From Promethearchaeota archaeon (GTDB lineage Archaea; Asgardarchaeota; Thorarchaeia; Thorarchaeales; Thorarchaeaceae): DNA of 32,000 nt. This document shows, piece by piece, positions 1 through 32,000 of the stretch. The stretch is taken from contig JALVPN010000110.1 of assembly GCA_027031765.1 (NCBI GenBank), positions 73,936-105,935 on the forward strand, in the 5' to 3' direction. A model generated the notes under the pieces. It worked only from the letters and a program-made list of their open reading frames with translations. It searched no databases and was not told where the DNA came from. A program made the position numbers and the translations under genes. Within the stretch, counting starts at the first letter, position 1, and each line of letters starts with the position of its first letter.

Positions 1-265
1 CCATCCCCACCAGTTCCTCTTCTACCGCCTCTATTAGCCAGTTCCAGCCAACGACCACCAGCACAGGCTCGTACCGGTTGCTCTCCTTGAACAGCCCCTC
101 CTGCTTGGCGACCTCCTCTATTGTGAGGTCGAATATGTTTCCGTCATCCTTGGTCCTGGCCACGTAGTCGACATACACGACACTCCCGTCTTCGACCACG
201 CGTGGCCCACTTGCCGGTGTGTCCTCTGCGGTCTCCTTGGCGGTATCAGGCGTTTCCTCTGACAT
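1..265 (-). CDS. FKBP-type peptidyl-prolyl cis-trans isomerase (archaeal SlyD-like), N-terminal part; runs off the window edge
   Basis: Not in the ORF track. Manual translation from ATG at 265 gives MSEETPDTAKETAEDTPASGPRVVEDGSVVYVDYVARTKDDGNIFDLTIEEVAKQEGLFKESNRYEPVLVVVGWNWLIEAVEEELVGM, matching the archaeal FKBP pattern (V.VDY..R..DG.IFD.T...A...G...Y.P..VVVG..WLI..VEEEL.GM). Confidence 0.85.
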   Translation of the reverse strand, partial: MSEETPDTAKETAEDTPASGPRVVEDGSVVYVDYVARTKDDGNIFDLTIEEVAKQEGLFKESNRYEPVLVVVGWNWLIEAVEEELVGM

Positions 266-311
266 CTCTCATACCTACTGCTACACGCTCTCTGCGACAC
301 GCCCACGGCAC

Positions 312-932
312 TCATAAAACGGTTTCCGTAGCTGCGCCCACATGCCGTCCCCTCAGGATGCTGATCTTCTCGAAAAAGAGGTGCTCTGTAGCGACTACGT
401 CTACCAGTAGCCCCGCCTCCTTCATGGCGCTGATGACTGCCGCCTGACCGCCCAGTGATGACACGACGATGTAGGCCTCGCCGCCGGGGGCAAGGTGCTG
501 TGCACAACGGCGCACGAACCGGACTGCGGTCTCTGGCCCCGTGCTACCACCGACCAGCGCGTGGTCAAGCGTACTCCTCTCCTCATCGTCCGGCAAGTAT
601 GGTGGGTTGAACACGATGACTGAGGCACATATTGGCCGTCGGAAGGCCTCAAGGAGGTCGCACTGCACGAGATGGCAGTGCCTGTCGAGACCGTGCTCTC
701 TGAGGTTGTGACGGGTGTTCCGTATTGCGAGCACCGATATGTCCGTTGCAATTACCTGTCGTGCTATGGTCGCCCCTGCCATTGTGACCAGTCCAGCACC
801 ACACCCGACCTCTACGAACAGATCGCATCTGTCGAGTCCTGCAACAGTGTCTACCAGCAGGAACGTGTCCTCTGCGGGAGGGTACACGCCATCCATGACT
901 GTGTACTCCGTCCTATCACTGGACCATTTCAT
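312..932 (-). CDS. HemK/PrmC-like N5-glutamine methyltransferase (archaeal Mtq2/HemK2 type)
   Basis: VYPPAEDTFLL, EVGCGAG SAM-binding motif and FNPPY motif; sits downstream of ksgA, the usual archaeal position. Confidence 0.9.
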   Translation of the reverse strand: MKWSSDRTEYTVMDGVYPPAEDTFLLVDTVAGLDRCDLFVEVGCGAGLVTMAGATIARQVIATDISVLAIRNTRHNLREHGLDRHCHLVQCDLLEAFRRPICASVIVFNPPYLPDDEERSTLDHALVGGSTGPETAVRFVRRCAQHLAPGGEAYIVVSSLGGQAAVISAMKEAGLLVDVVATEHLFFEKISILRGRHVGAATETVL

Positions 933-938
933 CTGGTG

Positions 939-1799
939 TCAGGGCCCCTCTAGCAGTCCCTCATCTATCATTTTCTGGAGCAGGTCAGCAAGGGCAATCA
1001 GGTCTTCCAGTGCGATACACCGTGGTCTGTCTGTTGGCGCAATCCTGTCACCAATCTCCTGGAGCACAGTGTCCACAAGCGCACTGTCCAGGCCTGCGTT
1101 CTTGAACCATATTGACAGTGCCCGTTTGAAGTGTTTGTTCCGATGGGCATAGACACCACGCACCATCCATGAGAATGTCTTCCTGTCATGTCTGACCTCT
1201 CTGTCCACCGGCATCAGGCGCACAACTGTCGAGTCGACCTTCGGCCTCGGATAGAACGCCTCCGCAGGCACATCGAACAGTCTCTCCACATCTGCAAAGT
1301 ACCTCGTGTTCACTGTGAGGCGGGAGTACTCGCCAGTACACGGCCTGGCCATGAGCCGATGTGCGAACTCGCGCTGGTACATGAGCACCGCCTCCTCGAA
1401 TGAGTAGTTGTTGAGGAGCCTGAACGTAATGTCTGACGATATGCTATATGGCAGGTTCGAGACCACCTTGTCTGCACGCGGGAGCTCCATCGTCAGCGCG
1501 TCCCCATGGATCACCTCCACATTGTCGAGGTCCCGGAGGAGTCCCCTCATCGCTTGCACGAGCCTGCGGTCTATCTCTATGACGAACACCCGTCGGGCCA
1601 CGGCAGCAAGTGCCCGGGAGAGTGTCCCGAGCCCGCCTCCAATCTCAAGCACATCGTCGTCTCTGTCGAGCCGGGCCTCCACGACAGTCCTCCTGACAAC
1701 CTGCGGGTTCACAAGAAATGTCTGCCCCTTCTTCCTGTCCGGCCGTATCGAGTACCGCCTCAGGACCCTCCTGACCATGTCCTCCGATAAGAAGCTCAC
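939..1799 (-). CDS. rsmA: 16S rRNA adenine dimethyltransferase KsgA/RsmA
   Basis: KKGQTFLVN, VLEIGGGLG, IEID, VVSNLPY, MYQREFA, YSRLTV and FYPRPKVDS motifs. Confidence 0.95.
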   Translation of the reverse strand: MSFLSEDMVRRVLRRYSIRPDRKKGQTFLVNPQVVRRTVVEARLDRDDDVLEIGGGLGTLSRALAAVARRVFVIEIDRRLVQAMRGLLRDLDNVEVIHGDALTMELPRADKVVSNLPYSISSDITFRLLNNYSFEEAVLMYQREFAHRLMARPCTGEYSRLTVNTRYFADVERLFDVPAEAFYPRPKVDSTVVRLMPVDREVRHDRKTFSWMVRGVYAHRNKHFKRALSIWFKNAGLDSALVDTVLQEIGDRIAPTDRPRCIALEDLIALADLLQKMIDEGLLEGP

Positions 1800-2395
1800 C
1801 GGCCCTTCTCTCTCTCCTCATTTCGTCGTGGTGGCCTGACAAAGAGCCACCTCTTCACATCCTCTTGCAGCTCCTCGATGATCCGTGCAGTTATCACTTT
1901 CTTCGGGTTCTGTAGCTTTGTCCTCGCAGCAATGTCTGCGAAGCTCTTGAATGGCTCCTTCTTTCTCTCTTCAAGGAGGGCCCACATGAGGGTCTGTCCG
2001 ACACCCGGCAGCAGCTGCAAGGAGTGCATCCTTGTAGTTATCGGCTTGGCCTCGTTGAAGAACTGTACGAACCTGTACTCGTGCTTTGTGACGATTATCT
2101 CGACAACGAGCGGCAGTTCCGCAGCGCTCTCCGGTGCAAGTTCGTCGTAGGTTATCCTCCGCTTCACGTACTCAATCTTGGACTTGGCGTTCTTGAGCAG
2201 TGAGACCCGTTCTTGGGGGTGGAGCTTCGCACCCCGTTTCGGTACGAGTTCTAGGAGGGTGAAGTTGTCCTCGCCAACGGCTTGGGCCACGGTATCTCCC
2301 CGGGGGCGGGTGTCCCTAAGGAACATCTTTGGCTGGATGACCGCCAAGATATATGCATGTGTTTCACTCTTGCGTCCTCCGGGGCGTCCTTCCAT
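1796..2395 (-). CDS. DUF655 family putative RNA-binding protein
   Basis: AQAVGEDNFTLLEL and RFVQFFNEAKPITTRMHSLQLLPGVG...ILEERKKEPFKSFADI; conserved position between rpo4 and ksgA. Confidence 0.9.
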   Translation of the reverse strand: MEGRPGGRKSETHAYILAVIQPKMFLRDTRPRGDTVAQAVGEDNFTLLELVPKRGAKLHPQERVSLLKNAKSKIEYVKRRITYDELAPESAAELPLVVEIIVTKHEYRFVQFFNEAKPITTRMHSLQLLPGVGQTLMWALLEERKKEPFKSFADIAARTKLQNPKKVITARIIEELQEDVKRWLFVRPPRRNEEREKGR

Positions 2396-2437
2396 CTCAT
2401 CACATTCCTAGCCTTGTTGCACCGCATCGTTGCTGAG

Positions 2438-2458
2438 TTTATCTGCTACGGATAAAAA
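2438..2458 (-). promoter_or_regulatory. Putative internal promoter (TATA-like TTTTTATC) for the DUF655-ksgA-hemK part of the operon, overlapped by a TTTATC-N7-GATAAA palindrome
   Basis: AT-rich box about 45 bp upstream of the DUF655 start within a 122-bp spacer; the 6-bp inverted repeat is directly visible at 2438-2443 and 2451-2456. Confidence 0.4.
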
Positions 2459-2517
2459 TAGTTCGGGCCTGAGCACAGACCGGGCACACGATTCCGCGTC
2501 CGCCCCGTTATCTGCTA

Positions 2518-2868
2518 TCAGGACCTGCTCTTCTTCACAATCTCCACGATTTCGGCGAGCTGCTCGTCCGTCAGATTGGTGGTGCGTGCGTCCAGTATTG
2601 TGCGCAGTTCCTCAAGTGTGGTGGGTGCTATGTTCGCCACCTGCACGGCCTGTGCACGCGTGATGCCATATTTCTTGACCAGCCGCTCCACCAGTTTCTT
2701 GGACACGGCCGGGGCCATCTTGGAGAATATCGTTGCGTGCTCAAGGGTGATTAGCTGTTGGAACGACAGCTCACTACCCCTCTCGCGTTCTTCCTTGGCC
2801 CGTTGCGAGAGGATTTTCTTCACCTGGGCGAGCGTGACCTCTTCCTGACCGATAATCTCCTTAGGCAT
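2518..2868 (-). CDS. rpoF: DNA-directed RNA polymerase subunit Rpo4 (RpoF)
   Basis: MPKEIIGQEEVTLAQVKKIL...ELSFQQLITLEHATIFSK...AVQVANIAPTTLEELRTIL; follows rpl21e. Confidence 0.92.
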   Translation of the reverse strand: MPKEIIGQEEVTLAQVKKILSQRAKEERERGSELSFQQLITLEHATIFSKMAPAVSKKLVERLVKKYGITRAQAVQVANIAPTTLEELRTILDARTTNLTDEQLAEIVEIVKKSRS

Positions 2869-2872
2869 CGCT

Positions 2873-3169
2873 TCATCCCCTGCTCGGCCGCAAGTGCTCC
2901 GGTCTCACAATCAGCGTCTTCGTGGCCTTTCCTAGGGCCACGTCCACTATGATGCCCCGTCCGCGTTTCCCTGTGACGACCCCCGTCCTCCCGTGATACC
3001 TGCGGTGTGGCATGCCCTTGTGGAAACTGGGGTCTATTATTATGTCGACCCGCTGACCCACCTCATAGTCAACGAGCAGATGGCCCAGCGGTCTCATACC
3101 ACGCTCTCTGACCCGCTTGCTGAGGAGGGACCGTGTCCTTGCCCTGTACCCATGACTGTTCTTGACCAT
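2873..3169 (-). CDS. rpl21e: 50S ribosomal protein L21e
   Basis: SHGYRARTRSLLSK, GMPHRRYHGRTGVV and VRPEHL signatures. Confidence 0.97.
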   Translation of the reverse strand: MVKNSHGYRARTRSLLSKRVRERGMRPLGHLLVDYEVGQRVDIIIDPSFHKGMPHRRYHGRTGVVTGKRGRGIIVDVALGKATKTLIVRPEHLRPSRG

Positions 3170-3284
3170 CGGGCATCATCCTGCCAGTCCTTTTGCCCCG
3201 GTATGCCATAAACCTTAGACCTACTAGTGCATGCCCGAGGCTCAGCATCACGTCCGGAGTAGTCACTTAAGGGTTATGGTCTGT

Positions 3285-4339
3285 GGTTCTGTTGAATTAT
3301 TGTTGGTAAGATGGAAGAACCAAATATGAGACTATTGAGTTTTCTTGGTCTTGCTCCGGAGAACTACACGGGCGTTACGAACTTCATAAAGATGATATGC
3401 TGGTATATCTTATAGGTGATGGACGATGAATAATAAAGATACAGGGGAGGACTCTGGAATGATAGAGAAAAAGATTGGGCAACAATACGAGGAATGGGCA
3501 AAAAGCTACGACGAAGACAAAATCAAATTGTTCGGAGAGTCTGGGGTGGATTATAATGAGTTTATGAAATCACTCCTATCACTGTGTGAATTGAAGCCCA
3601 ATATGAGTATTCTAGATGTCGGGGCTGGGACAGGACTAACATCTATTGCAATAGCAAAAGCGCTCTCATGCAATTGCAGAATTCTCGCTGTTGAACCCAT
3701 TGATGAAATGATTGAGAGGGCCAGAACAAATGTTCAACAAGAAGGAGTTGAAGACTGCATAGAGTTCAAGAATGGCATAGGGGAATCTCTTCCATGCAAT
3801 GATGAGGAATTCGATCTGGTGACCTGTACATTTGCCATCAGACATATGGACGTTGAGGGAGCACTCTTGGAATTTGAAAGGGTTCTAAGGCCAAGTGGAA
3901 GGATTGTGATTGCAGATATATGTGCACCAGAAAAATGGAGGAGCCTGCCCGGGAAAATAATCACGCCCTTGATGCAGTTTATGATAAGCCGGAAGTATAA
4001 AGGAGAAATGAAATCAAAAGTTCTAACCGTAAACGAATGGAAAACGTTGATTGAGAAACTGGACTTGAGAATTCGTAGTATTGTGGAGTTTCCTGGAAAG
4101 AGAGAGCCAGAATGGGAGATTAAAAGGGTAATAATGTCTATCCAAAAGGGTATTCAATGATGAAACCAAGTTGTGCTGGCAGGCTTGGGCACTCTGCGGT
4201 GCATCGTACCCTTCCCCCTATCGGGGCCACTTGGCAAGCGGATATCTGGCTACGGCTGTCGACTTCGCGCAAATCCTCCGCTGTCGCTCAGGCTCCAGAT
4301 ACCCACCCGACATCATACCGACAATAGGTTGACAGAACT
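3285..4339. mobile_element. Non-autonomous IS6-like cassette (terminal inverted repeats, no transposase) carrying a methyltransferase passenger gene
   Basis: Left end GTTCTGTTGAATTATTGTTGGTAAGATG (3286-3313) versus the reverse complement of the right end GTTCTGTCAACCTATTGTCGGTATGATG (4311-4338): 22/28 identical. The left terminus GGTTCTGTTG matches IS257/IS1216 ends as recalled. Flanks TGGTCTGT (3277-3284) and TGTTCTGC (4340-4347) match 6/8. Interior spot counts are 37-40% GC versus about 65% in a flanking line. Confidence 0.65.
3426..4160 (+). CDS. Class I SAM-dependent methyltransferase (UbiE/COQ5-like, Methyltransf_11/25 type), foreign passenger gene
   Basis: ILDVGAGTG motif I, LAVEP, ESLPCNDEEFDLVTCTFAIRHM and VLRPSGRIVIAD; AGGTGAT ribosome-binding site at 3414-3420; AT-rich; opposite strand to its neighbours. 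Confidence 0.88.
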   Translation: MNNKDTGEDSGMIEKKIGQQYEEWAKSYDEDKIKLFGESGVDYNEFMKSLLSLCELKPNMSILDVGAGTGLTSIAIAKALSCNCRILAVEPIDEMIERARTNVQQEGVEDCIEFKNGIGESLPCNDEEFDLVTCTFAIRHMDVEGALLEFERVLRPSGRIVIADICAPEKWRSLPGKIITPLMQFMISRKYKGEMKSKVLTVNEWKTLIEKLDLRIRSIVEFPGKREPEWEIKRVIMSIQKGIQ

Positions 4340-4346
4340 TGTTCTG

Positions 4347-5705
4347 CTAGTCCCCATATACCGCAGTCACTACGAGTTCTCTGCATGTACACTCAGTACC
4401 CAGCAGCTCGGAGAGCGATGGGCGTGTCCTCCCACCATCACCAGATATCAGCTCCTTGACATACGTCCCACCCTGGACCCTGAAAATGCCCTCCAGAGTC
4501 CTCGGCCCACACCTCTTGAGCTCGACAAGGTACACATGTTTCTCCCGAGTCCTGTCACTGCGTCTGTGCAGCACCCGGTGTGGTGTCTGCTGCTCAACGG
4601 TGACCCCTGAGAGGGCTGATGCAGCCTGTCGGACTGCCACGTCGTCCACATCCTCTGCTGTTTCTATCACTGCACTGTACTCCTTGATGTTTGCAGAGGC
4701 CTCTTCCTTCAGCTTGTGCATGTGATGCCTGTCAGTGAAGCGCAGGTCATGTACCTCCACCTTGCCCTCGGCCTCCCTGTTGATGGTCTCCTGCAGCTCG
4801 GCGAGGTCTACCGACCTGACCCGCGGCTCAGACACCTCAACAACAAACGGCCGCCCAGTCCCCAGCATCAACACATCGATGTCCTCTCTCCCAGCAGCAT
4901 GAAACTTGAAGCGTTTACCCTCGGCCAGTCTCTGCGCCGGCACCCCTATGTACTCTGCAATGGAGTCTGGGTATTTCCGCCCGGTGCCACCACAACTGTC
5001 GCACCCCTTCCCACGACACTCGGGACAGTCCCATCTGCTCTGTGGGATCCCACGCTGGAGCTTCTTGTACCGGCCGTATATGAATATCGGGCTGACCTGC
5101 AGCTTGACATCATGTCCTGCAACATCGTAGACTATCACCATCTGGGGGGACTCGAAGTCCACAGGCCTACTGAGCCGCCGCTGCAGGGCGCGTCCTATCT
5201 CTCGGTTGATTTCCGAGCGTATCGTCTCTCCATGGACAATCCCATGCTGCCCACGAAGCTCGTCCTCCCGCTCTGCAAGGTTGGGCGGTGGGATGCTCCC
5301 GACAAGAAAGCTGTCAAACTCGTAGCCGTCGACTGCCAAGAGGATGTCCTCTACGATGCGGTTGATACTGTCGAATATTGGGACGCCACTGACTGAGCAC
5401 AACCAGCATGTCCTCTCACTGTCGAACGGGATGCCGTACTTCTCTGCAAGGGCCCGTGCTGGCGCAAACATCCCGTTTTCAGCAAGTGTCCTCACCAGTC
5501 CGCGCCCCCACTCGTCCTTTCTCTCCCTTATGGCCGCGTCGGCAAGCATCATGAGGACCATCTTTATTGCATGCCCCCGTTCCCTGTTCGTAGTACCGGT
5601 TCCCAGCCACGCGACCTGTCTGCCCAGGCAGAAGTCGCATAGTGGTCGCTCGTGGAGAATTGCCTCGGCCACACGTAGGAGCTCAAGCCTGTCGCTCTCT
5701 GTCAT
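4347..5705 (-). CDS. pus10: tRNA pseudouridine(54/55) synthase Pus10
   Basis: N-terminal LCDFCLGR and CWLC zinc ligands, GRYKKLQRGIPQSRW, FHAAGREDIDVLMLGTGRPFVVEV (catalytic Asp) and GGTYVKELISGDGGRTRPSLSELLG. Confidence 0.96.
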   Translation of the reverse strand: MTESDRLELLRVAEAILHERPLCDFCLGRQVAWLGTGTTNRERGHAIKMVLMMLADAAIRERKDEWGRGLVRTLAENGMFAPARALAEKYGIPFDSERTCWLCSVSGVPIFDSINRIVEDILLAVDGYEFDSFLVGSIPPPNLAEREDELRGQHGIVHGETIRSEINREIGRALQRRLSRPVDFESPQMVIVYDVAGHDVKLQVSPIFIYGRYKKLQRGIPQSRWDCPECRGKGCDSCGGTGRKYPDSIAEYIGVPAQRLAEGKRFKFHAAGREDIDVLMLGTGRPFVVEVSEPRVRSVDLAELQETINREAEGKVEVHDLRFTDRHHMHKLKEEASANIKEYSAVIETAEDVDDVAVRQAASALSGVTVEQQTPHRVLHRRSDRTREKHVYLVELKRCGPRTLEGIFRVQGGTYVKELISGDGGRTRPSLSELLGTECTCRELVVTAVYGD

Positions 5706-5776
5706 TCTGACGGTCCTCCTTCTCGCACACGCGATGGTGCCCTCATAAACGTGTTTGAGAGGACATGTGATGCGTA

Positions 5777-6997
5777 TCAGAAGAACGGGTGGACATACCT
5801 GATGGCCCGCAGTATGGCGAGGACTGCCTGGGGCCTTGACAACACCCCCCAGATGGCCCTGTGCTGGTGGTCCATGTCGCCCCTCTCAGTCACCACACTC
5901 ACAAGTCCATACCGTGACGCGTCATTCACCAAGGAGTCAAGCCCCCTGTCCGACAGTGCTGCGACGAGTCGTTGTGCCAAGTACATTGTACCAAGCTCGT
6001 TCAGCAGTCTCCCACGCCACTGTTCTTCATAGAGGCGCGCCGCGTCCACACACTCGTCCATGCGGCCCAGGGCATACCGCACTGCCCTACCCGCCATCAG
6101 GGCCGCAAGTCCTCCCATTATCACACCCCCTCCCGTCGTCGCTTTCACCTGCCCCGCTGCATCGCCTACTACCATCAGCCCCGGCATGTGTGTCCTGGAA
6201 ATGGGTGGGCCCACAATGACCGTCCCGCCGAGTCTCCTGTGGACTACGCCGTCCTCAAGCCTCTTTCGCATGACCGGATGGTGGCGTACTGCAGCCCTCA
6301 GTCGTAGTGGCGCCCGGTTCCGGGCAGCCAGTCCAACCCGCACACGCCCCTCTCCAATAGGAATGATCCACGCAAAGAAACCCGGCGCGTACTTGCGACT
6401 GTAGAACATCTCTACAGTGTCTTCCTCGACCTGTACGCCACTCATCTCGTACTGGTACGCCGGGAAACGGTTTCGTTGCGCCACACGGGGCAGACCTGCA
6501 GCCTTGGAGATGACCCCTCTCACGCCCTCTGCGTCAATGACATACTCTGCGTGGTGCTCCTCTACTGTGTCACCGGTGCGTACTCTGACACCAGTCGTCC
6601 TGTCCCCTTCCTTCAGCAGGGCTGTGACCTTCGTCCCGGTGCAGACGGTGACCCCCATTTCCTCTGCACGAGTTGCCAGCCACCGGTCAAACTTGCGCCT
6701 GTCGACCACCAGTGCCTCCTCCCGTCCCCGACGCAGCACGACCGTGTGCCCGGATGGGGAGATGATCCGTGCACCGCTCACCCTGTTCTGGACGACCTCT
6801 GGTGGTGGTGATAGTCCGAGGCTCCGGAGTCCAGTGACGCTGAGGAGTCCTGCACAGTGGTCTGGCTCTCCCACCCTCATGTGCTCTTCGAACACGACCA
6901 CCCCGGCCCCGTCTGAAGCAGACTCTCTGGCTGCGAGCAGTCCTGCTGGGCCACCCCCTATGACAACTACGTCGTGCCTCAGTGGCGTCATCGGCAA
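5777..6997 (-). CDS. NAD(P)/FAD-dependent oxidoreductase, geranylgeranyl reductase family
   Basis: DVVVIGGGPAG, FEEH..VGEPDHCAG, IDAEG, FFAWIIP and VVGDAAGQVKATTGGG motifs. Confidence 0.85.
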   Translation of the reverse strand: MPMTPLRHDVVVIGGGPAGLLAARESASDGAGVVVFEEHMRVGEPDHCAGLLSVTGLRSLGLSPPPEVVQNRVSGARIISPSGHTVVLRRGREEALVVDRRKFDRWLATRAEEMGVTVCTGTKVTALLKEGDRTTGVRVRTGDTVEEHHAEYVIDAEGVRGVISKAAGLPRVAQRNRFPAYQYEMSGVQVEEDTVEMFYSRKYAPGFFAWIIPIGEGRVRVGLAARNRAPLRLRAAVRHHPVMRKRLEDGVVHRRLGGTVIVGPPISRTHMPGLMVVGDAAGQVKATTGGGVIMGGLAALMAGRAVRYALGRMDECVDAARLYEEQWRGRLLNELGTMYLAQRLVAALSDRGLDSLVNDASRYGLVSVVTERGDMDHQHRAIWGVLSRPQAVLAILRAIRYVHPFF

Positions 6998-7069
6998 CCT
7001 TTTGGTATGGTACCCTTTTTATCTCTGGTCTATGTGACGCACTAGAGTCCTTGGGGGTGTCCCCCTCAC

Positions 7070-7438
7070 ATGGTCGTGACCCGGTTCAGGTACAAACAGG
7101 TGATTGCCGTGCGCACTGACCTGAAGATGAGTAAAGGCAAGCTTGCAGTACAGGTCGCACATGGCGCTGTCACTGCGTCAGAGCGCGCACGCCTCATGGA
7201 CCGTAGGACATGGCGGGCCTGGTTCACTGAGGGCCAGAAGAAAGTGGTTGTCCGTGTCGCCTCTGAGGCGGAGCTGCTCCACCTCCAACGCCTTGCAGTT
7301 GAAAATGGCCTACCCCAGGCGCTGATCCGTGATGCAGGGATGACGGAACTCCCTCCGGGGACTGCCACCGTGATATGCGTCGGCCCGGGCCCATCCGAAG
7401 ATGTTGACAGGGTCACAGGTACACTGAAGCTCCTGTGA
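7070..7438 (+). CDS. pth2: Peptidyl-tRNA hydrolase Pth2
   Basis: KQVIAVRTDLKMSKGKLAVQVAHGAV, GQKKVVV, IRDAGMTELPPGTATV and GPGP..DVDRVTGTLKLL. Confidence 0.97.
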   Translation: MVVTRFRYKQVIAVRTDLKMSKGKLAVQVAHGAVTASERARLMDRRTWRAWFTEGQKKVVVRVASEAELLHLQRLAVENGLPQALIRDAGMTELPPGTATVICVGPGPSEDVDRVTGTLKLL

Positions 7439-7448
7439 GGGGTATGTC

Positions 7449-8786
7449 TTGTACACTGTGCCTGATGCGGAGCAGCTCGTAGGAATGGAGCTCTACACCA
7501 CTGGCATTCCGGGTTTCGGTGGCCATCTAAAACGCAGGTTCGATGACTTTGTTGTGGAGGAAATCCCCACAGGCGGCCCACGCCTCTCAGTGAGGCCTTG
7601 GGAGCCCCGGCCGTGTGGTCCACCAGCGGGTGACCCAAAGGCCCGCTATGTCCACTTCACACTACAGAAACGTGGCCTCTCCACGCTGGACGTAGCAATG
7701 ATCCTCGCCTCGGAGTTGGGAATACCACATCATCTGGTGATGTATGCGGGGATAAAGGACAAGCGGGCGGTCACCGTCCAGCGTATGTGTGTCCCTGCAC
7801 GCTGTGCGGCGCAGCTCGTACAGTTACGGCTCCCCAATATCATGGTGTCTGACCCGTGCTATTCGAGGACACCCCTGCGGAGCGGCGACCTCTGGGGGAA
7901 CCACTTCAGGATTCGCGTCCGGGGCATTGAGGTACCGTGTTCGGAAGCACTGCAATGCGTTGAGGCCCTCCGTGATGTCCCTCTGCTGAACTACTACGGA
8001 GTACAGAGGTTCGGCGTGACCCGTCCGTACACCCACCTTGTTGGTAAGGCTTTGGTGCTCCGTGACTACGAGGCTGCAGTCAGGGCAATGCTCACGACCA
8101 CGAACAGTTTCGAGCCACCAGGGCTCACCGATGTGCGTCTGCGTCTGAGTGAGAGACTTGCCCCTACCGAGAGCATGCTCGCGGTCTTTCCCAAGGACAT
8201 GCGGCACGAACGTACAGTCCTCCACTACCTGATACGGCATCCTGGTGCATTCGAAAAGGCACTACGGCGGATACCCTCCCGCATCCGTACCCTTTTTGTA
8301 CACTCGTACCAGTCGTTCCTGTTCAACCGGATTATCAGCCGTCGTGCAGCCGTCGGAGCACCACTTGTCCAGCCTGTGCCCGGCGACTTCATTGTGGAAG
8401 CACGACGTGCACATGCCGGCCGTGACTCTTGGAGGCTTGTAACAGACCAGTCCCTTGAGGAGTGCAGGTCTCTTGTGTTGTCTGGCGACTATGTGCTTGC
8501 CGCACCGGTGCCAGGCTACGCGACAAAGCTCCCGCCATCATGGCAGTCCGACATGGTGCGAGAAGTCCTTGATGAGGAGGGCATATTACTGGCACAGTTC
8601 CATAACTCACGGTACCGTGCCCATGACACCCCGGGAGGCCTCCATCCAGTCACCATGCGTCCCGAGCACATGGTGTCCTACTGTGAAGGGGATGTCCTCG
8701 TGGTCGAGTTCGCTCTCCAGAAGGGCTCCTACGCAACAGTTGTGTTACGCGAGCTGATGAAGAACCATCCGGTAAACCGTGTATGA
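7449..8786 (+). CDS. truD: tRNA pseudouridine(13) synthase TruD
   Basis: DFVVEE, YAGIKDKRAVTVQR, GDLWGNHFRI, NYYGVQRFG, LFVHSYQSFLFNRIIS and FALQKGSYATVVLRELMK; TTG start. Confidence 0.95.
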   Translation: MYTVPDAEQLVGMELYTTGIPGFGGHLKRRFDDFVVEEIPTGGPRLSVRPWEPRPCGPPAGDPKARYVHFTLQKRGLSTLDVAMILASELGIPHHLVMYAGIKDKRAVTVQRMCVPARCAAQLVQLRLPNIMVSDPCYSRTPLRSGDLWGNHFRIRVRGIEVPCSEALQCVEALRDVPLLNYYGVQRFGVTRPYTHLVGKALVLRDYEAAVRAMLTTTNSFEPPGLTDVRLRLSERLAPTESMLAVFPKDMRHERTVLHYLIRHPGAFEKALRRIPSRIRTLFVHSYQSFLFNRIISRRAAVGAPLVQPVPGDFIVEARRAHAGRDSWRLVTDQSLEECRSLVLSGDYVLAAPVPGYATKLPPSWQSDMVREVLDEEGILLAQFHNSRYRAHDTPGGLHPVTMRPEHMVSYCEGDVLVVEFALQKGSYATVVLRELMKNHPVNRV

Positions 8787-8787
8787 C

Positions 8788-9378
8788 TCACATCCGTCTC
8801 CTACGTCTTGGGCCGAACTGACGCAGCCTCTCTTCAAACTCGTCCGGCACCTCCTCCTCTTCCTTCTTGACACGGTCACTCTCATACTCGAAGAGCACGG
8901 GCTGTCCAGTCACACCCGAAACAATCTGCCGCAGCTCCTCCTTCGTGAACCGGATCCTGTCACGGTCAATGTCCCGGAGCATTACTATGCTCTCCTTCGT
9001 GCCGTCCGGGAGGTAGAGGCTGTTGATGCCCATCTCAACCGCTGGTGCAATGAGGTGTCTGACAAATGCCCTGAGTTTCACGGGCCCCTCGACAATCATG
9101 ACCTCGCCGAAGGCCTCGCTCATCTCGTCAAGCAGTCCGGTAGCGTCCTCTAGGAGGCTGGTCTGTCCTCTCCTCACAAGCAGCACAAGGTATCTGGTCA
9201 CCCGGATTGCCCTCATGAGGTGCAGGTCTGCTAGCGACGGGTACTGTCTTGCTCGTCCAAGCAGCCACTTACTGAACTCGATGTCGAACTCGTTTATCTC
9301 CCCGTTGTCAAGGCGCTCCTGACAACTCGGGCACAGCATGTTTGACTCGATGTCGAAGATACAGACTGGTAGTCGCAT
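8788..9378 (-). CDS. Archaeal NusA-like KH-domain protein with N-terminal Cys motif
   Basis: MRLPVCIFDIESNMLCPSCQERLDNGEINEFDIEFS resembles the N-terminus of the archaeal NusA-like family; often found next to alba. Confidence 0.75.
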   Translation of the reverse strand: MRLPVCIFDIESNMLCPSCQERLDNGEINEFDIEFSKWLLGRARQYPSLADLHLMRAIRVTRYLVLLVRRGQTSLLEDATGLLDEMSEAFGEVMIVEGPVKLRAFVRHLIAPAVEMGINSLYLPDGTKESIVMLRDIDRDRIRFTKEELRQIVSGVTGQPVLFEYESDRVKKEEEEVPDEFEERLRQFGPRRRRRM

Positions 9379-9385
9379 GTGTTGT

Positions 9386-9435
9386 TCCTCGCCAGCATAT
9401 GAAGCCTCCAGCAGAGTCCGGGCTTCGGGCGAGGA
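9386..9435 (-). promoter_or_regulatory. Intergenic hairpin covering the ribosome-binding site of the NusA-like gene
   Basis: TCCTCGCC/GGCGAGGA (8 bp) and GAAGCC/GGCTTC (6 bp) form nested perfect stems; the GAGGA just upstream of the ATG is in the stem. Confidence 0.5.
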
Positions 9436-9454
9436 CCTGTCAATGTGTTCTAGC

Positions 9455-9763
9455 TCATCTCGACAGCGTGATGTCTATGGTCGACACGTTCAGCTCGCTG
9501 CCCTTGTCGGTCTGGACAGTGGTGGTACCAATCTCAATGCTCTTCACTTTGAGGTCGGTGATGAACCTGTGGCGCGTTATCTCTGCGACGTCCACTGCTC
9601 TACTGATGAGACGTCCTCTGGCCTTTATTACGACCTCCTGAGCACCCTGGTTGAACAGGGTAACGCAAGCGAGGACGTATGACATGACGTTCTTGTTGCC
9701 GACCAGGATCACGGCGTCACTATTCTCCACATTGTCACTGCTGTCAGTCTTTTCCTCCGTCAC
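9455..9763 (-). CDS. albA: DNA/RNA-binding protein Alba
   Basis: [33 protein letters not shown] and VSTIDITL; probable GTG start at 9763 (the ORF track extends to 9793). Confidence 0.95.
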
Positions 9764-9982
9764 CCGAAGTCTCTCCGCCAGCCATAGCTTCAATCGCTTT
9801 GTGTTTGCGGTTGCTCCTTCTGATATAGGTTACGGTCAGAGGCGGCAGTGTACATGTCGGTACACACCAATGCGTGTGGCCACTCACGTCACATCCTCGG
9901 ACACATGCGGGCCTCTTCTGGCGCCACATTCACAAGCTTTTTCTCCACACAGACGGCCACTCATTGAAGGAAGCAAGGTTCA

Positions 9983-11251
9983 ATGGTTCAACTGACATTC
10001 CTAGGTTCGTGTCAGGAGATTGGGCGTTCGGGGTTCCTTGTGACCGGCCACGATGAGAGCATCCTCGTCGACTACGGTGTCAAGTTCCAGAACCCTGTCG
10101 GTCTGCCCGTTCCCATCAGCACAGATGACCTCCAAGGAGTCATTCTGACACATGCACACCTCGACCACTCAGGTGCAGTCCCACAGGTGCTCAGCGATTC
10201 GGATGTCGTTTCGCTGTTCTGCACCCCCGCCACCCGAGACCTCACAGCACTACTGCTCCATGACATGTTCAAGGTCACAACAAGCCCTCTGCCTTACGCT
10301 CACCACGATATACGGCGCGTCTTTGACCAGTGTCAGCCCACTGCCTACGAGGACACGTTGCCATTGGGGAGAGAGTTTGAGATGACCCTGTTCAATGCGG
10401 GTCATATCCCCGGTAGCGCCATGGTGTCCCTCAGCATCGACGGCCGCAGAATCCTCTTCACCGGTGACTTCAATGCCCTCCCCTCCCGTCTACATGCCGG
10501 GGTGCGCCTGAACCTCCCAAGGCACGATGTGGTCGTCACCGAGAGCACATACGCACGCCGTGTGAACCCACCACGCGAGGAGATCGAAAGGGCACTGGTG
10601 GCCAGTATCATTGACACGATGGACCGTGGTGGTGTTGCCCTCATCCCGGCATTTGCGGTGGGCCGCTCGCAGGAGATAATGTGCATTCTGGAACAGTACG
10701 GGATCACACGAGACTATCCAGTATACGTTGATGGTCTTGCCCGTGATGTCAACGAGATTGTTATGCAGCACCCGAACTACATTGCATGCCCTCGCGAGTT
10801 CGAACGCGCTGTCAGACACACGCGCCTGATCCATGACAGCCGTGACAGGCACCGGGTCATCCACAAGGGCGGGGTGATAATCTCACCGGCCGGGATGCTC
10901 AAGGGCGGGGCCTCCAAGATGCTCTTTGAGAACCTCTACGATGACCCGTCCAACACAATCATCCTTGTGAGCTTCCAGATCCCGGGCACTCCGGGTGCGG
11001 AGCTCTTGTCGACTAGGCAGGTCACACTGAACCGGAGGGTGCTCCGTGTCAGGGCAGAAGTGCGGTACCATCACCTGAGCAGCCATTCGGACACAAACGG
11101 CCTGATGGAGCTGCTCATGCGGGTCCCCGGAGACCCGGAGTTCTACGTCGTCCATGGAGAACCAGAATCGTGTGATGCCCTAGCCCAGGCCCTTACAGAC
11201 AGTGGGCACCAGGCCTATGTGCCTGAGATGGGGGACTCATTCGAAGTCTAG
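9983..11251 (+). CDS. MBL-fold beta-CASP ribonuclease without KH domains (aCPSF2/aCPSF1b-like)
   Basis: FLGSCQEIGRS, HAHLDH, AGHIPGS, TGDF, ESTY, PAFAVGRSQE, SSHSD and VHGE: all catalytic motifs are present. Confidence 0.9.
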   Translation: MVQLTFLGSCQEIGRSGFLVTGHDESILVDYGVKFQNPVGLPVPISTDDLQGVILTHAHLDHSGAVPQVLSDSDVVSLFCTPATRDLTALLLHDMFKVTTSPLPYAHHDIRRVFDQCQPTAYEDTLPLGREFEMTLFNAGHIPGSAMVSLSIDGRRILFTGDFNALPSRLHAGVRLNLPRHDVVVTESTYARRVNPPREEIERALVASIIDTMDRGGVALIPAFAVGRSQEIMCILEQYGITRDYPVYVDGLARDVNEIVMQHPNYIACPREFERAVRHTRLIHDSRDRHRVIHKGGVIISPAGMLKGGASKMLFENLYDDPSNTIILVSFQIPGTPGAELLSTRQVTLNRRVLRVRAEVRYHHLSSHSDTNGLMELLMRVPGDPEFYVVHGEPESCDALAQALTDSGHQAYVPEMGDSFEV

Positions 11252-11275
11252 CCGACCTGCAGCCCGTTGGATGTG

Positions 11276-11488
11276 CTAGGCCCCCTCCTCTGGCCTTGCC
11301 TCCTTGACCTCGCACTGGACGCGTTGTAGGATGCTCTCTGCCTGCTGGGGACTCGTCACAAGCGTGTAGAGGTACCGCCTTGTGCGGAGCTTCAGCTTCA
11401 CCTGTCCCTTTACCCGCCTGACACGGCACTCCGTTGCATCCGCGCTCATCTCAATGAACCTGTCAACATCCGTAATCTGTCTTGGCAT
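11276..11488 (-). CDS. rpl38e: 50S ribosomal protein L38e
   Basis: True start is ATG at 11488 (the ORF-track extension runs through the tRNA). MPRQITDVDRFIEMS...CRVRRVKGQVKLKLRTRRYLYTLV matches eL38 (MPR.I.....F...VK.K.R..RYLYTLV). Confidence 0.85.
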   Translation of the reverse strand: MPRQITDVDRFIEMSADATECRVRRVKGQVKLKLRTRRYLYTLVTSPQQAESILQRVQCEVKEARPEEGA

Positions 11489-11519
11489 TTTTTGCCCCTC
11501 TTCTCTCAGGCTCGTCAGT

Positions 11520-11596
11520 TGGTGGGCCGGGGGAGACTCGAACTCCCGATATCCTCCGCGTGAGGGAGGCATCATAGCCAACTAGATCACCGGCCC
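11520..11596 (-). tRNA. tRNA-Val(CAC), intronless, CCA encoded
   Basis: GGGCCGG TG ATCTAGTTGGCTATGAT G CCTCC CTCACGC GGAGG ATATC GGGAG TTCGAGT CTCCC CCGGCCC A CCA forms a full cloverleaf with anticodon CAC. Confidence 0.96.
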
Positions 11597-11631
11597 ACAC
11601 GTTGGCATGGCATAGATGTCAGTTGCATGCA

Positions 11632-11787
11632 CTACTTCTTGCGCCTCTTTGGCCTGAGGTCCTTGTGGCCGCACTTCCTGCACTTCTTTGCCTTTTCGGG
11701 GTTTGTGGCCCCACAGTAGCGGCAAATCGACTTATGGAGCAGGTAGTATTGGGCGAGCCTTCGTCTCTCAATGTCAGCAACTGGCAT
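11632..11787 (-). CDS. rpl40e: 50S ribosomal protein L40e
   Basis: Too short for the ORF track. Manual translation gives [51 protein letters not shown] (C4 zinc finger, LRPK tail); GAGGT ribosome-binding site upstream. Confidence 0.95.
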
Positions 11788-11889
11788 CAATACGACCTCG
11801 TCAACTGCTGGCGGACCATAGTATGTCCTGTGAAGCCCGCTACAGTCACCCCTTCCACCGCCGTTTTAAGTTTAACTCTGTCCCCATTG

Positions 11890-12125
11890 CTCCCCAGCTG
11901 CCATGTCGCTGTGCTGTTTCTAACTGCGGTGGGGCCTCGACGGGGGGAGGTGTCCAACAGCCGTCTGCCCAGCATGTCCCGGCAAATCCATATGATTGGG
12001 GTCAGACCGGGCAGCCCGGCAGGGCAGTACTGGGGGTCTGCACCATACCAGCAAGGCAGGTCTTGTTGCGACCACCGACATGGGGTGGGACAGGGACTGC
12101 TAGACTGTCCGTAGTGGGCTGGGAG
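11890..12125. ncRNA. Candidate structured non-coding RNA, family unidentified
   Basis: About 270-bp spacer between sucD and the rpl40e promoter with no credible CDS. Nested complementary pairs: 11890-11898/12118-12125, 11901-11908/12076-12083, 11913-11918/11956-11961, 12003-12008/12035-12040 and 12088-12093/12105-12110. An AT box TTTTAAGTTTAA lies at 11864-11875. Confidence 0.35.
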
Positions 12126-12135
12126 ATACGCCTGC

Positions 12136-13005
12136 TCAAAGCATGTCCTTGAGCAGCCTCGCGACATCGCTGGGCCGGTCGGCGACTGGCACGTCAGCGT
12201 CATTGAATGCCTGGATCTTGGCTGCGGCAGTGCCACTGCTGCCACTGATGATTGCGCCTGCGTGCCCCATGCGCTTACCCGGTGGGGCAGTCCTCCCTGC
12301 AATGAACGCCACCACAGGCATGTTGATATGTTCCTTTATGTAGGTCGCGGCCCTCTCCTCAGCGTCGCCACCAATCTCTCCCACAAGGACGAGTGCTCTC
12401 GTGTCGCTGTCTTGCTGGAACAGTCTGATGGCCTCCACAGGCGTCAGCCCCACACACGGGTCACCACCAAGTCCGATTGCGGTGGATATCCCGATACCCG
12501 CATTGGTCATCCCTGCTGCAATCTCGTATGTGAGCGTCCCGCTCCTTGACATCAGTCCGACCACTCCGTCCATGAATACATGGCCTGGCATGATCCCGAG
12601 CTTCTGGCGTGCGCCCGGGGTGATGATGCCGGGAGTGTTTGGCCCGATGATGGTGACGCCTCTCCGACGTGCGGTGTGGATCACTCGCATCTCGTCTTGG
12701 ACAGGCACATGCTCCGTGATTATCACAACCGGGTCGAGCCCGGCAGCAATCGCTTCGAGTGCAGCGTCCCCCGCAAACGGCGCCGGCACAAAGATGACCG
12801 ATGCTGTGGCGTCGTGCTCTTCTTTTGCTTGCCGCACACTGTCGTAGACCGGTACCCCATTGACCTCTGCCCCTCCCTTTCCTGGCGTCACTCCCGCAAC
12901 CACACGGGTGCCGTACTCAAGCATTGCAGCCGAGTGGAATGTCCCCTGGCTACCAGTAATACCTTGGATGATGACGCGAGTGTCCTTGTCCACAAGCACA
13001 GCCAT
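12136..13005 (-). CDS. sucD: Succinyl-CoA synthetase alpha subunit
   Basis: RVIIQGITGSQGTFH, GVTPGKGG, IIGPNTPGII, SRSGTLTYE, GEIGG and RMGHAGAII (phospho-His). Confidence 0.97.
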   Translation of the reverse strand: MAVLVDKDTRVIIQGITGSQGTFHSAAMLEYGTRVVAGVTPGKGGAEVNGVPVYDSVRQAKEEHDATASVIFVPAPFAGDAALEAIAAGLDPVVIITEHVPVQDEMRVIHTARRRGVTIIGPNTPGIITPGARQKLGIMPGHVFMDGVVGLMSRSGTLTYEIAAGMTNAGIGISTAIGLGGDPCVGLTPVEAIRLFQQDSDTRALVLVGEIGGDAEERAATYIKEHINMPVVAFIAGRTAPPGKRMGHAGAIISGSSGTAAAKIQAFNDADVPVADRPSDVARLLKDML

Positions 13006-13006
13006 T

Positions 13007-14152
13007 TCATGCCGCCTCCTTCACCAGTTCTACGACTTTCGCCGCTGCTTCCTCCATTGTCTTCAGGAACGGAATCCCTGCCTCTTGGAGTATCCGCTGT
13101 CCCTCCTCCTCGTTAGTGCCCACCATCCGTATGACTAGTGGTACCTTTACGTCGCCGTCCTCACGTGCGGAAACAATCCCCTTTGCCACCTCGTCGCACC
13201 TGGTGATGCCACCCATTATGTTCACGAGGATTGCCTTGACCTTCGGGTACATCATTGCAATCTCGATGCCCTTCTCTACCCGCTTGGCATCGGCGCCGCC
13301 CCCGAGGTCGAGGAACGTGCTGGCCCTGCCACCGTGGAGCGCGACCGCATCCAGTGTGGCCATTGTCAGGCCCGCACCGTTGCAGATGCATGCTATATCA
13401 CCGTCCAGCTCCACATAGGCCATGTCGTGCTCTGCCGCGAGCCGTTCGCGTTCGTTCTGTTCGACAGGAGCACGTCTGAGGGCCTCGACCAGGTCTTTGT
13501 GCCGGTAGAGGGCATTGTCATCGATGTTGAGACGCGCGTCTGCTGCAAGGAACCGCCCGTCCTCGGTCAGGATTAACGGGTTGATCTCGGTGAGCTCGAC
13601 ATCGTACTGTGTTACAATTCTCCAGAGCTTCACGAAGAAGGATGCAAGCCCGTGGATCTGCTTGCCCCTGAAGCCCATCGCAATGGCTATCTCTCTGGCC
13701 TCGAAGGGCTGGAGTCCTAGGTCTGGGTCGACATACCTCTTGATGATCTTCTCAGGGCTCTCCTCGGCAAGCTCCTCTATAGACATGCCCCCTGCTGCGC
13801 TCCCTATCACCACGTACTTCCGTTCATTGCGGTCGACGGTTATCCCAACATATATCTCCTGCCTGATGTTGAGCTTTTCCTCCACGAGCACTGTCTCGAC
13901 GGGCAGGTCGTTGATACGCATGGCGAGGATCTGCTCAGCAACAGATGCAGCTCGTTCGGGCGTGTCTGCAAAACGTACTCCGCCAGCCTTTCCGCGTTTT
14001 CCTGTCAGGACCTGTGCCTTTACCACCACTGGCCTCCCAATCTCTGCAGCCCTCTCTCTTGCCTCGTCGGGCGTCCGGGCCACACCACTCGGAGGCGTGG
14101 GGATGGCGAACTTGCGGAAAATCTCTTTGGCCTCATGCTCAAACAGTTTCAT
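13007..14152 (-). CDS. sucC: Succinyl-CoA synthetase beta subunit
   Basis: MKLFEHEAKEIF, VVKAQVLTGKRGKAGGV, EINPL, DARLNIDDNALYRH, NGAGLTMATLD and FLDLGGGA; probable start at 14152. Confidence 0.97.
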   Translation of the reverse strand: MKLFEHEAKEIFRKFAIPTPPSGVARTPDEARERAAEIGRPVVVKAQVLTGKRGKAGGVRFADTPERAASVAEQILAMRINDLPVETVLVEEKLNIRQEIYVGITVDRNERKYVVIGSAAGGMSIEELAEESPEKIIKRYVDPDLGLQPFEAREIAIAMGFRGKQIHGLASFFVKLWRIVTQYDVELTEINPLILTEDGRFLAADARLNIDDNALYRHKDLVEALRRAPVEQNERERLAAEHDMAYVELDGDIACICNGAGLTMATLDAVALHGGRASTFLDLGGGADAKRVEKGIEIAMMYPKVKAILVNIMGGITRCDEVAKGIVSAREDGDVKVPLVIRMVGTNEEEGQRILQEAGIPFLKTMEEAAAKVVELVKEAA

Positions 14153-14221
14153 GTTCCTCACCGCAGGCTCCGGGCCTATTCGAGTCCGGCAATGGCGGCC
14201 TCAGTTGTCGTCAATAAAAGC

Positions 14222-16450
14222 TTAGCTGATAGACCCAAGTAGGTGCTCAAGGTTCTCACGCAAGGATGCCGCCTCGTCCTGTAGGCGCCTCGCCTCAGCA
14301 CTGTCGTACATCTGTGTGATTATGCTCACTGCGTACAGTGCCTCTTCCAGACAGTTCTCCACGAGGCCCGGCAGGTCAGTGGGACGGCTTGCCAGTGCTT
14401 CAATACTCTCTGCAGGGACACTGTCAAGCACCCTCTGTACCATGTCCCTCGGATATCCTGTTTCCCTCTCAACAATCTTCTTGAGGAGTGCCCCCAGTGT
14501 TGTCGCCCCGACCGACAGCGCCTGCATGACAGCCCTGGCATCGCGTGCGGGTACTCCGAGGAGTGCGACGCTGCGCCCCAGAGGTGTGCACCTCATAGTC
14601 TTCCCCTCCCGGACGAGCAGACCGCTCTTCTGGAGCTCACCAATCACCTCAAGACCACGCAGGGCGGGCCTGATTACTGTGCTTGCGTACGGGCGGGTGT
14701 CGGGGTCTTCGAGTGCATACTGTGCGAACTTGACCAGGTGCTTACACAGTCTGTGTTTCCGTAGGCCCTGGTACTTCCACGATTCACAGGAGCAGGAAAC
14801 CCCGTCTGCGGCACGCAGTTCAACATAGTGCCATAGTTCACGGCTAGTGCTCTTTACAATCCCACTTATGCGGGTCGGCGAGACCGCCACCACTCTCACA
14901 TCGCCGTCTGGGATTGCCTCAGCCCTCTTGACCGCATCACGTGTTGCACGCATCGCAATCAGTCCCTCTATGGAGGCGGTTTCCACCAGAGAGACCGTTT
15001 CCGCTGTTGATGGGTCTCTCTGGCTGGCGACAGCCCAGAGCGTCCTCTTGAGCACGCTGGACAGGCCCTGTGCCCTCCGCCTCCGGTCACACAGGTGTAG
15101 CAACGCCAGGTCAAGCAGGTTCTCCGGGTCGTCCATCGAGCTGACCACCTCCCCAAGTCGTGGGACTATGTTCCCCTGACTGTCGTGGCGGAAGTACTTT
15201 GCAAGCACACGCTGTCTTTCGCCCTCGCTGTTCACGACCACGATGCCGAATGCGTCGTTGTCCTGACCCCAGCGGCCTGCGGAGTTGAGCACCTCATTCA
15301 TCTGCCACTCGGTGAGCATTGTGAGCTCACCACCATCGGACAGGTCACCCCCGACATCTTGCATGAACACGCCTATCACAAAGACGGTCGTCGCCCGGAT
15401 GCCACTGGCGATGGCAAAGCGTATTGGTATGATGACCACTGGTATCACCCCCTCTTCCCATCCGCGTGACACTGCGCGTCGCTGCTCTTTGGACAGCCCC
15501 TCGTGCATGAAGGCGACCCCCCTTGTAATCATCATGCCGAGCCTTCCGGTCACCTCGCACCTCGGATAGTGCCTCATCACATTCCCTGCAATCTCCCTGA
15601 GGACGTCACGGTGTTCCGGTGTCAGACGCAGGTCAAGGACTGCACTCCCCTCAGTATTGTCAACGCCGGAGAGCTCGCCAGCAAGGTGCTCGCACGTCTC
15701 GATGTCGGAACACAGTATCATGGTCTGGCCATGTCTGTAGTGTACAAACTCGGTCAGGTCAGCCAACGAGTCGCCAATGTCCTCGAACGCCTTGACGCTG
15801 AATATCCTCCTTATGTCTGCGCGCTTGTCCTCGACCACGGTGGCGTCGAGCCACCTGCTGAGAGGCCCGGTCTCTGATACTGGCGGACACACTGCGATGT
15901 ACTGTACCCCGGGCTGGCGGATCATCAGTGTTGCAAGTATGGTCTCAAGGTGTGCTCCAAGCTTCGGCTGTCCAATCAGGTCCAGCCGTTCAATCACCAC
16001 ACACCTTACATCTTCGATGACCGCAGGGTTGACCCGCATTGCGATGTCCACGGAACGGTACGTCCCCACGACCACCCGGCCAACACGTCGCATCGGCAGG
16101 TACGCCTCTCTTCTCCGTGTTATTCCTGTGGTCTCCACGCCCAGACGACGACACTTGTGACCGACCGACTGGAGGCGTTGTTCGGCCTGGTGGGGGTTTG
16201 GGCACAGGAACAACACCCTTGAACCGACGCTGGATGCAATGATGTTCAGCGCCGCAATTTCCGCAATCTGGTACGCCTCATTGTAGTCGTGTGTCAGGAG
16301 GATCTGGCTCCGCCCCTGGACTATGCCATTGTCAAGCGCTTCTCTCTGAAAGCCTGTCAGCTCCCTGAGGCCCATCCTCCTGAGGACTTCCAGTAGGCGT
16401 GGGGAGACCTGTTCGAGTTCGAGTTCTCTGAGAGTGCTCAATGGCGTCAC
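14222..16450 (-). CDS. Hel308/Ski2-like SF2 helicase paralogue with degenerate ATPase motifs and an inserted SWIM zinc finger
   Basis: The Q-motif GLRELTGFQREAL, GVAFMHEGL, SAGR and the winged-helix signature TPLGRSV are retained. Walker A reads LTHDYNEAY, Walker B reads VVIERLD and motif III reads CPP. SWIM motif CSC-x13-CKH at 14738-14794. Confidence 0.75.
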   Translation of the reverse strand: MTPLSTLRELELEQVSPRLLEVLRRMGLRELTGFQREALDNGIVQGRSQILLTHDYNEAYQIAEIAALNIIASSVGSRVLFLCPNPHQAEQRLQSVGHKCRRLGVETTGITRRREAYLPMRRVGRVVVGTYRSVDIAMRVNPAVIEDVRCVVIERLDLIGQPKLGAHLETILATLMIRQPGVQYIAVCPPVSETGPLSRWLDATVVEDKRADIRRIFSVKAFEDIGDSLADLTEFVHYRHGQTMILCSDIETCEHLAGELSGVDNTEGSAVLDLRLTPEHRDVLREIAGNVMRHYPRCEVTGRLGMMITRGVAFMHEGLSKEQRRAVSRGWEEGVIPVVIIPIRFAIASGIRATTVFVIGVFMQDVGGDLSDGGELTMLTEWQMNEVLNSAGRWGQDNDAFGIVVVNSEGERQRVLAKYFRHDSQGNIVPRLGEVVSSMDDPENLLDLALLHLCDRRRRAQGLSSVLKRTLWAVASQRDPSTAETVSLVETASIEGLIAMRATRDAVKRAEAIPDGDVRVVAVSPTRISGIVKSTSRELWHYVELRAADGVSCSCESWKYQGLRKHRLCKHLVKFAQYALEDPDTRPYASTVIRPALRGLEVIGELQKSGLLVREGKTMRCTPLGRSVALLGVPARDARAVMQALSVGATTLGALLKKIVERETGYPRDMVQRVLDSVPAESIEALASRPTDLPGLVENCLEEALYAVSIITQMYDSAEARRLQDEAASLRENLEHLLGSIS

Positions 16451-16500
16451 CAGAATGGTTGCCTCGAATGCGCATCCGCCCGTGATACGGAGCGTGCCCT

Positions 16501-16624
16501 AAAAAAGATGGTGGCCGGCAATGAATGGTCGCGCGCACCTCTTTTTCGAAAGACCGGCACCCACGTCAGCTATATGCTCACACATACATAGGCTGAAAAG
16601 GGCTCCACCTGTACAGCTGACGTG
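16501..16624. ncRNA. Candidate two-hairpin structured element in the divergent helicase/PAC2 spacer
   Basis: GGTGGCCGG (16510-16518) pairs with CCGGCACC (16554-16561); perfect 10-bp inverted repeat CACGTCAGCT (16562-16571)/AGCTGACGTG (16615-16624); the minus strand ends ...CCGGCCACCA followed by TCTTTTTT. Confidence 0.3.
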
Positions 16625-16659
16625 ACGATTCGAGACTATGACATAAGGACTGGATGTAG

Positions 16660-17400
16660 ATGGTTTCTGGTATCAGAAAGGACTACACCTTCGAGATAAT
16701 CTTTAGGGACGGGTTTGAGATTCCCCCTGGTGCTGTGTTCATGTGCGGCTTTCATGGGCTGGGCCAGGTGGGCTTCCTCAGCATCGCGCACCTTGCAAGG
16801 GCCCTCGATGCCGAACGGGTCGGCCTTATCAGGAGTGACATGCTGCCGATGTTCGTGTCCATGGAGAACGGTCACTTGGCACTCCCGTTCGAGATGTACT
16901 TCTATGCACCCGGTAACCTCGTGTTCCTGCTGCCAAGGTTCCAACCACACCAGAGCGAGCAGTGGAACTTCATCGACTGTCTGGCCAACTGGATTGTTGA
17001 CTCCCAGTTCGACGAGTCCATACTCCTTGGTGGGCTGGATGCCAGTTTCAAAGAGGACGACGAGAACCTGCGGTGTGTACCGACAACTGCCTACTTTCCC
17101 CGTCTTGAGAGGTGGTCTGTTCCACTGCTTGAGGAGGGGCTGTTTGTTGCCGGGCCACTCGCCCTGCTCCTCGCACAGCTTGAGATGCGTGGCGTCCCTG
17201 GTCTCGGCCTGCTGTCCTATGCAACACGCGCCCGTCCCGACCCACGGTCAGCCGCCGTGATGTTGGAGAAGATAAACTCCGTCCTGGGGATTGACGCCAA
17301 TGTGGACCAGTTGATTGAAGAGAGCAAGGAGATTGAGCGACGGGAGAAAATCCGGCAGTCCATAGAGTCCGAGGACCGGTCGCCGGACATGTACGTGTAG
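16660..17400 (+). CDS. PAC2-family proteasome assembly chaperone
   Basis: FMCGFHGLGQVGFLSIAHL, ILLGGLDA, AGPLALLL and PDPRSAAVMLEKINSVLGIDANVDQLIEESKEIE...DMYV C-terminus. Confidence 0.88.
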   Translation: MVSGIRKDYTFEIIFRDGFEIPPGAVFMCGFHGLGQVGFLSIAHLARALDAERVGLIRSDMLPMFVSMENGHLALPFEMYFYAPGNLVFLLPRFQPHQSEQWNFIDCLANWIVDSQFDESILLGGLDASFKEDDENLRCVPTTAYFPRLERWSVPLLEEGLFVAGPLALLLAQLEMRGVPGLGLLSYATRARPDPRSAAVMLEKINSVLGIDANVDQLIEESKEIERREKIRQSIESEDRSPDMYV

Positions 17401-17519
17401 TGTCATCTGACTGGCCCAGGCCATCTGTGCCCCAACACGGGGGGCTGGCCGTGGGACTGGGCCTGGTCCCATACGACCCCCCTGCTCTATGGCCTGCGGT
17501 CGGTCAGCCGACCAACCCG

Positions 17520-18062
17520 TCATCCCCCGTGCCGGACAAACCAGCCAATGTCGACTAGGTTCCTCGCAACGAGGTCATCGTCGCTCAACAGTTTCAGTCT
17601 CTCCGCGTCCACTGACAGTACGGCAAGCCCAAGACAGTGCCCGTCCTCGTCGACCACAACAACTTTCCGTCCCCGTCTGAGTCCCGCCGGTATGTCTACT
17701 ACGGACTCCCTGATAATACTGCGTCCATATGTGAAGGCCTCAGCACCACGGCGTGACACGACCAGTCGCACTCTGGTGAACTCTGACAGCCTCCTGACTG
17801 CACTCAGGCTGAGTCTGACCTGCTCTCCGACAATGTCCGCAAGGGCCTCCCCGGCATGGCGCAGCTCAAACTCGTCGTGATCCATTTCTAGGAGGTCAAG
17901 CCACTGTACAGGCACCATGAACACCGTGTAGCCCTTTCTTGTGGGGACACGCACAGGAGTCCTGTCCCTCAGCATGTGTGCTGTGGCGCCGGCACCGAAG
18001 TTGTTGTCAATCCATGTCTGAATCCTCTCCCACTCCTCGGGACTCATTGGTTCGGCCCACAC
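17520..18062 (-). CDS. Nip7-like PUA-domain ribosome biogenesis protein
   Basis: VVSRRGAEAFTYGRSIIRESV, VVVVDEDGHCLGLA and NLVDIGWFVRHGG. Probable GTG start at 18062 behind AGGAGG, just after the NOL1/NOP2 stop; the ORF-track extension to 18365 overlaps that gene. Confidence 0.85.
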   Translation of the reverse strand: MWAEPMSPEEWERIQTWIDNNFGAGATAHMLRDRTPVRVPTRKGYTVFMVPVQWLDLLEMDHDEFELRHAGEALADIVGEQVRLSLSAVRRLSEFTRVRLVVSRRGAEAFTYGRSIIRESVVDIPAGLRRGRKVVVVDEDGHCLGLAVLSVDAERLKLLSDDDLVARNLVDIGWFVRHGG

Positions 18063-18066
18063 CGTT

Positions 18067-19038
18067 TCATTCCTCCTTACGTATCTTGCATATGAAGAAC
18101 CCTTCTGTCCCGTCAGTGTGTGGCAGAAAACGTCTTGCCCGTGCAATTGTCGAGTCCAGCTGGACGCCGTATGGACTTGTGTATGCAGGTATTCCGAATG
18201 CACTCCCGACCTCCTCGAGGACGACGTCGTCCCGTCGTCTGAGAATGCCGTCCACAACGAACTCGTCCTCCTCTGGTGCAATCGAACAGGTGGCATAGAC
18301 AAGGATTCCGCCAGGTCTGAGGGCACCCAGTGCTGCATCGAGCATCTCGTCCTGACGGGTGGCACAGTACCTGATGTCCGCCATTGACTTGCTCGTCTTC
18401 CTCGACGGGTCGCGGGGTATCAGCCCCTCCCCTGAACATGGTGCATCAAGCAAGATCCTGTCCGGACTGATGCCCAGCCGTCCGACTCTCCTCGCATCGC
18501 CCCGCAGCACAACCGTGTTGTTGACGCCACAGCGGGCAAGGTTCCCCCGGAGGGCCCCTATCCTCTGCTCGTCTGTGTCCATGGCGACAACTAGCCCCGT
18601 GTTGTGCATTCTCTGGGCGATGTGGGTCGTCTTACCGCCCGGCGCAGCAGCCAGGTCCATCACCACCTCGCCTGGTCTCGGATCCAGGATGTGGACGGCT
18701 GTCATCGATGGCACGCTCTGGACATAGTAGTATCCCCACATGTACTCGAACAGAGCGCCCGGTGACACATCGCCGAACTCAGCTAGGTACCCCTCCTCAA
18801 GCCACGGGACTTGAGTCAGTACGACACCTTTCTTGGTCAGGCGTCCGACCACCTCGTCGGCAGTCGTCAGGAGAGTGTTGACCCTGATTGCCCTCTTCAC
18901 GGGCCTCTCACAGGCCTCTATGAAGCGCAGGGTCTCCTCCTCACCCCATAGCGCTAGGTACCGCTCGACCATATACGGGAGATAGCCATGTACCTCCGAA
19001 ATCTGCTTTGCGCGTTGTCTGATCTCCCGTCTACTCAT
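18067..19038 (-). CDS. RsmB/NOL1/NOP2/Sun family RNA cytosine-C5 methyltransferase
   Basis: IRVNTL, GYYYVQ, DLAAAPGGKT, ILLDAPCSGEG, LVYATCSIAPEEDEFVV and TEGFFICKIRK. Confidence 0.95.
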   Translation of the reverse strand: MSRREIRQRAKQISEVHGYLPYMVERYLALWGEEETLRFIEACERPVKRAIRVNTLLTTADEVVGRLTKKGVVLTQVPWLEEGYLAEFGDVSPGALFEYMWGYYYVQSVPSMTAVHILDPRPGEVVMDLAAAPGGKTTHIAQRMHNTGLVVAMDTDEQRIGALRGNLARCGVNNTVVLRGDARRVGRLGISPDRILLDAPCSGEGLIPRDPSRKTSKSMADIRYCATRQDEMLDAALGALRPGGILVYATCSIAPEEDEFVVDGILRRRDDVVLEEVGSAFGIPAYTSPYGVQLDSTIARARRFLPHTDGTEGFFICKIRKEE

Positions 19039-19091
19039 CAGGTGTCCTCTCCAGTCCGGACCCCGTCATGTCGGTACACTCCGTCCGGTTC

Positions 19092-20354
19092 TCATCTCCC
19101 GCCTGCTGACGCACCCATCGCCCTGACAAGCTCGTCCACGGTCGGGCCTATTAGCACTTCTCTCGGGGTGAGCATGTCCACGGTGTCAAGGTCTTTGAAG
19201 CCGGTGCCGGTGACCGGTACCACGACGGTATCTGATGGGTCTATTGTCCCGTCTGATATCAGCGTGTCGACCGCAGCCAGTGCTGCCACCCCGCTTGGTT
19301 CGGCAAACACACCCTCGGTCTGGGCGAGGAGGGTCAAGCTTGCTCTGATACTCTCGTCCGTAACAGTGACCGCCGTGCCATCTCCTATCTTCAGGTACCT
19401 TAGTGCTGCGTCCCCGTCCCAGGGGTAGGGGTCTGCCAGACCACCCGCAACAGTGTCACTTGAGTCCCACGGAGCGATGTCCAGTGGGTCTTGTCCCTCC
19501 TCGAACGCCCTCACAATCGGTGCGCATCCCGAGGGTTGCACGACGACCGGCCGGGGGAGGTCGTCTATCAGTCCCATCTGCTGGAACTCCCACAGCCCCT
19601 TCATTGTCCCGGCCATCAGCCCACCACTGCCCGTAGGGAAGAGGATCCAGTCGGGGGTCGTCCAGTCCATCTGCTCTGCAATCTCGTAGCCCAGGGACTT
19701 GGTGCCCTCAAACTGGAAACAGTTGAAGGGGCCGAAAGATGGTGTTGGTGTCCATCCCAGGTCGTTGCATGCTGCACGCAACAGTGTGGTCGTCGGGTCA
19801 ACACCTTCCTTGACCTTGCGGACCCTGAAGACACGGCCCCCCAGTGTCCGGAGGTGGACTAGCTTTGCAGCGGGTGCGTCCTCTGGCACGAAGACCACAG
19901 CTTGTAGGCCGGCCCTTGCAGCATAGGTGGCCATGGATGCGGCTGCGTTCCCTGATGATGCAACTGCCACCGTGTCAGCCCCGTCCTCCAACGCCCGTGT
20001 GACGCCGACACATATCGGTCTGTCCTTGAATGACCCTGACGGGTTCATGGTCTCAAGCTTCAGCCATAGGTGCTCTAGGCCCAGCATGCCGCCGAGACGT
20101 CGTGCACGGACAAGGGGCGTAGCCCCTTCACCGAGTGTGACTATTGACCGGCGTTGTCGTACCGGCATGAGTTCGAAGTACTTCCAGAGCCCCCCATATC
20201 TGTGACCGAGTTCCTCCCGTGTCAGGACTTCACGTATGGCCTCAAGGTCAAGTGAAATGTCAATCCTCCCACCGCAGCCATCATTTGGTGGAGCACTACT
20301 GTCGTCGTAGGCCCTGCCGCAGCGGGCACACTGGTACTTGATAGTCCTGTGCAA
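19092..20354 (-). CDS. thrC: Threonine synthase (PLP-dependent, fold type II)
   Basis: TLGEGATPL, LKLETMNPSGSFKDR, ASSGNAAAS, FEGTKSLGYEI, PTGSGG and EGVFAEPSG. Probable TTG start at 20354 after GGAGGTG (the ORF track starts at 20384). Confidence 0.88.
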   Translation of the reverse strand: MHRTIKYQCARCGRAYDDSSAPPNDGCGGRIDISLDLEAIREVLTREELGHRYGGLWKYFELMPVRQRRSIVTLGEGATPLVRARRLGGMLGLEHLWLKLETMNPSGSFKDRPICVGVTRALEDGADTVAVASSGNAAASMATYAARAGLQAVVFVPEDAPAAKLVHLRTLGGRVFRVRKVKEGVDPTTTLLRAACNDLGWTPTPSFGPFNCFQFEGTKSLGYEIAEQMDWTTPDWILFPTGSGGLMAGTMKGLWEFQQMGLIDDLPRPVVVQPSGCAPIVRAFEEGQDPLDIAPWDSSDTVAGGLADPYPWDGDAALRYLKIGDGTAVTVTDESIRASLTLLAQTEGVFAEPSGVAALAAVDTLISDGTIDPSDTVVVPVTGTGFKDLDTVDMLTPREVLIGPTVDELVRAMGASAGGR

Positions 20355-20464
20355 TGCACCACCTCCCACTAGGACTGTTGCCAAGTATTTGAATCAGATG
20401 GAAATGCCTATCACCACCTCTGTACACGTTGGATACCACCCTACAAGAGTCGAAGTGCCTACAC

Positions 20465-21049
20465 ATGATCGGGCCAACAAGATATGAGGTAGAACTCAAG
20501 ATTCCTGTCCGTTCTCTTGGGCCAGTGTCACAGCGTCTGCAGCAACTCGGTGCCACACGTCGTGGTACTGTGACCCATATGGACGAGTACTATGCCCACC
20601 CGTGTCGTTCCTTCCAGCAGACTGATGAGGCCCTCCGCCTCCGGGCCTCCTTTGACGGTGTGCTGGGACCAGACGCAGTGACAGCAGCCCCCTCTCGTGT
20701 CACTCTCACCTATAAGGGCCCACGGATTGGCGGCCGGTCAAAGACACGTACCGAGTTTGATGTCGGTGTGACGGACATGGTGTCTGCAAGGAGTATCCTG
20801 TTGTCCCTCGGCTTCAAGCACATAGCCACCGTCACAAAGCACCGCACACTATACGTCCTCGGCGATTCGGTCGTCACCCTCGATACGGTGCCAGAGCTGG
20901 GCAGCTTTGTTGAGCTGGAGCGCGTGGTGGGGACGCGTCCAGAGGTCGATGTGGTGCTCGCCAGACTGGCCGAGACCGCACAGGAGCTGGGCCTGGACCC
21001 CTCTGCTGCTGTACGTGACTCATACCTTGAGATGCTCCTCCGACGGTAG
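20465..21049 (+). CDS. cyaB: CYTH-domain protein (class IV adenylate cyclase CyaB / triphosphate tunnel metalloenzyme)
   Basis: EVELK, DEYYAHPCRSF, DEALRLR, LTYKGP, KTRTEF, VTKHRTLY and LDTVPELGSFVELE; probable ATG start at 20465. Confidence 0.88.
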   Translation: MIGPTRYEVELKIPVRSLGPVSQRLQQLGATRRGTVTHMDEYYAHPCRSFQQTDEALRLRASFDGVLGPDAVTAAPSRVTLTYKGPRIGGRSKTRTEFDVGVTDMVSARSILLSLGFKHIATVTKHRTLYVLGDSVVTLDTVPELGSFVELERVVGTRPEVDVVLARLAETAQELGLDPSAAVRDSYLEMLLRR

Positions 21050-21652
21050 GTCCTGCCCCGCCTCCCTGAGTTCGGCCTTCAGCTGTCTGACAAACTCCTG
21101 CAGCAACCGGTGCCGGTCCCGCGCCATCTCCCTCGCAATATCGGTGTACAGCATGCTCCTGAGTCTCACCAGCTTCTCGTCTGCGTGTTTCAAGAACCCC
21201 TCTATGTTGCTTCTTGTCATAGTGGCCTCTGCAATGGCCCTGAAGACCCCCAGTGCCCCCATGGCGTCGAGTTTGTCGGCATCGCTCAGGACCCGCCCCT
21301 CAAGTGACCTCGGCCTGAGCCCCTCGCTGAACCTGTGTGTCCTGATGGCGCCCAGCACAGCTCTGATTTCGTCCGGCGTGTATCCCAGCCTCTCAAGCAA
21401 TCCCCTGCTCATCTCTCCCGCTATGATGGCATGCGAGATGCCTGTCCTTGCCTCCTGCGGTCTTGCAATGTCATGAAGGAGTGCCGCAGTGCCGAGCACC
21501 CTCAGGTTGGCACCGAGCCTCTTGCCAATCTCCATAGCAAGTGCGTACACCCTGCGTGTATGGTCGTAGTGGTGGGCCCCCTCTAGCCCGTAGAGGCAGC
21601 GCCTGACAAACTCGTCAATCTCTCTCTCAGGAAATGTAGTAGTGTACGTCAT
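21020..21652 (-). CDS. HD-domain metal-dependent phosphohydrolase
   Basis: AHHYDHTRRV, AALLHDIAR, IRTHRFS and LSDADKLDAMGALGVFR; probable ATG start at 21652; overlaps the 3' end of the CYTH gene by 30 bp. Confidence 0.9.
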   Translation of the reverse strand: MTYTTTFPEREIDEFVRRCLYGLEGAHHYDHTRRVYALAMEIGKRLGANLRVLGTAALLHDIARPQEARTGISHAIIAGEMSRGLLERLGYTPDEIRAVLGAIRTHRFSEGLRPRSLEGRVLSDADKLDAMGALGVFRAIAEATMTRSNIEGFLKHADEKLVRLRSMLYTDIAREMARDRHRLLQEFVRQLKAELREAGQDLPSEEHLKV

Positions 21653-21798
21653 AGACCGCCCCCGTGGTAGTTGGTGTGCCTTTCGAATTCTCGAAGACGT
21701 CTCTGCAAGAAACCCTTTAATTCGTTGTCTTTGAATGGTCATGAGGACAGTCTGTGTCCTGCGCCTCTCCACAGCTGCTTGTTGTGAGGTATGACTCG

Positions 21799-24700
21799 TT
21801 GAGCGCCGAAACTGTCACCAAACGAAAAGTGGGTCTGGGCACGCTAATCAGCTCCATATTCCTGATTGCCACAGTGGTATGGGGAGCTTACTCCCTGATC
21901 CTCGTAGAAGGTGGCTATGTGCGGGCCGAAACGCCCCACGAGAAGTATGACCGGGTTGAACCATGGCCGTACAACATCGACTGGGCGGGTGGGCACCGTT
22001 TCTGGTTTGACAACCTCAACTATAGTGGCCTCAATATGAACGACCCGTTGCCGCCAGACCTGCTCAACAACGACACATTTGACACCACACTGTTTGTAGT
22101 GTCTCCAGTTGACCCACCGCAGCTGTGGCGGAGCAGTGCGTTCGACGACTATGACGGGCATACATGGTCAAAGAGCATGAACAGCTCGTCCCCGGTCACA
22201 CCAATCACGCGGTCTGATGCAGAGGCCCTCGGTAACACAATCTACACGGTCTATCTCAATATTACTGCCGGGCCAAATGTGGGGAGCATTGAACTGCCAA
22301 TCCTGTTTCCCGAGATACAGATTGTTGACGGCTCCCTCCATGCATATCCTGAGGAGCGGCTCCTGGAGTATTCTCTCCAGACTGATGACTACAACACGCT
22401 ACTGTTCAACCCCCTTGTAGAGGGTGAAACCGGGTCGTCCCTCCTCGTGAGTTTCGATGTCACATATACCGTACAGGACCTTGCATACATTGCTCAGAAC
22501 GCGCTGACAAAAGACCGCGTCCCCCCCTCAGTCCGTGACACGTACGCCACCCTCAACATCGAGCTGTCGGACAATGTCCTCAACGAGATCTCTCAGTTCG
22601 ACAGCGTGGGTTCCAACGTATACGAGACCGCCATGGCCGTACAGGCCTACTTTGCTATGAACTATGAGCTCAAGCTCGAACAGTACCAGGAACGGCCCGG
22701 GCCGGATGAGGAGGTGACGGACTGGTTCATCCAGCGTGGCGGTGGTCTTCCGATGGACTTTGCCACCGCCTACTGTGTGTTCATGAGGGCACTGGGAATT
22801 CCCGCGCGAGTGGTATATGGCTTCGCCGTGGGCGACAGGGTCAACGACGAGCACCGGGCAATCAAAGTCAAACACATGATGTTCTGGGCGGAAGTGTATG
22901 TGCCACTCGTCGGCGGCGGCCAGTGGGTCCAGGTCTTGCCACTACCTGTCCCAGAGGTGCCAGAGAACACAGCTCACGGCAACCTTGTCCTTCACGTGTT
23001 CCCCGACATTGACCCGCCGTGGACTATGATTGGCACTGGGTTCAACCTCAACGCAGTCCTCTTGGCCGACTCCGTGCCCACAGGTATCGGGGCCGCAATC
23101 ACGTTCGCTGACGAAACAGATGAGGTTCCGATTGGCACGGCAATAATCCAGGACTTTGGTGGCACCCCGATGGCAAGGATTGAGTACACGTTTCCCGAAG
23201 GCGCAACTGCCGGGCCACACAACATCTCTGCCACCTACTACTCGTCGACCGGTGTCGTGAGGGGCTCCACTTTGGTGTATGCAGTTGCGCAGCCGGAACC
23301 CCTGAATGACCGGGTGCCACCACCGGCGCGCGATGGGCCTGGGGCTACGGCTGACGGCTTTGTAGTCTCGGATACAATAGATGTGAACATCAAGCTGGCA
23401 CTGGACAACTACACTGCATACTGGGAAGACACAATCCATGTGCACGGTGTCCTGACGTACGGTGGCAACCCCGTCGATGGTACCACCCTGAACAACGACC
23501 AGATGGAGATATACTGGGACGGCGAGTGGTGGGGGAATGCGACAATTCAGGCCGACGGGAGCTATGCGCTCGACATCTATGCCGACCCGGCTGATGTCAG
23601 TAGGATGCGGCTCGGCCAGCATGAGATCTACTCGTACTATGCTGGCGAGGTCGACCCCGTGACGGGCTTCCCAATCTATCTCCCTGCAACATCGGACACC
23701 TCGGTCGTCACCCTCCATGGCAGAACGCGTTTCAACCTGCAGGTCTCACCGAACCCGGCTGGCCGGCGTGCTACTCTGCGTTACGAGGGACGCCTGGAAC
23801 TGCTCAACGGGACGCCCCTCCCGGGCCGAACGGTATCGGCATGGTTCAACTTCAGTACTGTTGACACGGTCGTCACAAACAGCACTGGGGGCTTTACTGC
23901 AGAGTATGTAGTCCCCGACGACCACCCACCTGGCACCTTCCCCGCAAACATGAGCTGGTCATCAAATGTCCCCCTAGTTGACAGCTCGTCCAGTGAAACT
24001 GTATGGGTTGATATCATTGCTATCAGTACAGTCCTGACCATCAACTCCACACCAAAGGATCCATCAGTAGTCCACATCCACGAGAACATCACCATCTTCG
24101 GCTACCTCAGGGCCAATAATGGCACCGGGCTGCCTGGCCTGCCAGTATCAATATGGTGGCATGGTTCAATCATTGCGAACGTGACTACTGGGGCCGATGG
24201 CTACTATGAGTACGAGTATCAGGTGCCAGCCGGATACGAGGGCATTGTCAACTACTTCACGAGCTTCGACCAGCCTGGTAGTGGGTATGAGCCCAGCACA
24301 TCTGACACCCTCCAAATCCGTGTACAGAAGTGGCGAGCTGAAGTACACATCACAGTTACATCAGGGCCACTGCGGCTACTGCAGAACGTGACTATCCAGG
24401 GCTATGTGTTACTGCCGGAGGGCCCGTTGCTCCTTGGCAATGCAAGGGTGACAATCTGGTGGGCATCATCGTCGGGTACGCAGAACCTCACGGCCGCAGT
24501 GACTGACAGTGCAACCGGCATCTTCACGTACAACTACACAGTCCCCATTGACCACCCGTTCGGCACGGTCACGATTACCGGCGAGTTCGTTTCCCCCTCC
24601 GTTGAGATTGTGAGCAACACCTCACTGCCAGAGTACCGTGTTGTGACGAACTACGCCACCGTACTCTCAGGACAGTCGAATGCCACAGCCTACTACCTCA

Positions 24701-27700
24701 ACGAGACCGTGTACATATCCGGTCGTCTCACGTTCGAGCATAATGGGTCTGGCATTGGTGGCCAGACACTCTCTCTCCGGTGGGACAACGGCACTGTGCA
24801 GACCTTTGACGTGACCACCAACGCCACCGGGTACTTTGAGTTCACCTATCCGCTGTTGCTCACAGATGGGCCCGCAGCGCTCCATGTGACAATCAACTTC
24901 ACGGCACCGTCTAGGTTGTTCAATGGTTCGGTGACCACACTGGACATCACACTCCGGCTCTATGACACCAGTTTTGCGACCGCCCTGAACAGCACGGAGT
25001 ACCATCTCGACGAGGTCTTGGAGTTCTCGGGGACGCTCCGTTTCACCGAGAGCATGAAGCCCATCGCTGGTGCCACCGTTTCAGTCTTCTACAAGAATGC
25101 AACGGGCACCTACCAGTTCGTCAAGGTCACGGACTCGTCCGGGTCTTTTGTCTTCCACTACAACTTCTCACTGAGTGATGCTCTGGGCGCAATATACCTC
25201 TGGGCGTGGTACAACAGCACCGACCCGCTCTGGGACGACGCACTTTCAGCAAATGAGACCGCGACCCTGATCCTGTACAGGTTCACACTCACCTTGTCCA
25301 CCAATGCCACGCGCTACCACCTCAACGAGACCGCTCATGTGTGGGGTCGTCTAGTCTTCGAACATAATGGCACTGCTCTCTCCGGCCAACAAATCCGCAT
25401 CTGGTGGGGCAACGGCACGGTACCGACGCCGGTGTTCGAGTGGTACGTGACGGACGCGTCCGGCTACTTCCAGTTCTACTACAACTTCACGACCGCAGAT
25501 GCTGTCACCGACATAACTGTGCAGGCCGAGTTCATCAACGCGAACCCGTTGTGGGACAACGCCACATCCACACCGAAGACTATCAACACACAACTGTACC
25601 AGTTCGTGTTGACCCTGTTCCTTAACGATACCTACTACTATCTGAATGAGACCGCACTTGTCTGGGGCCGTCTCACATATCAGGCCAATGGCGCCCCTGT
25701 GAGTGGCCAGCAGATACGCATCTGGTGGGACAACGGCACGGTGCCGACGCCGGTGTTCGAGTGGTACGTGACGAACGCGTCCGGCTACTTCCAGTTCTAC
25801 TACAACTTCACGACCGCAGATGCTGTCACCGACATAACTGTGCAGGCCGAGTTCATCAACGCGAACCCGTTGTGGGACAATGCCACATCGTCGCCTGCAG
25901 TAGTCGACACGAGGCTCTACGCATTTGTCCTAACAGTCTTTGCAAATGAAACCGCCTACTATCTCAACCAGACCGTATATATCTGGGGCCGTCTCACGTA
26001 CCAAGAGAATGGAGCACCTGTTACCAATCAGCAGGTCCGCATCTGGTGGGACAACGGCACGGTACCGACGCCGGTGTTCGAGTGGTACGTGACGAACGCA
26101 TCCGGCTACTTCCACTTCTACTATCCTCTCTCGACCAACGATGCTGTCGGCACTGTCGTGGTCACTGCAGAGTTCATCAACACGAACCCGCTATGGGACA
26201 ACGCGACATCAAGCGGACTGTCGATTGACCTGCAGCTGTATCAACTCAATTTGACAATTAGTATTCCTGCCAATGCATTCTTGGCTGAGGGTGTTACAAT
26301 GCAGGGTACACTGACATATGCTGGCGGCTCGCCACCGTTTGCTGGTGCCACCGTGAACATATACCTCCTGCAGGGGACGACGTGGGTGACAGTGGGCTCG
26401 TGCATCACGAACTCTTCAGGTCACTTCTCGTTCACATACAACTTTACTGTGCCACCAGACGGGCCTGGTGTGTACCGTTTCAAGTTCAACACGACTACTG
26501 GACCACTATACAATGACACTGAGAGCGGGCCATACGACGTCGACGTCACGCGGTACACGGTCGTCGTCGACCTTGTCCTGAGCTCTACCTCTCCGCATCT
26601 GAACGAGACGATTGTGTTCACAGTGCATGCGTACTTCTCCCACAATGGGTCAGCACTGCAGGGTGCCGAAATCCTGCTTGTCTGGTACAACGACACCGAG
26701 CACGTAGTCCAACACCTCGTAACGAACAGCACGGGTCACGCCGTCTGGACGGCCTCCGGCTTTCACGACCACACATTCCTCACGGGAATCCTTGTGTGGG
26801 CCCACTATGCTGGCAACGACATAATCGACGCCGCAAACTCGACATCGCAGTCTGTGTCCCTCCGCCGGTGGGTGACTGCAGTCCAGTCCTTCAGTACGGG
26901 CGGTGTGTCCGACGTCCATGCATTTGACATCGTCCAGATCACTGGTCAGCTCGTATACGACTTGGGTGGCGGTTCCACGGTCCCGTTTGTCGGGGCCCAG
27001 GTGGAGGTGCTACTGAACGGCACGGTCGTTGCAGTTGTCAATACCCTCGGTGATGGCAGTTTTGCAGTCGACTGGCTCGTGCCAGCAGATACCGTTGCGG
27101 GGTACTATGAACTGACGGCGAGGTTCGTGTCCACTGTCAACTGGATTGAGAACTGTAGCAGTCCCTCCCTAGGCCTCCGTGTCGTCCAGTACGACCTGGA
27201 TGTAGACATTGAGGTGACACCGGGGCATGTGTATCTCACGTCGCAGCTCAACATTACGACTGTGCTCACACTGAGCAATGGCACTCCCTATGCCAACGCC
27301 CCTGTGGCACTGTACTGGAACCACCTCAACGATGACGGGGGCCCACAACTGATTGCAGTTGTAATGACCGACCAGTACGGCAAGTTGACCTATCTGTTCC
27401 AGGTCCCAGAGTCCGTGCCACTGGGCGCCACCAGCGTGTGGGCGAACTGCACCCCACCGGTCACATACATCAGCTCATCCCAGTCTGCAGTCATCGACAT
27501 ACAGGTCTTACAGATGTCCGTATGCCTGTCCATCGAGTCACAACAGTACTCCGTAGGAGTCGGTGACACGCTGACCATCACCGGGACCATACTGATGTGC
27601 AACGGCACCCCGCTGTCTGGATATCCTGTGGAGTTCTGGTGGACGAACACTTCCAGAGTCCTGATTGGTACTGTGACGAGTGGTCCTGATGGCTCGTTCA

Positions 27701-28887
27701 CGTTCGAATTTGACATCCCGTGGCGACACCAGGTGGGCCCTGTGGCATGCAATACGGTGTTCGTCAGCACTAGGGCTGCACTGGCAACGAACAGCAGCAA
27801 CACTCTGGCACTCACCATCACACATGCTGTGTGGGTCGAACTCGACGACCAGACGGTGTTCGAGCTGACCCCCGGTGACATCCTCACAGTATCTGGTGTG
27901 GTCATGGATGCCTTTGGCCCCATCCCGGACTTCACCATAGACGTGATGGCGAATGGGAGTGTCGTGGCCCAGTCGAGCTCGTTCTCAGGTGACGGCTCGT
28001 TCTCGGTCTCGTTCACAGTCAGTCCATCCGTCCCCCTCGGGAGGTACATAATCGTGGTTGCAGTGAGCAACGAGTACTTTGTGACAACACATAGTGACAC
28101 TTGGATGGTACTGGTCACACTGCCGACGTCCCTGTCAGTCACTGTTTCGAGTCCTTCTGCCCTCATGCCTGGTGAGTCGTTCACGGTTTCGGTGTCCCTC
28201 CGTGACGCCCGTGACGACCCGGTGGGTCAGGCGACAGTCATCCTCTATTTGACCAACAACGATACCGAGATAGTCCTGGGCACCTTTGAGACCGACGACG
28301 AGGGCACTGTGTTCACCACCTCTGTTGTACCGTCCTCGTTCACGGCAGATGGCATCTTCTGGGTACGGGCAGAGTTCCAGGGTGTGGACTTCCGGCGGGA
28401 CAGCGAAGACATCTCGCCCACACCCGTCCACGTCTTCACCGACGTACGTGTGACTAACCTGACCCCATCTGTTGTGCAGGTCAACAGCACGTTCCAGATC
28501 CGGTTCAACCTGACTGATGTGAACGGCATACCTATTGAGAGGCGTCCTGTTGAGATACACCTCGACAACACGACGTTCCAGACCATCACTTCCCGTGACG
28601 GCCTTGTCGAGTTCACGGTGCAGGCGCCGGGACACGAGGGTGTGATGCACTACTACGTAGTCGTGCCGTCCTCGGTTGCAGAAGACCTCCAGTCAGAAGA
28701 GTTCACAATCTCTGTGAGTGCAGGAGTGACCTCAGGCCTCGTGATGGTGTATGTATCTATCACCGCAATTGTTATTGAGGCTGTAGTTGCAATTGTGTTG
28801 GTGATACGACACAGGCGCTCACATGTCCACTATGTGACTGTGTCCTCCAAGGGGACGCGAACAGCTACTCTAAGTGGCACTCTGTGA
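21799..28887 (+). CDS. Giant membrane-anchored surface protein: N-terminal TM/signal, TgpA-like (pseudo)transglutaminase domain, long array of ~105-aa Ig-like beta repeats, C-terminal TM
   Basis: Hydrophobic segment GLGTLISSIFLIATVVWGAYSLILV; LWRSSAFDDYDGHTW; MRALGIPARVVYGF...WAEVYVP; recurring Y[YH]L[ND]ET..G.L modules with many N-x-S/T sequons; C-terminal LVMVYVSITAIVIEAVVAIVLVIRHRR. Probable TTG start at 21799 after GAGGT (the ORF track starts at 21754). Confidence 0.85.
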   Translation: MSAETVTKRKVGLGTLISSIFLIATVVWGAYSLILVEGGYVRAETPHEKYDRVEPWPYNIDWAGGHRFWFDNLNYSGLNMNDPLPPDLLNNDTFDTTLFVVSPVDPPQLWRSSAFDDYDGHTWSKSMNSSSPVTPITRSDAEALGNTIYTVYLNITAGPNVGSIELPILFPEIQIVDGSLHAYPEERLLEYSLQTDDYNTLLFNPLVEGETGSSLLVSFDVTYTVQDLAYIAQNALTKDRVPPSVRDTYATLNIELSDNVLNEISQFDSVGSNVYETAMAVQAYFAMNYELKLEQYQERPGPDEEVTDWFIQRGGGLPMDFATAYCVFMRALGIPARVVYGFAVGDRVNDEHRAIKVKHMMFWAEVYVPLVGGGQWVQVLPLPVPEVPENTAHGNLVLHVFPDIDPPWTMIGTGFNLNAVLLADSVPTGIGAAITFADETDEVPIGTAIIQDFGGTPMARIEYTFPEGATAGPHNISATYYSSTGVVRGSTLVYAVAQPEPLNDRVPPPARDGPGATADGFVVSDTIDVNIKLALDNYTAYWEDTIHVHGVLTYGGNPVDGTTLNNDQMEIYWDGEWWGNATIQADGSYALDIYADPADVSRMRLGQHEIYSYYAGEVDPVTGFPIYLPATSDTSVVTLHGRTRFNLQVSPNPAGRRATLRYEGRLELLNGTPLPGRTVSAWFNFSTVDTVVTNSTGGFTAEYVVPDDHPPGTFPANMSWSSNVPLVDSSSSETVWVDIIAISTVLTINSTPKDPSVVHIHENITIFGYLRANNGTGLPGLPVSIWWHGSIIANVTTGADGYYEYEYQVPAGYEGIVNYFTSFDQPGSGYEPSTSDTLQIRVQKWRAEVHITVTSGPLRLLQNVTIQGYVLLPEGPLLLGNARVTIWWASSSGTQNLTAAVTDSATGIFTYNYTVPIDHPFGTVTITGEFVSPSVEIVSNTSLPEYRVVTNYATVLSGQSNATAYYLNETVYISGRLTFEHNGSGIGGQTLSLRWDNGTVQTFDVTTNATGYFEFTYPLLLTDGPAALHVTINFTAPSRLFNGSVTTLDITLRLYDTSFATALNSTEYHLDEVLEFSGTLRFTESMKPIAGATVSVFYKNATGTYQFVKVTDSSGSFVFHYNFSLSDALGAIYLWAWYNSTDPLWDDALSANETATLILYRFTLTLSTNATRYHLNETAHVWGRLVFEHNGTALSGQQIRIWWGNGTVPTPVFEWYVTDASGYFQFYYNFTTADAVTDITVQAEFINANPLWDNATSTPKTINTQLYQFVLTLFLNDTYYYLNETALVWGRLTYQANGAPVSGQQIRIWWDNGTVPTPVFEWYVTNASGYFQFYYNFTTADAVTDITVQAEFINANPLWDNATSSPAVVDTRLYAFVLTVFANETAYYLNQTVYIWGRLTYQENGAPVTNQQVRIWWDNGTVPTPVFEWYVTNASGYFHFYYPLSTNDAVGTVVVTAEFINTNPLWDNATSSGLSIDLQLYQLNLTISIPANAFLAEGVTMQGTLTYAGGSPPFAGATVNIYLLQGTTWVTVGSCITNSSGHFSFTYNFTVPPDGPGVYRFKFNTTTGPLYNDTESGPYDVDVTRYTVVVDLVLSSTSPHLNETIVFTVHAYFSHNGSALQGAEILLVWYNDTEHVVQHLVTNSTGHAVWTASGFHDHTFLTGILVWAHYAGNDIIDAANSTSQSVSLRRWVTAVQSFSTGGVSDVHAFDIVQITGQLVYDLGGGSTVPFVGAQVEVLLNGTVVAVVNTLGDGSFAVDWLVPADTVAGYYELTARFVSTVNWIENCSSPSLGLRVVQYDLDVDIEVTPGHVYLTSQLNITTVLTLSNGTPYANAPVALYWNHLNDDGGPQLIAVVMTDQYGKLTYLFQVPESVPLGATSVWANCTPPVTYISSSQSAVIDIQVLQMSVCLSIESQQYSVGVGDTLTITGTILMCNGTPLSGYPVEFWWTNTSRVLIGTVTSGPDGSFTFEFDIPWRHQVGPVACNTVFVSTRAALATNSSNTLALTITHAVWVELDDQTVFELTPGDILTVSGVVMDAFGPIPDFTIDVMANGSVVAQSSSFSGDGSFSVSFTVSPSVPLGRYIIVVAVSNEYFVTTHSDTWMVLVTLPTSLSVTVSSPSALMPGESFTVSVSLRDARDDPVGQATVILYLTNNDTEIVLGTFETDDEGTVFTTSVVPSSFTADGIFWVRAEFQGVDFRRDSEDISPTPVHVFTDVRVTNLTPSVVQVNSTFQIRFNLTDVNGIPIERRPVEIHLDNTTFQTITSRDGLVEFTVQAPGHEGVMHYYVVVPSSVAEDLQSEEFTISVSAGVTSGLVMVYVSITAIVIEAVVAIVLVIRHRRSHVHYVTVSSKGTRTATLSGTL
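25315..26277 (+). repeat. Three tandem 321-bp (107-aa) intragenic repeats with near-identical cores
   Basis: The CGCATCTGGTGG core starts at 25396, 25717 and 26038 (period 321); 25396-25568 versus 25717-25889 differ at only 4 of 173 positions. Confidence 0.95.
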
Positions 28888-28894
28888 TGCGTGG

Positions 28895-29350
28895 ATGGTG
28901 GTACTGGTGCAGATTGGGTCTGTCTTGCCGTTCGTTGCCCTTGCGGGCGCGGTGATTGTTGTACTGCTCTACCTGTACTATGTCAAGGGGATGTTCCGTG
29001 TGGCGCCCCGTGCTGTCAAACTTGACCTTGCAGGCAAGATGCGGAACATCAAGAAACTCATGGATGCTGGGAAGTATGCTGCAGCAATCACCCTTGCCTA
29101 CCGGACATTCGAGCAGATGTGTGGCGCACGGATTGGTTCAGAGCGTACCAATTCCGAGACCGCCCGCGAGTACATCGAACGTGTACTCAAGGTAATCCCC
29201 CTCGACCCAGTGGCCGTTGACGCATTCACCTCTGTCTACGAGGAGGCACGGTTCTCAGGTCACGAGATTACAAGGGAACAGTGCGAATATGCAATCCGTG
29301 TGTTCACTGACCTGTACCCCAAGGTCGACCTCAGTATCGCCACGGAATAG
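28895..29350 (+). CDS. DUF4129-domain membrane protein
   Basis: N-terminal TM, then AAAITLAYRTFEQ...SETAREY...FTSVYEEARFSGHEIT; probable ATG start at 28895. Confidence 0.85.
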   Translation: MVVLVQIGSVLPFVALAGAVIVVLLYLYYVKGMFRVAPRAVKLDLAGKMRNIKKLMDAGKYAAAITLAYRTFEQMCGARIGSERTNSETAREYIERVLKVIPLDPVAVDAFTSVYEEARFSGHEITREQCEYAIRVFTDLYPKVDLSIATE

Positions 29351-29360
29351 CTGGTGACCC

Positions 29361-30755
29361 GTGATGGGATTGAAAGAGACCGTTCAGATTTCGTTGTTCA
29401 TTCTCTCGTGGGTGCCCATCGGTTTCCTAGTGGGGGCCACAGTGTTCAACGTGAACTCCACATACTCGTATGACTTCTCAATCTACAACAACGACTGGAA
29501 CGGACTCAGCAACTTCCGTAATGCCATAGAAGACAGTGGCCACGAGGTGTACTCCATTCAGACCTCGATGAGCGTTATTTCAAGGTACAATGGTTCAGCG
29601 GTGCTGGTCATCATGGGCCCCGTGAAGGACTTCAGCATAGACACGGTGTTCACGATATTCAACCACATCATGGCCGGGGGTCGCGTGCTCATAGCCGACG
29701 ACTTCGGGACGGCTAACTCGTCCTTCTACTGGCTGAACAACTACCTGGCAGGAGTCCTTGGTGCCCAGCTCCCTGAGGGAATCCATGGCTTTGTGTCCTT
29801 CACCGGTGGTGTCCTGCTCGACCTGGACTCGTACGAGGTCAGCCCCAAGCTCCCCGTAATCCGGCACTTTGCGGCCGGTTCCGACAACGGTGCAATTACC
29901 GCCGGTGTGCACGAGGTGTACCTGAACTGGGCATCGACCCTGAGTCCGAGGTGCCTGCTAGGTGCCTTCGGGATTGCCTGGACCACTCGTAGGGCGTGGT
30001 GCGAGTCCAACATCACTGACCCAAACCCGTACCCGGACGAGGGCGAGTGGGCAGGCGTACTACCTGTTGCCGGTGCTCTCTCCGTACCCACAGATGGCCC
30101 CCGCGACGGACGGCTCGTGGCCGTGAGCGACCCGAGCCTGTTCAACAATGATATGTGGGACCGTGGTGACAACGCGCGTTTCGCCATGAACATCATCGAC
30201 TGGCTGACCAATGGTGACCCGGACATCCCTGTGGTGTTCTGCGAGCACTTGTTGGAAGTCCCGGTCACGTCCGCTGAGTTCTTCTATGGCATTTACTTGT
30301 CAAGGGCCCTGTGGATGACCACCCAGCCACTCCTTGCACCAATGTACCCGATGGTCACACTGGTCGGCATCAAGAAGTATCTCCCGGACATGAAGAAGCC
30401 AGAGGTGCGGAGCGTTTCTGAGGTGTTCCTGCGACGGGGCCAGACGTACTTCTCTGAGCGCCTGCAGTATTACCGGACGGAGGGGAACTATGCCCGCGTA
30501 GTGAGGATGATATACCGCAAGCTGCGTCGAGATATAAGGCGGACGTACATGTGGTCCGACTTTGATGTCGCCAAGGTCTGGGAGATAATGCATGCCAAAG
30601 ACCCCTCCCTCAAACAGAGCGACTTCTTCAGGACAATTGAGCGGATTGAAGAGATAAGCTCCAAGTCCGGGATGAAGATCCGGGAGAATGAACTGATGAA
30701 CCTGTTCTTCTTCATGCGTGATATCTCAGCAAAGCTCGTAGAGTCAAGAATGTGA
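29361..30755 (+). CDS. DUF4350-domain membrane protein
   Basis: TM segment, FSIYNNDWNGLSNF, GGRVLIADDFGTANS, GRLVAVSDPSLFNNDM and a second TM; start is GTG 29361 or ATG 29364. Confidence 0.8.
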   Translation: MMGLKETVQISLFILSWVPIGFLVGATVFNVNSTYSYDFSIYNNDWNGLSNFRNAIEDSGHEVYSIQTSMSVISRYNGSAVLVIMGPVKDFSIDTVFTIFNHIMAGGRVLIADDFGTANSSFYWLNNYLAGVLGAQLPEGIHGFVSFTGGVLLDLDSYEVSPKLPVIRHFAAGSDNGAITAGVHEVYLNWASTLSPRCLLGAFGIAWTTRRAWCESNITDPNPYPDEGEWAGVLPVAGALSVPTDGPRDGRLVAVSDPSLFNNDMWDRGDNARFAMNIIDWLTNGDPDIPVVFCEHLLEVPVTSAEFFYGIYLSRALWMTTQPLLAPMYPMVTLVGIKKYLPDMKKPEVRSVSEVFLRRGQTYFSERLQYYRTEGNYARVVRMIYRKLRRDIRRTYMWSDFDVAKVWEIMHAKDPSLKQSDFFRTIERIEEISSKSGMKIRENELMNLFFFMRDISAKLVESRM

Positions 30756-30756
30756 G

Positions 30757-31752
30757 GTGTTAGAAGAGATGACACAGAGTATGCCCGGCAGTAGTACCAG
30801 AGGAACACCATCCATGACAATCGATGAGGTCCATGCCCTCTCCTCGGAGATCATCCGGGAGTGTAACAGAGTCATTGTTGGCAAGGGGGAGATACTGACA
30901 AACATCCTCATTGCCTTCCTGTCCAATGGTCACGTTGTACTTGAGGGCGTCCCCGGTCTGGCAAAGACCTACATGGCACGGACATTTGCCTCAATCCTCG
31001 GCTGTGCCTTCAAGCGGATTCAACTCACCGTTGACACGTTGCCCGCAGACATCCTCGGGAGCAATGTGTTCAACCAGAAGAGCGGTGAGTTCTGGTTCCG
31101 CAAGGGGCCGGTGTTTGCCAACCTTGTCCTTGCCGACGAGATAAACCGGTGTCCCCCGAAGTCGCAGAGTGCCCTCCTTGAGGTGATGGAAGAACGTCAG
31201 GTCTCTATTGAGGGTGTGACCAGGAAGCTACCAGAGCCGTTCCTGATAATTGCCACACAGAACCCCGTTGAGCAGGAGGGCACATACCCCCTTCCCGAGG
31301 CCCAGCTTGACAGGTTCATGTTCAGGCTTATACTGGACTACCCGACCAGCAGCGAGGAGGCCGAGATTGTCCGGCGGAAGCACATCGGTGAGGTGACCGA
31401 CCTGCGTGTCCTCGCGGATCCGGCAACTATCATAGCCATGCAGAGGACCTGTCAGACCGTCTACCTCGACGAGGACATCATCAACTACATCCGTGACATC
31501 ATCGTCCGCACACGCAATGACCCCCAAATCCTGCTCGGCGGCTCTCCAAGAGCGTCCATCGTCCTGATGTCCGCATCAAAGACCCGGGCTGCCATGCACG
31601 GCCGTGACTATGTGATACCAGAAGATGTCAGGAAACTGACAGTCCAGGCGCTGAACCACCGGCTGATACTGAAGCCCGAGGCCGAGCTGGAAGGGCAGAC
31701 AGTAGAGCGAGTGATTGCAAAGATCCTCGGCGAAGTGGACTGTCCAAGGTAG
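30757..31752 (+). CDS. moxR: MoxR family AAA+ ATPase (MoxR-proper type)
   Basis: GHVVLEGVPGLAKT, LPADILG, LVLADEINRCPPKSQSALLEVMEERQVS, ATQNPVEQEGTYPLPEAQLDRF and GGSPRAS; the start could be further in (30769 or 30814). Confidence 0.96.
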   Translation: MLEEMTQSMPGSSTRGTPSMTIDEVHALSSEIIRECNRVIVGKGEILTNILIAFLSNGHVVLEGVPGLAKTYMARTFASILGCAFKRIQLTVDTLPADILGSNVFNQKSGEFWFRKGPVFANLVLADEINRCPPKSQSALLEVMEERQVSIEGVTRKLPEPFLIIATQNPVEQEGTYPLPEAQLDRFMFRLILDYPTSSEEAEIVRRKHIGEVTDLRVLADPATIIAMQRTCQTVYLDEDIINYIRDIIVRTRNDPQILLGGSPRASIVLMSASKTRAAMHGRDYVIPEDVRKLTVQALNHRLILKPEAELEGQTVERVIAKILGEVDCPR

Positions 31753-31778
31753 TCGACCGATGGTATGAGGAATGTCCG

Positions 31779-32000
31779 GTGATTACGCAGAGGGGCTTTG
31801 TGGTACTGTTTGCAGGCATCCTTCTCCTCACATCGGGGTTCTCCTTCGTGAACTACTACCTAGTAGTCCTTGGGGTCTACCTCATTGTCGGTCTGGTGGT
31901 GTCCTTGCCCCTCTTCGCTGCCACCGCGAACATCTCTGGTATCGAGGTGGAGCGTACTGTTGACAAGACCAAGGTGTTCTCGGGCGACTTCCTCCGCGTG
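31779..32000 (+). CDS. DUF58-domain (vWA-like) protein, N-terminal part; runs off the window edge
   Basis: Not in the ORF track. GTG at 31779 gives MITQRGFVVLFAGILLLTSGFSFVNYYLVVLGVYLIVGLVVSLPLFAATANISGIEVERTVDKTKVFSGDFLRV: two TMs, then V.R....RVF.G, as in DUF58 genes that follow moxR. Confidence 0.75.
   Translation, partial: MITQRGFVVLFAGILLLTSGFSFVNYYLVVLGVYLIVGLVVSLPLFAATANISGIEVERTVDKTKVFSGDFLRV

Follow-up and report, generated by a model that had tools for sequence, protein, structure and literature searches.

A probable deletion-derived remnant of an IS6-type cargo transposon in the pus10-rpl21e spacer of a Promethearchaeota archaeon

Results

A methyltransferase cassette between pus10 and rpl21e

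A 1,055-bp insert in the spacer between pus10 and rpl21e of a Promethearchaeota archaeon very probably descends from an archaeal IS6-type cargo transposon that deletion has made non-autonomous. It occupies positions 3285-4339, terminal tip bases included, of the window, by which we mean the whole 32,000-nucleotide stretch analyzed (contig JALVPN010000110.1). The insertion itself is shown, both ends are homologous to ends that flank IS6-family transposases, and relatives of the element are bordered by 8-bp duplications. We infer transposition as the entry route, with the transposase lost either before entry, the element then having been mobilized in trans, or afterwards. The features of the locus are as follows.

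2873-3169, minus strand: rpl21e, ribosomal protein L21e, the host gene downstream of the insertion (Pfam Ribosomal_L21e, E 1.6e-38)
3255-3276, minus strand: conserved spacer motif, plus-strand consensus CACTTAAGGATTATGG, kept in 19 of 19 related loci
3277-3284, no strand: putative 8-bp target-site duplication, left copy, TGGTCTGT, matching the native sequence of relatives
3285-3313, plus strand: left terminal inverted repeat, "type B," with 2 mismatches in 22 to the family 22-mer
3314-3425, minus strand: subterminal region with a decayed relic of a transposase 3' end, from DNA alignment to the type-B ends of transposase-bearing elements and of L201
3459-4160, plus strand: class I SAM-dependent methyltransferase, 233 aa (Pfam Methyltransf_11/25/31; Methyltransf_11 E 2e-20)
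4187-4227, minus strand: structured module, 3' extension, with a GCAGAGT motif and two short hairpins (unit profile match to position 153; alignment)
4228-4318, minus strand: core of the structured module, with closing stem, long stem, and three-way junction (covariance model R1, 45.3 bits, E 2.6e-8)
4311-4339, minus strand: right terminal inverted repeat, "type A," with 4 mismatches in 22 to the family 22-mer, tip included
4340-4347, no strand: putative target-site duplication, right copy, TGTTCTGC, identical at 6/8, sharing the last base of the pus10 stop codon
4347-5705, minus strand: pus10, tRNA pseudouridine synthase, the host gene upstream of the insertion (Pfam Pus10_C, E 2.9e-67)

The pus10-rpl21e spacer measures 1,177 bp in the window versus 111-122 bp in 17 of 19 loci of related genomes. 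DNA homology to these genomes stops at 3284 and resumes just beyond 4340, which bears out the borders (3285 and 4339) that had been proposed from the sequence alone. The comparison is across genera, at ~68% identity with no same-genus genome in the set, and the empty site of the related genomes is to that extent an inferred one. The insert is also foreign in composition, with a GC content of ~40% compared with 58% in the flanks; along the profile, GC is 38-46% across 3200-4170 and 55-62% in the flanks, while the stretch 4175-4324, inside the element, reaches 61%.

The conserved motif at 3255-3276, probably the BRE/TATA region of the rpl21e promoter, is intact and directly adjoins the left copy of the duplication. 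A foreign methyltransferase has become fixed in the narrow space that separates pus10 from the rpl21e promoter, and neither gene is broken.

The longest inverted repeat of the region pairs 3286-3313 with 4311-4338 and is complementary at 22 of 28 positions (79%), as the sequence-only reading had reported, and the flanking octamers (3277-3284 and 4340-4347) agree at six of eight positions. In 60 first-order Markov resamples of the 3 kb around it, the best inverted repeat had 21 matches, short of the observed 22 of 28. The imperfection of the repeat, together with the origin of the genome as a 229-contig metagenome bin (95% complete), could be taken to indicate that the repeat arose by chance on either side of a horizontally acquired gene, or that the region is an assembly chimera, but this explanation is highly improbable given the resampling result, the match of both ends to family profiles far beyond chance, and a second assembly that agrees base for base, though it derives from the same sample. 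The second assembler's contig, from the source run, covers 2600-5000 with zero differences and spans both junctions, which are therefore not an artefact of one assembler. No empty-site joint was found in contigs, a result that says nothing on polymorphism. Among sequencing runs, the window stretch was found, as contigs, only in the probable source run; no RNA run is listed as containing it, and the runs are not informative on expression.

IS6-type ends and a relic of the transposase

The element begins with GGTTCTGTTG on the left and AGTTCTGTCA on the right. In intact relatives, the type-B end is the one adjoining the 3' end of the transposase gene, and the type-A end is the repeat abutting the structured module. 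The left end matches the type-B end profile over 52 nt (positions 1-52), with an E value of 1.7e-5 in the set of loci and 1.4e-4 in a whole-genome search, and the right end together with its module matches the type-A unit profile with E values of 1e-17 to 1e-18 (1.2e-17 against the whole genome). The GG tip and internal CTGTT that are hallmarks of IS6 ends are present, with the right copy carrying an A instead of G at its tip base, to give AG rather than GG, and a second mutation at a T.

The sequence-only reading had described the interior as one methyltransferase gene and no transposase. A domain search indeed found no transposase domain within the element, whereas an IS6-type DDE transposase would show PF13610 or NF033587, and there is one long open reading frame; what had been overlooked is the structured module and, inside the left end, a decayed relic of the last ~25 codons of an IS6-type transposase, the alignment being weak beyond ~3360. 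With no transposase domain and only this weak 3' relic, the element is not a strict IS6 member but a derivative of one. The promoter and ribosome-binding site of the methyltransferase (GGAGG before 3459) probably also lie within 3314-3425. Several observations sit uneasily with the assignment to IS6-type transposons: the missing transposase, the lack of a PF13610 match and of a further copy elsewhere in the genome, the 6/8 flanks, and the AG of the right tip.

The methyltransferase reading frame is intact, with SAM motif I as ILDVGAGTG and an alternative start at 3426 that would yield 244 aa. Its nearest homologues are 67-70% identical; every NCBIfam match fell below its cut-off, a look-up of the exact protein in assemblies returned nothing, and no remnant of an Rce1-like gene was found upstream. 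A MITE, that is, both IS ends without coding capacity, was considered and is ruled out by this 233-aa frame.

A cargo-carrying family across the archaea

Exact copies of the 22-nt family terminus GGTTCTGTTAACTTATTGTTGG are present in 45 genome contigs, which span many archaeal phyla, and in 74 metagenome contigs, against a chance expectation of ~0.1. The family first surfaced with a looser 21-nt pattern in a scan of 400 genomes of the phylum; a scan of genome contigs with a degenerate 28-nt consensus built from both ends of the element returned nothing, and viral contigs contained no exact copy of the 22-mer. Family ends are near-identical across more than 10 archaeal phyla, with identical 22-nt ends in methanogens, Archaeoglobales, Bathyarchaeia, Nitrososphaerota, Thermoplasmatota, and DPANN lineages, and many of the carriers come from hydrothermal sediments, as does the source sample. 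Identical ends in such distant archaea point to a concrete route of recent gene flow.

Intact relatives share one layout: an inverted repeat, a transposase gene reading toward it, at least one unit composed of its own promoter, a cargo gene, and a structured module, and a second repeat abutting the last module. A transposase lies inside the same ends in seven loci (L122, L173, L199, L158, L151, L184, and L055), so elements that combine these ends with an IS6-family transposase, for which the sequence-only reading had advised a search, do exist; the transposase of L122 scores 153 bits against an NCBIfam IS6 cut-off of 125. The family transposase contains PF13610 and an N-terminal zinc finger, and source records name it IS6 family. 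Perfect 8-bp target duplications border L199 (CGATAATT), L184 (GGAAAAGC), L122 (GGTAAGTG), and L055 (TTAAAAAG), and those of L173, L158, and L151 agree at seven of eight positions. In L055, from the same phylum as the window, the PF13610 gene is degraded, and in L176 the transposase is likewise decaying in place. Both refuting conditions set out by the sequence-only reading came out in favor of that reading, since IS6 elements with the same ends exist and homology breaks at 3285 and 4339; the IS6 reading of the insert is supported.

Relatives with other cargo and no transposase, also foreseen by the sequence-only reading, share this layout and are represented by L112 (duplication GTTTAACCA), L114, L201 (duplication TCGCCTCAG), L198, and L165. 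Several transposase-less elements, 0.9-2.5 kb in size, have clean or near-clean target duplications. Cargo is the rule in this family, and transposase-less derivatives persist; the genes carried include SAM methyltransferases, Rce1-like proteases, ICMT/PEMT methyltransferases, and the alkylation-repair proteins AlkA and AlkD and endonuclease III. The suggested gene-shuttling system is pan-archaeal and not particular to this lineage, in which it is rare. In the literature we found no published description of such elements, and a text search for the terminus returned unrelated primer sequences only.

The loss of the transposase could have taken place at the present site: an autonomous cargo transposon would have inserted and then lost its transposase gene by internal deletion, the cassette never having been mobilized in trans. 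The transposase relic inside the left end and the single-copy state of the element fit such a course, as do L201, in which the same kind of deletion left a clearer relic (~125 nt of the transposase 3' end), and the transposases of L055 and L176. The small transposase-less elements with good duplications suit a mobilizable pool equally well, however, and the deletion may have preceded or followed the insertion. We regard deletion in place as a realistic possibility while leaning somewhat against it.

A covarying structured module closes the cargo unit

The GC-rich module next to the right repeat is supported by covariation, with 87% of cells paired versus 75% in shuffles and ~40% when the alignment is slid, and with compensatory changes at 15 of 26 pairs; none of 500 shuffles reached the observed score. 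RNAalifold missed the fold on a plain MAFFT alignment of whole units and recovered it on trimmed alignments. No Rfam family was found at E values up to 0.1 for eight loci including that of the window. The module may act as RNA or as single-stranded DNA: its folding energy is lower on the strand antisense to the cargo, and G-U pairs outnumber A-C pairs by 81 to 38, an excess resting largely on two conserved G-U pairs. Family modules are bounded by boxes of the form ...TAAC and GTTA..., some with GCCTAAC or GTTAGGC and many deviating; those in the window are degenerate (ATGATG and CCAAGT).

In 45 of 56 assessable modules, a convergent open reading frame ends at most 260 nt away. The window holds a single module unit, and arrays of modules in the same orientation occur elsewhere (L088, L080, L116/L199, L034, G045, G060, and G040), mostly without IS ends nearby. 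The module also follows the closest homologue of the methyltransferase in a contig without IS ends; in contig L034 the same gene-plus-module unit as in the window, with no IS ends, is succeeded by a second unit. L034 also contains an Rce1-like partner. Homology breakpoints coincide with the 5' border of the module. These observations would fit an arrival of the methyltransferase-module unit by site-specific recombination at the module, integron-like or Xer-like, the IS-like ends being incidental or secondary. The borders of the insert, however, are the tips of both repeats and not the module, the flanks resemble an 8-bp duplication, and no tyrosine recombinase was present in the loci inspected. 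Such recombination may account for the exchange of units inside transposons, but as the means of arrival in the pus10-rpl21e spacer it is quite unlikely. Ten large open reading frames neighboring modules at a few loci were housekeeping genes, with no tyrosine recombinase or integron integrase among them, and a loose search of the genome for a dif-like site yielded noise only.

Alongside IS6-type transposition as the entry route, we tentatively suggest, while considering it rather doubtful, that the module works as attC does, with folded single-stranded DNA serving as the recombination site, and would mark off discrete units of promoter, gene, and module. IS6-type transposons would then pick up such units, transport them, and exchange them between archaeal phyla, with the window element as a one-unit remnant of that system. 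If so, modular gene exchange would gain a second tier, comparable to an integron that travels on transposons and lacks any visible integron integrase.

Discussion

History and present state of the element

The preferred reading, a deletion derivative of an IS6-type cargo transposon, suggests the following history. The transposase gene would have been deleted save for a short 3' relic, leaving one cargo unit, the SAM methyltransferase with its module, between the repeats. By DDE transposition, which would have duplicated 8 bp of target, the element would have entered a space of ~10 bp that separates the stop codon of pus10 from the promoter of rpl21e, and the promoter-side copy of the duplication would have kept the rpl21e promoter whole. 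The cargo gene lies on the other strand from the host genes, and its expression probably depends on signals of its own.

The insertion is old, with repeats that have drifted from the family consensus at 2 and 4 of 22 positions and putative duplication copies that agree at 6 of 8. A search of the source genome (95% complete) with both ends revealed the element and each of its ends only once. PF13610 gave no match there, and IS6 transposases are represented by a dead pseudogene alone, so the element is now immobile. It is a fossil with an intact cargo gene. The notion of a non-autonomous element moved in trans stands as regards the IS6-type ends and the missing transposase. The trans step itself is hypothetical, as the same transposase-less cassette was not found at a second genomic site in any collection searched.

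Comparison with known systems

IS6 elements are recognized by GG tips, a CTGTT motif, and 8-bp target duplications (PMC7986276, PMC6807381). The repeats of the window element likewise start with GG and hold CTGTT, apart from the mutations in the right copy, the left tip GGTTCTGTTG being identical to the bacterial consensus GGTTCTGTTGCAAA over its opening 10 nt, and relatives of the element make 8-bp duplications and encode an IS6-family DDE transposase within the same ends. The family is described in print as simple elements of ~0.8 kb, and the review by Varani et al. (2021) lists ISDsp3 as the single passenger carrier, besides two MITEs (PMC7986276), whereas passenger genes are routine in the family described here. 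The window element further differs in the absence of a transposase, in its longer repeats of ~22-28 nt, and in having the structured module as part of the element. Harmer and Hall (2019) argued that archaeal "IS6" elements may not belong in IS6/IS26 (PMC6807381). We found no experiment on any archaeal IS6-type element in the literature.

A second parallel is the mobile insertion cassette, in which a passenger gene with no transposase sits between ends belonging to a known IS family and is presumed to be moved by a transposase acting in trans. In MIC231 of the Bacillus cereus group, IS231 ends reportedly surround non-transposase genes, and mobilization in trans is said to have been shown experimentally. 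MIC231 belongs to another IS family and another domain of life, whereas mobilization in trans of the single-copy window element is presumed, and the window cargo unit ends in a conserved folded module.

The module itself can be compared with the attC sites of integron gene cassettes, which include archaeal integrons and CALINs (Ghaly et al. 2022, PMC9668308). Unlike attC, it conserves a three-way junction carrying fixed sequence motifs, as well as a 3' extension, its R boxes suit RYYYAAC/GTTRRRY only in part, and no integron integrase lies nearby. Like attC, it follows single genes, forms same-orientation arrays, and folds better antisense to the cargo, and it tends to be closed by inverse boxes (...TAAC and GTTA..., some GCCTAAC or GTTAGGC, many deviating) with stems that covary while the sequence drifts. 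A further difference from attC is that module arrays can sit inside IS6-type transposons.

Insertion into the pus10-rpl21e spacer

The element (3285-4339; 1,055 bp including the tip bases) is bordered by two genes on the minus strand:

2873-3169, minus strand, rpl21e
4347-5705, minus strand, pus10

Its sole long ORF lies on the plus strand and encodes a class I SAM methyltransferase; a domain search of the element found no transposase domain. The longest inverted repeat within 3000-4700 is formed by 3286-3313 and 4311-4338 (arms of 28 nt, 79% complementary); in 60 first-order Markov resamples of the 3 kb around it, no inverted repeat reached 22/28. The left end starts GGTTCTGTTG and the right end AGTTCTGTCA, and the two flanking octamers, TGGTCTGT and TGTTCTGC, agree at 6 of 8 positions. 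GC content is 55–62% in the flanks and 38–46% over 3200-4170, returning to 61% at 4175-4324 within the element. Positions 2600-5000 recur with zero differences in a contig made by a different assembler from a hydrothermal vent metagenome run that is probably the source.

The window's genome (2.95 Mb, 229 contigs, 95% complete) was compared with genomes from other genera of the same family. With these genera, DNA homology covers rpl21e up to 3284 and resumes just beyond the pus10 stop. The pus10-rpl21e spacer measures 111–122 bp in 17 of 19 loci and 1,177 bp in the window, equal to 122 + 1,055. All relatives have a common spacer motif (plus-strand consensus CACTTAAGGATTATGGTCTGTTTC), which the window keeps as far as ...TTATGGTCTGT, with element sequence from there on. 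An empty site in relatives, which the sequence-only reading had predicted, is thus found across genera, as seen from the relatives' short spacers and the window's switch from conserved motif to element.

In the window, a conserved box of the CCTTAAGTG type (minus-strand reading) precedes rpl21e and lies 4 nt after the duplication, and a TATA-like box starts 4–6 nt past the duplication, on one side, in about 8–9 of 12 complete elements. A preference for insertion near TATA boxes would be only a lead, given 12 elements and AT-rich DNA. The same spacer motif is split in one related genome of the family (G018) by an unrelated insert of ~1.17 kb (contig L014, 1880-3040), about 10 nt from the window's site. 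This insert has no inverted repeats and only broken ORFs, one of which encodes thrombospondin-type-3-like repeats; either an assembly chimera or a second insertion at this promoter-proximal position could account for it. Separately, ~95 nt from the promoter-like box to the rpl21e start (3170-3276, minus strand) are conserved across genera and include a hairpin-like CGAGGTCCAGCA...GGGTC segment; this stretch could form a structured leader in the L21e mRNA.

Terminal sequences and transposase-bearing relatives

Ends resembling those of the window element bound L048, a degraded IS6 element from a different family of the phylum. A 21-nt degenerate pattern from these ends gave 24 matches outside the window's own genome across 400 phylum genomes, against 7 for a reversed-pattern control, the majority being variants of a single sequence. 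Exact copies of this 22-mer, GGTTCTGTTAACTTATTGTTGG, are present in 45 contigs of a species-representative genome collection, labelled Bathyarchaeota, Nitrososphaerota/Thaumarchaeota, Thermoproteales, Methanobacteriota, Methanosarcinales, Archaeoglobales, Methanothermococcus, Thermoplasmata, Hydrothermarchaeota, Aenigmatarchaeota and Iainarchaeum, and in 74 metagenome contigs, with about 0.1 matches expected by chance; viral contigs held no exact copy. Two further contigs (L086, L101), both from one bin labelled Actinomycetota, have exact archaeal-type ends and a transposase 88% identical, probably through mis-binning, or else through cross-domain transfer. The window's left end differs from the 22-mer at 2 of 22 positions and its right end at 4 of 22.

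Two kinds of end were distinguished. Type B continues TGAGATGAAAAAT... and has a transposase gene pointing at it, whose stop codon is ~45 nt away; type A continues TATAAC directly into a GC-rich conserved stretch of ~130–150 nt. Of the window element's two ends, the left is type B (profile match spanning 52 nt) and the right type A (profile E 1e-18 among the loci, 1e-17 against the whole genome). The transposase adjacent to type B ends has hundreds of homologues with PF13610, named IS6 family transposase by their sources, and the full-length protein of L122 scores 153 bits, above the NCBIfam IS6 equivalog cut-off of 125. Elements that combine these ends with an IS6-family transposase, as envisaged by the sequence-only reading, do exist (L122, L199 and L184, for example), and passenger genes are present in all six complete elements.

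Table. Elements with both ends and a transposase (locus; length; target duplication)
L122; 3,125 bp; GGTAAGTG
L199; 4,729 bp; CGATAATT
L184; 2,772 bp; GGAAAAGC
L173; 2,708 bp; 7/8 match
L158; 2,511 bp; 7/8 match
L151; 3,762 bp; 7/8 match

Transposase-less relatives and origin of the element

Cassettes with different cargo, also anticipated, were recovered at five loci, and a sixth, from the same phylum, carries a decayed transposase.

Table. Relatives without an intact transposase (locus; length; duplication; content)
L112; 1,261 bp; GTTTAACCA; no transposase, AlkD-type DNA alkylation repair enzyme
L114 (= L170); 1,464 bp; none clear; no transposase, metallo-beta-lactamase-fold protein
L201; 2,533 bp; TCGCCTCAG; no transposase, Rce1-like/methyltransferase fusion
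L198; 925 bp; 7/8 match; no transposase, Rce1-like protein
L165; 878 bp; 7/8 match; no transposase, diphthamide-synthase-like fragment
L055 (same phylum); 1,402 bp; TTAAAAAG; methyltransferase and stop-ridden PF13610 remnant

Same-ended elements with other cargo bear out part of the proposed gene-shuttling system; in the window's own family, however, the system is rare, with a transposase fragment in 1 of 36 related genomes searched and isolated ends or modules in G013, G022 and G370.

Inside the type B end of L201, ~125 nt from the 3′ end of the transposase gene survive. To judge by alignment, the window element is a deletion derivative of a transposase-bearing transposon, because it aligns to this relic region, the match being clear to about 3360 and weak from there to about 3420. 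Neither the element nor either of its ends occurs a second time in the window's genome, where PF13610 also has no match. The genome's only IS6 transposase trace is a frame-shifted, stop-ridden pseudogene on contig C75 (3800-4480, minus strand; tblastn E 7e-8 to the L122 transposase), with host-like GC and no recognisable terminal repeats. The drifted repeats, 6/8 duplication, decayed transposase relic, single copy and C75 pseudogene point to an old, immobile insertion that has retained its cargo. The original observation was real and its reading is supported; a module inside the right end had been missed.

A structured module inside the right end

The module is a GC-rich folded stretch, located in the window with a covariance model (R1) built for it:

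4228-4318, minus strand, module copy (45 bits)

It comprises a short closing stem (TAAC with GTTA), a 9–11-bp stem, a three-way junction with two hairpins and a 3′ extension with two further hairpins. In a 26-sequence alignment, 87% of cells pair, compared with 75% when shuffled and about 40% with partners slid; compensatory changes affect 15 of 26 pairs, and the covariation score exceeds that of every one of 500 shuffles. Rfam gave no match. The module is present in 9 of 101 related genomes searched, lies in same-orientation arrays lacking IS ends (e.g. L088, L080, G045, G060, G040), and forms arrays within complete transposons such as L199 and L158. A convergent ORF ends at most 260 nt away from 45 of 56 assessable modules (median 68 nt; raw count). 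In the source run, a 151-nt low-depth contig matches 33 nt (4284-4316) with 3 differences and unrelated flanks, and the same community therefore holds other copies.

Two independent settings place a homology break at the 5′ border of the module: in L087, transposase homology ends where a module-plus-cargo block starts, and L069 and L110 have a common cassette up to that border. No recombinase gene was found in the module neighbourhoods inspected. The layout resembles that of integron attC sites, which in Archaea are reported chiefly from arrays lacking an integrase (PMC9668308), but the module differs in its conserved junction motifs and 3′ extension; a role as a recombination site, the reading of greatest interest, is possible though less likely than not. 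An RNA element, antisense or terminator-like, is possible. The strand antisense to the cargo folds more stably, owing largely to two conserved G-U pairs. Helix P1b (e.g. L099, 5988-6063; window about 4240-4275) reads GGGCGAG...CGAACC with facing GA dinucleotides, a hairpin whose likeness to a kink-turn, by eye, would suggest an L7Ae-binding RNA.

The methyltransferase and family cargo

A GGAGG lies just ahead of the methyltransferase start at 3459, and the length counted from this start agrees with homologues. The protein contains SAM motif I; its similarity is of the generic UbiE/ArsM-like kind, with scores under every curated cut-off. Its closest homologues (67–70% identity) lie in contigs without IS ends, where the gene's neighbour is either an Rce1-like membrane protease gene, upstream and overlapping, or a PEMT/ICMT-type methyltransferase. 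In L034 (3291-6383) the closest homologue is translationally coupled to such a protease and directly followed by an R1 match, so that DNA homology with the window extends 72 bp beyond the stop codon; an NfeD-like gene and second module come next, making a two-unit array with no IS ends in the 6.5 kb covered. Because the module follows the homologue there in the absence of IS ends, the gene-plus-module unit predates its place between them.

Across the family, cargo includes class I methyltransferases (mutually only 26–31% identical), Rce1-like proteases, ICMT/PEMT enzymes, toxin-antitoxin pairs, regulators, and the repair enzymes AlkA, AlkD and endonuclease III. Alkylation repair cargo (AlkA, endonuclease III, AlkD-like) recurs in L173, L176, L069, L110 and L112, from several phyla. 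Cargo looks non-random, with alkylation repair, methyltransferases and Rce1/ICMT-type membrane enzymes recurring.

Comparison with known systems

IS6 hallmarks are GG tips, an internal cTGTt motif, 15–20-bp repeats and 8-bp duplications, with the bacterial terminal consensus GGTTCTGTTGCAAA; the literature records just one member with a passenger (ISDsp3), along with two MITEs, and describes archaeal members as experimentally untested and only loosely related to IS26 (PMC7986276, PMC6807381). In the literature searched we found no description of gene-carrying, transposase-less IS6-type cassettes in Archaea, or of the structured module, and the wider element family is of more interest than the window's single decayed copy. 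The element is not a strict IS6 member, because it has no transposase, nor a MITE, because it codes for protein; it is best likened to a mobile insertion cassette with ends of the archaeal IS6 type.

Follow-up and report, generated by a model that had tools for sequence, protein, structure and literature searches.

A giant gene in the 32,000-nucleotide stretch of DNA analysed here (the window) encodes a predicted membrane glycoprotein whose transglutaminase-like head lacks the entire Cys-His-Asp triad. We consider it probable that this protein is a non-catalytic (pseudo-enzyme) relative of the TgpA type enlarged to a surface glycoprotein, forming a doubly anchored loop that is serviced by a MoxR module. 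An Asgard host, which had been no more than a supposition when the DNA was first read, is borne out: it belongs to Thorarchaeota, and in its family 40 of the 43 genomes searched carry a match to the giant gene, nearly always in one copy. The gene and its parts are:

21799..28887, + strand: giant pseudo-transglutaminase membrane glycoprotein gene, 2,362 aa from TTG 21799
21826..21915, + strand: N-terminal membrane helix, residues 25-54, preceded by KRK (hydropathy; length and conservation across orthologues)
21916..22053, + strand: conserved juxtamembrane segment, residues 55-100, with low model confidence and several nearly invariant residues
22087..22464, + strand: beta-sandwich domain of the head, about residues 112-237 (AF2 pLDDT above 90 there; Foldseek)
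22612..22941, + strand: transglutaminase-core fold, residues 287-396, triad replaced by P333 (22750-22752), M376 (22879-22881) and L395 (22936-22938)
22981..28695, + strand: stalk of one beta domain (~410-550) and 17 homologous Ig-like (prealbumin/CarboxypepD_reg-like) domains, residues 554-2314, ~105 aa each, with most of the 72 sequons
25382..26210, + strand: 321-nt tandem repeat, 2.6 copies, 82% matches, corresponding to three central Ig-like domains, residues 1187-1506
28705..28815, + strand: C-terminal membrane helix, residues 2318-2354, with RHRR and ~25 tail residues after it (hydropathy)

The reading frame stops at 28887 and has two candidate in-frame starts, GTG 21754, which would give a product of 2,377 aa, and TTG 21799. 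We dropped the former and prefer 21799, since 21754 overlaps the divergent HD gene (ending at 21772) and is not the recorded gene call, which runs from 21799 and is 2,362 aa long. The frame 21799-28887 (+) proposed by the sequence-only reading is thus real, its length corrected from the 2360 aa claimed there. Residue numbers of the giant protein are counted from 21754. A sequencing-run search listed no RNA run holding the gene, the sole match being a hydrothermal-vent metagenome, probably the source of the assembly.

The head was assigned by both sequence and structure. Residues 287-394 match Pfam Transglut_core (PF01841) with 56 bits, above the cut-off of 23 (E 5.7e-15), which places the domain in the superfamily by sequence. 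The AF2 model of the head (mean pLDDT 85) has the papain-like alpha+beta core, and its best PDB matches in Foldseek are TgpA structures 6g4h and 6g49 (E 1.4e-11, TM 0.63 by target), aligned over ~305 columns, compared to a TgpA periplasmic domain length of 278-288 residues; 3isr, 3kd4 and animal transglutaminases are also matched. A search of NCBIfam with the head, DUF4350, DUF58 and the 504-aa membrane protein gave no match. In the HMMER alignment to TgpA (PDB 6g49), the Cys of GFCAHYA falls on P333 of GLPMDFA (codon 22750), the His of AHAW on M376 (codon 22879) and the Asp of VDP on L395 (codon 22936), which recovers, at the same coordinates, the Cys to Pro, His to Met and Asp to Leu replacements first read from the letters alone, as well as the conserved scaffold MRALGIPARVVYGF described with them.

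The loss is family-wide. Pro occupies the Cys position in all 111 Thorarchaeota orthologues, while the His position is M, T, A, L, I, Q, V or S and never His, and the Asp position I, V, L, F or M and never acidic. No Cys, His or acidic residue is therefore found at the columns of the Cys-His-Asp/Glu triad, the canonical triad is kept in 0/111, and the claim of a pseudo-transglutaminase head, made for one gene, holds for its orthologues. On these alignments the giant is a Transglut_core member by fold, not as an enzyme, and transglutaminase activity of the head is very unlikely because the nucleophile is lost. Elsewhere in this genome, Cys and His are retained in three smaller transglutaminase-like paralogues, so that triad loss is specific to the giant gene.

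A nearby Cys (AYC) and His (KHMMFW) had been described as out of register. For the cysteine this stands: its column (C341) holds C in 99 of the 111 orthologues and S (7), A (4) or T (1) in the others, aligns to Ala in GYCEQFAGTYAAMAR-type enzymes, and lies eight residues into the helix. H374, by contrast, does not qualify as a shifted catalytic His, a role ruled out by its alignment with the -2 position, where triad-bearing relatives have H, N, D or Q. An alternative triad of the AYC Cys and KH His is likewise rejected on the sequence evidence, C341 being S, A or T in 12/111 and aligned to a small residue of active enzymes. By the same evidence, these two residues would not take up catalytic geometry, nor have orthologues kept the triad, the two observations that the sequence-only reading had named as speaking against it.

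G331, L332, P333, F336, H374, E380, W391 and Q393 are invariant among orthologues, and D335 is present in 108/111. Within the head, conservation peaks in the former active-site helix and strands (0.90, 0.81 and 0.82 versus a mean of 0.63), and median identity among orthologues is 46% for the head versus 30-36% for the stalk. Conservation of the former active-site segments could reflect the fold core only, or a new catalytic centre. In the latter case the head would still be an enzyme, with a non-canonical site drawn from D335, H374, E380 and others that performs a hydrolytic or transfer reaction without cysteine. Both the invariant residues and the rank of the cleft segments as the head's most conserved part would agree with this, but we regard it as improbable: H374, D335, E380 and W-x-Q are also common in relatives that keep or have partly lost the triad, and hence did not arise in this clade; the residue at the canonical His position is free to vary, and the one at the Asp position is hydrophobic; and Pro at the helix N-cap is incapable of acting as a nucleophile. 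Moreover, we know of no papain-fold enzyme working with a non-canonical, cysteine-free site of this kind.

Hydropathy gives hydrophobic segments at residues 25-54 and 2318-2354, in agreement with the anchors at both ends seen earlier, and predicts that the transglutaminase domain is extracytoplasmic with a membrane helix on either side, as in TgpA-type proteins. Of the two pictures offered by the sequence-only reading, a binding head on a long stalk or a doubly anchored loop, the loop fits better, because the N-terminal hydrophobic stretch is ~23-26 residues long across orthologues, has no Ala-X-Ala-type (small-X-small) site and is followed by the conserved juxtamembrane segment, and because the periplasmic domain of TgpA lies between membrane helices (PMC3507681). 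The N-terminal helix is thus probably an uncleaved signal anchor, in which case the head adjoins the membrane and is not at the far tip, the element of the earlier pictures that we would discard. The binding, adhesin and envelope-strut roles named there are candidates. Were the helix cleaved, the loop topology would be wrong, and the protein could instead be a tip adhesin held by its C-terminal anchor alone, with the dead head on a ~60-80 nm stalk binding partner cells, minerals or polymers. A head, a long Ig-like stalk and a C-terminal anchor make up the typical layout of a fibrillar adhesin, the head is the best-conserved module, and Asgard archaea rely on cell-cell contact (PMC9834061). Still, we find a tip adhesin unlikely: the hydrophobic stretch exceeds usual signal-peptide cores, lacks the cleavage motif and runs into a conserved segment, TgpA relatives retain their N-terminal helices, and a head that recognises partners should vary more than its stalk and varies less.

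Between head and C-terminal helix, the claim of sequon-rich beta repeats is upheld in kind and reduced in length, from ~2000 to about 1,870 aa. Of the three central Ig-like domains (1187-1506), the second is 79% and the third 60% identical to the first at the protein level. The giant has 72 N-X-S/T sequons, about three times the 22.7 ± 4.2 expected from 500 shuffles, and the excess recurs across the family (median observed/expected ratio 2.55). Its density, 1 per 33 aa, falls within the range quoted for S-layer proteins (PMC11284389). Not all sequons may be used, since in the glycoproteome of another Asgard archaeon heavy glycosylation was found only on a solute-binding protein (PMC11284389).

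The giant gene comes first in a cassette that reaches beyond the end of the window, and always precedes genes for DUF4129, DUF4350, MoxR, DUF58/vWA and a polytopic membrane protein:

28874..29350, + strand: DUF4129 protein of 158 aa, consisting of an N-terminal membrane helix of its own and a basic domain that is probably cytoplasmic
29361..30755, + strand: DUF4350 (arCOG01314-type) membrane protein, with an N-terminal helix, a GldG-like ectodomain, another hydrophobic segment and, at the C terminus, a basic tail that is very conserved (PMC5898192)
30757..31752, + strand: MoxR-type AAA+ ATPase (AAA_3), with Walker A (GVPGLAKT), Walker B (LLADE) and the ATQNP sensor motif intact
31779..32000, + strand: start of the DUF58/vWA gene, with two N-terminal membrane helices and an intact DxSxS MIDAS motif, running past the window (L005:715-2051)
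L005:1913-3427, beyond the window: polytopic membrane protein, 3' of DUF58

The same cassette occurs at Thor-, Frey- and Hodarchaeota-type loci. The DUF4129 gene (match at E 1.3e-12) starts 14 nt before the end of the giant gene, and in about 70/115 homologues DUF4129 is fused to the giant. A simple frameshift as the origin of the separate gene is ruled out: in the split type, the giant ends in a distinct helix and tail of its own, and DUF4129 has a second helix. An apparent frameshift in DUF58 just past the window end (L005:936-948) proved to be a run of 10 N, and the gene is not broken. Two N-terminal helices followed by the vWA domain suggest that the latter is cytoplasmic, beside MoxR. Judged by its domains and neighbours, the giant gene is the TgpA-equivalent of this DUF4129-DUF4350-MoxR-DUF58 cassette.

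The giant might also be cargo and not a component, that is, a substrate exported, folded or released by the DUF4350/MoxR/DUF58 machine and perhaps shed. For arCOG01314 neighbourhoods with Ig-like surface proteins, a secretion system was the reading preferred by Makarova et al. (PMC5898192), and MoxR ATPases are maturation chaperones for specific clients (PMC8430577). However, fusion of DUF4129 to the giant in most homologues, as in TgpA, points to a built-in part of a membrane complex, two membrane helices speak against release, and the cassette has no recognisable pore-forming or translocase component, which leaves the cargo role with little likelihood.

We compared the giant with known systems. 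Both in structure (beta-sandwich plus core) and in sequence, the head finds its best PDB match in TgpA (PA2873) from Pseudomonas aeruginosa, an essential protein with a catalytic Cys and in vitro transglutaminase activity, whose gene lies in an operon with PA2875 and PA2874 (PMC3507681). The two proteins share a transglutaminase domain outside the cell between helices (predicted for the giant), DUF4129 after the last helix, and MoxR and DUF58 partners, the operon being PA2875 (MoxR) - PA2874 (DUF58) - tgpA. They differ in that TgpA has its catalytic Cys whereas Cys, His and Asp are all replaced in the giant, in that the five-helix DUF3488 domain at the TgpA N terminus is a single helix in the giant (PF11992 has no match there, and a few homologues have a precomputed PF11992 hit), in the ~1,900 aa of Ig-like domains inserted between core and last helix of the giant, in its placement of DUF4129 on a separate gene, and in the DUF4350 and polytopic membrane proteins, which are extra in its operon.

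The second is the arCOG01314 system, for which a secretion or membrane-remodelling complex of arCOG01314, MoxR, vWA and Ig-like proteins was predicted (Makarova, Galperin, Koonin 2015, PMC5898192). Like the present cassette, it combines in a single operon the genes for a DUF4350 membrane protein, a MoxR/COG0714 ATPase, a vWA protein and Ig-like surface proteins with membrane anchors. Its role is a prediction only, the text of that paper does not contain the word 'transglutaminase', and its vWA protein was called 'likely secreted' (PMC5898192), unlike the DUF58 vWA here, for which the topology suggests a cytoplasmic location. The bifidobacterial PFNA cluster (pkb2 - fn3 - MoxR ATPase - duf58 - tgm) also brings together a surface protein of beta-sandwich repeats, MoxR, DUF58 and a membrane transglutaminase-like protein, but it is bacterial and kinase-regulated, has repeat protein and transglutaminase on separate genes, and its transglutaminase-like protein is described as a presumed cysteine protease, with no report of inactivity in these papers (PMC8430577, PMC12067865).

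For how the complex might work, we propose the following. The N terminus of the giant would be inside the cell, with head and stalk outside and N-glycosylated, and the C-terminal helix would lead back into the membrane, which would make the ectodomain a long loop tethered at each end. The head would then lie close to the membrane, and the central domains, duplicated recently, would form the apex. Using the cytoplasmic DUF4129 domain as a handle, the MoxR hexamer together with the DUF58 vWA adaptor would assemble or remodel the complex, and the DUF4350 ectodomain would be the outside partner. A complex prediction of head (100-470) with DUF4350 ectodomain (32-300), both with alignments, scored 0.00 without controls and is evidence neither for nor against this pairing. 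The dead cleft would be a binding or docking site instead of a cross-linking site. Loss of catalysis in this fold has a parallel in principle in erythrocyte protein 4.2, a pseudo-transglutaminase that serves as a membrane-skeleton scaffold. Its weak Foldseek matches to the head (E 0.02-0.03) support a shared fold only; protein 4.2 is a cytoplasmic member of the animal transglutaminase family, and the likeness is an analogy with no specific relationship.

The whole complex may form part of the surface coat, other than an S-layer, that covers these archaea. In a cultured Asgard archaeon, the surface shows complex proteins but no ordered S-layer (PMC9834061). In a bolder version, which we think quite unlikely, the giant would be a main building block of an unordered Asgard coat replacing the S-layer, a doubly anchored loop whose dead cleft clamps neighbours non-covalently where triad-bearing relatives cross-link covalently, with MoxR, DUF58 and DUF4129 loosening or tightening the packing from inside; if true, it would provide the envelope plasticity for protrusions and cell-cell contact. 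The module has been predicted from genomes since 2015, and what we say of the giant's function we infer; nevertheless, a giant, conserved, single-copy glycoprotein linked to an ATP-driven cytoplasmic module is a concrete candidate for a molecule of the Asgard envelope.

The TgpA/MoxR/DUF58 module is widespread and essential, and variation within this family helps to ask what the module does. A Freyarchaeota clade has the C-H-D triad intact, other Asgard clades have S/A/G-H-D at the triad positions, and the sister lineage has D-H-E there. Triad loss in the Asgard homologues is, from these aligned residues, a stepwise decay. The homologues thus form a natural series for asking whether the module needs catalysis, from the intact Freyarchaeota type, through several Asgard lineages without the Cys only, to the Thorarchaeota without all three.

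The giant pseudo-transglutaminase, a putative surface glycoprotein, lacks the whole catalytic triad in its TgpA-like N-terminal head. Aligned by HMMER with TgpA, the P. aeruginosa membrane transglutaminase (periplasmic domain, PDB 6g49), the head has P333 in GLPMDFA opposite the TgpA Cys (GFCAHYA), M376 opposite the His (AHAW) and L395 opposite the Asp (VDP) (residue numbers count from position 21754), and the Cys, His and Asp columns came out identical when 137 representative relatives were aligned by profile. Since both alignments and the codons of these residues (22750, 22879 and 22936) match those of the sequence-only reading, the replacements that it had proposed (Cys to Pro, His to Met and Asp to Leu) are correct in detail.

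Searching 5.8 billion proteins with the head yielded about 110 full-length orthologues, those with a name nearly all labelled Thorarchaeota, with heads 39–52% identical to that of the giant protein. The triad loss is firmly family-wide: Pro fills the Cys position in 111 of 111 orthologues, and none of them has H at the His position (M, T, A, L, I, Q, V or S occur there) or an acidic residue at the Asp position (I, V, L, F or M). The sequences thus point neither to a canonical triad among the orthologues nor to a catalytic pair formed by the nearby AYC cysteine and KH histidine, the two findings that the earlier reading had named as speaking against it. The AYC column varies (of the 111, 99 have Cys, 7 Ser, 4 Ala and 1 Thr), is Ala in GYCEQFAGTYAAMAR-type enzymes, and in the model lies eight residues into the helix that starts at P333; the histidine, H374, is invariant in the orthologues but lies at position −2 of the His strand, a site where triad-keeping relatives, too, carry H, N, D or Q. 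Three smaller transglutaminase-like paralogues on other contigs of the same genome (L001, L003 and L004; frames of 302, 471 and 498 aa) all keep the catalytic Cys and His.

The fold of the head is likewise firmly assigned. An AlphaFold2 model of residues 55–470, built with 59 orthologues, had a mean pLDDT of 85, and its top PDB matches were both entries for the TgpA periplasmic domain (E 1.4e-11 and 2.0e-11; TM 0.62–0.63 by target; ~305 columns) spanning the beta-sandwich and the core, followed by two structural-genomics "putative proteases" and then animal transglutaminases. Residues 55–100 were poorly modelled, yet several of them are nearly invariant. Median identity is 46% in the head versus 30–36% in the stalk of Ig-like domains, and the best-conserved head segments are the former active-site helix and two strands (0.90, 0.81 and 0.82 versus a mean of 0.63), a pattern that would fit a retained binding cleft or merely the core of the fold. 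A rival reading, that the head is an enzyme rebuilt without a cysteine, we give very little credence. The gene itself is conserved: 144 of 201 genomes sampled from the phylum have a homologue, and 40 of the 43 sampled genomes of the window's own family match the giant protein, nearly always singly and nearly always with E < 1e-135.

An exhaustive search retrieved 4,277 relatives of the head at E ≤ 0.001; of the 137 best representatives whose alignment covers the Cys and His columns, 61 lack any domain in which Cys and His occur together. In a quick maximum-likelihood tree, the Thorarchaeota clade was well supported (SH-aLRT 100), and its sister (support 91) was a 1,852-aa protein with D-H-E, probably equivalent to a 1,853-aa frame that was matched in another family of the same order. 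Other Asgard clades (members named Hodarchaeota, Helarchaeota and "Promethearchaeota") keep His and Asp but carry S, A or G in place of the Cys, a Freyarchaeota clade has C-H-D intact, and a large unnamed clade has W/Y/F-Y-D. The archaeal TgpA-like family has thus lost the nucleophile several times, the Thorarchaeota family being the extreme case with all three residues gone; because rooting and deep branches are weak in this tree, we only infer the order of loss. The relatives form a natural gradation of heads, from active ones to dead ones. The W/Y/F-Y-D clade comprises relatives of 1,250–1,530 aa (database proteins P0199, P0226, P0182 and P0164, for example), a second, different sort of dead head.

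The public record of the giant protein (P0002) starts at 21799 and has 2,362 aa; with a start at 21754 the gene would share bases with the divergent HD-domain gene, which reaches to 21772. The genes 3′ of the giant gene are co-directional and tightly packed:

21754 (GTG) or 21799 (TTG) to stop 28887, + strand: giant gene, one very long open frame
25382–26210, within the giant gene: tandem repeat encoding three central Ig-like domains (residues 1187–1506), 321-nt period, 82% DNA matches
28874–29350, + strand: DUF4129, 14-nt overlap with the giant gene
29361–30755, + strand: DUF4350
30757–31752, + strand: MoxR AAA_3 ATPase, Walker A, Walker B and ATQNP sensor motif intact
running past the window end, + strand: DUF58/vWA, DxSxS MIDAS motif, two N-terminal helices
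L005:1913–3427 (sequence including the region past the window end; outside the window), + strand: polytopic membrane protein, 504 aa, charged Lys/Arg/Glu-rich C-terminal tail

Pfam placed Transglut_core at residues 287–394 (E 5.7e-15; 56 bits, cut-off 23) and many overlapping Ig-like families over the remainder (CarboxypepD_reg, Big_1, MG2, MG4, DUF6795, SpaA and TTR-52). An iterated self-profile resolved 17 homologous ~105-aa domains (residues 554–2314), with one further beta domain between head and array. The second and third central domains are 79% and 60% identical in protein sequence to the first, and the three are recent tandem duplicates. N-X-S/T sequons number 72, versus 22.7 ± 4.2 in shuffles, an enrichment found in all orthologues (median ratio 2.55); their density, 1 per 33 residues, is within the range quoted for S-layer glycoproteins (PMC11284389). 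Hydropathy indicated helices at residues 25–54, after a KRK motif, and 2318–2354, before RHRR. The N-terminal hydrophobic stretch is ~23–26 residues long across all orthologues, without an obvious small-X-small cleavage site, and is likely to be a signal anchor. A tip adhesin, whose N-terminal signal peptide would be cleaved, seems unlikely beside these features. With the N-terminal helix read as an uncleaved anchor, the ectodomain would form a loop tethered to the membrane at either end, and the central Ig-like domains would be the most exposed; the periplasmic domain of TgpA likewise lies between membrane helices (PMC3507681). The giant protein is a concrete candidate for the Asgard surface coat.

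The same five-part cassette lies 3′ of the homologue in a second Thorarchaeota genome, on a Freyarchaeota contig (intact triad) and on one of Hodarchaeota type, where Ser replaces the Cys. About 70 of 115 homologues carry DUF4129 as a fused domain after a single C-terminal helix, reproducing the TgpA architecture; in the others, including the window's, giant protein and DUF4129 are separate, each with a helix of its own, and the giant protein also has a tail. These fusions argue strongly that the giant protein and DUF4129 act together. On balance we lean towards the giant protein being a non-catalytic, doubly anchored surface glycoprotein built into a membrane complex, with all functional steps proposed: the cytoplasmic side (DUF4129, DUF58 vWA and MoxR) would assemble or remodel the complex, and the dead transglutaminase cleft would be used for binding. 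That it is cargo, not a component, of the DUF4350/MoxR/DUF58 machine strikes us as improbable beside the DUF4129 fusions.

Among characterised relatives TgpA is the closest; P. aeruginosa cannot do without it, and it has transglutaminase activity in vitro and is co-encoded with MoxR (PA2875) and DUF58 (PA2874) (PMC3507681). The module itself is already known as a prediction: the archaeal neighbourhood that combines DUF4350 (arCOG01314) and MoxR with vWA and Ig-like surface proteins was described in 2015, with the prediction of a complex for secretion or membrane remodelling (PMC5898192). A further analogue is the bifidobacterial PFNA cluster. Full-text literature searches on Asgard with transglutaminase or with MoxR turned up nothing on the giant-protein family.

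Within the cassette, the C-terminal third of the DUF4350 protein (~125 aa after the second hydrophobic segment) is very basic and its best-conserved part, with long invariant runs in 49 orthologues, suggestive of a surface for docking in the cytoplasm. The 504-aa polytopic protein had no match in Pfam or NCBIfam; an unannotated gene of similar size takes this fifth position in Thor-, Frey- and Hodarchaeota-type cassettes (461, 469 and 390 aa). The DUF58 gene is split past the window end (32000) by a run of 10 N (L005:937–946) into two frames, residues 1–74 and 74–439, 77–80% identical to an orthologue; we rejected a true frameshift, as the break has the look of a masked stretch or a gap in the scaffold. 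The cassette is in a stable chromosomal neighbourhood, since the 5′ gene order (742-aa helicase-like protein, PAC2, PUA, RsmB-type methyltransferase, PALP enzyme, CYTH and HD) is common to window positions 14222–21772 and the second Thorarchaeota genome (L006:173–7824). Past the window end, L005:4727–5491 gave a weak Profilin match (E 0.0016).

Follow-up and report, generated by a model that had tools for sequence, protein, structure and literature searches.

The locus described here represents, in Thorarchaeota, a gene cluster that is kept across Asgard archaea and would connect a cytoplasmic ATPase with its adaptor to a giant, probably glycosylated surface protein. The window (the whole 32,000-nt stretch of DNA analysed) contains five of the six genes of this conserved envelope module, which are probably co-transcribed. 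In the likeliest reading, which we hold tentatively and which is built on sequence comparison, the cluster would encode a TgpA-like trans-membrane platform serviced by MoxR and DUF58.

Layout and conservation of the cluster

The features of the window are listed below by position, all of them on the + strand.

21799–28887 (from 21754 with a GTG start), + strand: g1, giant TgpA-like surface protein (open reading frame, public gene call)
21829–21885, + strand: N-terminal hydrophobic helix of g1 (P0001 residues 26–44), after a KRK stretch (Kyte-Doolittle)
21886–23373, + strand: head of g1, a TgpA-like ectodomain with a β-sandwich, a transglutaminase-like core and one Ig domain (AlphaFold2, PDB match)
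22612–22935, + strand: Transglut_core, residues 287–394 (Pfam, E 5.7e-15)
23386–28695, + strand: stalk of 17 tandem Ig-like (prealbumin/CarboxypepD_reg-type) repeats, residues 545–2314 (iterated HMM, Pfam)
25382–26210, + strand: repeats 7–9, the youngest stretch within the stalk, with 2.6 copies of a unit of 321 bp (Tandem Repeats Finder)
28726–28803, + strand: anchor helix at the C-terminus of g1, containing a Glu, then a basic tail (hydropathy and orthologue comparison)
28874–29350, + strand: g2, DUF4129 protein (open reading frame, Pfam E 1.3e-12)
29361–30755, + strand: g3, DUF4350 protein (open reading frame, Pfam E 3.5e-14)
30757–31752, + strand: g4, MoxR AAA+ ATPase (open reading frame, AAA_3 E 4.6e-63)
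31779–32000 (window end), + strand: g5, N-terminal 74 residues of a DUF58 protein (open reading frame)

An earlier note on this DNA had described five co-oriented, tightly packed genes, four of them encoding membrane-anchored proteins, and had named their families as transglutaminase-like, DUF4129, DUF4350, MoxR and DUF58. The reading frames bear this out, with successive spacings of −14, 10, 1 and 26 nt (the first becoming +7 or +19 if g2 starts at 28895 or 28907 instead of 28874); the family names are right by Pfam, and a hydropathy scan finds hydrophobic anchor helices in four of the five proteins, MoxR being the exception. The giant protein has 2362 residues from the TTG at 21799, as in the public gene call, or 2377 from the GTG at 21754. 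A scaffold gap of 10 N, at window 32001–32010, falls inside the DUF58 gene, the halves of which are contiguous and in frame in 19 relatives. Reading past the window for the rest of this gene, as the note had advised, shows that it continues to window-equivalent 33115 (L002 2012–3115), with matches to DUF58 (E 1.5e-34) and VWA_2 (E 3e-10). The five members had thus been identified, but a sixth conserved gene just outside the window had been missed: g6 (L002 3112–4491), encoding an orphan polytopic membrane protein, directly follows DUF58 and starts at a TTG that overlaps the DUF58 stop codon (TTGA). Because neighbouring genes overlap or lie no more than 26 nt apart at this and the other junctions, a single transcription unit comprising g1–g6 is suggested. 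All six genes are single-copy in the source genome, and the cluster is flanked by genes for an HD hydrolase, a DHH phosphoesterase and a profilin.

Gene order and strand are identical, as far as the contigs reach, in 20 of 20 regions fetched from relatives and in 80 of 80 named Asgard loci, the 100 regions spanning at least seven named Asgard lineages; the genes are therefore clustered far more than by chance. The whole string from the head to g6 is present in 44 of the 80 named loci. The giant gene was linked to moxR/DUF58 in all of the relatives' regions, which settles in favour of the note a linkage that it had offered as a possible refutation. The head of g1 turned up in 35 of 41 relatives; among the good genomes the count is 24 of 25. 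The giant protein is itself single-copy, with orthologues of 1955–2405 residues in 22 of 24 genomes of the same family. Identity to orthologues decreases from MoxR (79–89%) and DUF58 (78–86%) through DUF4350 (57–69%), DUF4129 (51–69%) and g6 (50–62%) to the head (42–52%) and tail (26–31%) of g1, which is the order expected for a predicted cytoplasmic core versus an exposed surface.

The giant protein and its DUF4129 domain

From its N-terminus, g1 comprises a transmembrane segment (TM), the TgpA-like transglutaminase head, the 17 Ig-like repeats and a second TM. The succession of a basic and a long hydrophobic stretch at the N-terminus is kept in all orthologues, and the helix may serve as a signal anchor or stay in place as an uncleaved TM. 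According to the hydropathy scan, this single helix stands in place of the multi-TM TgpA_N domain, and the TgpA_N profile matches only in its ecto part (profile positions 210–290; E 7.4e-7, 28.9 bits against a cut-off of 30). The AlphaFold2 model of the head (pLDDT 86.7) has as its best PDB match the periplasmic domain of TgpA, 6g49 (Foldseek; E 6.9e-12, TM 0.65 by target), and erythrocyte protein 4.2 appears among the fold matches at ranks 7–9. By sequence, too, the head agrees best with 6g49. When aligned residue by residue with 6g49, the Cys-His-Asp triad positions are occupied by Pro333, Met376 and Leu395; in the window and in 13 of 13 family orthologues they hold Pro, Met (or Leu, Phe or Tyr) and an aliphatic or aromatic residue, respectively. 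Among related Asgard lineages the triad is graded, from C-H-D over S-H-D to P-M-L. The alignment and the orthologues together confirm the inactive transglutaminase proposed in the note: judged by its residues, the head is catalytically dead, the whole triad having been lost.

The stalk repeats were counted with an iterated HMM built on g1 itself, which gave 17 units, in agreement with the Ig-like families of Pfam; if extended, the stalk would be ~60–70 nm long. The 321-bp unit in its youngest part shows 82% matches, and the protein units of repeats 7–9 score best against one another. Orthologues range from 1180 to 2405 residues through variation of the stalk. The protein contains 72 N-x-S/T sequons, compared with 22.6 ± 4.2 in 2000 shuffles, an enrichment of about threefold. 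At the C-terminal anchor, split-type orthologues share the motif W..I..E..V..RYR, which is missing from those in which DUF4129 is fused to the giant. In the split form the giant has acquired an anchor helix of its own, which carries a conserved Glu. Were the N-terminal helix retained as well, both ends of the 17-domain stalk would be membrane-bound, an odd geometry for a displayed protein. Pfam recognises no known adhesive domain in g1, only the Ig-like repeats and the dead enzyme head. Being single-copy and near-universal in the family, g1 would look more like a core component of the envelope than like an accessory adhesin, and the label “adhesin” used previously is a guess.

In the fused orthologues the giant protein ends with DUF4129, in the TgpA order transglutaminase–TM–DUF4129. 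This form accounts for 46 of 72 Asgard loci that could be scored, so that the note was right to regard DUF4129 as usually fused and separate here. It is seen in 37 of 63 loci of Thor type and in the other Asgard families sampled. What it had not recognised, while correctly describing a giant with a pseudo-transglutaminase, is that this giant and DUF4129 together correspond to a TgpA-type protein with an inserted Ig stalk. The fused orthologues have a TM and then a cytoplasmic DUF4129 domain at the C-terminus; in the window DUF4129 is the separate, adjacent gene g2, with one predicted N-terminal TM, basic residues after it, a predicted cytoplasmic helical domain and no sequons. Fission has taken place in two ways, either with a TM on each half or with DUF4129 freed as a soluble protein of 130 residues, and both routes fit a separable cytoplasmic module.

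The DUF4350, MoxR, DUF58 and g6 proteins

The g3 protein is of the arCOG01314 type and also matches ABC_transp_aux, just over the cut-off (Pfam, E 1.1e-8). It is predicted to consist of an N-terminal TM or signal, an extracellular GldG-like domain, a second hydrophobic segment at ~306–336 and a cytoplasmic tail of 125 residues. All four of its sequons, at residues 32–217, are confined to the predicted outside, and the protein is conserved over its whole length across Asgard archaea, the tail included. The ATPase g4 is a MoxR-proper (AAA_lid_2 E 4.6e-23 in addition to AAA_3) and is the only MoxR in the genome, with no paralogue at E<1e-4. Its motifs are intact: Walker A (position 64), Walker B (125), sensor 1 (166), the Arg finger (184) and sensor 2 (261). 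The match to the bpMoxR type of ternary conflict systems (Pfam, E 5.9e-12) is far below that to AAA_3.

The 74 residues of g5 within the window form a predicted two-TM hairpin and by themselves have no Pfam match; the part beyond the window carries an intact MIDAS motif, DSSGS, at residue 170 of the C part. This is the only DUF58 gene in the genome, and the membrane topology of its product is predicted from charge and hydropathy. The g6 gene call, of 459 residues, agrees with the reading frame given above; the protein has an acidic DEWD tail and gave no family match and no structural match in the searches run.

Proposed function and relation to known systems

Combinations of this kind recur in bacteria: the PFNA cluster of Bifidobacterium and Bat/aerotolerance-type operons place a MoxR-type ATPase, DUF58 and a transglutaminase-like gene beside an FN3-repeat surface protein, with a kinase and without DUF4350 and g6. 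In Pseudomonas aeruginosa the MoxR-DUF58-tgpA genes (PA2875-PA2874-PA2873) are co-transcribed and tgpA is essential (PMC3507681). As in that operon, a MoxR-proper and a DUF58 vWA protein here accompany a membrane protein with an extracytoplasmic transglutaminase-like domain. In TgpA (structures 6g49/6g4h) a TM and then a cytoplasmic DUF4129 come after this domain; the triad is intact, the protein has transglutaminase activity in vitro and a multi-TM N-terminal domain, and it lacks an Ig stalk. The Thorarchaeota protein, unlike TgpA, has lost the triad, has a single N-terminal TM and carries an insertion of 17 Ig-like domains ahead of the anchor; unlike in the Pseudomonas operon, DUF4129 has a gene of its own, DUF4350 and g6 are extra members and the giant gene comes first. 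A second relative is the predicted membrane complex of archaeal arCOG01314 (DUF4350) neighbourhoods with MoxR, vWA and Ig-like membrane proteins (Makarova, Galperin, Koonin 2015, PMC5898192). The features of that complex are found in g3 and its neighbours: an N-terminal signal or TM, a later TM, and adjoining genes for a COG0714 (MoxR) ATPase, a vWA protein and an extracellular Ig-bearing membrane protein. That description draws on pre-Asgard genomes, does not include the TgpA-like pseudo-transglutaminase head, DUF4129 or the g6 family, and considers the vWA protein likely secreted (PMC5898192), whereas our preferred reading puts the membrane-tethered DUF58 on the cytoplasmic side. A secreted vWA protein, as in Makarova et al. 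(PMC5898192), could not meet a cytoplasmic MoxR, a point against the platform reading. Finally, the Esr threat-sensing pathway of Actinomycetales is reported to sense epibionts by means of MoxR and vWA, likewise combined with a surface filament, here built from 14 Ig-like domains, and with a transglutaminase that keeps this filament on the surface (bioRxiv 10.64898/2026.09.08.750141). The β-propeller sensor tip, kinases, phosphatase, FHA proteins and active transglutaminase of Esr are all absent here, and Pfam shows in g1–g7 none of the markers (β-propeller, kinase, FHA, toxins) of Esr or of the MoxR-vWA-β-propeller ternary systems (PMC7159879).

The core of the module would be a TgpA-type membrane protein that has been stretched by the Ig stalk and split, g2 being the former cytoplasmic C-terminal DUF4129 domain of the giant, now separate and membrane-tethered. 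Together with the bitopic g3 and the polytopic g6, the two parts would form the trans-membrane platform. The membrane-tethered DUF58 would dock a MoxR hexamer on its cytoplasmic part, most likely through the vWA MIDAS site, with DUF4129, the g3 tail and the DEWD tail of g6 as candidate docking sites. At the expense of ATP, MoxR would then assemble, mature or remodel the platform, thereby acting on the surface stalk. The dead head would be a binding or scaffold module and no cross-linking enzyme; by analogy, protein 4.2 has kept the transglutaminase fold without catalysis and uses it for binding, although it is eukaryotic, cytoplasmic, without a membrane stalk and not a close relative of g1. 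It is from synteny, topology and family knowledge that we infer a MoxR/DUF58 motor folding, displaying or remodelling the giant, as the note had put forward, and likewise all contacts, the inside-out direction of action and the output of the module. We know of no substrate or output for any MoxR-DUF58-TgpA system.

The opposite, outside-in direction is unlikely. The glycosylated stalk and binding-only head would then detect a partner cell, a virus or a surface, and the TM segments would relay the signal to DUF4129, the g3 tail or g6, for MoxR/DUF58 to turn into a cytoplasmic response, as in Esr, where MoxR, vWA and a surface Ig filament sense epibionts (10.64898/2026.09.08.750141). The surface parts are indeed the fastest-evolving, and the variable stalk and its young repeats are likewise expected of a part that meets other organisms; however, no kinase, phosphatase, FHA, other effector gene or β-propeller is found in the conserved string (Pfam, related loci), the ATPase is far better described as AAA_3 than as bpMoxR, and the cluster, unlike variable defence islands, has a single copy and is carried almost throughout the family. 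More doubtful still is a dedicated machine for secretion or membrane remodelling, as proposed for arCOG01314 neighbourhoods, in which DUF4350, g6 and the Ig-bearing protein would be the conduit or scaffold, MoxR would supply energy or control assembly, and other proteins would be the cargo. The recurrence of DUF4350, MoxR, vWA and Ig-like membrane proteins in many archaea and the link of DUF4350 to GldG of the gliding/type IX apparatus (PMC5898192) speak for it, as does the ABC_transp_aux match of g3. Against this, no pore-forming or translocase-like component was recognised, g6 being without a family or structural match, and no candidate cargo gene is conserved beside the cluster, where the flanking genes stand instead. 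MoxR ATPases, moreover, are chaperone-like remodellers, not translocation motors.

That the head is still an enzyme, for instance a hydrolase acting through other residues, and that the cluster modifies the envelope chemically, as is supposed for active TgpA-type proteins, is highly improbable. Family members show strong conservation of the sequence surrounding the former active site (GGGLPMDFATAY), and Ser-His-Asp or Cys-His-Asp still occupies the triad positions in several other Asgard lineages, but in the window and all 13 family orthologues the triad is replaced, with no nucleophile or general base at the equivalent places. Least probable of all, and very unlikely, are neighbours without a shared function, given the same order and strand in 100 of 100 related regions, the tight spacing with overlapping stop and start codons, and the fusion of DUF4129 to the giant in most lineages. 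The TgpA-like platform serviced by MoxR and DUF58 would thus be the reading to prefer, and the locus is a variant of a widespread module.

The gene cluster, its extension and its conservation

Five successive open reading frames (ORFs) on the + strand occupy 21.7-32.0 kb of the window (G000:C110:73936-105935, G000 being the Thorarchaeales genome and C110 its contig), with intergenic distances of -14, 10, 1 and 26 nt. The earlier note had described them as a co-oriented cluster with four membrane-anchored members, and this is borne out by the ORFs, Pfam and hydropathy: anchor helices are found in the giant protein (at both ends), in DUF4129, in DUF4350 and, as an N-terminal hairpin, in DUF58, MoxR having none. 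The public gene call for the giant protein comprises 2362 aa and starts with TTG at 21799. NCBIfam returned no name for g1, g2, g3 or DUF58. Every member of the cluster is single-copy in the genome, MoxR and DUF58 being without paralogue.

Genes of the cluster and its flanks, in window coordinates (position 2001 of L002, a stretch reading past the window end, is window-equivalent 32001)
19092-20384, - strand: PLP-dependent enzyme, upstream, transcribed away from g1
21020-21652, - strand: HD-domain hydrolase, upstream, transcribed away from g1
21754/21799-28887, + strand: g1, giant TgpA-like protein; Pfam Transglut_core at residues 287-394 and a dozen Ig-like families
28874-29350, + strand: g2; Pfam DUF4129
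29361-30755, + strand: g3; Pfam DUF4350
30757-31752, + strand: g4, MoxR; Pfam AAA_3 with AAA_lid_2
31779 to window end, + strand: g5, DUF58; no Pfam match for its 74 in-window residues
33112-34491 equivalent (L002 3112-4491): g6, polytopic membrane protein
34505-35497 equivalent (L002 4505-5497): DHH/DHHA1 phosphoesterase, 330 aa, weakly RecJ-like, beginning 13 nt past g6

The window ends at a 10-N scaffold gap, which falls inside the DUF58 gene (window 32001-32010, L002 2001-2010) and shifts its apparent frame; past it, a clear DUF58/vWA ORF is found (E 1.5e-34). The two halves are in frame and contiguous in 19 relatives, which makes the frame break an assembly artefact in an intact gene; judged by these relatives, essentially no sequence is missing. 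No bridging contig across the gap was found in the sole public run containing this DNA, a hydrothermal-vent metagenome and possibly its source, whose contigs stop at L002 2000 and restart at L002 2024 with alike depth on either side. A second 10-N run is present on the same contig (C110:30980-30989).

Reading past the window, as the earlier note had proposed, thus recovered the remainder of DUF58, and it also revealed a further member, g6. This 459-aa ORF directly follows DUF58, its TTG start overlapping the DUF58 stop TGA, and encodes a protein with roughly six hydrophobic helices, a cytoplasmic helical domain (~110 aa) that is conserved, and a tail rich in Lys, Arg and Glu. Across the family, the tail consists of a Lys/Arg/Glu-rich helix followed, at the C-terminus, by an acidic/aromatic, DEWDRALEE-like motif that is conserved and is a putative ligand of the MIDAS site of DUF58. 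g6 hit no family in Pfam or NCBIfam; PDB matches at E<=0.001 were absent, and neither features nor shape gave a meaningful match in the Atlas. Confidence in its model is moderate (pLDDT 71.6). A profile search retrieved 271 relatives; those with names are all annotated as hypothetical proteins and come from Thorarchaeota or other Asgard archaea.

The flanking genes are unrelated to the cluster. The DHH/DHHA1 gene, which is followed by profilin genes, occupies the same place in 38 of the 59 Thor-type loci that are informative; co-transcription with the cluster is possible, and the gene is no member of the conserved core beyond the family. The ~100 bp spacer upstream of g1 (about 21653-21753) contains an A/T-rich TTTAAT element, possibly the TATA box for g1.

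The transglutaminase-like head of the giant protein is present in 35 of 41 related genomes (24 of the 25 of good quality). The order head, tail, DUF4129, DUF4350, MoxR, DUF58, g6, all on one strand, was found in 20 of 20 regions from relatives. A search with the DUF4350 alignment yielded 80 named loci from Thorarchaeota, Hermod-, Odin-, Baldr-, Jord- and Freyarchaeota and Asgardarchaeum, all in the same order as far as their contigs extend, and 44 of them hold the whole string from head to g6. The linkage of the giant gene to moxR/DUF58, for which a neighbourhood survey had been suggested, holds in these relatives and named Asgard loci. Identity to orthologues decreases from MoxR and DUF58 (about 78-89%) through the membrane adaptors (50-70%) and the head (42-52%) to the stalk end (26-31%).

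Head and stalk of the giant protein

The head (residues 45-540) was modelled with confidence (AlphaFold2 pLDDT 86.7), and its top PDB match is the periplasmic domain of Pseudomonas aeruginosa TgpA (6g49, E 6.9e-12). For the segment preceding the core, a match to the ecto part of TgpA_N falls slightly below the cut-off. In a residue-level alignment with TgpA, the sites of the Cys-His-Asp triad are occupied by Pro333, Met376 and Leu395, respectively, and orthologues display a range of intermediate states.

Residues at the Cys / His / Asp triad sites in orthologous heads
13 of 13 same-family genomes: P / M (or similar) / aliphatic
Sister family: D / H / E
Several other Asgard lineages: S or G / H / D
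One lineage (locus L032): C / H / D

The 150 best representatives from a 1.8-billion-protein library show this range of states as well. As read from these graded states, the head is a pseudo-transglutaminase reached via stepwise decay of the triad. Conservation of the motif around the former active site is still strong and suggests that the head serves in binding.

The head is followed by a stalk of 17 Ig-like units (residues 545-2314), defined with an HMM iterated on the protein itself, since self-BLASTP gave the identity match only. Three of the 17 units, the most similar to one another in the stalk, are young: they are encoded by a 321-bp DNA repeat (2.6 copies, 82% matches, window 25382-26210). 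The protein carries 72 N-x-S/T sequons against 22.6 +/- 4.2 expected, an excess consistent with a heavily N-glycosylated extracellular stalk.

Fused and split DUF4129 and the topology of the membrane proteins

The giant protein's ORF, taken stop to stop, continues into DUF4129 in many orthologues, in the order stalk, one transmembrane helix (TM), DUF4129, as in TgpA. This fused form accounts for 46 of the 72 scorable loci (37 Thor-type loci and all nine scorable loci outside the Thorarchaeota family of the window); the other 26, all Thor-type, are split. In the split form of the window, the giant protein has gained an extra C-terminal helix, a basic tail and a stop, and the old TM stays with DUF4129. 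The extra anchor helix of such giants (window 28726-28803) bears a conserved membrane-embedded Glu (W..I..E..V..RYR); a membrane-embedded residue of that kind is often a sign of helix-helix assembly with a partner. A programmed frameshift or a sequencing error as the origin of the g1/g2 split was rejected, because the extra helix, the Glu and the basic tail are kept in ~20 independent assemblies, and the split is thus real. In a second split form, found in eight of the split loci (L062, L076, L078, L079, L080, L082, L083 and L085, a separate group of Thorarchaeota), the TM stays on the giant protein and DUF4129 is a soluble protein of ~130 aa that begins MGFRES or MGLREA and is devoid of a TM. 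A FastTree tree of concatenated DUF4350, MoxR and DUF58, whose support values were not inspected, groups the split forms together and does not settle the number of fission events. At locus L054 (CP070761.1, a closed Thorarchaeota chromosome), the DUF4129-bearing ORF is just 1171 aa long, and the 10 kb upstream of it yielded no head; truncation or interruption of the giant gene is possible at this locus.

DUF4129 is predicted to be cytoplasmic because of the basic residues after its TM, its zero sequons and its soluble form in some lineages. The DUF4350 domain is placed outside the cell, since all four sequons of g3 lie within it. Neither BLASTP (E 0.08 over 12 residues) nor hhalign (probability 4%, E 0.011, 65 co-linear columns) established a second DUF4129 in the cytoplasmic tail of g3. 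Residues 74-112 of g3 also match the IFT52 GIFT domain weakly (E 0.0047, below cut-off), beside ABC_transp_aux and DUF4350 matches, and we suspect a shared GldG/GIFT-type fold with no Asgard-specific link. Eight more DUF4350-like matches occur elsewhere in the genome, in ORFs of 398-1357 aa (including G000:C106:3550-3975), one of them with an in-frame TGA; none adjoins MoxR/DUF58, as these two are unique in the genome.

Possible mechanism and relation to known systems

The ATPase motifs of MoxR and the MIDAS motif of DUF58 are intact. All six proteins would form one complex, in which DUF58 would dock MoxR onto a cytoplasmic part of the platform and ATP hydrolysis would assemble or remodel platform and stalk; we propose this tentatively, at slightly less than an even chance. 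A complex prediction for the C part of DUF58 with the DUF4129 domain scored 0.00, which counts neither for nor against contact. By analogy with the Esr pathway, the cluster might instead constitute a sensor, which we consider unlikely, and its action as a secretion system, as put forward by Makarova et al., appears very improbable.

Both the MoxR-DUF58-TgpA operon and the archaeal arCOG01314 neighbourhoods are relatives of this module. It is set apart from them in that the triad is dead, the N-terminal TM is single, a 17-domain stalk has been inserted, DUF4129 is detached and the Asgard-only g6 is present. To our knowledge, MoxR-DUF58-TgpA is among the most widespread prokaryotic gene sets without a known function, and the substrate of TgpA is not known. 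In P. aeruginosa, tgpA is essential (PMC3507681).

What the present analysis adds is the series of decaying triads, the two modes of DUF4129 fission, the number of repeats and the resolved DUF58 gap. In Asgard archaea the module occurs as a single copy, is almost never missing and offers natural "experiments": the triad decays in steps, with C-H-D at one end and P-M-L at the other, and DUF4129 occurs fused to the giant protein, as a separate protein with its own anchor, or in soluble form. These variants show which parts must stay joined and that catalysis is dispensable, and they provide concrete constructs for binding and ATPase assays. Probably no glycoprotein on the cell is larger than the giant protein, and the cluster is a candidate for the surface layer or contact structures of Asgard archaea. 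In its most far-reaching and quite unlikely form, the proposal is that of one trans-envelope machine in nearly all Asgard, in which a MoxR/vWA motor would be coupled mechanically or allosterically, via DUF4129, DUF4350 and the membrane protein restricted to Asgard, to a glycoprotein stalk of 60-70 nm with a binding-only transglutaminase fold at its tip or root. With it, these syntrophic archaea would build or control their surface coat or the contacts between cells. If true, such a machine would be a core element of surface biology in the closest archaeal relatives of eukaryotes.
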